Made by a program: the position numbers and the translations under genes | NCBI RefSeq assembly: GCF_964204865.1 | Contig: NC_135260.1 | Location: forward strand, 6,944,001 to 7,008,000 | Reading direction: 5' to 3' | Origin: Styela clava | Lineage: Eukaryota | Length of the DNA stretch: 64,000 nt | The notes under the pieces: model-generated | Database searches by the model: none | The model's input: the letters and a program-made list of their open reading frames with translations, nothing else | Told to the model about the DNA's origin: nothing | In this document: in pieces, positions 1 to 64,000 of the stretch | Layout: every line of letters begins with the position of its first letter | Position numbering within the stretch: the stretch's first letter is position 1

Positions 1-98
1 GAGTTTGAGACTCCCGATGTAAATCATCTTAGACAATAACTGAGTGGAACATTATGGACATATACTATATTTTGTATAGCTTTGCGTCTTCTTTAAAT

Positions 99-736
99 AC
101 AAGAGAGCTATGCTCAAATATATGGACACGTAGCGCCACCGATGGCAATAATTTTTATGACGTCATAGCGAAAAAAAAAGTAACAGCCTTCTGGAGAAAA
201 TTTTTATCTTCAACCACTGAAAATTTCAAAGCAATTGGTCCAGTATTCGAAGAGAAAAGCGATTTCTTCAAAACGTGTCAAAGAACAAGGACACTAAGAA
301 CAACAATAAGAACAGAAGAACAAGAGAGCTACGCACAAATATATGGACACGTTAGTCCAGAGCGAATCAGTCTTTACCGGTACCTTTGACGCTACCGGTA
401 CCCTCAAAAAAGTTCTGAATTTCCAGTAGCAAGAATTTTGCAGAATCAAAACGTACAGCCAGTCATGACACTGACTAAAATCCGTGTTCCCATGGATAAA
501 AAATAATACAGCAAAATTTTAGAAGAAATATGAAATTTCATAGAATTCACGCAAATTTTGAAATAAATAAAAGTAATAGCCTTCTAGCGAAGAAATTAAT
601 CTTTAACCACTGAAAATTTCAAAGCAATTGGTCCAGTATTCGAAGAGAAAAGCGATTTTTTAAAAACGTGTCAAAGAACAACAACAACAACAACATAATA
701 TTGAAACGATCGTTATGGCCACTAAACGTGTCCAAT
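99..736 (+). mobile_element. Two nested or tandem non-autonomous repeats with Helentron/HINE (DINE-1)-like architecture
   Basis: Head ACAAGAGAGCTAYGCWCAAATATATGGACACGT at 99 and 319. Shared core (TAxxAGCCTTCT...AACCACTGAAAATTTCAAAGCAATTGGTCCAG) at ~180 and ~573. (CAA)n tract, then tail ending ACGTGTCCAAT, the reverse complement of the head motif TGGACACGT. Superfamily assignment is inference. Confidence 0.55.
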
Positions 737-838
737 AAATAATAAAATATATAAATACATATAAATTTAAATTTACATATATAATTTGTTTTCGGACACG
801 TTTAGTGCACATAACGATCGTTTCAATATTATGTTGTT
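689..838. repeat. Hairpin: 45-bp inverted arms (689-733 / 794-838) around a 60-bp AT spacer
   Basis: Arms match 43/45; they are two element tails arranged tail-to-tail. Confidence 0.9.
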
Positions 839-1704
839 TGTATTGAATATTAATTTAAATGTCATATTATATAAAACTAAAACACGACCGGACTCTTTCT
901 AGCTTACTTACCAAAGAACGGAAAATTGATTGTTAATCATCAAACACTTCTGTGGATTACATGTGATAGAATCTGCGTATTAACAAGAATAAAAACAAGA
1001 GAGCAATGTTCAAATATATCGGACACAAAAGTCATAACGAAGTTGTATGCTATATACAGTATATATCAAATTTTTTACGTTACCCGTAGTCTGACCATCT
1101 GATAAGTGACCACGTAACCTTGGCACGCGATTTTAAATTTTGATGATGTATTCACACAAAACTTCGAAGTGAAATACGACAACAAGAAACTTTAATCAAT
1201 AAAAATTTAGTTTAAAGCCATTATTCCAGTAGTTAAAGAGCGGGCCGCAATCGGAGAAAACCCATAAGTAATCAAAACATCACAAGTTTACTCACTTTAA
1301 ATATATTCAAGAATAAGAGTTTACCGCTATGATCAGTTTTTTAAGAAAGAATTATAAAGTCTTTTGTTATTTTTTAATGGTTTCTCGAGAAATACTGTGG
1401 TATTTTCAATACTTTTCTCGTGTTTGGTTTTGTAATGTCGCTTAAAATTACATTCATTCGTGACGGATATTATTTGAAAACACACCAGACACTGTGGTTT
1501 AACGTTGTTGTGGGTAAGGAAATACGTTTCCTTCCAATTTACCTTGGTCACCTATTTTTTATTACACTCATTATATGATGAATTGTTATGTTTGACTAAG
1601 TTTGGACTCCGGACCCAGGCGACTCTCCACATGAGGAGTTAGTTGATGCGAGCTTAAAGCACGAAATTTAGATAAAGGCGCGACTCATTTCATTGGATTG
1701 GTTC
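839..1704. repeat. Left arm of ~865-bp inverted repeat (partner 3777-4640); contains decarboxylase exon 8 and part of intron 7
   Basis: Reverse complement aligns along its whole length to 3777-4640 with scattered substitutions (e.g. ORFs 1333-1551 - and 3930-4154 + are near-identical). Confidence 0.95.
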
Positions 1705-1906
1705 TGTCTGCACAAGACAATTCATTCTCCTTCTACTTATCACAGAACGTCATTTTCATATTGACACCGTCTTGACGTTTATAGATACAATATTAAAACT
1801 CCGTGATCAAAAATAACTAAAACATGTTCTTTCAATAAATATAAATATCTGCCAAAGGTTCAGTGCACGCTAAAATTGTTCTGCGGGCCGCGGTTTGACC
1901 ACCCTG
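1227..1906 (-). mobile_element. Internally deleted hAT (SPIN/Buster, GTF2IRD2-like) relic in intron 7 retaining a BED zinc-finger fragment
   Basis: hAT-type end CAGGGTGGTCAAACCGCGGCCCGC at 1906. Peptide WKETYF...KPQCLVC...NFKRHYKTKH fits the BED finger of this transposase group. Left boundary approximate. Homologous copies at ~3780-4255 and ~21700-22280. Confidence 0.7.
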
Positions 1907-2339
1907 ATTTAATTTTATGAGACATATCAGGGGAACAAAGACTGCTGATTGATTTAGGTTTGTAAGCTTACTAAATAAACTAACCACAAATAAAATAATC
2001 TGCAAAGTAGAAGTGAATGAAGTAATTTGTTTTTGATTTGGCCTTGATACATTTGCGACGAAATATTGGAGTTTAGTCAAATGGAACATTTAAGCAAAAG
2101 ATAATTTCATACCTCCAATCCTTTCATATGATGACAAAATTCCGGGCATATGAAGCTGCATCCGCCATAGGCGGCATCGACATGCAACTAGGTTATATCT
2201 TCTGCTTGGCCTGAAATTATATGAAAATGCTTTATTTTTGAAATTAGCAATATCAACCCTTCCAATGATTTAAAAAATAAAATTAAACCTTTTTTATTTT
2301 TAAATATTTTGGCCATTAATATGAAAATTTATTATAGTG

Positions 2340-2654
2340 CAGGGGTGGGCAACTCCAGGCACGTGTGACACGCGAGTGAGGCCACTGAAACAAGATCATT
2401 CTCCTTCACAAGAGTTTCAAGACTCTGAATTATCCGACAAAACTATGTGTCTGTTTTTCATTATTGTTTGTTTAAAATCCGTTATATATATATTCAAACT
2501 CGTTTTGTCCTTTCATGACATATGCCTACAAAGAAATATATTATGACATAACAACTGAGTAAACTATCGACAATTTTGGTCGGCACACGGAAGAATTTTG
2601 TCATTAAATTTAGCCGATTTTGGCACGCGAGCCGAAAAAGGTTGCCCACCCCTA
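2340..2654. mobile_element. hAT-type MITE in intron 6
   Basis: TIRs CAGGGGTGGGCAAC / GTTGCCCACCCCTA; degenerate 8-bp TSD TTATAGTG / TGATAGTA. A truncated homologous copy lies at ~22690-22974. Confidence 0.8.
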
Positions 2655-4499
2655 TGATAGTATAATTTTAAGTTTGAAAAAAATGTTCCTATACTTTTTA
2701 TATATTATAAAAAGATTTTAAATATTGTAAACCAAAATGAGACAAAGTAAGTAAATTTCTTACAAACTTGTCCGATTTCGTCAAGATTGTCGAATGAAAC
2801 ACATGACGTTGTTTCCAGGGTAGCACACACCTCAAAAATATTTGTTTATTTGTTTTATAATTTGACACAATGAAACCGATTTCATCACTAACATGAATGA
2901 TTCTGAACAGATCAGTCAACTTCAACAATTTTTCAAAAAAATATAAATAAAAATTGAATATCAGAAAAACAGTTTTGTTTTGTTTATAAAAACCAATTCT
3001 TTTTTGCACATTTGTTTCGACCATTTCACCCAAAATAAAAGACCTAAAATTAGCATAAGAATGTTTATTTGTTATTAGAAGATCTCTCACATAAAACGGC
3101 ATTCCTATCTTCTGTTATTGCACGTTGCAAGTTATCACCTCGCATGGACACGTTCTTATTCACTGGTATTTTATGGAGTTGTGTGAATCCCAATAAACCT
3201 ATATAAATTTGAAGGAATTTTGATTCACGATGTTGGATATTTTAATGTTTTACTTTTCAATAAATATTTAAATTTTAAATTTCTACTCACAGGCTCTCTC
3301 GACTGAAGAATGACTGTGTATTGAAGTGTATGCAACTAACTTTGATGCAAGTTCGTATTGAGAAACATCAGGATATTTTAAGCTAAGTGTCTTCAGTGCA
3401 TTACTTTTTGCAGACAACAGCTTCATCAATGTGCCTTCACTGCAAGATCCTGTAAAATTTGATATCAAATCAGCACACAATAGTTAAATATTCATACTGT
3501 ATGACACATACATAGCGGATGATACTGAAGAATTTTTCCTTAAAATTTAAAGTTTGACGATATTTTATTTAGATATTTATTATTATAATTATATATTTAA
3601 ACAAGGATTGAGTACACGAAAATCATATTTTCATCTTACCTAAAATCACTCCGCACCCAGGACCAACACCTTCATGAAGAAAATCTTTAGGAAGATTCAT
3701 AGCTTTAGCCAGCCAATCCAACATCAAGGTTTCCAATTCTGCACAAGTAGGACTTGTTGCCTACAAGTAAAAAACTGAACCAATCCAATGAAATGAGTCG
3801 CGCCTTTATCTAAATTTCGTGCTTTAAGCTCGCGTCAACTAACTCCTCATGTGGAGAGTCGCCTGGGTCCGGAGTCCAAACTTAGTCAATCATAACAATT
3901 CATCATATAATGAGTGTAATAAAAAATAGGTGACCAAGGTAAATTGGAAGGAAACGTATTTCCCTACCCACAACAACGTTAAACCACAGTGTCTGGTGTG
4001 TTTACAAATAATATCCGTCACGAATGAATGTAATTTTAAGCGACATTACAAAACCAAACACGAGAAAAGTATTGAAAATACCACAGTATTTCTCGGGAAA
4101 CCATTAAAAAATAACAAAAGACTTTATAATTCTTTCTTAAAAAACTTATCATAGCGGTAAACTTTTATTCTTGAATATATTTAAAGTGAGTAAACTTGTG
4201 ATGTTTTGATTACTTATGGGTTTTCTCCGATTGCGGCCCGCTCTTTGACTACTGGAATAATGGCTTTAAATTAAATTTTTATTGATTAAAGTTTCTTGTT
4301 GTCGTATTTCACTTCAAAGTTTTGTGTGAATACGTCATCAAAATATGAAAATGCGTGCCAAGGTTCCGTGATCACTTATCAGATGGTCAGATTACCGGTA
4401 ACGTAAAAAATTTGATATATACTGTATATAGTATACAACTTCGTTATGACTTTCGTGTCCGATATATTTGAACATCGCTCTCTTGTTTTTTCTTTTTAG

Positions 4500-7082
4500 T
4501 ACGCGGATTCTATCACATGTAATCCACAGAAGTGCTTGATAATTAACAATCAATGTTCCGTTCTTTGGTAAGTAAGCTAGAAAGAGTCCGGTCGTGTTTT
4601 TGTTTTATATAATATGACATTTAAATTAATATTCAATACATTCGCATAGATCAACGGTTCCCAAAGTGGGCGACATTGCCATAACTTGGGGGCGCTGATG
4701 GCGATTTAGTCAATTGGGGGGCGCTGGCTGTCAAACTAGGAATTTGGGGGGAGCTGACATCAATACGGGAGCTCACAAGAAATATGATATTACATGCCTT
4801 TTACTCCTATGTTTTGGTTCAAACTAGTTTGCTTGTGATATCCGTGTTGAAAATTCTCGCTCAATGTAGAATAGATAATATGACTTTTTTTTAATCCGTA
4901 TTGTTTCACAATAATACATAGCACATAGGGCAAGCTTTACCATGTACTGCACGTATCGATGTACTCTTTTAAATAACTGCTGGTCACTTCTATCAATTCC
5001 TCAAGTAACGTCCAGATTTTTCCCGGCACAACCACGTAATATTTTGTATTCATGATTGGACTCTTTCATTTCCATGTCCCGATAGAAGAAGGTGCGCTTC
5101 AACAGAAAACTGAGTGAGTGATTGAATATTTTGCGAAACTTCTGAGTATAATCATACGCAAACAGAAGTTCAAGCGCGAATAAAATGAAACATTTTTTTG
5201 AAGATAGTAAAGAAATTTTTGGTTACCGTTTTTCAGATAACCCTGAATTTTCAGAAGCGAAAATGCACCACTTTCATTGGCTTTATACTTTCAAACTCAT
5301 GTTCAATGTTTCAAACTTTTGGGAACAGAAACAAATTGAAATATCTTCACGAGTGAGATAGGGTGAAAAGTTTTTTATTGCTTTTGTCAGCTCATTTTTG
5401 GTAGAGCGAGTATTTAGTGCAATGACAATGTCAGACGAGTAGACTCAAGACTGTTTTTGACTGAAATAAAGCCAGATATTATCAAGCTAAAGGGCATTGT
5501 ACTAGGCTCAACCGTCACACATTTGACTAATGATAAATGAGGAATAAAGTTGCTTTGACTTTTTTGTCAGGGGGGCGTTTGCTGGTTAAAAAGTCGTCCA
5601 AACGGGGAACTGACAAAAAATCGTTTGGGAAACACTGGCATGGATGATATAGTGGGAAAGTTTAATATGTCGCATCAAATTTATATCAAACGTCAAACTA
5701 GCTTATCGAAGTTTCAGCAAGTTTCTAATTTAAAAAACCATGTTATGTAGTATGTACAGTACAGTACAGTATATACTTTTGTAGTGGTTACTAGACAATT
5801 CGTTTCGATGGACAAAAATTAATAATTTTTGCCTACCCGCTGCTCTTTGAAAATAAAATTTTCGGTTTGAAAAACTCTGAATGCTGCAAAATTCTCAAAA
5901 TTAAAACTCATTATTCGAGTTATGATAATAAAGATATTTTCACTCGGGTGAAAGACAGGAAAATGTACTCAGAACCTTTTAAAGTTGACCCGAGTTACGT
6001 TCGACATGACGATGAGGACGTCGTAATTGATTACCGGGTATGGTGCTATGATATAATAAATTTTATGACAAAACAACATTTTGGATATTTTGAATCTATT
6101 GACTTTGTGGGTGTTCTAAATTAATTTTCATTTGATTACAATCTAAGTTACATCTGCCAAATGTTGGCTGCATTTTACTTAAACAGAAACAAATAATAAG
6201 ACATCAAAAAATGTGAAAGCGTTAGTTGAGTTTTATATTTAACAAAAGGTAAGGAAACATATTTACTCTGTTACGTTACGAAATTACGATTCCGTGTTTT
6301 CTGAATTATATATTCATTAACTAAAAAACTGTTTGCATTTAGCATTTAGGTGTTGGATTCGGTCGGCGATTTCGTTCGCTCAAACCGTGGTTTGTTTTTC
6401 GTCTAATTGGAATTGAAGGTCTTCGCTACCGAGTGAGAAAAGACGTAGAAATGGCAAAACTGTTCTGATCTTTCGTCAAGACCGACGATCGGTTTGAAGT
6501 TGTTTTTCCGGTGAAACTGGGAGTCTTTCGTTTTCGATTGATAATTTACAAAGACGATACAAAGGTGGAAGTTTACCGATTTACTCCACTTGAAAATACC
6601 TTAAATCTAGGAAGCGATATAAACAATCGTCGGCAACAAGAAGCATACCTTTTAATATGAAATCTCGCGTTTATTCAATCTTTGAAAAGGAACTTATGTT
6701 GTGATGTTTCAGCGTTTGATGTTGATTAAGCTGTGGCTTTTTGAATTATTACTGTCCGACCATATTGAAATGAATCTCTTATGCTTTTAGTTTTTGTTGT
6801 GTCATGTCCGGAGTTTCAAAAATGATTAAAGTGGTTTTCTTTCTGTTTTAGTAACAAATATCATTGTCGACCATATTTTACTCATTACAGAAAAGCAACA
6901 TGATCAACAGACAACTTCTCAAACATATCAATGATTCAAAAGATATCTTCTTGATTTCATCAGAAGTTGAAGGAATTTATTTTCTTCGAGTAGCTACCGG
7001 TGTTACTGCATGCAACGAAAATGCCATTAGAAATTGCTGGAACGCCATTCTGAAACACGCAACTTCAGTCCTGTCAACATAG
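4500..7082 (+). pseudogene. Aromatic-L-amino-acid decarboxylase-like pseudogene copy B, exons 8-11
   Basis: Exons 4500-4567 (YADSITCNPQKC), 5947-6037 (VKDRK..DPSYVRH..IDYR; acceptor AG>CG), 6343-6564 (HLGVGFGRRFRSLK; TGA at 6466-6468), 6891-7082 (KSNMIN...VLST*). Confidence 0.92.
4652..5637 (+). mobile_element. Non-autonomous hAT (Buster/Charlie-like) element in intron 8
   Basis: TIRs CAACGGTTCCCAAA / TTTGGGAAACACTG; TSD GCATAGAT / GCATGGAT. Residual peptide EKFFIAFVSSFLVERVFSAMT (~5366-5427) resembles the hAT dimerisation domain. Confidence 0.85.
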
Positions 7083-7771
7083 TTAGATATTTATATAAAA
7101 GAAACGACTGCATTTATTAAATATGTATTCAAGAATAGTTGTAATTTGCATAAGCAGCAGGATGCGAAGAAAATTTTTCAAAATTTTTTTATCCTATTTT
7201 TGAATGCAGATATAACAACAATATTTTGTGCTGCCATTTTATGTGCTGTTCAAACTATCAATGTAAGAATTCTTTTTCCCTTCTGCTGACAGAAATCAGA
7301 TTTTAAAAGTTTTGCTTTATCAGAATTCCTCATGTCAATGGAAATAAAAGAAATATTATAAAACATTTGTAAGTATCGGTAAACGAACATATAAGAGTCT
7401 GAAATGGCAAATAAACTGAAACAGCAAATGAAAAATATCCACGACCTCATTAAGCACCTAGTACTTGTCGTCGCATGTGGGCTCGAATGAGTAAGATATT
7501 TAGGTAATTGAGAGAGGTAATCGAGACAGTTTGTCCAATATTGTTAGAGGTAAACTCAAAATAATTGTTCTTTTATCGTTGTTCAAAACTCAAAAAAATT
7601 AAATGGAGCAAATAAAAATTCAATTTGCGATTTTCAGCTTTTTCAAAGTTAAAAAAACGTAATATACAAACCGATATGAGACAAACTTGAGTCGCATATT
7701 CCTGCTGGTCCTGTATCTAATTCAATTATTGGAGTCTTTCGACTGAAAATTGAAAGGACAAATTGCGCGTA

Positions 7772-7900
7772 TTCCCGAAGTATGTGAACCAAGATAGTAA
7801 CCGACACCCGGGACACCCGAAAGTAATATGCGTACCAGGTTAAGGTTAGGCCAGAATTTTATTCCAATTTTCCTTATTTTAGTTCTATTACGAGTTACGA
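7772..7900. mobile_element. Truncated half copy of the Merlin-like MITE family
   Basis: TCCCGAAGTATGTGAACCAAGAT...GGTTAAGGTTAGGCC...TTTTAGTTCTATT matches the left half of 17012-17247. Confidence 0.8.
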
Positions 7901-9339
7901 CTTTTTTAAAAGTGTCGCTGCTCGACAAACAGTATTGGTTTTCCGCGTCTCCGTCGTGAAATGCAGTTTTTAATGAACTATTTATTTGTAATTTATATGT
8001 CTGATGCGTATTTTCAGCGTGGTGAAAAAATAAACTACTGATTACTGACGGTAGACAACATTTTAGTATATTATTGTAGTAATGCTATCTCTATTCCCGT
8101 TTAATAATTTCAATATACCATCTGTTGTTTAGTTTTGCTTTCGAATAAGGAATATCGTAAAAGATCAGAAACAGTACACAAAATGTGCTAAGCAAAAAAT
8201 ATATTGCTTCACAATAGCAATACAAATGACAATTACATTGCTTAACAATGGTAATATTTAATAGAAATAATGTATTTCTATATAATGTTGTAAATAATGT
8301 ATATGTAATTTGCCATTAAATAACAAATCAAATCAAGATCTTATTAATTGCTAAACATTGCAACAAATACATCAAACATATTGGCATGATATGAAATAAT
8401 ATGTAAACTAATGTAAGAGGGTCAATTTCTAACGGAATGGAGTGATAAGTGATTCAAACGACTCTATCCGTGTGTATTCAATTAAGTACGGCAATTACGA
8501 AGATTTAATTGCTCCAAATCTTACAAATACTGTCACTGAAGACATAATTAACGTCTCTTCATTGTATAGAAATTGTAAGATTTTGATCGATCCTGTATTC
8601 AATCCTGTGTGTCGTCGTACAATACAACAATTTACAAGTCTTAAGAACGGGTTCTCTTATGTATCGAACTTGCTAACAGCAGGTTCCAACGTATGAATAT
8701 CACAAGTCAAGAACGGGTTCGCTGACTATCACGAATTTTATTTTCAAGAAAAGGCTAATTATCAAAGTAATGTTTAAATAAACTCTTGAGGATTTTACTA
8801 CCAGAAATATGTAACATTCCATAAACACGACATCATGTTTTCAGTTAAATTATTGAAAAATCCAAGACTGGGTATTTGCTAAAGTTTTAGCTCGAACTTT
8901 TAATTATTCGTATGTACGAGTTTAAAGTTTTGTCATCTTTGTCGCGATCGTGTCAAATTTGAATTACTGGACAAAAAATAAATTGGTCAAAGGTTGGGTT
9001 ACCAATTTGTGACCGAATTTCTTAGCAGAAGAAAATGAAATCTGATTCTGATATACTAATGCCTCTGATTTGAACAAGTTTTATTTTTTTTAAGATGTTT
9101 GCGCGATGGCCTATTGGCTAAAGCTTTAAGCTATGTATAGGACATAGAAAAGATTTTGCTATTTCACTGATATATAACAAACAGTTCGAAAAGTACTGAG
9201 TTCGGTCCAGGAACCTCAACAAGTTTTTTCCCCCAAGCAAACTGATATTCCCTTCTCGAAGTATCGAGAATATATAATTCTTGTTCGCTTCTTTCTTTTT
9301 AATCAAATGCACTGTTGCAGTTTAGTTAAAACGAGCGAA

Positions 9340-12300
9340 ACAAAGTAACATAAAAAAAATAAATTATTACAAATATGAATCATCTATATGAACAAATGTT
9401 TCTACTTATGATTAGGCTTGGGCATTGGGTAATCATTAAAAAAGAGCAAAATTAATGAGAGTCATTAGGTTCAGTTAAATAAAGCGAATTATTTCATTTT
9501 TCCGAATTATTGATAATTTGAAGCTGCTCCTGCAAAGTTTTGGCGCGAGTCTTGCTAATGAGAACAATAGTTGCGGAAATGGAAATTCGCGGAACGTTTC
9601 AAGCAGTAGGCTACCCTACACTGATTTTTTTTTAAATATTCACAATTTGTGAGCTGTTTTTGCAAACACTCGGACCATTTTAATAATATAAAAAACGACT
9701 AGCTAGCAGAAACAATTGTTTTGGAGGTAAAAACTCGCGGAACGTTTCAACCAGTACTTTACACCGATTTTATTTCCTGAAACATTCATAAATTGTGAGC
9801 TTTTATGGAAAGACTCGACTTATTTTAGAAAATTGAAAACGACTAGCTATCGAGAACGAATGTTTTGGAGGTAAAAATTCACAGAACGTTTTTTGCAAAT
9901 ATTTCTGAATGCTTTTTAGTCGACTCTACTCCACATTGTAACTAGCAAAACGCTATCAACTACTATTAATAGTTACCTATTAGGTATAGTATAACTATTA
10001 TATAGTATGTACACAGTCATCTTTACTTGAATGGTCTTGACAGACAGCCCACTGATTATCTGGGGACATATTGTTGATATATTCAGGCCCGAGTCATTGC
10101 CTATAGCTAGGACTTTGTGCTATATTAAACATACTGAAAATAGGAATGTAACTAGTCTTTCGTGTTATATGAAATTGAAAGAGCAAGTTTCAGACTTCAT
10201 TAGTGATTGAATTCTAATTTAATTTTCACTATATTATTTCGAAATAGTTCTCATCTCATACCTACAAACATTTATAGATGGGTGGCGATAGCTAAAAAAA
10301 CAAGAATTTTTTTTCAAACGGGCTGCTATTGGGGTCTGAATTGCCCTTCGGTACCCCATTAATTTGATGCCCTGGACTAGTTCCTATTTTGCTTAATAGT
10401 TCAATTTATCTCTGGCTACAACATCCTTGCATTATTATACGTCTACAAATCTGTCAAACTAATACAGCAAGACTAGATAGAATCCCCTGCTGTAGCTCAA
10501 ACTAATACCCACAGTGAAATCAAATATTAAAAGTAATTAAACTGAAGCTTTATAACAGCATTGAGGAAATAAATGAATATAAATAGAAAACCTTGATATG
10601 AGCAAATGTTTCTATCTATTATTACTAAGCATGGGCATTTGGTAATCAATGAAAAAGGGCAAAATTAACGAGGGTCATTAGGTTGAGTTAAATAAAGAGA
10701 ATCTCCTATTTTATTTTCCGAAATATTCATAATGTGAAGCTGCTCTTGCAAAATTTTGGAGTGCGTCTAACTAACAAGAACAATGGTTGCGGAAATAGAA
10801 ATTCGTGGAACGTTTCAAGCAGTATTTAACAGTTAATTTTATTTCCTAAAAAAAAACATAATTTGAGGGCATGTTTTCGCAATGCCTCTCTATTGTAAAA
10901 TAAAACGGCTAACTAGCGAGAACAATCGTTTTATACAATAAATTCGCAGAACATTTTAAGCAGTTCTTTACACCTATTTTATTTTCTAAAACATTCATAA
11001 TTTGTGAGCTGTTTTTGCAAAGACTTGGGTCATTTTAGAAAATGGGAAACAACTAGCTAGCGAGAGCAATTATTTGGACGCAGAATTTTTTCGCAAATAT
11101 TTCTTAATGCTTGATAGTCGGCTCTACTCTACATTGTAACTAATGCACAGCAAAACGCTATTGTTCACGCAGTATGTATGTGTATACATTATTATATGGT
11201 ATATACACAGTCATATTTACTTGAATTGTCTTGATAGGCTGCCCACTGATTAGCTGAGGACATATTATTGATATAACCAAGCCCGGATCATTGTCTCTAG
11301 GACTTTGGTGTCCTATATATAAAACATAGTAATATTAGGAATGTAACTATTGTTCCGTTGAAAAAGCAAGTTTAAGACTTCATTACTGATTGGAGGCTAA
11401 TTTAGTTTACATGAATACAAATCTGTCAAATTAATAGATCAAGTCTAGATCTCGCGTTGTAGCTCAAACTAATACTTTCAGTGAAATCGAATATTAACGG
11501 TATTGAAACTACGGTGAAATACTATTTAGGCGTTTGGCGACTGACGGGATTCAACAGTTTTGAAAAAATGAACAATTATTAATAAAAAACCCCAATTAAT
11601 ATTATTAAGCTTGGGCATTGATCAATCATTGGAAAGGGGGGAAATTGATGTGGGTCATTAGGTTTAAATAAAGAGAATCTCCTATTTAATTTTCCCAAAT
11701 ATTCATAATGTGAAGCTGCTCTTGCAAAATTTTGGCTCGAATCTAGCTAACGAGAACAACATTTGAGGAAATAGACATTCGCGGAACGTTTCAAACAGTA
11801 CTTACACATAATTCCATTTCCTAACTAATCATAATTTGGGGCATGTTTTCGGAATGCCTTGACTAATTGAAAAATAAAAACGACTAGCTAGCGAGAATAA
11901 TCATTTTGTTAATAGAAATTCGCAGAAAATTTTAAGCAGTTCTTCACACTTATTTTATTTTCCAAAAGATTCATAAATTGTGAGCTGTTTTTAAAAAAAC
12001 GGATTATTTTAGAAATTGGAAACGACTAGCTAGAGAGAGCAGTTGTTTTGGAGGTCGAAATTCGCGCAACGTTTCAAGCAGTACTTAACACAAAACTTGA
12101 TTTCCTAAAATAGTCATAATTTAGGGGCGTGTTTTCGCAATGCCTCGACTAATTTTGGAAAATAAAAACGGTTAGCTAGCGAAAACAATCATTTTGTTAA
12201 TAGAAATTCGCAGAAAATTTTTGCAATTTTTTACACTTAATTCATTTTCCAAAACATTCATAAGTTGGCTGCTTTTTTTGCAAAATCTCGGTTTATTTTA

Positions 12301-12545
12301 AAAAATGGGAAACGACTAGCTTGCGAGAATAATAATATTGAATTAGAAATACGCAGAACTTTTTTCGCAAATATTTATGAATGCTTGAAAGTCGGCTTTC
12401 ATCTTCATTGCAACTAAAGCGCAGCAAAACGATATTAATTACACAGTATAGCCATCTTCACTTGAATGGTCATGATAGACTGTCCACTGATCAGCTGGGC
12501 ACTTATTGTTGAAAATTGTTGATATAACCAAGCCCGGGTCATTTC
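9340..12545. repeat. Hierarchical tandem array: three ~1.0-1.2 kb units, each with 3, 3 or 5 copies of a ~145-bp monomer
   Basis: Unit marker GCWTGGGCATT at ~9417, ~10629, ~11609. Monomer marker CTAGCTAGCGAGAAC-like at 9551, 9697, 9840; 10767, 10906, 11050; 11741, 11881, 12023, 12168, 12313. Confidence 0.9.
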
Positions 12546-14354
12546 TTTCTTTTTTCTTTCAGTTTGTTGCGTAGCTTCGTTATGTAGCTTAAATTGTAAA
12601 GTGTAAATTTGCCGCCACTTGTGAATAAATGGCGACGTTATTCTTGCAAAAAGCGTAACATTGTAAGGCTAATTGATGTAGTAATTTGAACTTCGTGCTT
12701 ATAAAATGATGTATTTTGTCAAGCGTGAGTGCCTCCGTCTTACTAGCCCGTCGGTTTGTTCTGCGAACCTGATGCTCGACCGGTCGTTGTTACCAATGTG
12801 GATGCAACATGTCATGTCCGTCAGTCTCAAAGGTCAAAGTTTATAGAATTCAAATCAGACTAATGCAATAAAATTCATACGCGATCATGACAGCGGAAAA
12901 ATACATGATCCGCAGGCAACATTGCCTCATTTTGCCGTTTTTATCCAATTCAAGCGATATTTCTTGAATAAAATACGACATACATTATTTATTTCTATTT
13001 CTATAGCAAGCATAAAAATGATAAGTACTTAACAAATATCGCACTGAGTAGACTTGACGTCACATAGACCCGATAAATGTCTCACTCCAGTGTTGCACAC
13101 TTATAATATATCAGATATATTAAACAAACACCACATTTGTCATTAGAACCAAAGCATATTCAAAAAGGGCGCTGAAAATATGATAATTTCATCGCAAAGC
13201 AGGTTCCTTTGCCGCAGTTTTTTGACTTTTGTACCTATATAGTTGATCATTGCTTTCTCTTGTTTATAATAGCATGGCAAGTAGAATAAAGTTAAATGTC
13301 AAATCTACTAATCTAGTTCAAATCATCAAAATATTATTCTTTCCTATTCATTACTACTTTGGATTAAATGAAAAATAATTATTTTTACAACTTATAAGCA
13401 ACGAAAAATTGATTATAATTATATGCTTATATTTTTGATGCCATGGATCTTGTAAATATTGTTTGAAAATTAATTAAATACAATTACAACGATTTGTAGT
13501 TGTGAGCAGTACAAAAGCAGTATTTTAGGCAGTACAGAAAAAATTAAGCAAATCGAAGTCGATACTGTCGATGTTTAATAAATTGAGTACGATAATCGAA
13601 GTACTTCTTCCTTGAGAACTTGACTTCCATATGCGTTGTGTACACACATATTTTCTGACAACAGTACTTGCTACCCTTGTTTGTCGATAAACATTAAAGT
13701 GAAAGAACACAAACTAATTGCTATCTCTGCAAAGATATAGAGCCATTATGTCGTCCTCGTGTTTATAAAAGTGTCAACCGTATCTATTTATCAAAGAAAA
13801 TATAGCTTAACTGTGTTTTGAGGATGACACATTAAACTATGAAGCAGTTTGACTTTAAAATGACAGCGTAGCGACGTTGTGCGATTTTTGTCGAAGAATT
13901 TAAATCAGGTGTTTGGAATTTTTATGGTTTTAGGTCATTAAGTTATTTAATAAATATTTAACCTCATGCCTATAAAGTTTTTTGCTAGCCATTAATTAGA
14001 AAATAATTTTCAATCTAGATTATCCCATATTGGTTTGCATCTTATCCAGAGTGTATGGATACATTTTTAAAAGTGTTTGACGAATATTAATTAAACGATG
14101 CAACTGCTGACATTTCATAATATTTTCCAAGTGTGGTTTATTCGTACCAACGTCTAGTACGATAAAATAATACAGGCCATTTTTTAAAGTGTGAATGATA
14201 AGCATACGTTGATATTTTTTGTGATGTTTGGTGTGATTTTCACTATTTGTATTTTGGACGAGTTTTATAATATGCTAATGTATTAATATTTAAAAATAGC
14301 ATTTGGGCATAGGCTAACTTGACGTCAGTGATCATAAACAAACAAGAAGAAAAT

Positions 14355-15749
14355 ATGAATTTTGAGATCGAGCAGGGTTCATTTAAAGAAATCAAAAGTA
14401 GATGGGAGCAAAAAGGGGAGAATAATTCATACGGCAATAATTCGCCGTCTGCAACTAAAATCGAAACGAGAGAGCAAAAACTCAAACGTTGGGCAGAATC
14501 GGAGAGAAGATATTGGGAAATGCAAAAGGCTAATAAAGAACAAAAATATCAAGATAAAATAACTATGGCGGAACGAAGGAAAACGATAAAAGAAGAGGTT
14601 GCCCGAAAGGCTGATGATGCTTCTGATAAAAAAGAAAATTTACGTGAAAACGAAAGGCAACAGGAGAAACTAACACGATGGGCAGCATCGGAGCAGAGAT
14701 ATTGGGAGGAACGAAAAGCTGCTCAAGCGCAGCGATATCGGGAAAGAAGACATCTAGAAGAACTTCGGAGAGGTGAAGAAAATGAAACAGATGATATTAC
14801 AGAAATACAAAAAGCTATAGAATATGACGTCGTACCGGAGACCAATGAGGTCAATGATCAGACGGAAAATAAAATACTAGATAAAAACGAAAATCAACAG
14901 GACAAAATTAAACGATGGGCAGCGTCGGAGCAGAGATATTGGGAGGAACGAAGAGCTGCTCAAGAACAGCGATATCAAGAAAAAAGATATATAGCAGAAC
15001 TCCAAAGAGCCGAAGAAGAGCAGCAGTATCAAGCTAGATATCAAGAAGAGCTTCGAAAAGCCGAAGAAGAGCAGCGAGTTCGAGACCAAATACGTCAAGA
15101 AGAGCTTCGAAAAGCTGAAGAAGAACAGCGAGTTCGAGAACAAAGACGTCAAGAAGAGCTTCAAAAGGCTGAAGAAGAGAAGCGCTATCAGGAAGCAATA
15201 CGTTTAGGAAAGCTTCGAAAAGCAGAAGATGACAAGCGCTATCAGGAGGAAATACGTCTGAACGAACTTCGAAGAGCTGAACAGGAGAAGCGATATCTGG
15301 AAAATAGACGTCGAGAACAACTTCGAAAATTTGCAGAAACGCAGCGAAATCAGAAAAGAAAGAATCCTGGAAAATGTATCCAGAAACACAAAGTTCTAAC
15401 AAAGAACAATAATGATATTGACTTTGACAACGTAATCAATGCTTTCCGTGGCAATGAGGAAAATTCCGCATCACAGAATGGATTTTCAGAAATTAATACG
15501 CATGGTGAAATTGCCGCTGGCGTCACTGGTGCCACGGAAACGTATCATGAAATTGCTGCTGGCGTCACTGGTGCCTCGCAAACGTATCATGAAATTGCTA
15601 CTGGCGTCACTGGTGCCACGCAAACGTATCATGAAATTGCTGCTGGCGTCACTGATGCCACGCAAACGTATCATGAAATTGCTGCTGGCGTCACTGGTTC
15701 CACGGAAACATATAGTGCAATGGAAGCTGTGGGATGCGTGGTATCTTAA
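14355..15749 (+). CDS. Intronless orphan protein, 464 aa: E/R/K/Q-rich helical repeats, 14-aa C-terminal repeats, terminal CaaX (CVVS)
   Basis: 1.4-kb uninterrupted ORF in AT-rich DNA. First ATG at 14355 (the track start 14319 is TTG). AATAAA at 15856 and 15928. No family recognised. Confidence 0.8.
   Translation: MNFEIEQGSFKEIKSRWEQKGENNSYGNNSPSATKIETREQKLKRWAESERRYWEMQKANKEQKYQDKITMAERRKTIKEEVARKADDASDKKENLRENERQQEKLTRWAASEQRYWEERKAAQAQRYRERRHLEELRRGEENETDDITEIQKAIEYDVVPETNEVNDQTENKILDKNENQQDKIKRWAASEQRYWEERRAAQEQRYQEKRYIAELQRAEEEQQYQARYQEELRKAEEEQRVRDQIRQEELRKAEEEQRVREQRRQEELQKAEEEKRYQEAIRLGKLRKAEDDKRYQEEIRLNELRRAEQEKRYLENRRREQLRKFAETQRNQKRKNPGKCIQKHKVLTKNNNDIDFDNVINAFRGNEENSASQNGFSEINTHGEIAAGVTGATETYHEIAAGVTGASQTYHEIATGVTGATQTYHEIAAGVTDATQTYHEIAAGVTGSTETYSAMEAVGCVVS
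15507..15713 (+). repeat. Coding minisatellite, five 42-nt units (EIAAGVTGATQTYH)
   Basis: Units start at 15507, 15549, 15591, 15633, 15675. Confidence 0.95.
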
Positions 15750-17011
15750 AGTAATCATAAACAGAGCTGAGCTTAAAGCACGAACATTTGTAGATTAGAC
15801 TTTACCTAGGAACACATGTTCCCTTTAATTCGATTAGTCCAGAGATTTGTATACAATAAAGTGATGTTTATTATATCATCAGTGGCAGTGGCAGTTTTCA
15901 GTTCAGTTCCTACGTGTTACAATTAACAATAAACTGTATTTGTAAGATTTGAAGCAATTACATCTTCGTAATTCCCGTACTTAATTGAATACACACGGAT
16001 AGAGTCGTTTGAATCACTTATCCCTCCGTTTTGTTAGAAATTGACCATTCTACATTAGTTTACAAATTATTTCACATCATGCCAATCTTTTTGATGTATT
16101 TGTTGCAATGTTTAGCATTTAACAAGATCTTGATTTGATTTTGTTATCCAATGGCAATACATTATTTCTATGAAATATTAAATAAGCAATGTAATTGTCA
16201 TTTGTATTGTTATTGTGAAGCAATATAAATTTTTTGCTTAGCACATTTTGTGTACTGTTTCTAATCTTTTACGATATTCCATATTCGAAAGCAAAACTAA
16301 ACAACAGTTTGATATTGAAATTTTTAAACGGGAATAGAGATAGCATTACTACAATATTATACCAAAATGTTGTCTACCGTCGGTAATCAGTAGTTTATTT
16401 TTTCACCACGCTGAAAATACGTTTCAGACATATAAATTACAATTAGTTTATTAAAAACCGCATTTCACGATGGAGACGCGGAAAATCAATACTGTTTATC
16501 GAGCAGCGACACTTTTAAAAAATTCTAACAGGAAATAATAGAAAAAGGTCGAGATGTATATGTTAAATAAAATAAGCACTAAATACTTCAACGCGACTTG
16601 GTATAACTAGATGAGGCAATCACCGACAATCTAAGTAGTAACCCTGGAGATAACAGTTCTGAGGCAGGTTCACAATCATACCATTGTGAGGTAACTAGGT
16701 CTCTTAGAGAATAATAAAATAATATTGCACGTTAGAGTGGGTGGCTCAGGCCAAGATGTGCAAATATTGTGGTAAACGAAAGCTGTGACAGCATTCTTCG
16801 TATACATGATTCGTGGGGAGCGTAACTGACGTATAAACAGCGTACATAAAAGGAAAAACGGCGCAGTTTGGCTTTTTCCAATTGTCAGTCAGAAGACTCC
16901 AAGAATCGAACTAGATGCAGGATCGGCCGTGGTTATCACTTCCAGGAATATATGACTCATGTTTGTCTCATTTCGGTTTGTATATTGCAAAATTTTTTTA
17001 CAAAACAAATT

Positions 17012-17247
17012 GGTGCTCCCGAAGTATGTGAACCAAGATGGCGGGCACCGAAACGTAGCATGTGTACCAGGTTAGAGTTAGGCTATAATTTTATTCCAAT
17101 TTTTCTTATTTTAGTTCTATTACAAATTCGGTGACTAGCCAAGTGACTCCCGTAGTATCTGTACCTGAAATTATGGCCTAACCCTAACCTGGTACACATA
17201 CTACGTTCTGGTGTCCGCCATCTTGGTTCACATACTTCGGGAGCACC
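17012..17247. mobile_element. Merlin-like MITE with ~75-bp TIRs
   Basis: GGTGCTCCCGAAGTATGTGAACCAAGATGGCGG...CCGCCATCTTGGTTCACATACTTCGGGAGCACC; absent at the equivalent site of the left arm. Confidence 0.9.
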
Positions 17248-17297
17248 AAAGAAAAATTCTTTGAGAAAGCCGCAAATCGTGAATTGAATATTTTATT

Positions 17298-18115
17298 TGT
17301 CGGCAGTCTGTGCGGTCTTAAGTTTTAGTTTAGTTCGGGTTCCTTCTATTGTATATCGTCATCGTGATGATTACCGCTGTTTCGTCGTCGTCATCATTAC
17401 TGTGTTGCTTTTCTTGCATCCGACGTGTCGCCTTTGTTGTCTTTCACGTGTCATCGTTTTACGTATTGAGTTTACACCATCATCCCTCTAAGCTCGGTGA
17501 GATTTTAGGATTGCATTTCTGGTGGTAGCAGTTCAGGATTTCATTTCTTGTTATGGCAGTTTAAGATAGCGTTGAGGTTTGAATTCATTTATTAGTCTCC
17601 ATTTATACTGTATTTCGAATTGTTCGATATAACAATATGATATTTGCATGTCTACAGCTCGTATTGTATTGCATTTATAGTTACTGTTTTACCTTGGTTG
17701 TATATCTGTCGTTTTGGGACTATTCTGTTATATGGAGTTGTTTTGTGTGAGTATTAGTTTTGGTGCTCCCGAAGTATGCGAACCAAGATGGCGAACATCG
17801 GAACGTAACATGGGTAACAGGTTAGGGTTAGGCGATAATTTCTTTCCAATTTCCCTTATTTTAGTCCTATTATCAGTTCGAAGACTAGCCAAGAGCCTCC
17901 CGTAGTATTTATACCTAAAATTATGGCCTAACCCTAACCTATACACATGTTACATTCCGATGTCCGCCATCTTGGTTCGCATACTTCGGGAGCCCCTTAG
18001 TTTTATATTCTGTATCATTTGTCTTTGATTTATTTGATGCTATTCATTTCACTTGTATTTTAGTCAACCGTTTTGAATATTCTTAATAAAATAAGTCTGG
18101 AAAAGCGACTTAACA
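17298..18115 (+). mobile_element. Candidate solo LTR (~575 bp once the nested MITE is removed)
   Basis: Insertion absent from the left arm; TGT...ACA termini; AATAAA at 18085, ~25 bp before the end; no clean TSD. Confidence 0.45.
17762..17996. mobile_element. Merlin-like MITE nested in the candidate LTR
   Basis: Same TIRs as 17012; perfect 8-bp TSD TTAGTTTT (17754-17761 / 17997-18004). GG termini plus an 8-bp TSD fit Merlin. Confidence 0.92.
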
Positions 18116-18911
18116 TTTCTGGGTCCCAAAAGTCCCAATCTTTTTGAGTTTTGAACAACGATAAAAGTACAATTATTTTGTAGGAGTCTTTCCTTTTATA
18201 ATTACCTCGTGTTTTAGCAATCTGGTCTCCAGTATAAAAGTCTTAGTATATGAAACCTTTAGAATCGAACCATTCCCAGTACCGATATTTTTAAAAGAAG
18301 CTTAACGCAGTAATTGATTGGCTTATTATATTTCAACTCGTTATTGTCGTGCCTGAAAGGTTAAATGGCTGATTGCTGCTGAATGTGGGTCGGTTTTAGT
18401 CTTCTTTTTATCTAGTATAATATGTCACTTGATAAATCGATATTTGAAACTAGACGCATTATCAATATTGGACAAACTGTCCCGATTACCTCTTTCAATT
18501 AGCTTAAACTCATTTGCGCCCACATGCGTCGACAAGTACTGGGTGCTCAATGAAGTCGTGGATATTTTTTATTTGCCATTTCAGTTGACTGATCTTATGT
18601 GTTCGTTTACCGATGCTTACATATGTTTTATAATATTGCGTTTATTTCCGTTTACATGAAAAATTTTGGTAAAGCAAAATTTTTGAAATCTGAGTTCTCT
18701 GAGTTCTAAAAATCTCAGCAAAAGGAATAAGAATTCTCACATTGATAGTTTGAATAGCACAAAAATCTAGCAATACAAAATAATGGAGGTATATCTGTAT
18801 TCAAGAAAAAAAATTGAGAATTTTCTTTGCAGTCTGCTACATATGCGAATTTCTACAATTCTTGAATATATATTTGATAAATGCAGTCGTTTCTTTCATA
18901 TAAATGTCGAA

Positions 18912-21900
18912 CTATGTTGACAAGACTGAAGTGGCATGTTTAAGAATGGCATTCCAGCAATTTCTGATGGCATTTTCGTTACACGCAGTAACACCGGTAG
19001 CTACTCGAAGAAAATAAATTCCTTCAACTTCTGGAGAAATCAAGAAGATATCTTTTGAATCATTGATATGTTTGAGCAGTTGTCTGTTGATCATGTTACT
19101 TTTCTGAAATGAATAAAATAGGGTCAACAAGGGATTCATTTCAATATGGTGAGAAAGTTATAAATCAAATAGCCATAGCTTAATCAACATTGAACGCTCA
19201 AACATCACAACATAAATTCCTGTTCAAAGATTAAATAAACCGAGATTTCATCTTAAAATGTACGCTTCTTGTTGTCGACGATTGTTCACCCCCATTCCCA
19301 AATTTGAGGTATCTTCAAGTGAAGTAAATCAATAAACTCCCACCTTTGTATCGTATTTGTAAATTATCAATCGAAAACAAACGACTCCCAATTCAACCGG
19401 GAAAACAACTTCAAACCGATCGTCGGTCTTGACGAAAGATTCAAACAGTTTTGCCATTTTTACGTCTTCTCTCACTCGGTGGCAAAGACCTTCAATTCCA
19501 ATTAGACGAAAAACAAACCACGGTTTGAGCGAACGAAATCGCCGACCGAAACCAACACCCAAGTGCTAAATGCAAACAGTTTTTTAGTCAATGAACATAT
19601 AATACAGAAAACAGGAATTCGTATTGTAATTTCGTAACGTAACGAAGTAAATATGTTTCTTTACCTTTTGTTAAATATAAAACTCAACTAACGCTTTCAC
19701 ATTTTTTGGTGTCTTATTATTTGTTTCTGTTCAAGTAAAATGCAGCAAAATGCAGCCAACGTTTGGCAGATATAACTTAGATTGTAATCAAATGGAGATT
19801 AATTTAGAACACCCACAAAGTCAATAGATTCAAAATATCCCAAATGTCATATCCCAAATGTCATTTTGACATAAAATTTATTATATATCATAGTACCATA
19901 CCCGGTAATCAATTACGACGTCCTCATCGTCGTGTCGAACGTAACTCGGGCCAACTTTAAAAGGTTCTGAATACGTTTTCCTGTCTTTCACCCTAGTGAA
20001 AATACCTTTATTATTATAACTCAAATAATGAATTTTAGTTTTGAAACTTTTGCAGCATTCTCAAGAGTTTTTTTTTTCACAGCCGAGATTTTTAATTTCA
20101 AAGAGCAGCGGGTAGACTAGACCTCAGATAGACTTGGGAACAGAATATATTATAATATATTTATTGTTAACATTTCATTTTATCTTTATTTTCTGAGTTA
20201 TATTGAGTTTGTTAATATGCAATGAGTTCTCACAGGTGCTGAAAAAATTATTAATTTTTGTCCATCAAAACGAATTGTCTAGTAACCAATACACAAGTAT
20301 GTACTGTACATAACTTGCATGTTTTTTAAATTAGAAACTTGCTGAAACTTCGATAAGCTAGTTTGACGTTTGATATAAATTTGATGTGACATACTATACT
20401 TTCCCACTATATTATCTATGCCAGTATTTCCCAAACGTTTTTCTGTCAGCGCCCCCTTGGACGACTTTTTAACTAGCAAACGCCCCCCTAACAAAAAAGT
20501 CAATGCAACTTTATTCCTCATTTATCATTATTCAAATGTGTGAAGGTTGAGCCTAGTAAAATGCCCTTCAGCTTGATAATATCTGGCTTTATTTCAGTCA
20601 AAAACAGTCTGGAGTCTACTCGTCTGACATTGTCAAGGGATCACTCTTGATATTTAAAAGTGCGGTCACTGCACTAAATACTCGCTCTACCAAAAATGAG
20701 CTGACAAGAGCAATAAAAAAACTTTCAACCCTATCTCACTCGAGAAGATTTTTCAATTTGTTTGTTCCGAAAAGTTTGGAACACTGAACATGAGTTTGAA
20801 AGTATAAACCCAATGAAAGTGGTGCATTTTCGCTTCTGAAAATTCAGGGTTATCTAAGAAACGGTAACCAAAAATTTCTTTACTATCTTCAAAAAAAATG
20901 TTTCATTTTATTCGCGCTTAAACTTCTGTTTGCGTTTGATTATACTCGGAAGTTTCGCAAAATTTTTAACCACCCACTTAGTTTTCTGCTGAAGCGCACC
21001 TTGTGCTATCGGGACATGGAAATGAAAGAGTCCAGGAAGGAAGCGCATGCCCTATGTGATATGTATCATTGTGAAAAAATACGGATTAAAAAAAAGTCAT
21101 ATCATCTATTCTACGTTGAGCGAGAATTTCCAACACCGATATCACAAGCAAACTAGTTTGAACCAAAACATAGGAGTAAATGGCATGAAATATCATACTT
21201 CTTGTGAGTTCCCGTATTGATTTCAGCGCCCCCCAATCGCCCAGTTTGACAGCCAGCGCCCCAAAATTGCCCAAATCGCCATCAGCGCCCCCAAGTTATG
21301 GCAAACGCCCACAAGGGGGCGTTTTCGCCCACTTTAGGAACCGCTGATCTATGCGAATGTATTGAATATTAATTTAATTGTCATATTATATAAAACAAAA
21401 ACACGACCGGACTCTTTCTAGCTTACTTACCAAAGAACGGAAAATTGATTGTTAATCATCAAGCACTTCTGTGAATTACATGTGATAGAATCCGCGTACT
21501 AAAAAGAAAAAACAAGAGAGCGATGCTTAAATATATTGGATACGAAAGTCATAAAGAAGTTGTATACCATCTGATATGTGACCACGGAACCACGCACGCA
21601 ATTTTAAATTTTGATGATGTATTCACACAAAACTTCGAAGTGAAATACGACAACAAGAAGCTTCAACCAATAAAAATTTAATTTAAAGCCATTATTCCAG
21701 TAGTTTGGTTCTGTAATGTCGCATGAAATTACATTTTTTGGTGACAGATATTATTTGAAAACACACCAGACACTGTGGTTTAACGTTGTTGTGGGTAAGG
21801 AAATACGTTTTCTTTAATTTACCTCGGTCACTTGTTTTTTATTACACTCATTGTATGATGAATTGTTATGTTTGACTGAGTTGGGACTCCGGACCCAGCT

Positions 21901-24682
21901 AAATAAACTAGATTGTGCGGCGCTAAGTCAGTTCTGCGGTTCGTCACCGCTGTCACATGGCGAACGCTTGAAAATAGAGGATTGTTTTTACTAAAATAAA
22001 GCAATAAAACGTCTCTCCAAATGAGGAGTTACTTGACGCGAGCTTAAAGCACGAAGTTTAGATAAAAAGCACGATTGGATTGGTTCTGCACAAGACAATT
22101 CATTCTCCTTCTACTTATCACAGGACGTCATTTTCATATTGGCACCGTCTTGACGTTTATAGATACAACATTAACCGTGATCTAAAATAACTAAAAAATG
22201 CTCTGCCAATGAATATAAATATCTGCCAATGGTTTAGTGCACGCTAAAATTGTTCTGCGGGCGCGGTTCGGACCACCCTGATTTAATCCTATGAGAACCG
22301 ACAGGCGAACAAAGACTGCCGAATGATTTAAGTTTGTAAGCTTACTAAATAAACAAACCACAAATAAAATAATCTGCAAAGTAGGAGTGAAAGAAATAAT
22401 TTATTTTTGATTTGGCCTTCATACATTTGCGACGAAATATTGAAGTTTAGTCAAATGGAACATTTTAGCGTAAGATAATTTCATACCTCCAATCCTTTCA
22501 TATGATGACGAAACTCCGGGCATATGAAGCTGCATCCGCCATAGGCGGCATCGACATGCAACCAGGTTATATCTTCTGCTTGACCCGAAATGTTATGAAA
22601 ATGCTTTTTTTTTAAGCTTGTTTTATATAGCAATATTATCCCTTTCAATGATTTCAAACTTAAATAAACTTGTTGGTATACATCAAATGACGCGAGTGAG
22701 ACCACTGAAACAAGATAGTTCTCCTTCAGAAGGGTTCCAAGACTCTGAATATCTGACGAAACTCTGTGTCTGTTTATTCATTATTGTTTGCTTACAATCC
22801 GTTATATATATATTCAAACTCGTTTTGTCCTTTCATGACATATGGCTACAAAGAAATATATTATGACATAACAACTGAATAAAATATCGACAATTTTGGT
22901 CGGCACACGGAAGAATTTTGTCAATAAATTTAGCCGATTTTGGCACGCGAGTTGAAAAAGGTTGCCCACCCTTATTATAGTTAATTTCATGTTTGAAAAA
23001 AATATTCCCATACCTCTTATATATTAAAAAAGATTTTAAATACTGTGAACCAAATGTGACGAAGAAAATAAATTTCTTACAAACTTGTCCGATTTCTTCA
23101 AGATGGTCGAATGAAACACGTGACGTTGTTCCCAGGGTTGCACACACCTTAAAAATATTTGTTTATTTGTTTTATAAATTGTTACAACAAAACGGATTTT
23201 AATATCAGAAAAACAGATTTGTTTATAAAAACCTATTCTCTTTTGCACATTTGTTTTGCCCATTTCACCGCACATGTATGTTAATAAAAAGGTAATAAAA
23301 ATTTGCAAAAACACGTTAAAGACTTAAAATTAGCATAGGAATGTTTAATTTGTTAGTAGAATATCTCCCACATAAAACGGAATTTTTCCTGCATTCCTAT
23401 CTTCTGTTATTGCACGTTGCAAGTTATCACCACGCATAGACACGTTTTTATCCACTGGTATTTTATGAAGTTGTGTGAATCTCAATAAACCTATATAAAT
23501 TAGAAACAAATTTGATTCATGATGTTGAATATTTTAGTGTTTTACTTTTCAATAAATATTTCAATTTGAAATCGCTACTCACAAGCTCTCTCGACTGAAG
23601 AATGACTGTATTCTGAAGTGTATGCAACTAATTTTGATGCAAGTTCGTATTCAGAAACATCAGGATATTTTAAGCTAAGTGTCTTCAGTGCATTACTTTT
23701 TGCAGACAACAACGTCATCAATGTGCCTTCACTGCAAGATCCTGTAAAATTTGATATCAAATCAGCACACAATAGTTAAATATTTTTCATACTGTATGAA
23801 ATATATATAGCGATTGATACTGATAAAGTTTTTCTTAAAATTTAAAGTTTGACGTTTTTTTATTTATATATTTATTATAATATGTAATATGTTTAAATAA
23901 AGAATTGAGTACACAAAAATAATATTTTCATTTTACCTAGAATCACTCCGCACCCAGGACCAACACCTTCATGAAGAAAATCTTTAGGAAGATTCATAGC
24001 TTTAGCCAGCCAATCCAACATCAGGGTTTCCAGTTCTGCACAAGAAGGACTTGTTGCCTACAAGTAAAAAACTGAACTGACAATTTTGTTTTCGCCTATA
24101 TGATGTTTGTTTCACATCGTAATGAATTCTCAACTCCAAATTCAATATAATATAAATTCTCACTCAACTGAAAGTTAAACTTCCACAACCATCAATCAAC
24201 ATACTAGCTAAAGCAGAAGGATAGCTATTTGACGTTGGTAACTATGCGAAAAAATTGAAAGACCAATGTGTCATTTCTTTCATTATGATCTAGTCGAAAT
24301 CTTCAATCAAATCTTTCCATTTGCCGCCATGCTCTGGTGGATTACCAGGCAGAAGCTTTTTCAGGAAACCTAAAATGAAAAACACAGTTAAGTCGAATCA
24401 ACAATTCCTACTACACGTGAGAATACATATCACAACAAACCCCTAAATAATGAATCAAAGCAATTTAAGTAACTGCCCTGGTCGACATATACACATTTAA
24501 CTTTTCTTACCTGGCTTTACTGAAGGAAAAGCTTGTTTTCCTTCTAGATTTTGGTGATAATTTATTATATATTCCACGATTTCCTCGGCTGCATTTCAAG
24601 ACTCATTGTAATTCATTCCCATTCTTGCGAATCGTTCTGTTTCACCATTTGAATTTTCTGCATTTTGGCCATAACCAGTCAT
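18912..24682 (-). pseudogene. Full-length 11-exon aromatic-L-amino-acid decarboxylase (DDC/HDC/TDC family, PLP group II) pseudogene, copy A
   Basis: Exons 24511-24682, 24164-24369, 23937-24057, 23583-23741, 23372-23490, 23081-23147, 22487-22584, 21431-21498, 19902-19992, 19344-19565, 18912-19103 splice in frame. Motifs [43 protein letters not shown]. In-frame stops at 24596-24598, 24290-24292, 24242-24244, 24164-24166; exon-7 acceptor AG>GG. Confidence 0.95.
20422..21346 (-). mobile_element. Non-autonomous hAT element in intron 8 (same insertion as 4652-5637)
   Basis: TIRs CAGTATTTCCCAAA / TTTAGGAACCGCTG; perfect 8-bp TSD ATCTATGC on both sides. Confidence 0.9.
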
Positions 24683-25389
24683 TTTATTACTTTTACACTT
24701 CAAAGAGCCGCAGGTAACAGAAAATGTTTGAGATTAATAATTTTCAAATGTGGATGAAAGCCGCCTGACGAAAGATTGAATTTTCAGAAAAGATTTTTAT
24801 GTAACGAAAAATGGTTCCGAAATTTTTGCAAGCAGTAGCGAACGCAACCCAAATAAAAAACAATGCTTCAGCCATATAAGCTATTTCAACTACAATATTT
24901 TACACGAGGTTCGCAAAATTTCTTTATATCATGTAACATAGTAGTCACCATGTCGTACATGTCGTCGTGAAAGTTCTGCTTAATTTAACTTCTAGCATAG
25001 GAAACAAACGTCTTAAAACGTTTAACGTTCACAAAACATCATTAGTGCACTTACTCAGGCGGAAATATATAGAATATTAAGAAATTGGGAGACGTGTCGT
25101 TGACAGATTAATTAATGATAGTGCGTCCTGTCTCAAATATCGGAAACAGTTTTCTTATATGTCTGAATAAATTAGGATGAATCTTTGATCGCATAACTTA
25201 ATCGTTTTTCATAATATATGTTAACGCAATTTGGTTTGATTATCATGTTACATTGCAAAAATTGGGGAACCATAATTCACACGTTTTATAATTCTCTCAA
25301 GTTTCCACAGAAGCTCAAAAATCATTTTCATTTGATAACAGAACATTGCAAAAGCTACAGGGCTTTGTTCAACTATATATTCTCATATA

Positions 25390-25680
25390 CAGCGTGCATA
25401 TCGATTCATTTTAAACTTATATTACTTCTGGCACTGTAAAACAACATTCTGCTGAAAAAAGCTGTTGGGACAACAAATATCTTGACAATGTTTTGTAAAG
25501 TCATGTTACTATTAATCCAGCATTCATATAATTGGTATTCAGAAGACCTTGGATCGTGCATAGTTTTTTGACATCTAAGAAATCTTAATGATGTTTTCAT
25601 TATGTAAAAAAAAAGTTTAAAAATTTAATTTGAATAATTTAAAACAGTTTATGGCAAAATTGGCCTGTTGCACACCACTG
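25390..25680 (-). mobile_element. Decayed hAT fragment
   Basis: End CAGTGGTGTGCAAC at 25680 (-). Frameshifted peptide IVKIFVVPTA/FSAECCFT..KMNR resembles the hAT dimerisation motif. Other end not found. Confidence 0.35.
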
Positions 25681-26734
25681 TTATAAGCGGACTCGCTAAT
25701 GGCAAATTCACGCCAATTCATTTAGAAGAAAAAGAGACTTATCTCTGATATAAGTCACTGAGAACCACTGGAGACTGTTGCATAATTCTCAGATTAGGCT
25801 AAATAATTAAATAGTTCACTACTGTCCTTTTTAATAAAATGATTATAGCGTAGTTTTTTTTCATTATGAGACCTCTCAAGTACCGAGATTCTAGTCTATG
25901 AAACCGTGTGAGTAAGTGTGGTGGATTTCTGAAAAGATTGTTTTGTTCGATTAAATCAATGATGGAAAATTAAAAACGCTTTGCATTTAGCACTTGGGTG
26001 TTGGTTTCGGGCGGCGATTTCGTTCACCGAAAGCGTAGTTTGCTTCTCGTTTTATTTGAGTCGAAGGTCTTTGCCACAGAGTCAGAGAAGACGTAAAATG
26101 ACAAAACTATCTGAATCTCTAGTCAAAACCGAAGTTGTTTTTCCGGTGGAATTGGGAGTCGTTTGTTTCTAATTGATAAAATATATACAAAGACGATACT
26201 GAGGTGGGAGTTTACTGAATAATTAAGCGGGAGCACATATCAAGCATTAGAACTGCCAATGAAAAACTTTAATTAAGATACTTTAAATCTGAGAAGCCAA
26301 TTTAAAAGATTCGTCGGCAACAGGATTGATAAAATGAAAGCTCGCTTTATCTTATTTAAGCGTATTTATGTTGTAATGTTTGAGCGTTCAATTTAGATTA
26401 AGCTCTGGCTATTTGAATTATTACATTTCCATCATATTTAAATTAATCCTGTCCAAAGTTTTAAAAGCAATTAAATCTGAGTTAGTTTTGTTTACTGTTT
26501 AGTAACGCATTTCATTTTGCGGGCATATTTTACTCATTACATAGAAGCAACACAATCAACAAACAACTTCTCAAACATATCAATGATTCAAAAGATATAT
26601 TTTTGATTTTGTTAGAAGTTGAAGGAATTTATTTTCTCGAATAGCTAACTACCAGTATTACTGCGTGTAACGAAAATGCCTTTCTAAATTGATGGAACGA
26701 TATTCTGCCACTTTGGTCTTAGTATACTCCAGTG

Positions 26735-28082
26735 CAGGGATGGCGAACCACAAACCCGCGGGTCACAAAGTGACCCACTGCGTTTTATTCGTGACCCGCC
26801 AAGGCACTGATAAAATAAAAACTGCTAACATATCAGTGATAAAAATTGATAAAACCGGCTTCGAATTAATCTAACAATAACTAAACTATTTTAATGTACC
26901 AGCACTTGGACAGTCAGGGCTGCAATCGCTCACATTCAAATTGTTAATTTTCGGGCCGGAGAAGCATGTCTGCACTGCTGTGTACCATTATTCAGCTATT
27001 GGCTCTGACATCGTTTATGACATAACAATGCAATAGATCTGTTCATTTCTCGGTCTCTTTCAGATGTGCATCTGCAGACTGTTTTAGGGGTTATACGAGA
27101 ACTAGATGTTACATTACATTTTATTTGTTTCTAGCCTATAATTCCATTGAGAAAACAAAATCTTTCAGACTTGAAATAAAAACCTAGAAATCTGAAATAA
27201 CAATGGGGCAGTGTAAAAAGGCCTTAATGAAAAAAGGTATATCGCGAATCGCGCGCACAATTGATTGCATGCGGCTTCGTCGGTAGTTTCAAAACGGGAG
27301 AAAAAGGTACATTGCGCGCACAATTGACTTTGTTTCGATTTTGCACTTACTACGATGAAAATCTAACATAACACCAAATTTTGTGATTTACAATGTCTAT
27401 AAAAGCGTTTTCAATCTGAGGTGAGTCTGCTGAAACCAAACGTGTGTCATTCATTTTAGGTTTTAGTTTTAATATTTTAGAATGCCGCTTTTCAATCAAG
27501 AAATTTGAGTTGCGGATTTACCTCTTCGTTAATTATTATTTTTTAGCATTTCGTCGCCGATGACTATAAAATGGTAACATATTTTTCACATTGGACTCAT
27601 AATTCCCCACGAGAACAAAAAAGCAATTGACTTCGTCATTGTGTAACAATACATGTATATGCCGAGGGAAATTTTTGATTTAGGGAGAATAAACACCGGT
27701 GTAAAGATGTTTGAAGGTTCAAAAGTACGCCGCCATGCTGAGGAAAAAAAACGGCGATTGTAACAAAATGCAATCGCGCACATTATTAGCGGTCTTCTAA
27801 GTCTTCCAAAAATGTCAAAAAGGAAAATATTCGACCCCTAATTTATTAGTATGTTTATCAAGTGTCAAATTTACAGCTTTAGTGTATATAATTTATGTTT
27901 GAAATTTGGATATATTTATGACTTGTATTAAAAAAGGTTCAGCATTTAAATTGAGTAAAGTACTTTTAACTTGCTCAGGAATATTAATCTGAAAGTAACA
28001 ATTTTACATTTATTTTGGGGCTCCGTGAATAATGGTCAACATTTTCAAGGACTCCGCGACGCCAAAAGTTTGAGAACCCCTG
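26735..28082. mobile_element. hAT non-autonomous element, 1348 bp
   Basis: Ends CAGGGATGGCGAAC / GTTTGAGAACCCCTG; TSD CTCCAGTG / CTCTAGTG. Confidence 0.8.
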
Positions 28083-28144
28083 CTCTAGTGGACTTAGTTA
28101 GATATTTATATAGAATAAATGACGGCATTTAAGAAATATATATG

Positions 28145-28458
28145 CAGTGATTCTCAAATTTTAAACCCGGGGGACTTTTTAGAATTTGTCAAGTCTCGCG
28201 CCACCTCCAAAATAACTTGCTAACAATACGCTACAAATAAAAGATAATAAGACGAAAGTATGTTTTATTCAAAAAAAGACGTTGAAAATATGTGAATGGA
28301 ACCTAAATAATGAAATAAAAAAGAGGTTCTGAAATGTAAATATTCAAAATGGGGCGGGCAAGATCAAACCTAACAATGTTTTTTAATTAACTTCACGCCC
28401 CCTTAAATATTTGGCTACGTCCCCTTGTAGGACGCGCCTCATGGCTTAAAAAACAATG
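28145..28458. mobile_element. Degenerate hAT (Charlie-like) MITE
   Basis: CAGTGATTCTCAAA left end; degenerate right end CTTAAAAAACAATG; interrupts the copy-C 3' flank relative to copies A and B. Confidence 0.55.
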
Positions 28459-29546
28459 TATTAAGGAACAGTAGAAATTTTTCATTGTGTTCAGCAGCAA
28501 CTCTAACAAGTTTCAAGTTTCACACAGCTATAACTACAATATTTTATGTTGCTAGATTTAATAATGCAATTTATGTAGACTATCAATGTAAGAATTCTTT
28601 GCTCCCTCTGCTGTCATTTCTTGAGAACTCAGACTTTAAATAAAATTGCTTGTTCAGATTTGTTTATGCACACGAATAAATCAAATATCGGTAAACAAAC
28701 ACATAAGAGTAGTGTACTGTGATGGCAAATGTGAAAAAATCTGCAACTCCGACAATGCACTTACGACTAGATGTCGTCGCATGTGGGCGTGAGCGAATAA
28801 AAATTTTAGAAAATTGGATGAGGCGAACACGCCGTTATTAAAGCAACTATGTTCTATGTATATATCAAATTCCCATTTCCCATTTTCAAAAGGTAAAGCA
28901 TATATTATAAAACTAGATGAAAATATAATATTTCATCAAATTATTTTTATCTCAGTAACAGACATAAATTAGATTTTCACAAAAAATAAACCCTCCTGTG
29001 TGCAAACGTTAAAACTTCTATGATTCTTCTATAATAACTTGCAAAAAATGTCAATTCTGTATTTACTGTTTTGTCGATTATACCTCGACATCTGTTGTTG
29101 TAAAAATCACAATTGATGATCGGAACTTTGACGACATGAACAACGTTACAGCAGAATAAATGTCACGCAGAAGGCAAATATTAAAACTGTTATAGCATCC
29201 GATACCAGTAAAGTGAATAAATACCGTGTTTGCTGCTAAACATTGGTGCTTACTTTATTCAGTTTTCGAAATATTTAATTGTATATATCTTTGAAAATTC
29301 AATCATTGTTAATATAGCTCATTCAATGCTCTTTTCGGAACGAGTACATATCGCGGGGTACGCACCTGCGTAAAGTTTGACGCTAAGTTGATCGCGTGAC
29401 TTAACAATGCGCAAAGAATCAATGTAAAATGAGATGAAGGAAATCGTTGTTTGAGAAACCTTTGAGCCGGAAATAATTAGTTTTGTTTTGCTGATCATAC
29501 GATGCAAAGATCTATTGAAAGATCAAGTATGATGAGCACACAAGTA

Positions 29547-29794
29547 TATTTATGAAACTGGATTTTTCAACCCACTCTGGTTACCTATGACTGCAAGCGT
29601 ATAATATATAAAAGTAATGCCGAAGTTTGATGTAATTTTGTAAATAATGAATAAAGTTTGCTAAAATTTTACATCACCCCATTTACATTTATGAAATCGG
29701 ATTTTTAACCAACCATGATTGCCTGCTAGATAAAAGCGTTGCAGATATGTAATATATTTCAACTTGGAGTAAGTTTGATAAAATTTTTACATCA
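29547..29794. repeat. Diverged two-copy tandem duplication (~140-bp period)
   Basis: ATTTATGAAAxxGGATTTTT...AAGTTTGxTAAAATTTTACATCA at 29547 and 29687. Confidence 0.6.
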
Positions 29795-32700
29795 AAAACA
29801 CCCTATTTTGCCCTTGTCTTAGACAGATACAATTATTTTTCTTAAATCATGTTTTAAATAAATTTAAGATAAGTTCTTGAATTATAGATGCAAAATATTT
29901 TTTGTCTATAGGGATTATACCACTGAGTGAAATCAAAATGAACGACTCACTGATTATTATTTTTATTTTCTAATATATTTTTGTCCATTACCATTCTATG
30001 TAGCCACGATTTTACATATTTTCGAAATTATTTAAAACTTTCTAGTTGCTCAGGAATATATGAAAATGGGATAATGCCGGTTTTCATAAAATATGATGGC
30101 TTTACCTTTGAATATTAAAAATATTTACTAACGTCTGCCTCCATTAAAATATAATATTTTGTAAATGTATCTGATATGTGTCCAAACACCAACTTGATAT
30201 ACTTGCTTAAAATAACATTGTGTTTCCTTCAAAAATCAAATAGATTATTCTAGAAATCTAAATATATTTATTTTTTCCTATGACATAATGTATGAATTCT
30301 TTTGTTATATTTTCGGTTTTCAAACTTGTTTAAAATATCTTATCTGATGATGAGCATATTTGCAGAAATTAGCTATCAACAATGAGCCAATTTGAATATT
30401 AGTTTTGCGTTATTTTGTAGTTCACGGTGAACTCATGTGATCGCACCCAAATGACCGCTAATGCCCAGTGTTATACCACCAAAGCGTTCACGAGAGTTTG
30501 TTTTCAAATTTACATTACAATCATTCCGATTCACCGATATGATAAACGAGCAAAAATTAAAGTTTGAGAAATTTAATTGCAATTAAGCGATATTTGAACC
30601 ATGGCAAAACGTTTATCGCGATAAAAAATCGTTAACTTGTAAAAGAACAAAATGCTGCAATTGGTATAGTATGACAGGAATTTAGAAAATGTTATTTGTT
30701 TCGCTAATTCATATTATTTGTTCTAACAGGCGTGTAAAGACAATCAATGAACTTAATAGGACATCATAATTTTATTCTTTATTCTATATTTTAAAACCTA
30801 CTCGACAGTGTTGTTAATAATTATGTCAGTATACTGAAGTCATTCACATAGCTTTAGCACGACGCCATAAAAATAACGCCATCTCCTGTTACAAAATTTG
30901 ACACTGCTAATTAGGGCTAGGTATTGATGAATACCTGATGATTTCACAAACGAATCGAATAGTTATCAAACCTACAAATATCAAGTAATATTATTGTGTG
31001 TAATAAGGTATTTGCGTATTCCTGGCAATAAATCTCATTCTCAAGTTTTATCTGTAGCCCGGCACTAGGACAAATATTCGCCAAGCTGATTAAGATCGTT
31101 TATTCAATATTTTCCTACCAAATATTTTTAGAATAAATAAATGAATTTGAATTATTCATAGATATAGTATCTTAAAACTTATAGATCTTGTGTTCGAAAT
31201 CAGTAAACATCATCAAAAACTAATCAAAATCATGTTTAAATTTTTTATTTTCTAGTTTTTTTGTGCAGAGGCACATGTGCTGATTGATCCTTTGCTGCTT
31301 GGAGTAATTAGTTGTCACACGATTTATGACAATAACCCTAAAAAAATAATCAGTCAACAAAATGTGAGATCACCAAAATCTTCAGGATACTGTAATCGCA
31401 CATGTGAATAACTGCATGGGCACTGAAATCCTAGCTGATATATATGCAAGTTTGAATGCTTCCCGAGCGCAAGAAAGTATTTGTTTGAACACCTGGGGCC
31501 GGTTCAACTAGTCATTTTTTGTTTGCAAACTCTGTCCAAATTCTAACCTTAGTTGATTCGACATCAGATTTGATTACCTAATTTAAAATCTCCATCATCT
31601 TTTAACTAAAACTTTATAGACAAATTGAATTATTTTTAGCGAGTATAATCCACCGGTCTATAAATGTCGCATTGTGCAAAGATTTCTAAGAAAACACCAA
31701 CTTTAGTGCTGAGATTTTTATGCGATAAGTTCACAAATTGATCAGAACATCAACGTATACATAAATACATGACACGCGGAATGTGGAATATTTTAATTCT
31801 ACACCAAAATTTATTTGTTGTGCATAAATACCTGCTTGTCATAGAGTGGTTTTGATATACCAGTCATACCGGACAAGTCATTTTTCACACTATTGTCATG
31901 TATTCCACGTATTTGATATTTAATTGTGTTTAGTAAAAGCTATGAAAATGCAACTTTACACATCTGTATGAAGATAATTTAATAACTCATATTTTTTTTA
32001 AATATAAACTAATCGTTGCAATATCAAAATATGAAACGCAATATGTCAAATAAAAATGGAAATATTGTTGTTCGCTCATATGACAATTACAATTGCAGTG
32101 TTGCAAGTTGCACTCATTATCGATAACATTAAATAAACATATTTATATTAATTAAGTAAATAAGAATAGTCTTTATCAAGATCCGAATCAAATCATTGAA
32201 TCTTTGTTCAGTATGATGTGGTCAACTAATGATGCATTCAGGAGTACACGTCGATAATCAGTAGGTTGGGCAAATGATAGTGCATAATAAAGTTATTTTT
32301 ATATTTCGTTGGGATAAAGCTATTTTCATTATTTCACCGAGTGGAAAATAATCACTAAAAATAAACTATCCTCCTATAATTGATCATGATGGATATAAAA
32401 CGAAATGATAGTAAATTCGTTAAATTTTCGTGACTGTAAATTTTCGTTGTCGACCAGAATTACCACGAATCGAAATCAAACGAGATTCTTTTGACAAGCG
32501 ACTTCATAGATTCGATGTTTGTTTATCTCAAAACATACATCATGTATATTTATTCGTTTGCACATATTTTGGTGTTTATAAATAAACTTACCAAGACAGG
32601 ATATGTTTCAGGATACCAAACAGTAATAATGTCAAATATTTGTACCTGACGGTGCCTGGCAGAGTTGACAATGCCTTATTTCAAGCATTGGAAATATAAT

Positions 32701-35700
32701 TTTACGTCATACCAAATTCAACAGCATGTCAAATGTGGTCAACGGAGCTTACGTCTTTCAATAACATAACAATAAATATTTAAACATGATATGAGTAATG
32801 ATGAGAATAATCGGTGTCGTAAGCATCTTTTGCAATTGCACTGGTTGACCACTCCAGAAATTGGACATAGAAGGTGGTTGAGGAGATCGATAGGCTAACA
32901 ACAATATAATTTGAGCATACCTTAAAATATTTCAATAATTGCACTTCAAATAATGAAATAAATTACGTTAATCCAACAACAGTATAGCCATTTCATTTAT
33001 TGTACAGAGAAGAGAACGTGCCAAACGTTTGTTTTATGAGTTAACATTTTATTTGTTAATCCGTTTATTTCTTTCCTGTAACTAATCCTCTCTGTTCAGC
33101 TTTCCTAACTAGGCTGAATGGAACATGGACACAATAATACATAGTGAATATTTAGTTAACTGCTACACTAAAACTTGAAAATGACAAAATTCCCTTCAAA
33201 ACAAAATAAACTAATTTTTAGCCATTTTACCGGAAAAAAGTTGAAATTCGACTCAAGCAGGTTAGATAATATTATTTCATGATGATATTTGACAGTATAT
33301 TTTATCTTGACATTTTTCAATGTTACTCCCCTACTTTTTGCAATTTTTTTCAAAGATTTCCTTACAAGAAGATGAATAAGAAGTTTAAAATCAATCATAA
33401 TAACAAAATGCAACTGATCCGATATAAAAGTTAATTGAGTAAAAAATCCCACTGAGACACGAGTACGGAAAATTAAATATTTGGCGATGGAGAAGCAATA
33501 AAGCATTTGAGTTTACGTGAATTATTACACAAAATTTGATCGGTATTTAAAACATTTATTTTCATTTTAATTACGCAATCAAGAGAACAGAAAAGATAAA
33601 AAAAAAAGGTCTACACAATGAATCGAATAGATGCTGCCCAATTTTGTTTCGATTATTTGTTCGCTATTCTGTTTAGCAATTACAACCAGTTAATAATATC
33701 AGATTCGAACTCTGTAGGTATTAACCTGAGATAGTTTACATTGAATGTCATTATTCTGATATTATGGAAATAAGCTTAATTGCAAAGAATATTAACTTTT
33801 TAATTAATCTAGAATTATAAAGAGTTATATTATATTCTTGTCATTTTATGAAATAATTTTCACCACATTTGAATGAAATTGTCCCAAAGTAGTCAAATAT
33901 TGACGTGCGACTTTGTTTCGCAAACAACTATTAGTACTTGTAACCAAAAGAATGATTCATATAGATGTTTTTTGATTGATTTTTTTGTGGAACACAATAA
34001 AACTTGACTGCAGATGCGGTAAATTTTTTTTAATGTATAGTAACAATCATCATGCAAAATTGTATGGTATGAAATCGTACGAATCGACTGTGGGAAAACT
34101 AAATATAAATCTCCATAAATTGGAATGATTAGCAATAAAAATGCCACATCAGATTTGCATTCTGAAATCTGTATTAAAGAATAACAATCACACGCTTTAT
34201 TCCAATTTAATTCGGATTATATGTCGAGTCATATTGATGTATCAATAAAAATGCGGAGACTTACACAGACCGTCACTTGCTTTGTTTACTTGTATTGTTA
34301 TATGAAATGAAAAGTCAAAATCACAATTTTAAATTTCGAAACGTCAAGTGCATCGATAATCCAGTTGAAGTTGTACGTGTGCCCGTTCAAAAATGAGTGG
34401 GATAATATTTTAAAAAATATATATGAAAACATTTAGAGTAAAAAATGAATAATTAAAGAAAGTGTGGGAATAGAAAGACAATGAGTATATAGAAAAAAAT
34501 AGACAAGAAACGAATAAATTCATTATTGTTTATTTTAAAATCGCCTACGCAAAAATGCAACGTTTTAGCATAACGACAAATAATCCTTTTCTAGTGATAC
34601 TTAAACGCTAACTTTCTGGATGTTTCAAATATCGATCGAACTAAACGTGAGGTAAAAACACATTAAGCACGCATCCAATTTTGCCAAAGGTGGTTATGGC
34701 AAATACCACAAGGAGCAACGAGAGATTGATGTACATTTTAGAGATTTTTATATTCCAAAAATAGTGTCATTGCAATTTGCAAAACTACAATAATGGTATT
34801 GTATTATGGGATGAATGAATGGCTGGGATGAATAATGTGAAATTGAAGAAATTAAAATACGGAAAGTTTTTGGAACGCGATTTACAACAACAACAACAGC
34901 ATTTTATTTTTGTTTATAAATGGTATTCTAGTAAATTGAATGACCTTATCAAAAGACGATAAAATGAAAACAAAACAAATTAAGTTATTTTTTTACTGAT
35001 AAAATTGTTAAAATTATCTTATCTAAAGTAAACTGAGCCACTGAGAATATTCTTTGAACACCAACCGTGACAAATTGCCAATAATATGGTGTGATAAACA
35101 ATGCGATAAGTTTCTAAATCTCTCGCGATTTTTTCAGGTTTACCTGGCGAATTGCTTCAAAAATTTTATGACAGTAGACCGCATTTGCTAAAAATTTCAT
35201 TGTGTTTCAAGTAATCTTACGAAAAAAAATCGGTTTACAACCAATTCTGCTTCCCCGTGTTCCATGAATGATTGCAATGCTCATATTTATTTGCTTTGAT
35301 TGCTAAGTGAAATTGTGAAAAACCAGTTTTCAATAAAAGTAAATTGTGGAGCATTCCGACCTTTTAGATATACTTGGTGGTCCAATTATCCCAAAGAGTA
35401 TCAATTTTAGTGTCTTATTATCTAACCATTCTCCACAGAAATGTTTAGACGGCTAGGATAGATAAGAATCAAAAGGGCACCCACATTTACAGTAAAACCA
35501 CTTTTTGGTGCTTGTTAGTTAAATCATGGATTGCGATAAGAAACTTTATTTTGGGGTTATTATTATTATTTGGTGCATTTTATTTACAAACAAAAACAAA
35601 TATAAATTTAAGCTTGAGGTTATCTTGTTTTGTTTTTCACGGAAAAATGATAAAATTGCAGAGATATTTATGAATATAATCAAAGGAAATGCTATTGTGT

Positions 35701-38089
35701 TATTTAATTGTATATTTATTTTTAAGGTAAAATATTTTGTATGTTTATTTTATATTTAATAGTTTATAATTATGTTGTATTTTCTATTTTTCTCGTGATT
35801 GCATGCTGATATGCTAAACCAGCAATGAATTGCTTGCGAAATTGCTCACTCAAATAAAAAATGCTACGGCGTATTAGGTATCAATCTTAAAGTAACATTA
35901 CTTCCCAAGTGAACGCGCGAGACAATTTTTAACAATAATGTGATGTTCGTTCTTTTTTAAATCTAGCATCGTATGAGTAAAATAACAATATCTATTTTAT
36001 TTCAATCCAGTAGTTATTGAGAAAGCGAACAACAAGATAAATACTTTTAACAAAACAACAACATAATAAAAAAAAGATCTGTATGTACAACAAATTCCTA
36101 ACTTTAGATACAATTAAATAGTTTTCTAAATGCGTTGTTCATCGACCATATATATATATTTGTTTCAACAAAAAATGTTGAAAAACTTTTATCTTCCCTC
36201 AGAAACCTATTTTGTTGTTGTTTGTATATTTCCAGAATACACCAAAAAGACTAATTGTACTGCTTTCATTTATAACCGTTAATTGTCGCCCAATTGCGAG
36301 GGATGGTTGTTCAACTTAAACATGACTGGTTGTTTAGCTTGTATTCACGACAGAAATTTTAATTTGTCGTTTATTCTTAATCAAGTGAGAAGTTTATGAT
36401 GTTAGAGTTAGACGCAGCTCCCAGATAATATATTATTTATCACCTGTTTTCGAGGCATTATATCTATACGGTATTTGAACGTCAATAGGATGACGCATTT
36501 CAAATGCTCCCGAGCGTGTTCCACAGAAGAATGAAACATTTATACCTTGATGCCTACATTAAACATGTTTTTCCAATTCCCGCACTGAAAAAGTCAAGAT
36601 CGCATTGATTCTTAACGCCAGGGGTTTGTTACCCAATTGTGTTATTTTGCCATGCGCAAATACTTTTTTAAAAAATCAATAAGTTCCAAGCAAGATATTG
36701 GTAACAAGAAATCCTGTAAGACCATTTCATTATCACCATTAAATAAATGTACGTATTTAGGCTATTGTCGTAATAACCTGATTTAAATAATATACATTAT
36801 TCGAATCACCTACCTTCAATAGGATATATTATATGTTAATCTTTGCTGAAGACTTGAAATGGAGAAATTTGATTTGTAAAAAGAAACAAACAGAATTGAA
36901 ATTTCTGATGGGTTACTCTCATAAGAATTTCTTGAATGTTTAGTCAAGTTCTGGTCGCTCGTGCTGCGCGCACCTGCGTAAATATGCAATGTAACGTAAC
37001 AATAGCGACGTGAGTACGTAATAATCGTTGCATTGTTAAAAACTGTTGCGATCACCTGTGAAAACTAATCGTTTAACCTCAAATATTAGTTGTACAGTTA
37101 CCGTGCTTACGCAACGTGAGGTAACAAAAAGCATCAAATAATATTTACCGACTGATCTAATGTCTGAGGTAAATTGAACAATATTCAGTATATTTTAACA
37201 GAAATTTATAGCATGTGAAAGTTTGCAAATAGTGCCGTAGTCCGTTTAACCTCTAGTTTGGTATATAATGGTATTGACGAAGCTGGATTTTCCATGAACA
37301 TTTATGCACAGTTTTTCAAAACATAAATCATGCTATGACACATTTGAAAATATATTAAAAAATCATTCATTTACTAAAAAGAGTTGCTTTTTTATACACT
37401 CGGCGGGTGATAAAACTTTAACCAATTTTGTTTGGATTAAAGCGTTTAGGTTACCGTCAGTAACATTTATCCTCAAAAACTGTTAAGTGCGGTATCATTA
37501 AAGTTGCTGTCCAATAAGTTCATCCATTCATTCATGATTCAATAGATATTTATTGTGCTCCAATAAAAAGTAAAGACGCCCGGTTTGAAATTTGTTTTGT
37601 CCATTCGCCTACGCGTCTATGAATCGATATGTAAATGTTAAAACTTTATAGACTAATATGTAACAAGCAATAAAAAATATAAGTACAAGGGGTATCCGAA
37701 CTTTGTACTGATATTCTGATAATACTGATAATAGATATTCTGCTTCTACCAATTCGGTTATATAGAAAGACACAATAATAATGCAAAAATATACGGACAC
37801 AAAAATCACGCATCGGTAACGACAGTACGTCCAGAGAGCACTGAGTTTACTGTAAAGATTAGCGCACAAGCAACACTGAGGTACTTGAGTACTTGAGCAA
37901 TGCAGTAATCAGTAGTTGGTTTTCTCACCCTACTGAAAGCACACTTACAATTTACAAATTGCAATAAATATTTAAAAAGCATTCAAGGTGAGGGGAGCCG
38001 CGAGAAACCAAATTTGGTTATCGAGCAGTGGCACCAATGCGGAATGAGAGGGCAAAATTTTTAAACTCTGTGGAAATGAAAAAAAAAAT

Positions 38090-38290
38090 ATAATTAGAAG
38101 GCTTACAGAGATTTCTTCCATATTTAATAACTAAAAATTTGAATTTGATTGGTGCGGTATTTGCGCTAAAAGCGGGGTTTTCTCAACAACAACAACAACC
38201 ACAACAGCAACAATAATAATGACAACAGCAACAACAACAACAACACGAATTCAGAAAAATAATCCCTATAGGTCTTACGTGCCCGATAAC
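38090..38290 (+). mobile_element. Diverged copy of the (CAA)n-containing HINE-like family
   Basis: Core similarity (ACTAAAAATTTGAA...TTGGTGCGGTATT...AAAAGCG), (CAA)n at 38184-38244, tail CTATAGGTC..CGTGCCCGAT. Weaker copies near 36000, 42500 and 44050. Confidence 0.5.
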
Positions 38291-40456
38291 GATACAAGGC
38301 AGATGAAAATATTTATTGTAATTTAACGTTCTGTTTTTACTACAAAGACTGTATCGGGCTAAAATAATTCTAAGCGTACCGATTTTGTTTTGATTTTGAC
38401 AGTCAAACATTTGCTGGGAGAGTTTGCCAAGTTAGGTCACTGCACACCGACGGTTGTCTGCAACTCTTCTATCTATACCTTTTTCAAAATTAGATAAAGG
38501 TGTGACACCTTGCTTGTAGTAAACTTGTTTAGAAAGAAAATTGAAAAACAAGCCCAATAATTGTCAAGTCAAATTCAAAAAGAATATTTTGATATTAACT
38601 AAGTACTGGTGTTGTAGGCCATCTCTGAGAAACCAGCATTCACTAACGGTTTTCGCCTCAATACAACGCAACTCACTAGGTATACTTATTTGTTTTTAAC
38701 TGATATATATTCAGTTTTTGTATTGTTTGAGTCAATTTCCCAAATGACAGAAGATTATAAAGGCGTACTGCATTCGCTCACGAGAATTGAGAACTTGTCG
38801 TTCACGTCAGGAACCGTTCAACTTTGTTCAGACTTTGGCGCCTGATTGAATTTGCGGTAGCAGTTTTTAAAATAAAAATCATTGAATCTCCAGTAATGAA
38901 TTTTTCTTCATTAGTAAATTAAAAGTGACCTGTTGGATAGCACTTGATTGAATGAAAATTACTGAATTATAAAACAAAGTTTTCAAAGTATACATCATTC
39001 TGCATAAACATGTCGATTTATGCTTTATTGAGTGTAGCGCAACTGTCTTTATTGACCATTAGGTGACCTGAAATGTAAATATCATATCTTTCCTCACGTC
39101 GTTGAGTAAATATCAAAATTCATCTTGACAAATAAATAGCTTTCGAAAAACATGATCCACTAAATCTGATAAAACTGAGGTAAACAAGAAAAAAGTTAAT
39201 AGCGTTTTACATCAATTCTCGTGAGAGAATTTATTTGTTAGAATATAGTGCTTTCTAGAATTATTGTTTGGTGTGAAGCTAATATATTTTTTCTTTCACA
39301 ACAATTAATGACATGATACATATCAGAGATGAACTACGAAAAGTTTCAATCAGAATACCTATCGCGCAAAGCACTGGTTGGATTTTTTGAGATATATTTT
39401 TCTCCCTATCAAACTATTTGAAAGATAATTATTATAAGTTGCTTATTTCAGGATGCAAAAATAAAAGTATTCGTGAACAACACAAAATTTTTACAGATAA
39501 ACTTGACAAATTATTTTTGACTTTATTGTGTCATACACCACACCACAATAGGTATACAATTCGAAAAAGAGGATTTTAGGAATATTAGTTAAAGCGAAAT
39601 AATATCTTACCCTAGGTTGAATGTAATTATTGGGATTTATTTAGGCTTAATTGCCCCTTTCACCCTTGTTTTTCTGTTTTAAATCTTTATCGTCATGAGT
39701 TATACCTCACGGAACTGTAAATTTTAGAAACTTAAAAATATATAATATGCGCGTGTCATCGCTTATATTTTGTATTTTTAATATGAGCGGAAGTCGATTA
39801 GATTCCCAACGGCAGAACCGCAAAAAGTCTGTTAATATACAGTGTGCACAAACCGTCGAAATTTTTTGGAGAATACAAACTCGTAAAAATTTTATGCAGC
39901 TTAAAATTGTTCATTCTATTTCGGCATATTTCCACGCATCATCATAAATTCTAATACGTGGAGTCAATTAAATCATAACGGACACTATAAAATATTTTAT
40001 AGCACGCTTCCGCTAGACAAAACGGCGACATATTTATTGCATATTAACTAAAATTATCTTTTTTACGATGTAACCTAAATCAATTCCATCAATAGACTAT
40101 TGTTTAGCTGCCCATCATATTATACACACCAACTCACGTATTGTTGTTTGAAATTTACGTCTTATATGAGTAAAACAACGGTAATAAAATATTTGGTTTC
40201 TGCGAGACTAACTACTTATCCTTCTTCTATGCTTTTGTGCCGGCGGATCCGTATGCATATAATGCAAGGATGCTGTAGCAAGAGGAGAGTATTACCATTT
40301 TGCGGTAATTAGATTAGAAATATCCATTTCTAAAAGCTTAAAAATTATTGTTTAGTTTTAAATGAAATTGGGTGAATTTGAACACAAAATTAAACATTTT
40401 CTGTCATTCCTAATTGGGATACTTGTGTAACACGCGCAAAAATCGTCGATAACTCG

Positions 40457-40715
40457 GCTGTGTGGCACATCGTGCTTAGCGTTAGGAATACGCCCGTCCC
40501 ACACCTCCGATTATCTTGCGTGGGTTCGCAGGTTAGATATATGCGAGAGGATTGCTGAACTCCTCGCCGCCGTAGGGTGGTTCACCATCCTCCATCAAGT
40601 TCCTCCACCATCAAGCTCATGCTTCTACAAACAAATAACTGGAAAACTAATCCCACGCCTGACATGGACTGGAAACCGGCTCCCGGGTTAAATATGTCAA
40701 TCCTTTTCTACCCTA
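40457..40715 (+). mobile_element. tRNA-derived SINE, internally deleted
   Basis: GC-rich island with A-box-like GTGGCACATCGTG, B-box-like GGTTCG, a body and a simple-repeat-like tail; no intact cloverleaf. Confidence 0.7.
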
Positions 40716-43700
40716 ACAATATAGGAATAACAATAAAAATGACGGTCAGTATAAAGGGAAATAAACCATCAAACAACTACTAACTTTTATACGTTTGCGG
40801 TTTCCACCCCCTGCTTAGATTAAATAGAGAAAAAAAAATAAGATTAACCACTGTAAGACAATTGTTCATTAGTTGAGTTCATTTACATGGCTTTGGTTTA
40901 CTTTATAGGAATGAAAGAAATTCGCAAATCTAATGCCTTATTAGCATAATGAAATAACAATTGGAAATGAAAAATAATTAGTAGAAGTATCTAGATTCTA
41001 GAAGATCTAAATGCAAATGAATTATATTGAATGAAAAAAGTGTTGCATCATGTTTGTTTATTGATTAAATTTCCATGAGAAAATAAAGTTGAGTCGCCTG
41101 GTATATCGGTATCAATTGAAAAAAGATTTCCTATCTGAGAATTATTAATTTCACACTTTTGGATTTGGAATTTAGGATCCTGGCACCGCCCTTCATTAAA
41201 TGTATCGGATTAAAAATATTTAATGACTTTGATAATTGTCGCATCCTTGTGAGCGTGTGCTCTATACGTTTGTGCGCGTGCCAGTTGATGGCGAGAGTAA
41301 TTAGGTAATTATGTATTCATCAAACATCATGACGTATTTATTACATTTTGATTGTTATAGTATAGTATGATGTGGACACTGTAAAAGGCATGAATAAAAT
41401 AGATAATCAACATGCTTTAGAAGATAATGGTACCACATTTCAATTAAATTTTATTTAAGAACTATGATAAACTTTTGAAGCAGAATCGCATTTTTAATCG
41501 AACAAGCACAAGTAGGGCAAACCTCAAATATACATAACATGCCAACAGCCTGTTCATAGCACTATAAGATAATAAAATAAATATGTATTCCAAAGACAAT
41601 TATTGAATGAAGAAAAATATCAAAAATAGAAGTAAACAAGAGGTATAACAACCAACACTTAACACAAAAATATAAAAATATGCAACTAGTAAAAAGTAAT
41701 CGAGACAACTTCGAGCTTTCGTGGGAAAGATTTATCAAAAGAAAGACAAAATAGTTGTCTTTTTACTGAGTCCCGGTACAAATGAACCATATCCGAATTG
41801 CCTCTGTCTGATGTTTGAGACGCGGTCATTGCCAATCACCGGTGAAAAATTAATGATGTTTGTACATCGTCCTGAATTGGACAAAATACGACAAAAACAA
41901 ATAAACAAAAAACAAACTTTTCAACTTGGAAAATAATGATGTTTGCTCATCTGTCTGTCTGTTGTCTCAAAGTCACGGAAAATCGAGAGTATCTTCAGCT
42001 GATAAGCCTGAAATATTCCAAAGCTTATTATTTTGAAGGCACGATATGAGCCATCGAACATATCCACTTCGACACAGCATTTTTATAGATCAGTTTTGCA
42101 AAGGTAAGATTTCAAGTCTTATCTTATTTCACATTCATTCTTTTAATTCATAAATGTTATTTTTAATATGGGTTGTTACATAGTTGGTACATTTTTGGGG
42201 AATTTACAAAATCTTAAAATGGTGATATCATATGCTGTTGTGCTGTCAGAAATATTGGCTGTATGCACAAAAATATAAGAATGTTTTCAATAGTTCGAAG
42301 CATATTGTTTCAATTTTAAAAATCATGACAGGTCCCAATCAAGGCGCACATTAGATGACGTAGATAGGTGGACAAACAAAACAGCAGCAGTAAACATTTT
42401 TGGTGGATTATCGGGTCCTATAGGTAAAATTAAAAAATAAATAAATATGAGTTATTGCCTTCTATTGAATTCATCCTTCAAGTAATGAAAATCTGAATTG
42501 AGTTGCGGAGAAAACTAATTTATTCAAATAACAACAAGAAAAACCCAAACAACAACAATAACAAAACGAAAAATGTAGCATTATGATCTATATGTACCAT
42601 TCGTGTCTACTAAATTTATATTGTTTTAACAACTTATCAACTTTCTTTGTTTTGCCGAAGCATAAATCATCCCTCGAACCAATGGTTTTCTAATTAAAGT
42701 TTCCTCGCATCAAGGGTGCGTGACTGTGATACACCAAGTGTTAGTCGAAAAGTTTCTTCATTATTGTTTGATCAGAAAATTCATGATGAACAAATCTATG
42801 TTGAGTCATAAATGGGTGTTCTAGACACGTATCTTAAACCACAATTTGTTTAAGAGCTTTAAATTTTACATCACTTTCTAACCGCATTATAAAACGACAA
42901 ACGCATTTATATTTTATATATGTAGTCAGTCACTCGCGAGTGATGCCTGACTTCATTTCGCAATTGAGAAAAATAATATGATGGCCCTCAATTTACGAGA
43001 GTATGGGTAAACACGAACTAGGGATAGTCCGTAACATTACCTGTTCGTGTCAACTTTGTGCGTCAAGTGCGTTGCCTTACGCAACCACTTAAACTTGGAA
43101 TAAATATTTGACATCAAACAAATCATTTCAACATATGAACCTTAGACCTTACAGAAGTCGTTTCTCATTATATTTACAATCTGAAACGTGCGATAGAATT
43201 TCGTGGGTTCTTTCAAAATTGTTTAGTTTTATTCACTTTTTGAATTGCTTTGTATACAGTAGTTCCGAACATCATCACATCAGGCTTTTGACTATAAAAT
43301 AACTTTTGAGTGGAGCAAACCAAATGTACGAATCAAATCAATCCAACATTGTCAGTGCAATACAATCACACATTCGTATGGTATTCATATACGTGTTTAA
43401 TCGTGATAAATAAATAGCTTTAATTAACGCACCCTTTTATGAATATTATGAATGTCATCTTGTCTCATGTTCTGTTCATCGCACTAACTATAAAAATATC
43501 AATGAATTGATGATAATTTAGTCTCAAATACTGTTTTGGATTTGTCGTACTCTCGGCTTAACAGATTAAGTTTTATAAAATTAAAAAATTCTTTCCAAAA
43601 CTTGCTATATTGTTCAAACGAAATATTCACGTCAGTTGCTTAACATAACTCTCGATCGATCTGATTTTTACATTGATGTAGTTTAGATACTTAGAAATCT

Positions 43701-45713
43701 ATTTATCAATTTATTATTTATGGTATTATAAGTTATGTAGACACGTAGTTTTTCTGCTAAAATCCGCAGTTTCGATTCTTTTGTTTATCCTTAGATAGAT
43801 AAAACATTTTTATTCTAAGATTTTTTTACCATCAAAAAAATTCAATAATGATAATGCCATAAGAATTTACTGATGTTTATGCTACCGACTTATCTGGAAG
43901 AAGAGTTGCATCATTTGATCGGGTAAATGACAATCTTTAATAACAAAAATAAACAATTGACTGCTACAATATTTTACGTTAAAAATTGGTGTCTTTACTC
44001 GTAACGTTAGAAAATTTTACATTATTATACATAAGTTGCAGTGATTACAATCTTAATAAAGTACTTGGTCCAATAATTAAAAGAAAAGCGATTTTTTCAC
44101 AACAAGACGTAGAAGAAATATACTAACAACAACAAGTAGAACAACAACAACATAAAACATGTACTATACATAAAACTGAGGCTTATTTAGGTCATAATAC
44201 ACATGTTTAATTGCTATTGGTTAATTTCAATAACGGTTGGTATGTTGAGAATCAACATTGTAAACGTTATATAGTAATGATGTGCACAATACATTTTATA
44301 AATACTGAAGTTGATCGTTATTAAAATGTTGCATTTTATACGTTTGATCATATCGTGATTCAATTCTGCTGATTAGTTGCCAGTTTATCGAAATTCTAAA
44401 CGAAATGATTTAAAAATTGAGTGACTTTTACAAGTCCTTAAAGTTTGTTAGTGGTTCAGAATAATATTTGAAGCCTTCTTGTGAACTGAATTATAACCGG
44501 AATCCAAAGTATCATCTAATGGATGACATTGTGGTAAGCGCCTACGATACGATGTTGTAAGGAAAAACTTTGAGATAAGCTGTGCGTTGATTTAGTTTAT
44601 GTTCAAAGCAGTTCTGAACAATAAATATAAACAAACGCAAAATTAAGGTTTAGCATAGGTTGTTTAAGTATTAACAACACTTTCAACAGATAGTCAATTC
44701 AACAAGTATGGTGCAAAATGTGAAGCTTTCGTGTAAACATTAATTACGGTTTACCGATGGATGAAAGTTTATTTACATTTTACTGCCGCAATGCCGTTTC
44801 AGTAATGATATAAACAATGAAAATATCGTAACAGAGAAATTTTAAACAAACTGACAAATTCTCAGAAGTTGATACTGAGCTTACTTAAATATCTTATCTA
44901 CTTCACGTTATATCCTGACTATAAATTTGTAAATAAATAGTAACTTAGCTTGTATGATTTTTTATTTTAGTTCTGGCGCATTAACTTATTGGCGTTTAAT
45001 AAATTTTTATATGTTGAATTACACCGTCTTTTCTTTCACACATGGAATTTATATTTTTGTCTTCCCTATAAAATTTGTAACAAAGAAGTATACAATTGGC
45101 ATTTAAATTAGAGTAACGTACTCTAGAAAACCAGATCAAGTTGTTTTTTATTTTTACAATCTTGCATTATTTGTAAATTCTTACTACGTACAGCATTTTT
45201 TTCATCCCATGTGTTATTAAGATTCAACTCGAAGTTACTCACTTTTGATAACTTCGATTCGATAGTGTGTCATTTTCAAACAGCGGGGACATCGTGTTAT
45301 ACAAGCTGACTACAAGTGGCCGATTGGTGAAACATTGCCAACAAACTGTATTAATTTGTTGTTACAACAATATCAGGTTGAAGTTTAGAATTTGCTTCTA
45401 ACACGTAGAATAGAAGTGTGTTCCTAGACATATAGGATTGCGATTGGCCCGGATTGGGCAAGATTTATCATCGTGAAACGAGGACCATTCTCCGATACTA
45501 TTCATGTTTTGTAGTTGGTGTAAACATCTACTTACTTACTTGAAATTAGTGAAAGCATGAACTCATGAGAAGATGAATTCATTTAAGTTCATTTGTTTTG
45601 GCGACACTTCATTATAAATATACTATCGTTTTGCTTTTAATTGCTCTCATCAAGAAGTACATTGTCTGTTTTCTGACGTTGATACTGCGTATATTGGAAA
45701 AACATCATTCTAA

Positions 45714-45927
45714 GGCGCTCCAGAAGTGTGTGTACCAATATGGAAGTGACCAATTTTGTTCGCCTACTTTACATCAAGTTGTGTAAAGGAATTGAAACTT
45801 ATGAACAGGGGGTATATTCACTTAGCTAACAGAGACAGTCCCCGGACTCGTAATATAACTAAAATAAGGAAACTCGTAATAAAATTATGGCCTAACCAAA
45901 ACATGGTACACACACTACGGGAGTACC
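45714..45927. mobile_element. Old copy of the Merlin-like MITE family
   Basis: Ends GGCGCTCCAGAAGTGTGTGTACCA / TGGTACACACACTACGGGAGTACC; TSD-like CATTCTAA / CATTCATA. Confidence 0.75.
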
Positions 45928-46557
45928 CATTCATAACGCCCTCAGTCTCGTAGTCTATCTGTATATGATTGACAATCCCCCTTTTTATCGTGTTGTAATT
46001 TAACAACATCATTTTTCTTTTGGCCATATTTTATTTCTTTTGATATTTTTTGTTCGAAAAGGATAACACATTCTTTTAAAAATAGATTAGTGTCACAGTG
46101 AAAAATTAAAGAGAATAATGCTTCATTGTTCGGTCACCAGTGATAACGATATTTGTATTATGCAAATAGTTGATAAAAACAAGTTTAATTCAATTTTTCG
46201 CATGAAAAACTGTTGAGAAAAATATAAAAAGTATTCTAAAGAAACTTAAAATGACACCATTTTTCAGGTGTCGTGACGGAACTGTGTTATACAATGTTGT
46301 ACTTTACCAAAAATAAAAATAAAAAACTGCAACTAAAAAAGCATGACAATTTAAAAAATGTTCATATAGCATTTAAATCCAAAATTGGCACAAATATATG
46401 ATTGTATAATTCGAATAAATCTTCTTGGCTTAGTTGGTTGACACAATCGTTCAGTTTGAATCTCAGTTTCTCCACGATCCTCGGAGCGATTTGATTTCTT
46501 TTATCTTACGTCATCAGTTTATCGATGACGTCACATTCAAATACAATTTGATTTCTG

Positions 46558-46733
46558 TCATGTATGGCGTTTCATATGAAGAGACAAATGATCTGATCTA
46601 CTGAAAGCTCTTTCACAAAGAGTACATTTGAAAGGACGATGTCCTGTGTGCTTTCGAAAATGACGTGTGAGTTCGTCTGAACGAGCAAATCTCCAACCGC
46701 ATCCAACCCACGTACATTGGTAAGGTTTTTCAC
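46558..46733 (-). CDS. KLF1/2/4: KLF last coding exon (zinc fingers 2-3); missed by the ORF track in this frame
   Basis: Acceptor TTTTGCAG at 46734; reads GEKPYQC...LHMKRHT*. Confidence 0.96.
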
Positions 46734-49583
46734 CTGCAAAATAAAGTAAAAAATTATTAAAATCATTTCAAATGTTGAGTTACTAAAAAATGCCATGTGA
46801 AATTTAAAAAAAATGTATATATCTTATCGTATTTATCGCAAAGGTTTCCGATAAATATGTAGAGATTAAATATAGATTATGTGATTATGATTCAATATTC
46901 GTATACTTAGCAAAATAAAATATTAATTATTAGTATATTTTTTTCATTAATCTTTGAACAATACTGGGCGTTGCTTATTCTATAAATTTATTTATTTTGA
47001 AAAATACATTGGGGTTTATCATCTGTTCTGTGAGTGAAGTATATGTATCCTAAATTTGAGTAGCTTCTACTTTTATATTTTTTTTATAAACTATTATGTA
47101 AATATCAGAAACACGCTTCTGTACATAGGATTACTTTTTAAAATTATATTGCTTTTGACCCCGTATTTCTATTTTAAGCATTAACGGTAAGCAAGAACGG
47201 CGTGTTAATCAAGGTAATCAATGTTACGGATACGGTTTGCCTAATAAATCGTATAGTTTAGTGACTTTTACTTCACTTTTTATATTTTGACATGCGTGTT
47301 GTCTAGAGACTTTAGTGCGCATATCTCATTATCAACTCTGCTTGAGCAATTCACATATCTGATTCGATTTTACAACCTAAATCAACCTTAAAGCTTCAAT
47401 CAATAATATGAATGCCTGTATCGTTGTAAACATCGAAAATTTATCGATGGACGTCTGAATTATATATATATATATATAAACAGATAAGCTGGCATTTCGG
47501 TGTGCTAAACATCCTTAGTTTTGATAAACATTTTATTGACGAACCAAAGAACGTCAAAGTGCGCAACAATTACTATCAATGGTAATAAAGATCTAACATA
47601 ATCACATAAGCGTATCGCATATGTGCCATCGTAGCTTTTACTTAGCACGACATGCTTCTGACACGTTGAGTTAACGTCAAAATTTTTTTTATTTTTGCAG
47701 TTAAAAAAATCTTTTGCCATTTGTTTCCGTTTTCTCCTCTGCTAATGTAAATGCGAATATTAGAAATATAAATTCATTTTATTCACCTGTATGTGTTCTC
47801 ATATGAGCCTTCAAGTGTGAACTTTTATTATAAGTTTTGCCGCATCCCCCGTGTTCACAAACATGAATTGTAGCCTTCTTTCGTCTTGTTCCAGTTCTTC
47901 GTGGCTTTTTGGCAGCAGGTTTTGTGGATTTTAGATATGGAGGGAAATTTTGAAAACCATTTTGCTGGTTATAATATTGCGTTTGAAATGGAACCTGAAA
48001 TACATAAAATAAACAATTGAATGGTAAATTTATATCGTTCAAACATTAAACTTTGTTGCAATATTGAACTTCGCAAGATTTTCAACAACAGCAAATCCTA
48101 TTTTAGACAGCTAATTTAATTCAATTGTCATCGGAATTTGATAAATAGGGATTTCATTTTCTTCGAAATTACGAGACAGGTAAAATTGTTGTCTGTCTGT
48201 CACATGCATTTCGTCAGGTTCACGTTATTCTGGCGCGCGACAGAGTCGTTATTCTGTCACAAATGAATAAGCAGGTATTATAATCAGATTCGTAAAATTT
48301 TTATTTGATTTGTTTGTCGCCTTTAATTACTAGTTGTGTCGTCACAGATAGTTTCATTCGAGACAAAAAGAATATTTACCGACGTCATAATATCTACAAG
48401 AACAATACACACAGGATGTAATGAGCCATTTAAAGCGGTATTTAGAGATTTTACTGTCGCTTAGTAGATGCAATCTATAATTACATGTGACGCCTTGCTA
48501 CTGTGTCCACGCGAATACAATTTATGATACGACTACCCCCGAATGTTTCACAGAAAGTCTTCTTTGAATATATTAAATGGAAAGTGTATATCCCAAAAAC
48601 AAGTTTTAAATTAAAGTCCTGTTGAGATATGTCCATCGTTTAATGGTATTCGGAGAAATGCAAATATAATACTATTTTAAAAAAATCAGTCATTACTTGT
48701 TTTATAATTTTACCTTTTGTGTGAACACATCTGCATGTTGTGGATCAAAAATCATTCCATTGTGTTGATAGTTGTTGAACTGATGACTTTCATAATAATG
48801 TTGATGTTGTTGTTGAACGTCACAATGCGTATGTGAAAATTGATTTTGAAATCCGGAAGTAAAATTTGTGGTTACGGAAGCACACTTTGTAAAACTGGAT
48901 GACATATTTGACGTCACGGAATTCATTGGCATGTTTGGGGTGCATGTGTTGCCATTTGACGTAGCACCGACTGTAAACGACGGAACGTCACTCGGAGTAC
49001 GGTTGTACGCAACATTTTGTCTATTGAAAGTAGAGTTGAACATTTCATTTACCTGTACGTGGTTGGGTAATGAAGAGCAATATTCATATGGTGGGTTCGA
49101 TCCCTCAGTTGGTGAAATTGGTGGAGTTAGATCACCATTAGTGAAGTGATATACTCCTTGAACCATGTTATTTGGGACACATTGTTCCATGCGTGTGGGC
49201 GGCACTTGTAAAAATGACTGGTGTTGAACACATGGTAATTCATACTTAGGCCTCAGAGTAAACAAGGGACTTGCAGTCATTGCATCATCAATTGGCAATT
49301 CTGGAGAATTTGCAGTTGTAATCTCTTCCAAAATATCGAATCTGTCGGACTTGTTCGTAAATGTATTGCTATCATCTGAAAGCGGCGATAGAAGTTCTGC
49401 CACGAAACTTTCCGGAATTTGCGGGAGTTCGTCATTTTTATCTGTCGCAAATATTGGCGGTGATTCCCGGCATTCTTCTTCGTCCAGTATGAAGTCGAGA
49501 TAGTCTGAACCATCTGACAAAATATCAGACAAATCTGGAAGTGGTTCAAGTTTGGACAGCTGGTGAACAACGTCAAGCGTCAT
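46558..49583 (-). CDS. KLF1/2/4: Kruppel-like factor, KLF1/2/4 subgroup, 417 aa, three coding exons
   Basis: Exons 48714-49583, 47787-47994, 46558-46733 (1254 nt, GT-AG, in frame). Three C2H2 fingers: [81 protein letters not shown]. The GHRPF linker, LDFIL and LTPPxSP motifs are typical of KLF2/KLF4. Confidence 0.96.
47787..47994 (-). CDS. KLF1/2/4: KLF middle coding exon (basic NLS and zinc finger 1)
   Basis: TTTCAG acceptor, GTGAAT donor; [12 protein letters not shown] followed by finger 1. Confidence 0.96.
48714..49583 (-). CDS. KLF1/2/4: KLF first coding exon (activation region)
   Basis: CAAAAAATG start at 49583; donor AAG|GTAAAA at 48713; acidic N-terminus with DYLDFIL. Confidence 0.9.
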
Positions 49584-49708
49584 TTTTTGCTTGTTAGTGG
49601 TCTTCAAATCAGTATTTTTATAAAAGAAAAATCTACAAAAGTTAAAAACACAATATATTTTATTTCATAATATATATTCTCATCTTTTATATTTTACGTC
49701 ATACTCAC

Positions 49709-49775
49709 AATGCAATGTTGCCGATCTTTGTATACCAGCAACACTCTGTTTTAACTATCTGCTCAACAAATTGCT
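49709..49775 (-). other. Probable non-coding first exon of KLF (76-nt intron 49633-49708)
   Basis: Donor GTGAGT at 49708-49703 and acceptor TTTTGTAG at 49633; the 5' end of the exon is an estimate. Confidence 0.55.
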
Positions 49776-49778
49776 TCA

Positions 49779-50466
49779 TTAGTCACAGGCAACAATTCTA
49801 AAATATAGCTTGTCAGGCTTCCCTCTTTTTGACTGGGTTAGTCACCATTTAAATCGTCAATTTTGGATAGATATGGCTAGTTTAGTCACTAAAAAATGTA
49901 CCTTTATGATAGATACGATTACATATCGCGCAATACTGATTCACATCATTCCTAATTATTAAATTTTCCATCTTGTTTCTTATGCTTGAATATTCATGAA
50001 ATATTATTGAGTCTATCATGACTTTAAATAACATCATCCACATATATGTTATGGATGAAATGCTACATACTGCACTGCATACATACAATATATTTCATAG
50101 TTCTTGCATAATGATTGCATCAAAAAATCCTTTAAATGCTCAACGATAATATCTACGCGTCTAACATTAAATGTCATAACTTGCAATAAAATCGGATCTT
50201 CGCATATATGAATTATATGTAACAATTCACTGAGTATTCGTTTAGGAGTGCACTTTACTCCTCTCCTTGTCTGCTCCTGCTAACCGATTTGACGTTCTTA
50301 GATAATGATGACGCACCTGCATTTGACGTTTCTAAAAATACCTGAGATATTTCTTTACGCTGCTAGAACTTCTCTCTTATTTTTTCTTTTGAGAGAAACG
50401 ACCATCGGATGAACGTTTTTACGACCACGTGAAATATGCGTGCTCGCGTCCTACGCATTTACGTAA
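49779..50466 (-). promoter_or_regulatory. KLF proximal promoter/enhancer: 3x GTGACTAA, 3x TGACG, MEF2-like site, E-boxes, TTACGTAA
   Basis: TTAGTCAC at 49779, 49838, 49882; TGACG at 50290, 50309, 50324; CTAAAAATAC at 50332; CACGTG at 50426; TTACGTAA at 50459. Confidence 0.6.
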
Positions 50467-51785
50467 TAACTATCTACAATTCACTTTAATAGCTTAGTAT
50501 TTATTACAACTTAATATACATTTTCTATTTGTATTGCACACATGAACTAAGAAAATAAGGTTATAATGAAGGAGTGGTTCATTTAAGTGAAGATTTCATT
50601 ACCACTTGATGCTTCGGTGAACTTCAAAACTTGCGTAATAATAGGTTTTACGAAGATGTTTCGAAGTGATACTTTATTCAATTATTTAATACACGCATAA
50701 TAGGGTTTGAAAAGCTATGTTAAAATATCATTCGAATTATCTATAGAATGAAACAGAGCAACCAAAAGCGCGCGGTACTGCCTATTCCGCTTTTAAAGAC
50801 TTGTATATTTTCGAGTTTAGTAAATTCTAGATTTCTGTAAAAAATAATTTGAAAAGTTATTCTAGACATATACAAACGGCGTCCGTTTCTTACAATTTTT
50901 TGATACAAATGAATGACTTCTCAGCGTAAACATTTTACCATTAGAAGGTAGGCGTTCGTACCCTCTCAGCTCACAGACTCCTTTCACCAATTGTTTTCAT
51001 GAAATATCGGCTGCTTCTGCTACAACAGATGCATTGCATACGACGCATATCACGAACAGTTCTTAAACATAAATATAAAGTATGTAACTGATTATTGCTT
51101 GTCATTGAGCACAGCTATTTGTATTTGGTATTTGCCCCATAATAAAATCTTGACAAATGTATATGAAAAATTTTAATGGAGTTGTATTTCAGACATTGGC
51201 CAGGGCATTCACCATAGTTGATCACTAAACATTCGCGTTTAGGTAGTGAAATTTATTTATAATTTTGATAAGTAAAGTCATCAGAATGAAGCACGAAGGG
51301 TACGAATTTGTATTGCTCTGAAATTTATCGAATTTTTTACATGTGTCTAAAATATAGCATTTGTTGTACTCGTTTCGTTAAAAAAATTAAATAAATGTTA
51401 TTACTAAAATGCCGAAGATTGGCGAGACAAAGCCTGATATCTGAACTGAAAGATATAGCAACCAGTGGGCTGAATGGAGTGAGATCAACACTATTCCAAT
51501 ATCAGATTCGTGTGCATGGCAATAAGTTGCTTCATCTTAAAACCACTTTAGGATGAAAGCGGAAATCTTGTTGAAATAGTTTACTTCGCAAATATTAATC
51601 TTTATCTATGAATAATTAAAGTCAAATTAATAACGTCCTGGAATGAAACAATTACTTGAAACCGTCTCTGCATCACAGAAGGTGGGACGCTCTTACGTAA
51701 ATTACATGATACTCATTTGATTTCGCGAGACATTGCTGTTATACTATCGTGTGAATCGTAGAATGTCATTAGCAACACATAGTCA

Positions 51786-51953
51786 TAGGCTGTCCATAAA
51801 GTCCCTTTACAATTTCAATTATGTTATGGAGTCAGTTCTCAATATATCTCAACCGGGTTTGTTGTTTTTTAATCAGTAATTGTTCAAGTATTTTTATTTC
51901 AGTTAATACAATATATGGTATCGATAAAATTAAAAAGACTTTATGAACACCAT
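51786..51953. mobile_element. Tc1/mariner-type MITE
   Basis: TIRs GGCTGTCCATAAAGTC / GACTTTATGAACACC (CAGGGTGTCC-like), followed by a (TA)n run. Confidence 0.65.
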
Positions 51954-54900
51954 ATATATATATATACCAGACCAAATAAAAAAAAATAAACAAACAATTC
52001 ATTCCATCGTTTGCATGTATTAATATTATATATATCTCAGCGATTGAGTTGTGCCACATTGTACTAATGCGTATTTTTTTTAAATATTATATGATTTTTT
52101 ATCGAGATAGGTAACTATAGACATCTTTGTTATAAATGCAGCACCCTGAAATGGGTAACATTCACACCTATTTGATGTACGACTCGGTGCCGAAAGAAAG
52201 AAAATGAGGTTTTTGTCACTAAGTATATTTCCAGATATAGGCAGCAAGTAGCAACCCACACTACGATATTCAGTGTTGCCCACCTGCCATTGTGCTCAAG
52301 AAATTCCAATGAGTACACGTTCGTAATCATCCGTAACTAGGCAGAATGCGTATCATGATTGAAACCGCAACCCAGTGGCAGCCTGGGTAAAGCCGTTGAC
52401 TGCAGTATGCAAAACATGGGCATTGTATAAAAAGCGTCTCTCGTACACTTTTTATTTGTGCTCCACGCTTGCCAAATCGAAATTGAGCTCCCACTTATCT
52501 TTGAAAAGTTTCTCCCTACGCGTATCGACCAAGACGTGAAATTGATTGTAACAACGTGACTCGATTTGTTTGTCGTTATGTGGTTCACTGCGAAATGTGA
52601 TATTACGCAACATTAAGCCTCCAGTGCAAATAATTACTGACCCTGGATAGATGACAGAAACGCAATCCTTGAATGGATGCCAATGTATAGAACAATGGCG
52701 TTACCGAAAAATCTAAATGATATGTACGTACCTAACACCGGCTTAAAGCTTACTTCAAGGATCAAATTATGAAAAACAGTATGATCAGTTGGTTGAAATA
52801 TAGAAAATACTAAAATCTTCTGCAGAAAACACCCACCAAAAAACACCATCGCCACCGCTCAAAATAAAAAATCAGTAAATCCATTTGGGTTTGATTTGGA
52901 TATTCAAATTTTTAAAATAACTCTAACTGGATAATTCTAATGTTGTATTTTGATTGAATTACTTGAAACTTGGAGGGAGATTTCTAAAAAAGATTCAAAG
53001 CAAATGTTAATCAAGTCTAATTACCTACTGGGTAATTACTATCATTTTAAAACGTGGAGGAGTTTTTTTCTCAAATCTCACATTTTTTGCCTTGTCGGGG
53101 TTATTACAAAAGATTCCATAATCTTTACCAATTATCACTTTACAAACAGGAATTTGACACATAAACTATCTTGTGTGGTCGCTCAGCGTCTTTGCTTGCG
53201 TGATCCCAAGATTCCGTCAGTACGTATACCTGGAAACGTCGATATGGGTGGATGAAAGCGCATTCATTAAATCGACTCAATTGTAGCTTTGTAAACCATT
53301 TTTGTGATAAGGTGCGAAGTATTGTTTATTTAAAGAGATATTCTCTTTATCGGCAAGCTGCAACGAAGACTAAATAGAAAGAAAAGTATTTATAGAACGC
53401 AAAAGGTGCGCTGCAATTTGTATTCATCTCCAAAACCCCTTGTGTTGAAACTTCTCCTTTTACGGCGTATTGGTTTCAAATCACCCGTGTCAAAATACAT
53501 AAAGCAGGTTGACTATCTATACATGTGACGTCCTCGTGAACGGCGAGACGTCCCGTCTCGATAGTTTCTGTGAGCCAAAGCGATGTCCTAATAAAAATGA
53601 TATTAAACTCAAATAGCTTCTGAATATTTGCATTTAATATACGAAAAAGTGAGTATCCAATGATTTGATTCATTTTTTTTGTAATGTTTTTTTTTTAGTA
53701 ATTTACTTTTTTCGCAAAGAAATTTTAGTGTCCAGCACAACTTATGCTGATTTCTTGAACTTTTAAAGAAAAACAACAAGAGCAAAATATATCAATAAGC
53801 CAAATTCATATTAAATGAAGAATGCCATACCAATCGCATATGTCTGATTATTCAATTTTTTCCTGTTGAAGCAAAGGCATAAAATATCTCATAATAATTA
53901 TTTATAGTTATCATGGCCATTACATTACTTTGCTACTTTGCTTTGAATTGCATGCATATTCAGCAGTTTCGTTCCTGATATCAGTGCTACCACAAATGAA
54001 TATATTGCATTGCAATAACCACATTTAAATCTGATTTACCCCACACCAAAATGACGTATTGGAGCGAAGTTATAATAACTTTGAAATGAGACATTAGAAG
54101 CAACAGTAAAGACATTCTTCTTACAAATCCCTTACTTCGATTTTAGGAATACGTCAACACGTGATAAAATATTGTACTGAGCGCACATTTGATATCAAGC
54201 ATTGACCATTGCAATTAACTTTCCATTATACCTGTGCAGTGCAGTAACAATCCAATCCACTTCACACACATGTAATTATTACTTGTAAAATACATCATTA
54301 GTAAATGAGGTCACTTTTACACATGTAAATGGTTTTGAAACGATTGATTTGTTTAAATTTTATCCACTCAAAAAGTTAATTATATTTAGGTGAGACCACA
54401 TAGCCATTCAAAAACAACAGATTTAGTTTCAAAAATAATTTGAATATCAATTTATTAGTTTGATTTTTGAAAGCTTCATAAACTGAATTATCATACATAC
54501 AATAATGTCACTTACATAAACACTAATAAGATTTACGCGACAAGACGTACTTATGCTTCTTCCTCACCTTAATATAATATGTCAACTCGGTAATATTCGA
54601 TTACTGCAATTTTTGAATTTCCATGTGACGGAAAAGTATATTGCCTGATCACGCCCTAACATCACCCTTTTGATCAACAGCCAACATTTGCGTTATACTT
54701 GAAAAACATAAATAAAAAATACATGTTTTCCTACTTCCAGAGGAATAATTATTATTATTATTTTAATCCTTAGGATATAATCAGCAAAGATTAAAGATAA
54801 GGTTATCTCTTCCTGATCAACTAAACTAAATATTTAGAAAACAATTGTCTGACTGATCTGATTTTTATCTTCCACAGTTCGCGAACAAAGGTCAGATATT

Positions 54901-56299
54901 GAACCATAAAGCACTGTTATAAAGAAATTGAAAAACAGACCGGGCTGTCAGATTAACAGAAAATTGTAAAAACGAATTCCTATATTTTAATATTTCACTG
55001 TAAATCTTAGTGTTTTTTTATTAAAATTTTGAATATCATGTACTTTTTTTATATTCTACTCAATTATATTTTAGGTGTTAATTAAAACAAAAGGCCTGTA
55101 CATCAACTGCTTTTTGTCTAATGGATTATTTTATCATCATAATCAACACCTTGTGAGGTAAAATGTATGCTCGGTTTAATACGTCAATGTTCGTAAATGG
55201 CAAACCACAAAATTTAATTTTCTTTCGGGGAAACATGATTAATAGGCTTTTAGTTTATAAGAGATAATGCCTTTTTCAGTAATGCGTTTTTTGTAGTAAT
55301 TTACGCACAAATCGAAATGTTCTGAGTTACCGTATTATGCACCACAAAGTTGCTCTACCGGCGAAAAACAAGTCTTCGAATTCACCTCTAAATTTATGTT
55401 TGCTCTTCTCAAACTTCATTTAATGACAAAGGATTCCAACGTTATTCCACATTTATTCACTGGTAATATTCTACTGATCGATGGTTTAAAATGTTAGTGG
55501 ATATCGCGACTAGATTTTCGTGGTTGGTGCAATTCGGTCCTACATTAGCATTTTGCCATGTATGATTATCGGATAATATCTGTTTACTGACCAAAGTACG
55601 TCTCCCCGGTGGTCATTTTTGATTGATTTTATTTACTTTGATAAAAAGGGGATGAGAAGAATTTGTAACTGACAACTAGCTTGAAATATTAGCTTGATGT
55701 ATGCCATAGCCGATTTGAAAAATCGCAAACATTGACGATGGAGTGATAAAAATATTGCATAAATTATAAACCATCAAAAAGCGAAATAATGAATGATTTG
55801 ATATTGTATATTCCATTTTTTGTATATCATTTATAAATATACGCTATCAGTCTAAATGTCATCAACCACGTTTCCTGTCCAGGGTGTGATTCAAATCGGG
55901 AAACAAGAGAATTGAATTTCGAATTTGAACTCTAATTCACATTACTGCTTTCATCGAGGGAGGTCTACATGGTGTGTCCAAACCGCATAAACAAGTTAGT
56001 ACTTTCTTCTGTCGGAGGATAATTTTTCCTTTTTGTTTTTGATTTTCTAACAGCCTTTTGTGCGTCGTATCATACATTCATATATGAAGATCCATTTTCT
56101 TTTTATTGTGATTTTCAAGTCATTAGGGAAGAGTCAATTTCAGTTAGTGATTTAAGACGTTTTTTTAAGTTGACGTGTCTTAATTTTAGCAAAATAATAC
56201 TAGGGGATTTTGTTGTTTTTGCTAGAAAAATATTTCAATGAAATTAATATCTATATTGTCTTGTGTTTTCACAGATTGTATGATTGTAAACATATATAA

Positions 56300-58275
56300 G
56301 AGAATGCACGACTAAAAAAGAACACAGTTGAGTGGCATGTTATGTTCTTTATCTAGTTGTCTTTTCCGAAAAATATTTTCCGAGCATGTAAAACATTAAA
56401 ACATTTTGGCAGGTGAACTGTCGATAACAAGAAGAATAACGTTTATTGTCTAATCAAATTTATTGTGAAATGACGCACGTTTGAACTAATCATTCGTAGA
56501 AAAATGAAACAATTATTCATTATGTAATAAATTATATTAAATACAGCACGTGAATAAAATTGGGCTAAAATTATCATCGATAATTCCAATATTTTTATAT
56601 TCCACCATTTTCTAAAAGCAGTTTTAACAATGTTCCTACATGTTCGTGTAAACTTACCAATGAGAGCGATCAAGTTGTAAAATTTCAGGACATTTATATG
56701 TTTACATTGTACGTTGAAATGTCTCTCTAGAAACAATAGGCACACTGTTTTCTCAAACGTAAAAACGACTAATGTGCAATGTACAATTGGACGATACTTG
56801 GCAATACCTTTCATATTAACTTTTGAGTACCGGCGAACATTTGCACATCGATCATAGACAAAGCCCTATTCATGTCGGAACTGTATTTACCAGATAATTC
56901 AATTTTTTGATTGACAAAAGATATGGAAATCCTGTGCGAATAAGTCTTCCAGACCACAAAGTGCTTGCTTTTTGCCCAACGTAAAAGAATTTAATGTTCT
57001 TCAAACAAGATGAAAGCCAGTTAAAACGTGCCATATATAGTACAGTACAACGCCAGGTTACAAAACTGAAAAATAATACTGTATTTGAAGATATCTGTAC
57101 TAACAATGGGAGAATGTGTTTTGAATGAAGAGATACAGCACCCATCTGAATAACAATCATTTGTTGAAATTGATTTGATTTAATTACTATCAAGATTTTC
57201 TCGCTCCAAAATATGTATACGAATTTTAATTCAATGATGAAAAGGAGAGAAATTAGTTTATTATATTTTACAAAATGAAATAATCTTCATTAATGTGTCG
57301 GTTTTAAATTTGATGCACCGATATCTATTGTATCTTCAAAGGTGTCGAATCCTATTTTTTATTTGAGCGTTGTGATGCCCAATACAAGTACTATATCTTT
57401 TCGGGTTTAATTTTGCGATTTTTGAAACGCAAACGCTATTTAATATAGCGCAAATTGAATATCTGTCTTGACATAATTAAATGTAAGATATTATTCCACA
57501 CGAATCACGATCAATGCCGTAGAAATGGCGCTGATGTAAACACTCAAAAGCAAATTGACTGAATAAGGAAAAAAATAGATAAAAATCGAGACATAAATAT
57601 TTTGGATTTCGAAAATATATTCTACTTGGTTATGTGATATTTTCCATCGTAATTCTGTAATAAAGACATCAATCGAAACGGTGATATCGAGTTTTGACAA
57701 CAGTACATCTGATTTTGACCTCAGATAAGAATTTTGACAGCCCTGTCAAGGTTTGTGACGTCACTGCCAAGTTTATATCACTCTTCATTCACTGCACGTG
57801 AATGGCCGTAAAAAATGACAAACAAAGTTGGTTTTGAGTTACGTAGAATTTACATGGGATTTCCTAATTATGTTTTTTCATCCATGATTAAGGTTTGATT
57901 TACTTATTTTCGTTCGGAGATCCGGTTGTTTTTCAGAGGACCGAGACAGTGTTTATTTAAATATGTCAAATTAATCCTGTTCGAATCCACTTTATGGTTG
58001 GACCTTAAATAAAAATTGCTGGATACATCACTTTTCTACTAATGAAAAGTTTATACGGGCGTCATTTTACAGAAAATTCTGCAACCAATCAAACACAGAG
58101 TTATGACAGTGAACTATTTTGTTTATTTCATAAATGTTAATTTTGTTTTTTCGACATTTTACCTGCCAAAATGTTTGAATGGTTTACATTATTGAAGAAT
58201 ATTTTCCAGAAAATACAACAAGATCACGAACATAACATGTCACTCTACATTTCATTATTTTTTGGTCAATGTGCA
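56300..58275. repeat. Diverged inverted repeat (~56300-56510 vs ~58025-58275) around a ~1.5-kb spacer
   Basis: GAGTGGCATGTTATGTTC / GAACATAACATGTCACTC; AACATTTTGGCAGGT / ACCTGCCAAAATGTT; AAATGACGC..GTAGAAAA / TTTTCTAC..GCGTCATTT. Confidence 0.8.
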
Positions 58276-58278
58276 ATC

Positions 58279-58347
58279 ATCATTTAAACAATAAATTGCA
58301 TTCTATCATTTAAACAATAAATTGCATTCTATCATTTAAACAATAAA
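58279..58347. repeat. 26-bp tandem repeat, 2.6 copies
   Basis: ATCATTTAAACAATAAATTGCATTCT repeated exactly. Confidence 0.9.
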
Positions 58348-59827
58348 AGTGAGTTAGTTGTAATATACTAATATATGATGACTATTTTCAAATGACTTAC
58401 ATACAGCAGCATCGTTTATATCAGAAGACTTGAATAATGACAGCAAATATTGGATTGATGTTTCAATACTTTTGACGAATTCAAATTTTGCCATCTCCAA
58501 CAAATTAATTTTTTTAATCTAATAACAATTATTTATTTTATATTATTGTTTTGCTCAGATAAATAAAATACTCAAAAAATACATCTGTGAATACATCTGA
58601 TAAATTGAACTTTATCAAAAATTAAGTGTCATGGTCGGAACCGCAAATGAACAATTCATATACCGCACCATCTCTCTTGTGCAAAACAGCAAACCCGTAT
58701 CATCAGCGATTTCTACATTTTATTTACAACATCACCAAATTACTAAAGTAGAAAATACAGTCGTCAAAAAGTTCGATTTTTTCAAATGAAAGGTATAAAT
58801 ATTCCCGTGAAATTATACAAGAAAAGATATACATCTTCAGATAATCGGTGCCAGCCACCTAGAGCCAAGCTAACGTCACAAAAATATACAAACAAACTAT
58901 TTACTCACATTGGGAAGTATATCTCAGCAAAAAAAACGTTTTGCTAATTTGCAATATTCGAATTGTCCTTTGAATAAATTTATTCAGTAAAATAAATGTG
59001 ATAACATAAAACATACAGCATAGTAAAATAAAATAATACAATAATGAATATCAATAATAAGCTTAGACGTTGTATTGAAACAACAAAGGAAATTAAAGTT
59101 CAAAACTTAATTTGACCTACCTCAACTGTTTGGTGTGATTAAAGATATTTAATCAACATAAAAAAATTATTTTGTTATTTTTCTTTACCTATCGAAAAAT
59201 GGGTGTGTTATTGTTTATGCATTTCTGTTTGTCTACACGGTCTAACTTCGAGGGTTTTTCTGTGTTAACGATTTAATCAAGTCACGAATCAAATGACAAA
59301 AGATGTCGACTGTAGTTAAGAAACAACTTTTCAGGTCGTGTCCTCTCAGACGTCATATTTTTTTATCAACAAAATATTATTCCAAGCAGTTTTCACCTAT
59401 GAAAATATTACGAAAACAGGTCTGGAGGGGTTTGAGAAAAAAACAACTTTTATAAATCTTGTTTTGTTACCACCCACGTGTCAAAATGTTTATATTGCCT
59501 GTCATCAGAATGCTCAAAAGGTCAACATCTATTGTAATCTACTAAAAATGTAATTTGGCAAATTTTACATAATTCTGTATAACAATGATAGTTCAATTTT
59601 CGGCTATATATTTTTAAAAACTTCAAGAAAGATATAGTTGATAAATAAATCGATCAATTCAACAAAAACGTACATTTGGACGAATTAAGATCAGATAGAT
59701 GCAAAGGGATGATGCGAAAAAGAAATCAAAAATTAAATTCACTTTTGACCATAAATCCTATGAAACACCTCTTATCAACCATCTTCATATGTTTGTGACT
59801 TCCAAAAAATGAAAATATCATTATTAA

Positions 59828-60236
59828 TCAACATGGGGAGCAATATTCGAATATATAGACGCGAAAGACAAGACGAAGTAGCATCAAATCTTTTAGATTA
59901 CCGGCACCTTGGTCTTGCCGACTTTGACTGACCAGCAGATCGCGAGCGTGGATTCGCCACGAGGTTCGCAATTTTTAATTTTGTTGACGCCCCCACACAA
60001 AACTTCAGAGTGAAAAAAGAATCCCATGGAGCCCACACAAGGTTTCGAAAAAAATAGCCTTCTAACGACAACAACAATCTTTAACCACTGAAAATTTCAA
60101 AAAAAATAGATCCAGTTCACTAGTGAAACAGAATATCGATTTTTTTACAACAACAAGAAAAAGAAGAATACTAACAACAACTACAACAAAAACAACATAC
60201 CACCAAAACGATCTATAGGTCCCTTTTGTATCTAAT
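59828..60236 (+). mobile_element. Near-complete diverged copy of the HINE-like family
   Basis: Head ACATGGGGAGCAATATTCGAATATATAGACGCG, core ATAGCCTTCT...TCTTTAACCACTGAAAATTTCAAA, (CAA)n tract, tail AAACGATCTATAGGTCC. Confidence 0.65.
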
Positions 60237-61199
60237 AAACATTTATTGCGGAAGCATATGTTTTAGCAAAACATTTAAATAATTGTTTTGTGCACTGTAA
60301 TATAGAATTATCTTGTGAAATCTTTCAAAATGAATGAAAGGATTATTTGCAATACCAAACATCCGCTTAAAGGCTAGGATAACAAATAAATAAAATGCAA
60401 AGATGTTCAAATTAGAATGACATTGAAAAATTTCCGGATATCGAAATTGATTTGATTATTTACTTATAAAGTAGAGGTGTTTGTCCAAATAAACTTGTGT
60501 GGTACATTTTTTCAATTGTCATAGAGTAAGGATAATGTGTGAGACTTTTGAAAAAGTGCATGTCTTTTGAGATGAGTGTAATTAATAATGGATAGTATAT
60601 TTGCTTTAGTGTGTATTAAAAATTTTTGATAGAGACGAAAAACTTACAAAGAAATAAACATTCAATTATTTATATCCCAGGTGACTGTTGTGCGCGACAC
60701 TATCTGTTAGTCGACGATTATCGGTAATCGCTAATCGTCGTGAATCATTATTAGTATTATACTAATACATCCATTTTAATGAACAGCTTAGAATCGTTGA
60801 GTCACTATAAAAAATTTATGTTTCATTGGCGCAAGTTACAATAACCGTTACATCAATGTTGATAGTTGGAATTGGCCAACATGAAGATCGCATGACATGT
60901 AAAAGAAAACATTTGTTTTTGCGTGCAGAAAAAATTTTGAATAACTCTGAAATGCAATTTTATGTATACTCACAAGGTTGAGCTTTGGCGATTGTACGTT
61001 TCGATTATTTCTGCTAGATTGGTATGGAGTTGGGGGCGGCATTGTTGATGGTTAACGTAATGACATGTGAGCTTGTTTCATATTCGCTAAGTCCGTTCCA
61101 ATTTGATTTCAATATGTATACAGAACAGAAGATTAACTTGGCATGTTGATTAGGATCCAAATGTACAATTTCCTACTGAATGATATAAAGACGTTCAAC

Positions 61200-61770
61200 T
61201 AATTCTCGCTGAGCGACAATATCATTGAAAACGAATCAAGTGTGCACCAAAGTCACGCACCTGTGTTATTATAATTTTTACAAAAAGAACACGCGTTCAC
61301 GTAGTTTACGTTTATTTTTTCGTTCAAATAGCGGAAAGCTATTTAAGCCAAGCGAAGATGATTTAGTAGAATTATGACTCTGTCGATGACCTTGAACGCT
61401 TTTCAATGACATATTTACATCTATTATGACGACGAATAAGATATTGGATAACTCGTTAACTTTTTGATTATCTATAAAAAAGATAAACACAAATAGTAAC
61501 CTTTTATTTGCTGAAATACAACGTTTGTTGATGGACTGATAGAGTGTTAGAAATATTACGTGGAACATGATAAGTCATAATATGCCACCCATGACGAAGG
61601 CAATCTCGATAAATAAGCATGTATGGATATGAATTAAATCCTTCTTGGAAGTTTATAAAATATTCTCTGAGATGTTCTAAATATTTGGAAAGGGTGAAGG
61701 TAGTAGATAAAGCCAGCCTCACCAAAGAAAACATGAATTGAATTTACAAATTTTATTTACCGATAACTGA
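61200..61770 (+). mobile_element. Probable decayed P-element/THAP9-type transposase C-terminus
   Basis: Stop-interrupted translation gives KRIKC...TC, then in one frame NSGKLFKPSEDDLVEL, KHVWI*IKSFLEVY and RKHELNLQILFTDN*, in the order expected for P-element transposase C-termini. Recognised from memory only. Confidence 0.45.
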
Positions 61771-63176
61771 AAGTCAGTCAGTCAGCAAAGTTGAACGAAA
61801 TAAGTTATCGAGTATATAAATGAATTTTTTCATAATTGCTATCTGCGATGTCTGTCGTGTGAAGCAGTTGTTAAAGATCACTTAACATCCTGAAACGGAT
61901 CTAACTGCTATTACATCTGAACCGGCGAGTGGAAAGTTACAGACACTCTTTGAAATATGACTTTACTACCAAGAGAAAATGTTTGTTCTCAAATATTGAT
62001 ATTTCTATTGGTGGGCATTGTGACGCAAATTGACGTTACTAACAGAAGAATGCGCAATTTACGTCAAACGCAAACACTGTGCAATATATAGAAAAGTTTG
62101 ACAGCTGTATTTTTAGTACGTCGAAACTGACGCACACAATGTGTTAATATAAGTAAGTTGCATAAAACGATTTATTCCATGCTTTGGACAATTGCACCTT
62201 TTACATTTGACCCAAATATTTTTATTATAAATTTATATGCAAGTCATAAACTTTTCTCCCGTGCGATAATATTGTTTATAAAGCTTTTAAATGAAACAAT
62301 AGAATTTCAAAATAGGTATTCCGATTTTGAAAGCTCATTGCAACAATATTGACAACTGTTCATAGACCAATAGGACATTAACTATGATTCGAGTAATTCA
62401 GAGTAAAATGTTTTTATTAATTGAAGGAGATAATATTTTACGAAGATTTTTTGGAAAGGGGATATTCGTGTATTGGGATGACCGTGGCTTTACTAACCAA
62501 ATTTTTATGATGATTTATCTCAGATAAACATAAAATAATATAAATTTGCTGAGTAGAATCGTGATACCATTGACCGGAAAACATCACGAGGTAATACGTT
62601 GGTAGATGTAAACTATCAAATAAGATAAAAAAAAGAAAGGCAATAAGTTTTATAGATAATCAGTAAGTATAAATCAGTAGACAAGGAAAACTATCGGCTA
62701 CTTTACTATCTTTCATTGAGCAAATAATAGGTCGAGTATCCGAACGATTGATTGGTCACTCATGGATCTTATTTGCTTCCTGTTTTGAAATTGAAACAAA
62801 GCAAAGAAACATTGATCGTGATTTTGTGACTTTTTAGTGGATTAAATGGCCTGTCGATGATTGAAAATAAACATCCATAACTGACCATCCAAAAAATATC
62901 TATCTTTGAGTTGTTTGTTCCAAACAAGATGGAGTTGATAGCAATGTTCATATTTTAGACACTTTCTATTTTCAAGATATCAAAAAACTGAGTTTTATAA
63001 ATTGTAATAAAATATTTAGCAACTACGCTTTTTTCTATTTCACTTTCCAACCCACGTAAAAAAAGTTTAGTTTTAAGTCTTTCAATGTCCAAATAATTTT
63101 TCCAAATAATCATATTTTATGTGGAGTAGTGGTAAATTATCCCATCAGAACCCGCCTATCTACTACAGTGAACCTG

Positions 63177-63204
63177 ACACACACATATATATATATATAT
63201 ATAT
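63177..63204. repeat. Compound (AC)n(AT)n microsatellite
   Basis: Directly visible. Confidence 0.85.
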
Positions 63205-64000
63205 GTATCATTGATATGAAGTATGAAATTTTTCATGTTACGTGTTAGTAATGGTGTCATTTTGAACGGTAATTTAAAAAAACAACAAATCTAATTTTCT
63301 ATAATAAAGTTTATTGTTTACTGTTTTTCTTTTATTCTTGAAAAATCGATTTTGTAGTTCTAAATAATTCGGACTATTGTTTACACATAAGAAACACTAC
63401 AAACTAATTTATGACGCATATTTGATAATACCATTGCCAATGTCAGTAGAGATAAATTTCATTTAGTGCAATCTAAATAAACATACTTCTAATTTGCTTT
63501 TGAAGCAAGCTTCGGGCATAGTGGATCTTCATTCATCTTTATCGAATCATCACCTAAGTTACAAAGGTATATCAAACCAGGTGTTAAATGAACAATGGAA
63601 TTTGTCGCCTTGGAAAAGAAAGCCCGCGTGCAAAAAAAAACTTTTTATGAATAAAGTCGCGGGTGGCCTTTTATTGTGTAGTGGATAAAATAAATATATT
63701 CTTTACCAGGTTGAATTTAATCGACATAGGGATTTTTAGAATTATCGCAAAATTTCTGATATCTATCATTTTAAGCAGAACTGACTTACATTATAACAAA
63801 TAGGGAATAACACATTGGCCAGCCTATGCGCCAGAATTTCGTTAGGATATTGAACGTTTAAAATTATGAAATTGCTTTTCCGAAAAGTTTGCTAAATGAG
63901 GTTTCAAACACCCATGCTTGCTCACGTAATCGATGAAATTAAACGCGATTGATTGTGATGATAGCAATTCTACTGGAGCAAAACGCAAAGACATATGTAG

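Follow-up and report, generated by a model that had tools for sequence, protein, structure and literature searches.

The structure described here, an inversion with a duplication at one breakpoint, is a well-known type of DNA repair accident. In Drosophila, 12 of 18 such inversions in the work of Ranz et al. (2007, PMC1885836) carry a duplication at one breakpoint, with duplications of at most about 1.9 kb, and inversion classes flanked by copy-number variants have been named dupINV, INVdup and delINVdup (PMC5338099). Human fold-back junctions (Hermetz et al. 2014, PMC3907307) have spacers of 766-70,466 bp (median 3,428) and 2-8 bp of microhomology in 13 of 21 cases. Recurrent human inversions are mediated by repeats of 654 bp to 24.2 kb at >90% identity (PMC6748972), and loci flanked by such repeats usually toggle in humans (PMC6748972; PMC3961182). 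The anatomy of our locus fits a known class, that of template-switch type 1-3-4-2 or of staggered breaks, and plain fold-back fits it less well. What is new here is a divergence gradient along the arms, which differ by 1.7% in their inner part and by 5.8% in their outer part.

The window, a stretch of 64,000 nucleotides from the tunicate Styela clava, contains two copies, A and B, of what by its sequence is an aromatic L-amino-acid decarboxylase-like paralogue. Exons were placed by tblastn with the intact S. clava paralogue P0002, which puts exons 3-7 of copy B on the minus strand at 2113-3760, exon 8 in both arms of an inverted repeat, and exons 9-11 on the plus strand at 5947-7082:

689..838, no strand: imperfect palindrome of 150 bp, with 45-bp arms matching at 43/45 positions; adjoins the left arm
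839..1704, minus strand: left arm (b), 866 bp; part of intron 7, exon 8 and the start of intron 8
912..979, minus strand: exon 8, left copy; acceptor AA, not AG
1227..1906, minus strand: decayed hAT-like element in intron 7, with a Spin-doc zinc-finger fragment (PF18658, E 5.8e-8)
1701..1704, plus strand: GTTC, reverse complement of the junction microhomology, on the intron 7 side
1705..3776, minus strand: single-copy spacer c, 2,072 bp, holding exons 3-7; inverted relative to exons 8-11 to its right
2113..2210, minus strand: exon 7; in-frame TAG (TGG in copy A)
2764..2830, minus strand: exon 6
3091..3198, minus strand: exon 5; 11-bp deletion relative to copy A, a frameshift
3291..3449, minus strand: exon 4
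3640..3760, minus strand: exon 3; acceptor 16 bp from the right arm
3777..3780, plus strand: novel intron 2/intron 7 junction with the 4-bp microhomology GAAC
3777..4640, plus strand: right arm (inverted b), 864 bp
4500..4567, plus strand: exon 8, right copy; intact splice sites, two derived amino-acid changes
4652..5637, plus strand: non-autonomous hAT-like element in intron 8, common to copy A; starts 11 bp past the outer end of the arm
5947..6037, plus strand: exon 9; acceptor CG, not AG
6343..6564, plus strand: exon 10; in-frame TGA
6891..7082, plus strand: exon 11, the last coding exon
18912..24682, minus strand: copy A, exons 1-11 in ancestral order

The observation that exons 3-7 lie between inverted repeats of about 865 bp was borne out both by self-BLAST of the window, which pairs 839-1707 with 4640-3774 (869 columns, 96.3% identity), and by global alignment of 839-1704 with 3777-4640, which yields 26 substitutions (17 transitions and 9 transversions) and 4 gap columns over 867, or 96.5% identity. 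A 2-kb piece is turned backwards inside a dead gene copy. The word “cassette”, which had been applied to it, overstates the case: the structure is real, but the spacer holds a pseudogene fragment without a working gene.

Copy A serves as a stand-in for the ancestral layout, which was polarised by this paralogue and by the exon order of P0002 rather than by an outgroup genome. It is also a pseudogene, with four stops in exons 1-2 and a GG acceptor at exon 7. Segment b is present once in copy A and twice, in inverted orientation, in copy B; relative to copy A, 839-3780 forms one inverted run in which the order of 21358-24077 is kept (five blocks, with indels between), and from 3805 onward copy B is collinear with copy A. 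Past exon 11, homology between the copies runs on piecewise to 8533 and 15933. Inverted duplication has occurred at this locus before: copies A and B are themselves inverted relative to each other, and a third fragment lies at 25972-26707. No structured RNA scored at the Rfam gathering level within 1-27000, and nothing relevant to this locus stood among the papers listed from open-access PMC and bioRxiv. Protein database searches, of which one gave 4 hits among 7 candidates, another 1 among 9, and another scored the best 8,000 candidates with the top 120 inspected, found no full-length A- or B-type protein, and such word-based searches are weak evidence of absence; among the matches inspected, copy A alone has a protein record of the window's type, P0001 (XP_077974136.1), a partial model 160 aa long.

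By its sequence, copy B is dead in either orientation, because of the frameshift in exon 5, the stops in exons 7 and 10, the dead exon 9 acceptor, and the lack of exons 1-2 in the window. A frameshift and a stop lie inside the spacer, and a dead acceptor and a stop outside it. In-silico flipping of the spacer makes it collinear with copy A, as expected from the claim that a crossover between the arms would restore collinear exons 3-11, and yet, copy B being multiply broken and without exons 1-2 in the window, a flip mends the exon order and not a gene. A programmed invertible gene switch of the phase-variation type yields a functional product in at least one orientation. Copy B has none in either, and the structure has no switch function. 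Both copies were nevertheless constrained for part of their history, as follows from the dN/dS ratio of 0.24 over exons 3-11 (dS 0.137, dN 0.033; 32 synonymous and 27 nonsynonymous changes, Fisher p 1e-7).

The novel junction at 3777-3780 displays the 4-bp microhomology that had been noted there, shared with 1701-1704 (as GTTC) and with 24074-24077 in copy A, and alignment upheld this; at this base composition, microhomology of at least 4 bp at a join has a chance probability of about 0.024. The left outer junction, 838/839, displays 0 bp against its three candidate parents. Intron 2 and exons 1-2, expected to the left of 839, are absent from 1-838 and from the window outside copy A, as judged from blastn with A 24078-25900 and tblastn with A exons 1 and 2.

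We favour, with a probability of roughly 0.55, one complex repair event in which part of a collinear decarboxylase paralogue was inverted and one of the breakpoints gained an inverted duplication. Starting from the plus-strand order upstream sequence, exons 3-7, exon 8, exons 9-11, synthesis would have left its template within intron 2, entered the opposite strand at 4640, just ahead of the intron 8 transposon, copied 2.94 kb backwards (exon 8, then exons 7-3), and regained the forward strand in intron 7 via the 4-bp GAAC match; staggered breaks followed by fill-in and end-joining might have led to the same product. The layout, the junction and the lesions are directly observed, while we infer the mechanism, that there was a single event, and that exons 1-2 were lost or displaced. 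Since no intron 2 or exons 1-2 lie to the left of 839, the model has to assume that sequence was deleted there or that an insert exceeding 838 bp came in, and a later exchange must be added to it on account of the uneven arm divergence (9 inner versus 19 outer events). The left junction, having no microhomology, counts against it. An origin by template switching (MMBIR) or fold-back had been proposed initially; the layout is that of type 1-3-4-2 and compatible with the former, but staggered breaks fit equally and fold-back less well.

As in type 1-3-4-2 of Loytynoja and Goldman (2017, PMC5453318), an inverted repeat flanks an inverted spacer, and the middle fragment is a single contiguous reverse-complement copy (839-3780 versus A 21358-24077). 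At the switch points, 4 bp (3777-3780) and 0 bp (838/839) are shared. Their survey deals with short mutation clusters, whereas the reverse-copied fragment here is 2.94 kb long, and the window lacks the sequence that should precede switch point 1 on the left. With the staggered-break inversions of PMC1885836, the locus shares an ancestrally unique sequence of <1.9 kb duplicated in inverted orientation at one breakpoint, with later decay; the inversions treated in PMC1885836 and PMC5338099 are of chromosome scale or clinical, whereas ours measures 2 kb, is intragenic, and is polarised by a paralogue and not by outgroup species.

An unlikely alternative is that copy B arose by fold-back or from two head-to-head paralogues: a minus-strand copy would have broken in intron 2, and its 3′ end folded 2 kb back onto GAAC and copied exon 8 onward, after which the left-hand exons 9-11 were deleted; alternatively, some 500 bp into the copying, synthesis moved over to an older right-hand paralogue. 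The spacer of 2,072 bp and the 4-bp microhomology match the human fold-back junctions of PMC3907307, in which kb-sized single-copy spacers and 2-8 bp of inverted microhomology are likewise found, and the earlier inverted duplications at the locus (copies A and B, the fragment at 25972-26707) agree with such an origin. However, a simple fold-back would duplicate everything past the spacer, and only 866 bp is duplicated here; the duplication does not extend outward on both sides, as the left copy stops at 839 with no exons 9-11 leftward, and nothing in 1-838 resembles the sequence that follows 4640. At least two events would be required, and, in contrast to the cases of PMC3907307, there is no long palindrome and no sign of a terminal deletion or dicentric intermediate.

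Transposase-driven rearrangement, in which the inversion and duplication would stem from miscutting at the ends of hAT-like elements or MITEs within introns 7-8, is very unlikely. Its appeal is that the outer end of the arm lies 11 bp from the intron 8 hAT-like element, which has an 8-bp target duplication (perfect in A, 7/8 in B), that the inner junction falls about 200 bp inside the intron 7 element (1227-1906), which we take to be hAT from its Pfam match and end motifs, and that the left junction adjoins the 689-838 palindrome. Yet none of the breakpoints coincides exactly with the terminal repeat of any element that can be defined, the locus shows no new target-site duplication, closeness is weak evidence in introns rich in such elements, and a palindrome cut by the junction ends there by construction. 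The palindrome is either MITE-like or a short fold-back, and has no further copies within the window.

The arms were also claimed to have duplicated after the A/B split. The shared indels are there, both arms being without about 110 bp of A (~21898-22010) and retaining about 190 bp missing from A at ~21703, but they are unpolarisable and may be A-only changes, and thus provide no proof. Substitutions overall do support arms younger than the split, as judged from 529 clean three-way sites, at which A has 27 private changes, the left arm 9 and the right arm 11. The signal is uneven: the outer arm alone gives 11, 8 and 8 of 305, i.e. three nearly equidistant sequences, and the inner arm 16, 1 and 3 of 224 (inner versus outer, Fisher p 0.009). 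A young inner and an old outer arm are what the two-paralogue version of fold-back foresees.

Between the arms themselves, the inner 539 bp diverge by 1.7% (9 events) and the outer 327 bp by 5.8% (19 events), with permutation p of 0.028 two-way and 0.019 three-way. The three-way value rises to 0.097 without CpG sites and to 0.33 if exon 8 is also left out, which weakens the case for fold-back. Splitting at the element boundary, which was picked post hoc, gives 8/479 versus 20/385 (Fisher p 0.006). Mutation rate was rejected as the cause, as A-private changes run in the opposite direction (16/224 inner, 11/305 outer) and CpG counts are similar (15 versus 18); dropping CpG sites does weaken the signal. 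The gradient suggests later recombination, for which ordinary allelic crossover accounts as well as toggling does: no flip is needed if the locus once crossed over with a standard haplotype, as an allele, near 4250-4315. A long identical tract betraying recent conversion was also sought and rejected, as the longest identical stretch between the arms is 91 bp (median 105 under random placement, P 0.74), and private alleles gave no significant arm-switching indicative of a past crossover (9 runs in 21 events, p 0.20).

It is distinctly unlikely that a flip has already taken place, i.e. that an inverted exon 8 copy was inserted harmlessly into intron 2 (type 1-4-3-2), exons 3-11 staying collinear, and that a later arm crossover inverted exons 3-7, with toggling and allelic exchange homogenising the inner arms most. 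The identical GAAC junction would be expected, the size and identity of the arms fit recurrent NAHR inversions, divergence between the arms is three times lower in the inner part than in the outer, and of the two exon 8 copies only the right one has an intact acceptor. Against this reading stand the extra event that it requires, the two derived amino-acid changes in the right exon 8 where the left has none, opposite to continued use of the right copy, the absence of significant arm switching, the unexceptional 91-bp run and the sufficiency of an allelic crossover.

Assembly artefact, an inverted join made between two haplotypes or through a chimeric read, is given very little credence. The inner-arm divergence of 1.7% does equal the k-mer heterozygosity of 1.72% published for S. 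clava (PMC7540406), but the whole arm diverges by 3.2% and its outer part by 5.2-5.8%. The overlap at the join is just 4 bp, the window has no N gap, a same-molecule chimera would yield identical arms, and the arm differences are transition-biased (17/26), with 6 of the 25 checked being CpG-type, unlike read errors. The structure, at 3.8 kb, is also shorter than a typical long read.

By analogy, flipping of the spacer via the arms is plausible, as they lie within the size and identity range of repeats mediating recurrent human inversions, and they could still recombine at some low rate. With recurrent NAHR inversions (Giner-Delgado et al. 2019, PMC6748972; Aguado et al. 2014, PMC3961182) the locus shares repeats of at least 654 bp at >90% identity and a small segment between them; it differs in having arms at the small end of the range, no identical run above 91 bp, a pseudogene fragment as cargo, and one known orientation, from a single sequence. 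We consider it rather unlikely that both orientations exist in S. clava, and distinctly improbable that the spacer toggles recurrently and the gradient records it. If it did, this would be a self-made invertible segment, in which the inversion event also made the repeats enabling the flip.

The age of the arms, 0.016 per lineage (CI 0.011-0.023), overlaps the rate of B-derived amino-acid changes (16-18 in 371 codons, or 0.019-0.021 per nonsynonymous site, CI 0.011-0.034), and copy B was dead or dying at about the time of the inversion and has decayed since; if the inner-arm value of 0.008 (CI 0.004-0.016) dates the event, gene death preceded it. Since this age, 0.008-0.016 substitutions per site per lineage, is comparable in order of magnitude to the 1.72% heterozygosity of the species (PMC7540406), the structure may still segregate. 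With no working gene carried, a phenotype is unlikely, barring hairpin or circular RNA: under minus-strand read-through, the geometry, with the exon 3 acceptor intact 16 bp from one arm and the exon 7 donor intact 408 bp from the other, would favour a predicted 553-nt circular RNA of exons 3-7, and a predicted 865-bp hairpin including exon 8 could act on the intact paralogue. The locus provides a clean, fully readable invertebrate-chordate case of inversion with breakpoint duplication, in which the neighbouring paralogue is a built-in ancestral reference, and, if it segregates, it would test whether, in animals other than mammals, arms shorter than 1 kb and 96% identical are enough for inversion to recur.

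Self-alignment of the window bears out the predicted inverted repeat within copy B: 839-1707 pairs in inverted orientation with 4640-3774 at 96.3% identity. With the junction bases assigned as in the original prediction, the arms (839-1704 and 3777-4640) are 866 and 864 bp long and differ by 26 substitutions and four gap columns over 867, and the spacer between them measures 2,072 bp. The proposed GAAC microhomology is likewise present at all three sites, namely at the right junction (3777-3780), in intron 2 of copy A (24074-24077) and, as reverse complement, in intron 7 (1701-1704); at the local base composition, microhomology of at least 4 bp has a chance probability of ~0.024. Mis-joining of two haplotypes in the assembly is very improbable: the divergence of the inner arm, nearest the spacer, does equal the S. 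clava heterozygosity of 1.72% given in PMC7540406, but the overlap at the join is only 4 bp, the window has no N gap, the spectrum of arm differences is transition-biased, and divergence is higher in the outer arm.

Exon pieces hit Pfam PF00282, and exon 4 of copy A shares 100% identity with P0001 (XP_077974136.1), a 160-aa partial model of copy A annotated as aromatic-L-amino-acid decarboxylase-like in Styela clava, versus 87% with P0002, an intact 503-aa paralogue. The 11-exon structure was obtained by tblastn with P0002 as query.

Decarboxylase-like features of the window (the first two located by tblastn with P0002, the third by self-alignment and tblastn)
24682-18912, minus strand: copy A
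839-8533, copy B: exons 3-7 on the minus strand, exon 8 in each arm, exons 9-11 on the plus strand
~25972-26707, plus strand: third fragment, exons 10-11, with stops
24164-24682, minus strand: exons 1-2 region of copy A

The third fragment is older and more diverged, and lies upstream of copy A, inverted relative to it. Copies A and B themselves form an older tail-to-tail inverted duplication (839-8533 versus 15933-24077) around a 7.4-kb spacer, with segments 7-15% diverged. P0005, a RefSeq member of the P0002 cluster, is apparently on a different contig from P0001, so the working decarboxylase gene appears to lie outside this locus. The residues preceding the presumed PLP-binding lysine in exon 8 read NPQK in the group of P0002 and copies A and B, with the variant NSQK in copy A, and NPHK in P0003; the NPQK type may mark a diverged tunicate decarboxylase.

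We favour, at a probability of roughly 55%, a one-step inversion with duplication as the origin of the structure. The four-point template switch of type 1-3-4-2 described in PMC5453318 gives this arrangement of an inverted spacer flanked by inverted repeats, and staggered breaks, as described in PMC1885836, would equally yield it. According to the latter, inverted duplications accompany 17 of 29 Drosophila inversions, for which staggered breaks were proposed, with a single breakpoint duplicated in 12 of the 17 and duplications of up to ~1.9 kb; duplication-flanked inversions are also routine subclasses in human structural-variant catalogues (PMC5338099). The original prediction invoked fold-back or MMBIR, and of this the template-switch layout fits. 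Fold-back matches the junction alone, which falls within the ranges in PMC3907307 (spacers of 766-70,466 bp, microhomology of 2-8 bp), but it predicts exons 9-11 on both sides, and the left side lacks them. Two indels common to both arms relative to copy A, taken to date the duplication after the A/B split, are indeed present but not polarisable, and may be changes of A only. The weak point of every origin model is the left junction, which has no microhomology and adjoins a 150-bp palindrome; the DNA to its left is repeat-rich and unrelated to intron 2. A G-run cluster (4668-4751), subterminal in an intron 8 element and ~30 bp from the outer breakpoint of the arm, might be a fork-stalling site.

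Other elements in the window
94-357, 565-695, 990-1026, 38120-38245, 44058-44160 and 60053-60189: members of a dispersed repeat family that terminates in AAC microsatellite runs
2339-2652: short element with inverted ends, in intron 6 within the spacer
16999-17250, 17759-18007, 7758-7896 and 45837-45919: copies of a ~240-bp element with inverted ends and a TTAGGG-like doublet
9357-12543: degenerate tandem array, period ~142-144 bp, within larger duplicated blocks
14313-15746, plus strand: stop-free frame of 478 codons, Glu/Arg/Gln-rich, with 54-bp and 42-bp tandem repeats
47782-49664, minus strand: exons of a C2H2 zinc-finger gene (PF00096)

Pieces of the AAC-ended family occur both left of the left arm and within the arm. 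From its end motif, we take the 2339-2652 element to be hAT-MITE-like, and the zinc-finger gene presumably resembles a KLF-family factor. A Pfam search with the 14313-15746 frame gave no match.

A crossover between the arms had been predicted to restore collinear exons, and the geometry of this claim is correct: when 1705-3776 is reverse-complemented in silico, 1701-8533 becomes collinear with copy A except for two short repeat matches. The flipped product remains a pseudogene, with two lesions within the spacer and two outside. PMC6748972 examined 45 common human inversions: 24 are flanked by repeats of 654 bp-24.2 kb with >90% identity, and where highly identical repeats mediated the inversion, the verdict was recurrence in all but three cases. 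Compared with these, the present arms are within the repeat range, at its small end, with a longest identical run of 91 bp. Large polymorphic inversions have previously been described in the congener Styela plicata (PMC12627437).

The arm differences cluster outward, a feature absent from the original prediction: the inner 539 bp carry nine events (1.7%) and the outer 327 bp carry 19 (5.8%), with a changepoint near 4315 (permutation p 0.028). In a three-way comparison of copy A and both arms over 529 gap-free sites, changes private to A, left and right number 16/1/3 among 224 inner sites and 11/8/8 among 305 outer sites (Fisher p 0.009; max-chi permutation p 0.019). The gradient is suggestive only, since dropping CpG sites raises the permutation p to 0.097, and dropping exon 8 as well raises it to 0.33. 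The inner part approximately coincides with a decayed hAT-like element with a Spin-doc zinc finger (1227-1906 on the left, up to 4254 on the right). Three readings fit: the outer right arm was exchanged for another haplotype by ordinary allelic crossover near 4250-4315, for which age and heterozygosity together would predict an outer divergence of ~3.4%, close to the lower bound of the interval observed; the inner part was homogenised by conversion or toggling between arms; or two older paralogues took part in the origin. In a runs test, alleles showed no significant switching between arms (p 0.20).

Judged from their sequence, copies A and B are both dead. In copy B, exon 5 has lost 11 bp, exon 7 contains TAG and exon 10 contains TGA, and the acceptors read CG at exon 9 and AA at left exon 8. 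In copy A, the exon 7 acceptor is GG and four premature stops interrupt exons 1-2 (126 codons); exons 3-11 (371 codons) are free of them (P ~0.004). RefSeq model P0001 bypasses exons 1-2 through an upstream first exon (24960-24904, minus strand). Exons 1-2 are missing from copy B too, and a second copy of them was found nowhere in the window. Possible explanations of the stop cluster are a form truncated at the N-terminus and a conversion that replaced the 3' part of A. Between A and B, exons 3-11 give dS 0.137 and dN 0.033 (ratio 0.24, Fisher p 1e-7), which indicates constraint for part of the time since their split.

Polarised on P0002, the 28 amino-acid differences between A and B comprise 16 derived in B, 10 derived in A and two unassigned. 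The B-derived changes amount to 0.019-0.021 per nonsynonymous site (CI 0.011-0.034), which overlaps the age of the whole arms, 0.016 per lineage (CI 0.011-0.023), so the rearrangement may either have killed copy B or shortly post-dated its death. Back-splicing is often promoted by flanking inverted repeats (PMC7371899), and by analogy the spacer might yield a circular RNA; an Rfam search of 1-27000 returned zero matches. Among the matches listed in a search of open-access PMC and bioRxiv, no paper dealt with this locus. The rearrangement belongs to a known class, of which it is a real and well-preserved new example, situated in a pseudogene.

What the first reader, a model, noticed from the sequence alone, without database searches (positions are those of the whole stretch)
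14355..15749. Orphan single-exon protein built like a membrane-tethered tyrosine-motif adaptor (helical rod + YHEI repeats + CaaX)
Seen: the only intact ORF in a 29-kb field of pseudogenes. It has three KLxRWAxSExRYWE repeats, a run of 18-aa E/R/K repeats, five 14-aa repeats carrying four YHEI motifs, and ends in GCVVS*. Established: C-aliphatic-aliphatic-Ser is a farnesyltransferase substrate, and YxxI is an SH2-docking pattern. Inference: a prenylated, membrane-proximal multi-phosphotyrosine scaffold on a long helical arm. Tyr spacing is 14 aa (YxxI-x10-YxxI), longer than a canonical ITAM. I recognise no family.
Basis: partly seen in the sequence, partly recalled or inferred. Interest (0 to 1): 0.8.

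Follow-up and report, generated by a model that had tools for sequence, protein, structure and literature searches.

The report
Orphan sea-squirt helical protein with lipid tail
This is a real, apparently transcribed, single-exon gene seen so far only in this sea-squirt genome; it encodes a long, highly charged helical protein that ends in a lipid-attachment signal, and its proposed role as a phosphotyrosine signalling scaffold is possible but untested.

Summary
Window 14355-15749 (+) is an open 464-codon frame, by far the longest in 64 kb. It has every repeat and the GCVVS end as described.

The gene looks transcribed and unspliced. Contigs of three RNA-like runs cover only about 14312-15997, not the flanks. 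They leave an unexplained in-frame hole at 15294-15542.

It is an orphan. Pfam, PDB, three word-index searches, a phmmer scan of 1.84 billion representatives, the ESM Atlas and Foldseek gave no real relative.

It is not a singleton. The genome holds three further copies, all damaged.

AlphaFold2 predicts two long helices. They are 51-54% charged and lack a heptad core, so they look like ER/K single alpha-helices rather than coiled coil.

A cysteine-bearing tail recurs in all three copies that reach the C-terminus: CVVS, CVVL and a Cys cluster.

T-Y-x-E-I occurs once in the most distant copy. A recent 42-bp tandem expansion gives four here. YHEI-x10-YHEI fits the broad ITAM consensus, but SH2 docking is only one of several readings.

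Verdict: a real orphan gene, probably a lipid-tethered helical spacer. Interest is moderate.

The parts
14287..14298 (+). TATA-like box (TATTTAAAAATA), about 14-30 bases before the first bases of the RNA-like contigs
   Evidence: Read directly from the sequence. The contigs start at 14312, 14316 and 14329. The stretch is conserved in the C8 copy. Promoter function is inferred, not shown.
14312..15997 (+). Span covered by contigs of three RNA-like runs (the likely transcript), with a hole at 15294-15542
   Evidence: table 8. X1 covers 14329-15293 and 15543-15997. X2 covers 14316-15292, plus a weak piece at 14137-14294. X3 covers 14312-15206 and 15625-15847. Depth is zero at 12197-13969 in all three runs, while the DNA-like run X5 covers 30 of 30 bins. 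Contigs do not show strand.
14355..15749 (+). Coding sequence, 464 aa plus TAA stop, single exon
   Evidence: No joint inside it is listed. The in-frame TAG at 14310-14312 closes the frame upstream.
14469..14576 (+). Aromatic-face helix motif, unit 1 (aa 39-74; K-L-K-R-W-A-E-S-E-R-R-Y-W-E)
   Evidence: The profile of 5 units finds 8 places in the genome, all within the three gene copies.
14658..14765 (+). Aromatic-face helix motif, unit 2 (aa 102-137)
14895..15002 (+). Aromatic-face helix motif, unit 3 (aa 181-216)
14865..15362 (+). Second long predicted helix (aa 171-336), highly charged and ER/K-type; it contains the 54-bp (18-aa) tandem array at about 15008-15329
   Evidence: AlphaFold2 helix H171-336 with block pLDDT mostly 88-93. 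The segment is 54% D/E/K/R and 13% LIVMFWC, with mean heptad a/d occupancy 0.26. The C8 copy lacks 222 bases of the array.
15414..15446 (+). Conserved short island D-I-D-F-D-N-V-I-N-A-F (aa 354-364) in the low-confidence tail
   Evidence: It is present as I-D-F-E-N-L-I-N in the C8 copy and as I-G-F-E-D-V-I-N in the L004 copy. It fits [WFY]xx[LIV].
15506..15713 (+). 42-bp (14-aa) tandem array of 5 units, with YHEI at nt 15543-15554, 15585-15596, 15627-15638 and 15669-15680
   Evidence: TRF gives period 42, 5.0 copies, 93% matches. The C8 copy has one unit and no YHEI. The L004 copy has one in-register T-Y-E-E-I...T-G-A.
15735..15746 (+). C-terminal CVVS (CaaX-type farnesylation box), followed by TAA at 15747-15749
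   Evidence: RNA-like contigs run colinear through it: X1 15669-15908 and X3 15667-15847, one differing letter each. The CVVS tetrapeptide was modified by human FTase in a yeast reporter (PMC11152559 passage).
15855..15860 (+). AATAAA polyadenylation-signal-like hexamer; a second one lies at 15928-15933
   Evidence: Read from the sequence. The RNA-like contigs end at 15847, 15908 and 15997. Function is inferred.

Best explanation
This is a real, transcribed, intronless gene found only in this sea-squirt genome. It is the one intact member of a four-locus family that is being born and lost.

The protein has no signal peptide and no membrane span, so it is cytosolic or nuclear. Its predicted anatomy, from N- to C-terminus, is:
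1. Three copies of a conserved helix motif with an aromatic face (W, Y, W).
2. These sit within about 280 residues of very charged helix in two segments, roughly 17 and 25 nm long if straight. The helix has the make-up of an ER/K single alpha-helix, a stiff monomeric spacer, rather than a coiled coil.
3. A low-complexity tail carrying conserved short linear motifs: D-F-D-N-V-I-N, and T-Y-x-E-I multiplied to four copies by a recent 42-bp tandem duplication.
4. A CVVS box that farnesyltransferase should modify.

The most likely way of working (inferred) is a lipid-tethered spacer or adaptor. The farnesylated C-terminus sits on the cytosolic face of a membrane. The YxxI motifs lie within about 70 residues of the anchor, where they can recruit a motif reader. 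The charged helix holds the N-terminal aromatic motifs tens of nanometres away.

Shown: the ORF, its repeats, the paralogues, the lack of relatives, and RNA-like coverage. Predicted: the helices. Inferred: farnesylation, membrane location, and any partner.
For: ORF reality:
- There are 476 open codons where chance gives about 7e-12 per window.
- The C8 sister copy, at dS 0.24, carries at least 3 stops and 5 frameshifting indels, while this copy carries none. The chance of all 8 falling on one named lineage is 0.004.

Transcription:
- In 3 of 3 RNA-like runs laid, contigs cover only about 14312-15997.
- The 2 kb upstream and about 0.9 kb downstream are empty apart from repeats, while the DNA-like run covers 30 of 30 bins.
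- No joint is listed inside the gene.

Helices:
- AlphaFold2 predicts H39-155 and H171-336 at pLDDT about 85-93.
- They are 51-54% charged, with near-zero net charge, 13-15% hydrophobic residues and mean heptad occupancy 0.26-0.27.

No membrane span or signal peptide: the highest Kyte-Doolittle mean over 19 residues is 0.61, and the N-terminus is hydrophilic.

Lipid tail:
- CVVS fits the CaaX rule and was modified by human FTase in yeast (PMC11152559 passage).
- The genome has ICMT and three prenyltransferase-beta loci.
- The sister copy ends in CVVL. The distant copy ends in F-C-C...C-C-V-V-C, a palmitoylation-type cluster. A cysteine lipidation tail is therefore the common theme.

Conserved islands: in an otherwise diverged tail, D/G-F-D/E-x-V/L-I-N, T-Y/H-x-E-I-x4-T-G-A and C-V-V are shared.

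Orphan status.
Against: - Selection is weak. Omega is 0.59 against the L004 copy over 150 codons and 0.80 against the C8 pseudogene over 341 codons. Within the species, of the 13 listed differences inside the coding sequence, 9 change the protein and 4 do not, giving pN/pS of about 0.59. A further 23 differences across the laid stretch were not shown.
- Three of the four family loci are dead or damaged.
- The runs are RNA only by the tool's guess, and contigs show neither strand nor ends.
- None of the three RNA-like runs covers 15294-15542 (codons 314-396). The DNA-like run covers it at half the neighbouring depth. The expressed form may therefore differ from the reference there.
- The CaaX box is not in the most distant copy, and the only other copy with one is a pseudogene.
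- No polybasic stretch or second Cys lies near Cys461. From general knowledge of Ras-type targeting, farnesyl alone would then give only weak endomembrane binding.
- The structure comes from a single sequence (pTM 0.28), and the tail is low-confidence (pLDDT 43-66).
- No SAH predictor was run. The SAH call rests on my own composition and heptad counts.
- Absence of relatives is weakened because the protein libraries do not hold even this protein itself (no self hit), and no tunicate genome could be searched.
Confidence: 0.55

Rival explanations
1. One reading: a farnesylated, membrane-proximal multi-phosphotyrosine scaffold. Src-type kinases would phosphorylate the four YHEI tyrosines, and SH2 proteins would dock on them. 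Single SH2 domains of the Src class could bind, or tandem-SH2 Syk-type kinases could bind across YxxI-x10-YxxI pairs.
For: - Three overlapping stretches fit the ITAM consensus YxxI/L-x(6-12)-YxxI/L (consensus from the PMC3634610 passage).
- The distant L004 copy has a single in-register T-Y-E-E-I. From memory, YEEI is the preferred Src-family SH2 ligand.
- The genome has at least 50 SH2 matches, including two in one open frame.
- A Ciona SYK accession is listed in PMC13344425 (passage).
- A prenylated protein without a membrane span and with an ITAM-like motif has a precedent in RhoH (PMC8072805 passages).
Against: - The four motifs are one motif copied by a recent 42-bp expansion (93% matches).
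- The nearest copy has T-H-G-E-I and no YHEI. Unit 1 of this gene also has H in place of Y.
- An acidic residue two before the Tyr is present in 1 of the 4 YHEI (T-E-T-Y); the other three have Q.
- The Y-E-E-I of L004 lies downstream of an in-frame TAG.
- There is no membrane-spanning receptor context.
- The YxxI pattern is short and is read by other machineries too.
- Nothing here tests phosphorylation.
Confidence: 0.15
2. The YxxI and F-D-N-V motifs are read without phosphorylation. They could act as YxxPhi sorting signals for clathrin-adaptor mu subunits, or as LIR/AIM motifs ([W/F/Y]xx[L/I/V] after acidic or Thr residues) for ATG8-family proteins. The protein would then be a lipid-anchored trafficking or autophagy adaptor.
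For: - Six [WFY]xx[LIV] matches lie in the tail: D-I-D-F-D-N-V, G-F-S-E-I and four T-Y-H-E-I.
- The F-D/E-x-V/L island is kept in all three copies that reach it.
- The motifs are close to the predicted lipid anchor.
- The motif definitions themselves are recalled, not taken from a call.
Against: - These are pattern matches only, of low specificity.
- YxxPhi signals normally sit in tails of membrane-spanning proteins.
Confidence: 0.1
3. A young, fast-evolving gene with no specific motif-based function. The ORF survives and is transcribed, but the charged helix and the tail repeats are products of replication slippage. CaaX and YHEI would be incidental, and the family is decaying.
For: - Three of four loci are disabled.
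- Omega is 0.59-0.80 and pN/pS is about 0.59.
- Both repeat arrays differ in copy number between copies.
- No relative outside this genome was found.
- The runs from the other listed studies, X9-X12, hold next to none of its words.
Against: - This copy has zero disabling lesions against at least 8 in its sister copy (P about 0.004).
- Omega is below 1.
- The W-motif is almost invariant across 5 intact units, with 11 invariant columns of 36.
- Conserved islands persist in the tail.
- RNA-like coverage is seen in 3 of 3 runs laid.
Confidence: 0.15
4. A nuclear or cytoskeletal charged-helix protein. The ER/K helix itself would bind nucleic acid or microtubules, as reported for other SAH segments. 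The CaaX would serve nuclear-envelope or kinetochore-type targeting, as in lamins or Spindly.
For: - K-R-K and R-R-R clusters lie at aa 334, 318 and 74.
- SAH segments that bind microtubules (INCENP, PMC4571873 abstract) or DNA (CAF-1 KER, PMC10335832 abstract) are described (listing).
- Spindly is a farnesylated adaptor (PMC4436830 abstract).
Against: - There is no sequence or fold similarity to any of these.
- The net charge of the helices is near zero (+4 and +5), unlike strongly basic nucleic-acid binders.
- The basic clusters are short.
Confidence: 0.05

Closest known systems
ER/K single alpha-helix (SAH) domains, as in myosin VI/X, INCENP, drebrin and the CAF-1 KER region
   Same: It has long predicted helices made mostly of E, R, K and Q, with few hydrophobic residues, many opposite-charge pairs at i/i+3 and i/i+4, and no heptad core. 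SAHs are described as stiff spacers between functional parts (abstracts of PMC5812594, PMC4183817, PMC5347031).
   Different: There is no sequence relationship. The array here is an 18-residue tandem repeat of recent origin whose copy number differs between gene copies. Monomeric state was not measured and no dedicated SAH predictor was run.
RhoH (atypical Rho GTPase with a CaaX box and an ITAM-like motif)
   Same: It is a protein without a membrane span that is prenylated at a C-terminal CaaX and carries an ITAM-like tyrosine pair that recruits ZAP-70/Syk (PMC8072805 passages).
   Different: RhoH is a GTPase-fold protein with YxxA-x6-YxxA inside the fold and a polybasic stretch next to CKIF. 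The protein here has no GTPase domain (Pfam negative). Its YxxI motifs lie in a repeat tail with x10 spacing, and no polybasic stretch sits next to CVVS.
Farnesylated helical or coiled-coil adaptors (Spindly, CENP-E/F, lamins) and paralemmin
   Same: They combine a long helical body with a C-terminal CaaX used for targeting. Sources seen: the Spindly abstract (PMC4436830) and the PALM2 abstract (PMC10393820), both as listings. Lamins and CENP-E/F are recalled.
   Different: There is no Pfam, PDB or fold match to any of them. The body here is SAH-like rather than a dimeric coiled coil. The family is confined to one genome.
Lipid-anchored or palmitoylated multi-tyrosine docking proteins (FRS2, LAT, PAG; recalled, from no call)
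   Same: They place several tyrosine motifs close to a membrane anchor, where they serve as docking sites.
   Different: Those use N-myristoyl or a membrane span plus palmitoyl. None has a CaaX or a long charged helix. No homology is detectable here.
Another orphan family of this genome: single-exon helical proteins ending in a CCCC cluster
   Same: The architecture is the same in outline: an intronless gene, a helical rod, and a C-terminal cysteine lipidation-type tail. The L004 copy of the present family also ends in a Cys cluster.
   Different: No detectable homology. Searches of the genome with this protein, its tail and its W-motif found only its own loci. I did not examine the other family myself.

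Membership tests
CaaX farnesylated proteins | Cys at the fourth position from the C-terminus, an aliphatic residue at a2, and a last residue of S/M/Q/A/C for farnesyltransferase | tested here: met
   The protein ends ...G-C-V-V-S-stop. The rule itself is established knowledge, and is also described in PMC8072805.
CaaX farnesylated proteins | The tetrapeptide is accepted by farnesyltransferase | tested here: inconclusive
   CVVS, taken there from HIV Nef, was modified by human FTase in a yeast reporter (PMC11152559 passage). This was not shown for this protein or for the ascidian enzyme.
CaaX farnesylated proteins | The CaaX is the true end of the expressed protein, with no splice replacing it | tested here: met
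   RNA-like contigs X1 15669-15908 and X3 15667-15847 run colinear through the stop, and no joint is listed there. Contigs only, and the lists are truncated.
CaaX farnesylated proteins | Processing enzymes are present in the organism | tested here: met
   ICMT (PF04140) gave one match over the cut-off. Prenyltransferase beta (PF00432) matched at three loci.
CaaX farnesylated proteins | The CaaX is conserved in relatives | tested here: inconclusive
   The C8 pseudogene has C-V-V-L-stop. The L004 copy has C-C-V-V-C-R-S-S-N-stop, which is not a CaaX. No orthologues were available.
ITAM-bearing signalling chains | YxxI/L-x(6-12)-YxxI/L | tested here: met
   Three overlapping matches begin at aa 397, 411 and 425. 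The consensus is as printed in PMC3634610. The narrower x6-8 form (recalled) is not met.
ITAM-bearing signalling chains | The motif lies in the cytoplasmic tail of a membrane-spanning receptor or adaptor chain | tested here: not met
   There is no hydrophobic span: the highest Kyte-Doolittle mean over 19 residues is 0.61. There is no signal peptide.
ITAM-bearing signalling chains | The tyrosines are phosphorylated and bound by tandem SH2 kinases | not testable with these tools
   Only the presence of SH2 domains in the genome was shown.
ER/K single alpha-helix | A long helix rich in E/K/R, poor in hydrophobic residues, with no heptad core | tested here: met
   51-54% charged, 13-15% LIVMFWC, mean a/d occupancy 0.26-0.27 (maximum 0.5).
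ER/K single alpha-helix | Monomeric and helical in solution | not testable with these tools
   This needs circular dichroism and SEC-MALS or analytical ultracentrifugation.
Canonical coiled coil | A heptad repeat with hydrophobic a/d positions | tested here: not met
   The best-register LIVMF occupancy of a/d in 28-residue windows has mean 0.26-0.27 and maximum 0.5. This is my own crude measure, not COILS or MARCOIL.
Any curated protein family (Pfam), including paralemmin, intermediate filament and trichohyalin-type entries | A match at or above the family's gathering score | tested here: not met
   The only row at E up to 1 is PF13451, at 12.9 bits against a cut-off of 24.
LIR/AIM motif or YxxPhi sorting signal | A core pattern of [W/F/Y]xx[L/I/V] or YxxPhi | tested here: inconclusive
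   The pattern is present six times in the tail.

The most novel reading that the evidence does not exclude
A membrane-span-free, farnesyl-anchored array of ITAM-type tyrosine motifs (three overlapping YxxI-x10-YxxI pairs) on a rigid single-alpha-helix stalk. In this reading, an invertebrate chordate built a lipid-tethered docking platform for Src- or Syk-type kinases from scratch. It would have done so by creating a CaaX box at the end of an older Cys-tailed protein and multiplying one T-Y-x-E-I motif by a 42-bp tandem duplication.
Probability: 0.1. Interest if true: 0.7.

Novelty: new variant of a known kind. Interest (0 to 1): 0.33.

Why it matters
If the working model holds, this is a compact natural example of how a new signalling or tethering adaptor is assembled from generic parts. 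Those parts are a slippage-grown charged helix as a spacer, a short linear motif multiplied by tandem duplication, and a lipid anchor that changed type between paralogues (Cys cluster versus CaaX).

The family offers a dated series within one genome: one intact copy, one with a single stop, one heavily decayed and one fragment.

For ascidian biology it adds an expressed gene that the protein libraries searched here do not hold. If the gene proves functionless, it is simply one more repeat-rich orphan.

Tried and rejected
- Homology. Pfam gave one sub-threshold row. Three word-index searches found nothing: whole protein, N-terminal 216 aa and C-terminal 135 aa. The phmmer scan of 1.84 billion representatives gave 10 hits at E up to 1e-3, the best 8.8e-9. 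I fetched 8 of the 10 (not P0004 or P0008). By inspection all 8 are unrelated tandem-repeat or charged-helix proteins, matching only the query's repeat regions.
- Other look-ups. The ESM Atlas gave a best score of 0.77 for the N-terminus and nothing usable for the tail. PDB by sequence and by the W-motif profile gave nothing. Foldseek against PDB gave a best E of 1.6, generic long helices only. I did not run the VIA-align libraries, because a model of two long helices plus a low-confidence tail cannot give a meaningful fold match.
- Rfam on the window: 0 matches.
- Retrocopy origin is rejected. Homology with the C8 copy runs at least 1.5 kb upstream of the gene, so the copy was made at DNA level.
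- A transposon-borne gene was considered. The flanks contain high-copy short elements, but the gene-proximal upstream DNA has only the family's own copies.
- A canonical intron at the coverage hole 15294-15542 is rejected. None of the five equivalent junction placements gives GT..AG, read from the sequence with edges.
- Upstream extension of the ORF by splicing was considered. The frame would stay open from an AG at 14311-14312, but the RNA-like contigs show no extra letters there. The 5' end remains unresolved between 14137 and 14329.
- Species identity was not verified. 'Styela clava' comes only from earlier notes of this scan.
- Orthologues in other tunicates could not be sought, because no eukaryotic genome collection is on hand.
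- Paper searches found no paper that links this organism to such a protein. The search for Styela clava with CaaX, farnesylated or prenylated listed none of 6 shown with the species term. The search for farnesylated, ITAM, adaptor and CaaX gave the RhoH precedent. These cover only the held library.
- Supplements were not consulted and are closed.
Full report
**What is there.** The frame from ATG 14355 to TAA 15747-15749 is open for 464 codons, or 476 from a TTG at 14319. An in-frame TAG sits at 14310-14312. It is the longest ORF of the 64-kb window. There are 8 ORFs of at least 110 aa, and the next is 301 aa. In 1-32000 the longest ORF that does not overlap it has 134 aa. With the window's 33% G+C, an open run of 476 codons is expected about 7e-12 times per window. 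The other five frames over the same span hold 10-42 stops.

- Three 36-residue units around K-L-x-R-W-A-x-S-E-x-R-Y-W-E.
- A 54-bp (18-aa) array with 5.2 copies.
- A 42-bp (14-aa) array with 5.0 copies at 93% matches.
- YHEI at aa 397, 411, 425 and 439.
- The end G-C-V-V-S.

**Is it expressed?** Four runs of one study hold 25-35% of the stretch's words. The tool guesses them to be RNA. Four runs of another study hold 76-82% and behave as DNA.

I laid three of the first kind and one of the second on 12000-17900. The DNA-like run covers 30 of 30 bins. The three RNA-like runs cover only the gene:
- X1: 14329-15293 and 15543-15997.
- X2: 14316-15292, plus a weak piece at 14137-14294.
- X3: 14312-15206 and 15625-15847.

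Depth in these three runs is zero from 12197 to 13969. It is zero again after 16137, apart from dispersed repeats. This is the pattern of a transcript, not of random genomic coverage, but the runs' nature is a guess and contigs show no strand.

No joint is listed inside the gene, and the contigs run colinear through the stop codon. The single-exon model and the C-terminus therefore stand. A TATA-like box at 14287-14298 lies 14-30 bases before the contig starts. AATAAA hexamers at 15855 and 15928 precede the contig ends. These regulatory readings are inferences.

Four further RNA-guessed runs of two other studies hold next to none of the words. That could mean restricted expression, but it is no proof of absence.

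**An unexplained hole.** None of the three RNA-like runs covers 15294-15542. The DNA-like run has a contig there at depth 5, against about 10 beside it. The hole is exactly 249 bases, codons 314-396, so it is in frame, and both edges begin with TATC.

Exact 30-mer repeats in the reference explain contig breaks at 15538-15698 but not the break at 15293. No placement of the junction gives GT..AG, so a canonical intron is unlikely. The hole may be an alternative allele (an in-frame deletion or a diverged haplotype) or an assembly or filter gap. The tool warns that a hole proves nothing. Either way the YHEI units and CVVS stay in frame. I could not re-lay reads, because the one call was used.

**Relatives.** No real relative was found outside the genome:
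- Pfam gave no hit at threshold.
- Three word-index searches found nothing.
- An exhaustive phmmer scan of 1.84 billion representatives gave 10 weak hits. The 8 that I fetched are unrelated repeat proteins aligned to the query's own repeats.
- The ESM Atlas, PDB by sequence and by profile, and Foldseek gave nothing significant.

The libraries lack even this protein itself, and no tunicate genomes could be searched. 'Orphan' therefore means 'no relative in what was searchable'.

Inside the genome (377 Mb, 380 contigs) there are three more loci:
1. **C8:23824495-23825478 (minus strand).** It has the same architecture and is 82% identical in DNA. Homology runs at least 1.5 kb upstream, so it is a DNA-level duplicate and not a retrocopy. 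It has stops at the positions of W17, W109 and Q343, and another just before the Cys. It has five frameshifting indels. It lacks 222 bases of the 54-bp array and has only one 14-aa unit. It ends T-E-T-Y-S-A-M-E-A-V-stop-C-V-V-L-stop.
2. **C14:8125830-8126279 (plus strand, locus L004).** A 199-codon ORF carries an extra N-terminus and two W-motif units, then one in-frame TAG. The same frame then stays open for about 130 codons. These hold I-G-F-E-D-V-I-N, one T-D-T-Y-E-E-I-S-V-N-F-T-G-A, and the end Y-F-C-C-N-I-H-T-I-C-C-V-V-C-R-S-S-N. It has no ER/K array.
3. **C14:6888724-6889425.** This is a fragment with the promoter region and about the first 40 codons, frameshifted.

The W-motif profile finds 8 places in the genome, all in loci 1 and 2 and the window gene.

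**Selection.**
- Against the C8 pseudogene: dS 0.24, dN 0.20, omega 0.80 over 341 codons.
- Against L004: dS 0.46, dN 0.27, omega 0.59 over 150 codons.
- Within the species, 13 listed differences between the RNA-like contigs and the reference fall inside the coding sequence. Nine change the protein and four do not, and none makes a stop, giving pN/pS of about 0.59. A further 23 differences across the laid stretch were not shown.

Constraint is therefore weak, but it is there. All of at least 8 disabling lesions since the split lie in the C8 copy and none in this one (P = 0.004 if both were free to decay). The W-motif has 11 invariant columns of 36 across five intact units.

**The protein.**
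- Single-sequence AlphaFold2 gives mean pLDDT 73 and pTM 0.28. It predicts two long helices, 39-155 and 171-336, with block pLDDT about 85-93. The tail (337-464) is low-confidence, with pLDDT 43-66.
- The helices are 51-54% D/E/K/R, with net charge +4 and +5 and 13-15% LIVMFWC. The best-register heptad a/d occupancy is only 0.26-0.27 on average. That is the make-up described for ER/K single alpha-helices, which act as stiff spacers (abstracts listed), and not that of a coiled coil. At 0.15 nm per residue (textbook value) the two helices would span about 17 and 25 nm.
- The conserved W, A, S, E, Y, W and Y positions of the motif fall within about 160 degrees of a helical wheel, so they form one aromatic face. 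This suggests a binding surface. No known motif matched.
- There is no signal peptide and no hydrophobic span.

CVVS fits the CaaX rule. The same tetrapeptide was modified by human farnesyltransferase in a yeast reporter (PMC11152559, passage). The genome encodes ICMT and three prenyltransferase-beta loci.

Across the family the tail always carries cysteine next to V-V: CVVS here, CVVL in the pseudogene, and a palmitoylation-type Cys cluster in L004. I read this as a conserved lipid-anchoring tail whose chemistry changed when a stop codon arose four residues after the Cys in the ancestor of this copy and C8. That step is inference. Against strong membrane binding, no basic stretch and no second Cys lie near Cys461.

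The YHEI motifs are not four independent events. They are one unit copied by a young array. Unit 1 here, and the only unit of C8, read T-H-G-E-I. However, L004 has an in-register T-Y-E-E-I...T-G-A. T-Y-x-E-I is therefore either ancestral or arose twice. Without an outgroup I cannot tell which.

YHEI-x10-YHEI fits the ITAM consensus as printed in PMC3634610. SH2 domains are plentiful in the genome, and a Ciona SYK is on record. RhoH shows that a prenylated protein without a membrane span can use an ITAM-like motif.

Even so, the same four letters also fit the YxxPhi sorting signal and the LIR core, both recalled definitions. So does the conserved F-D-N-V island. No tool here separates these readings.

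I commit to a farnesyl-tethered single-alpha-helix spacer or adaptor with membrane-proximal short motifs (confidence 0.55). The rivals are the SH2/ITAM version (0.15), a non-phospho motif version (0.10), a decaying young gene without specific function (0.15) and a nuclear or cytoskeletal charged-helix protein (0.05).

It is a new, genome-restricted family built from known kinds of parts, so it is of moderate interest. Earlier notes of this scan call the organism Styela clava. They also describe another orphan family of helical proteins with Cys-cluster tails in the same genome.

Noticed in passing
window 15294-15542: None of the three RNA-like runs has a contig here, although both sides are covered at depth 6-10. 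The DNA-like run covers it at half the neighbouring depth. The gap is exactly 83 codons, in frame, and both edges begin with TATC. It may be an alternative allele or an assembly hole.
   Followed up: partly
window 7886-8533 (-) and 15933-16537 (+): The 3' flank of the gene has an inverted copy, about 650 bp at 86% identity, roughly 6 kb upstream of the gene. The pair brackets the upstream tandem array and the gene.
   Followed up: partly
window 14320-14327: A perfect palindromic cAMP-response-element-like octamer, TGACGTCA, sits right at the start of the RNA-like contigs. Its core ACGTCA is kept in the C8 and L004 copies.
   Followed up: no
window 16925-17318, 17713-17900 and about 16380-16547: These are very high-copy short dispersed elements. 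Summed contig depth reaches 1e4-1e5 in all four runs.
   Followed up: no
L004 1345-2331 (G000:C14:8125674-8126660): This paralogue has a single in-frame TAG at L004 1933-1935, yet about 130 further codons stay open in the same frame. The stop may be very recent or polymorphic. The copy has an extra 45-residue N-terminus, and the homologous DNA in the window gene serves as promoter and 5' leader.
   Followed up: partly
L016 3725-4425 (G000:C14:6888724-6889425): This is a fragmentary fourth copy, with the promoter region plus about the first 40 codons, frameshifted. It lies about 68 kb upstream of the gene on the same chromosome piece.
   Followed up: partly
window 14137-14294: One RNA-like run (X2) has a weak contig, depth 2.6, just upstream of the TATA-like box. 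It could be an upstream start, an outron or another transcript.
   Followed up: no
window 48702-49607 (-): The second-longest ORF of the window is 301 aa and rich in Ser, Thr, Asn and Pro. It has no Pfam match and may be a large exon of an unexamined gene.
   Followed up: no
window 22836-23147 (-): This ORF gives a sub-threshold match to the PLP-dependent decarboxylase domain, PF00282, E 1.4e-4, 21.2 bits against a cut-off of 27.
   Followed up: no
G000:C5:24186454-24187023 (-): Two SH2 domains lie in one 624-codon open frame, so this is a tandem-SH2 protein encoded without introns. I did not check whether it is of the Syk, SHP or p85 type.
   Followed up: no
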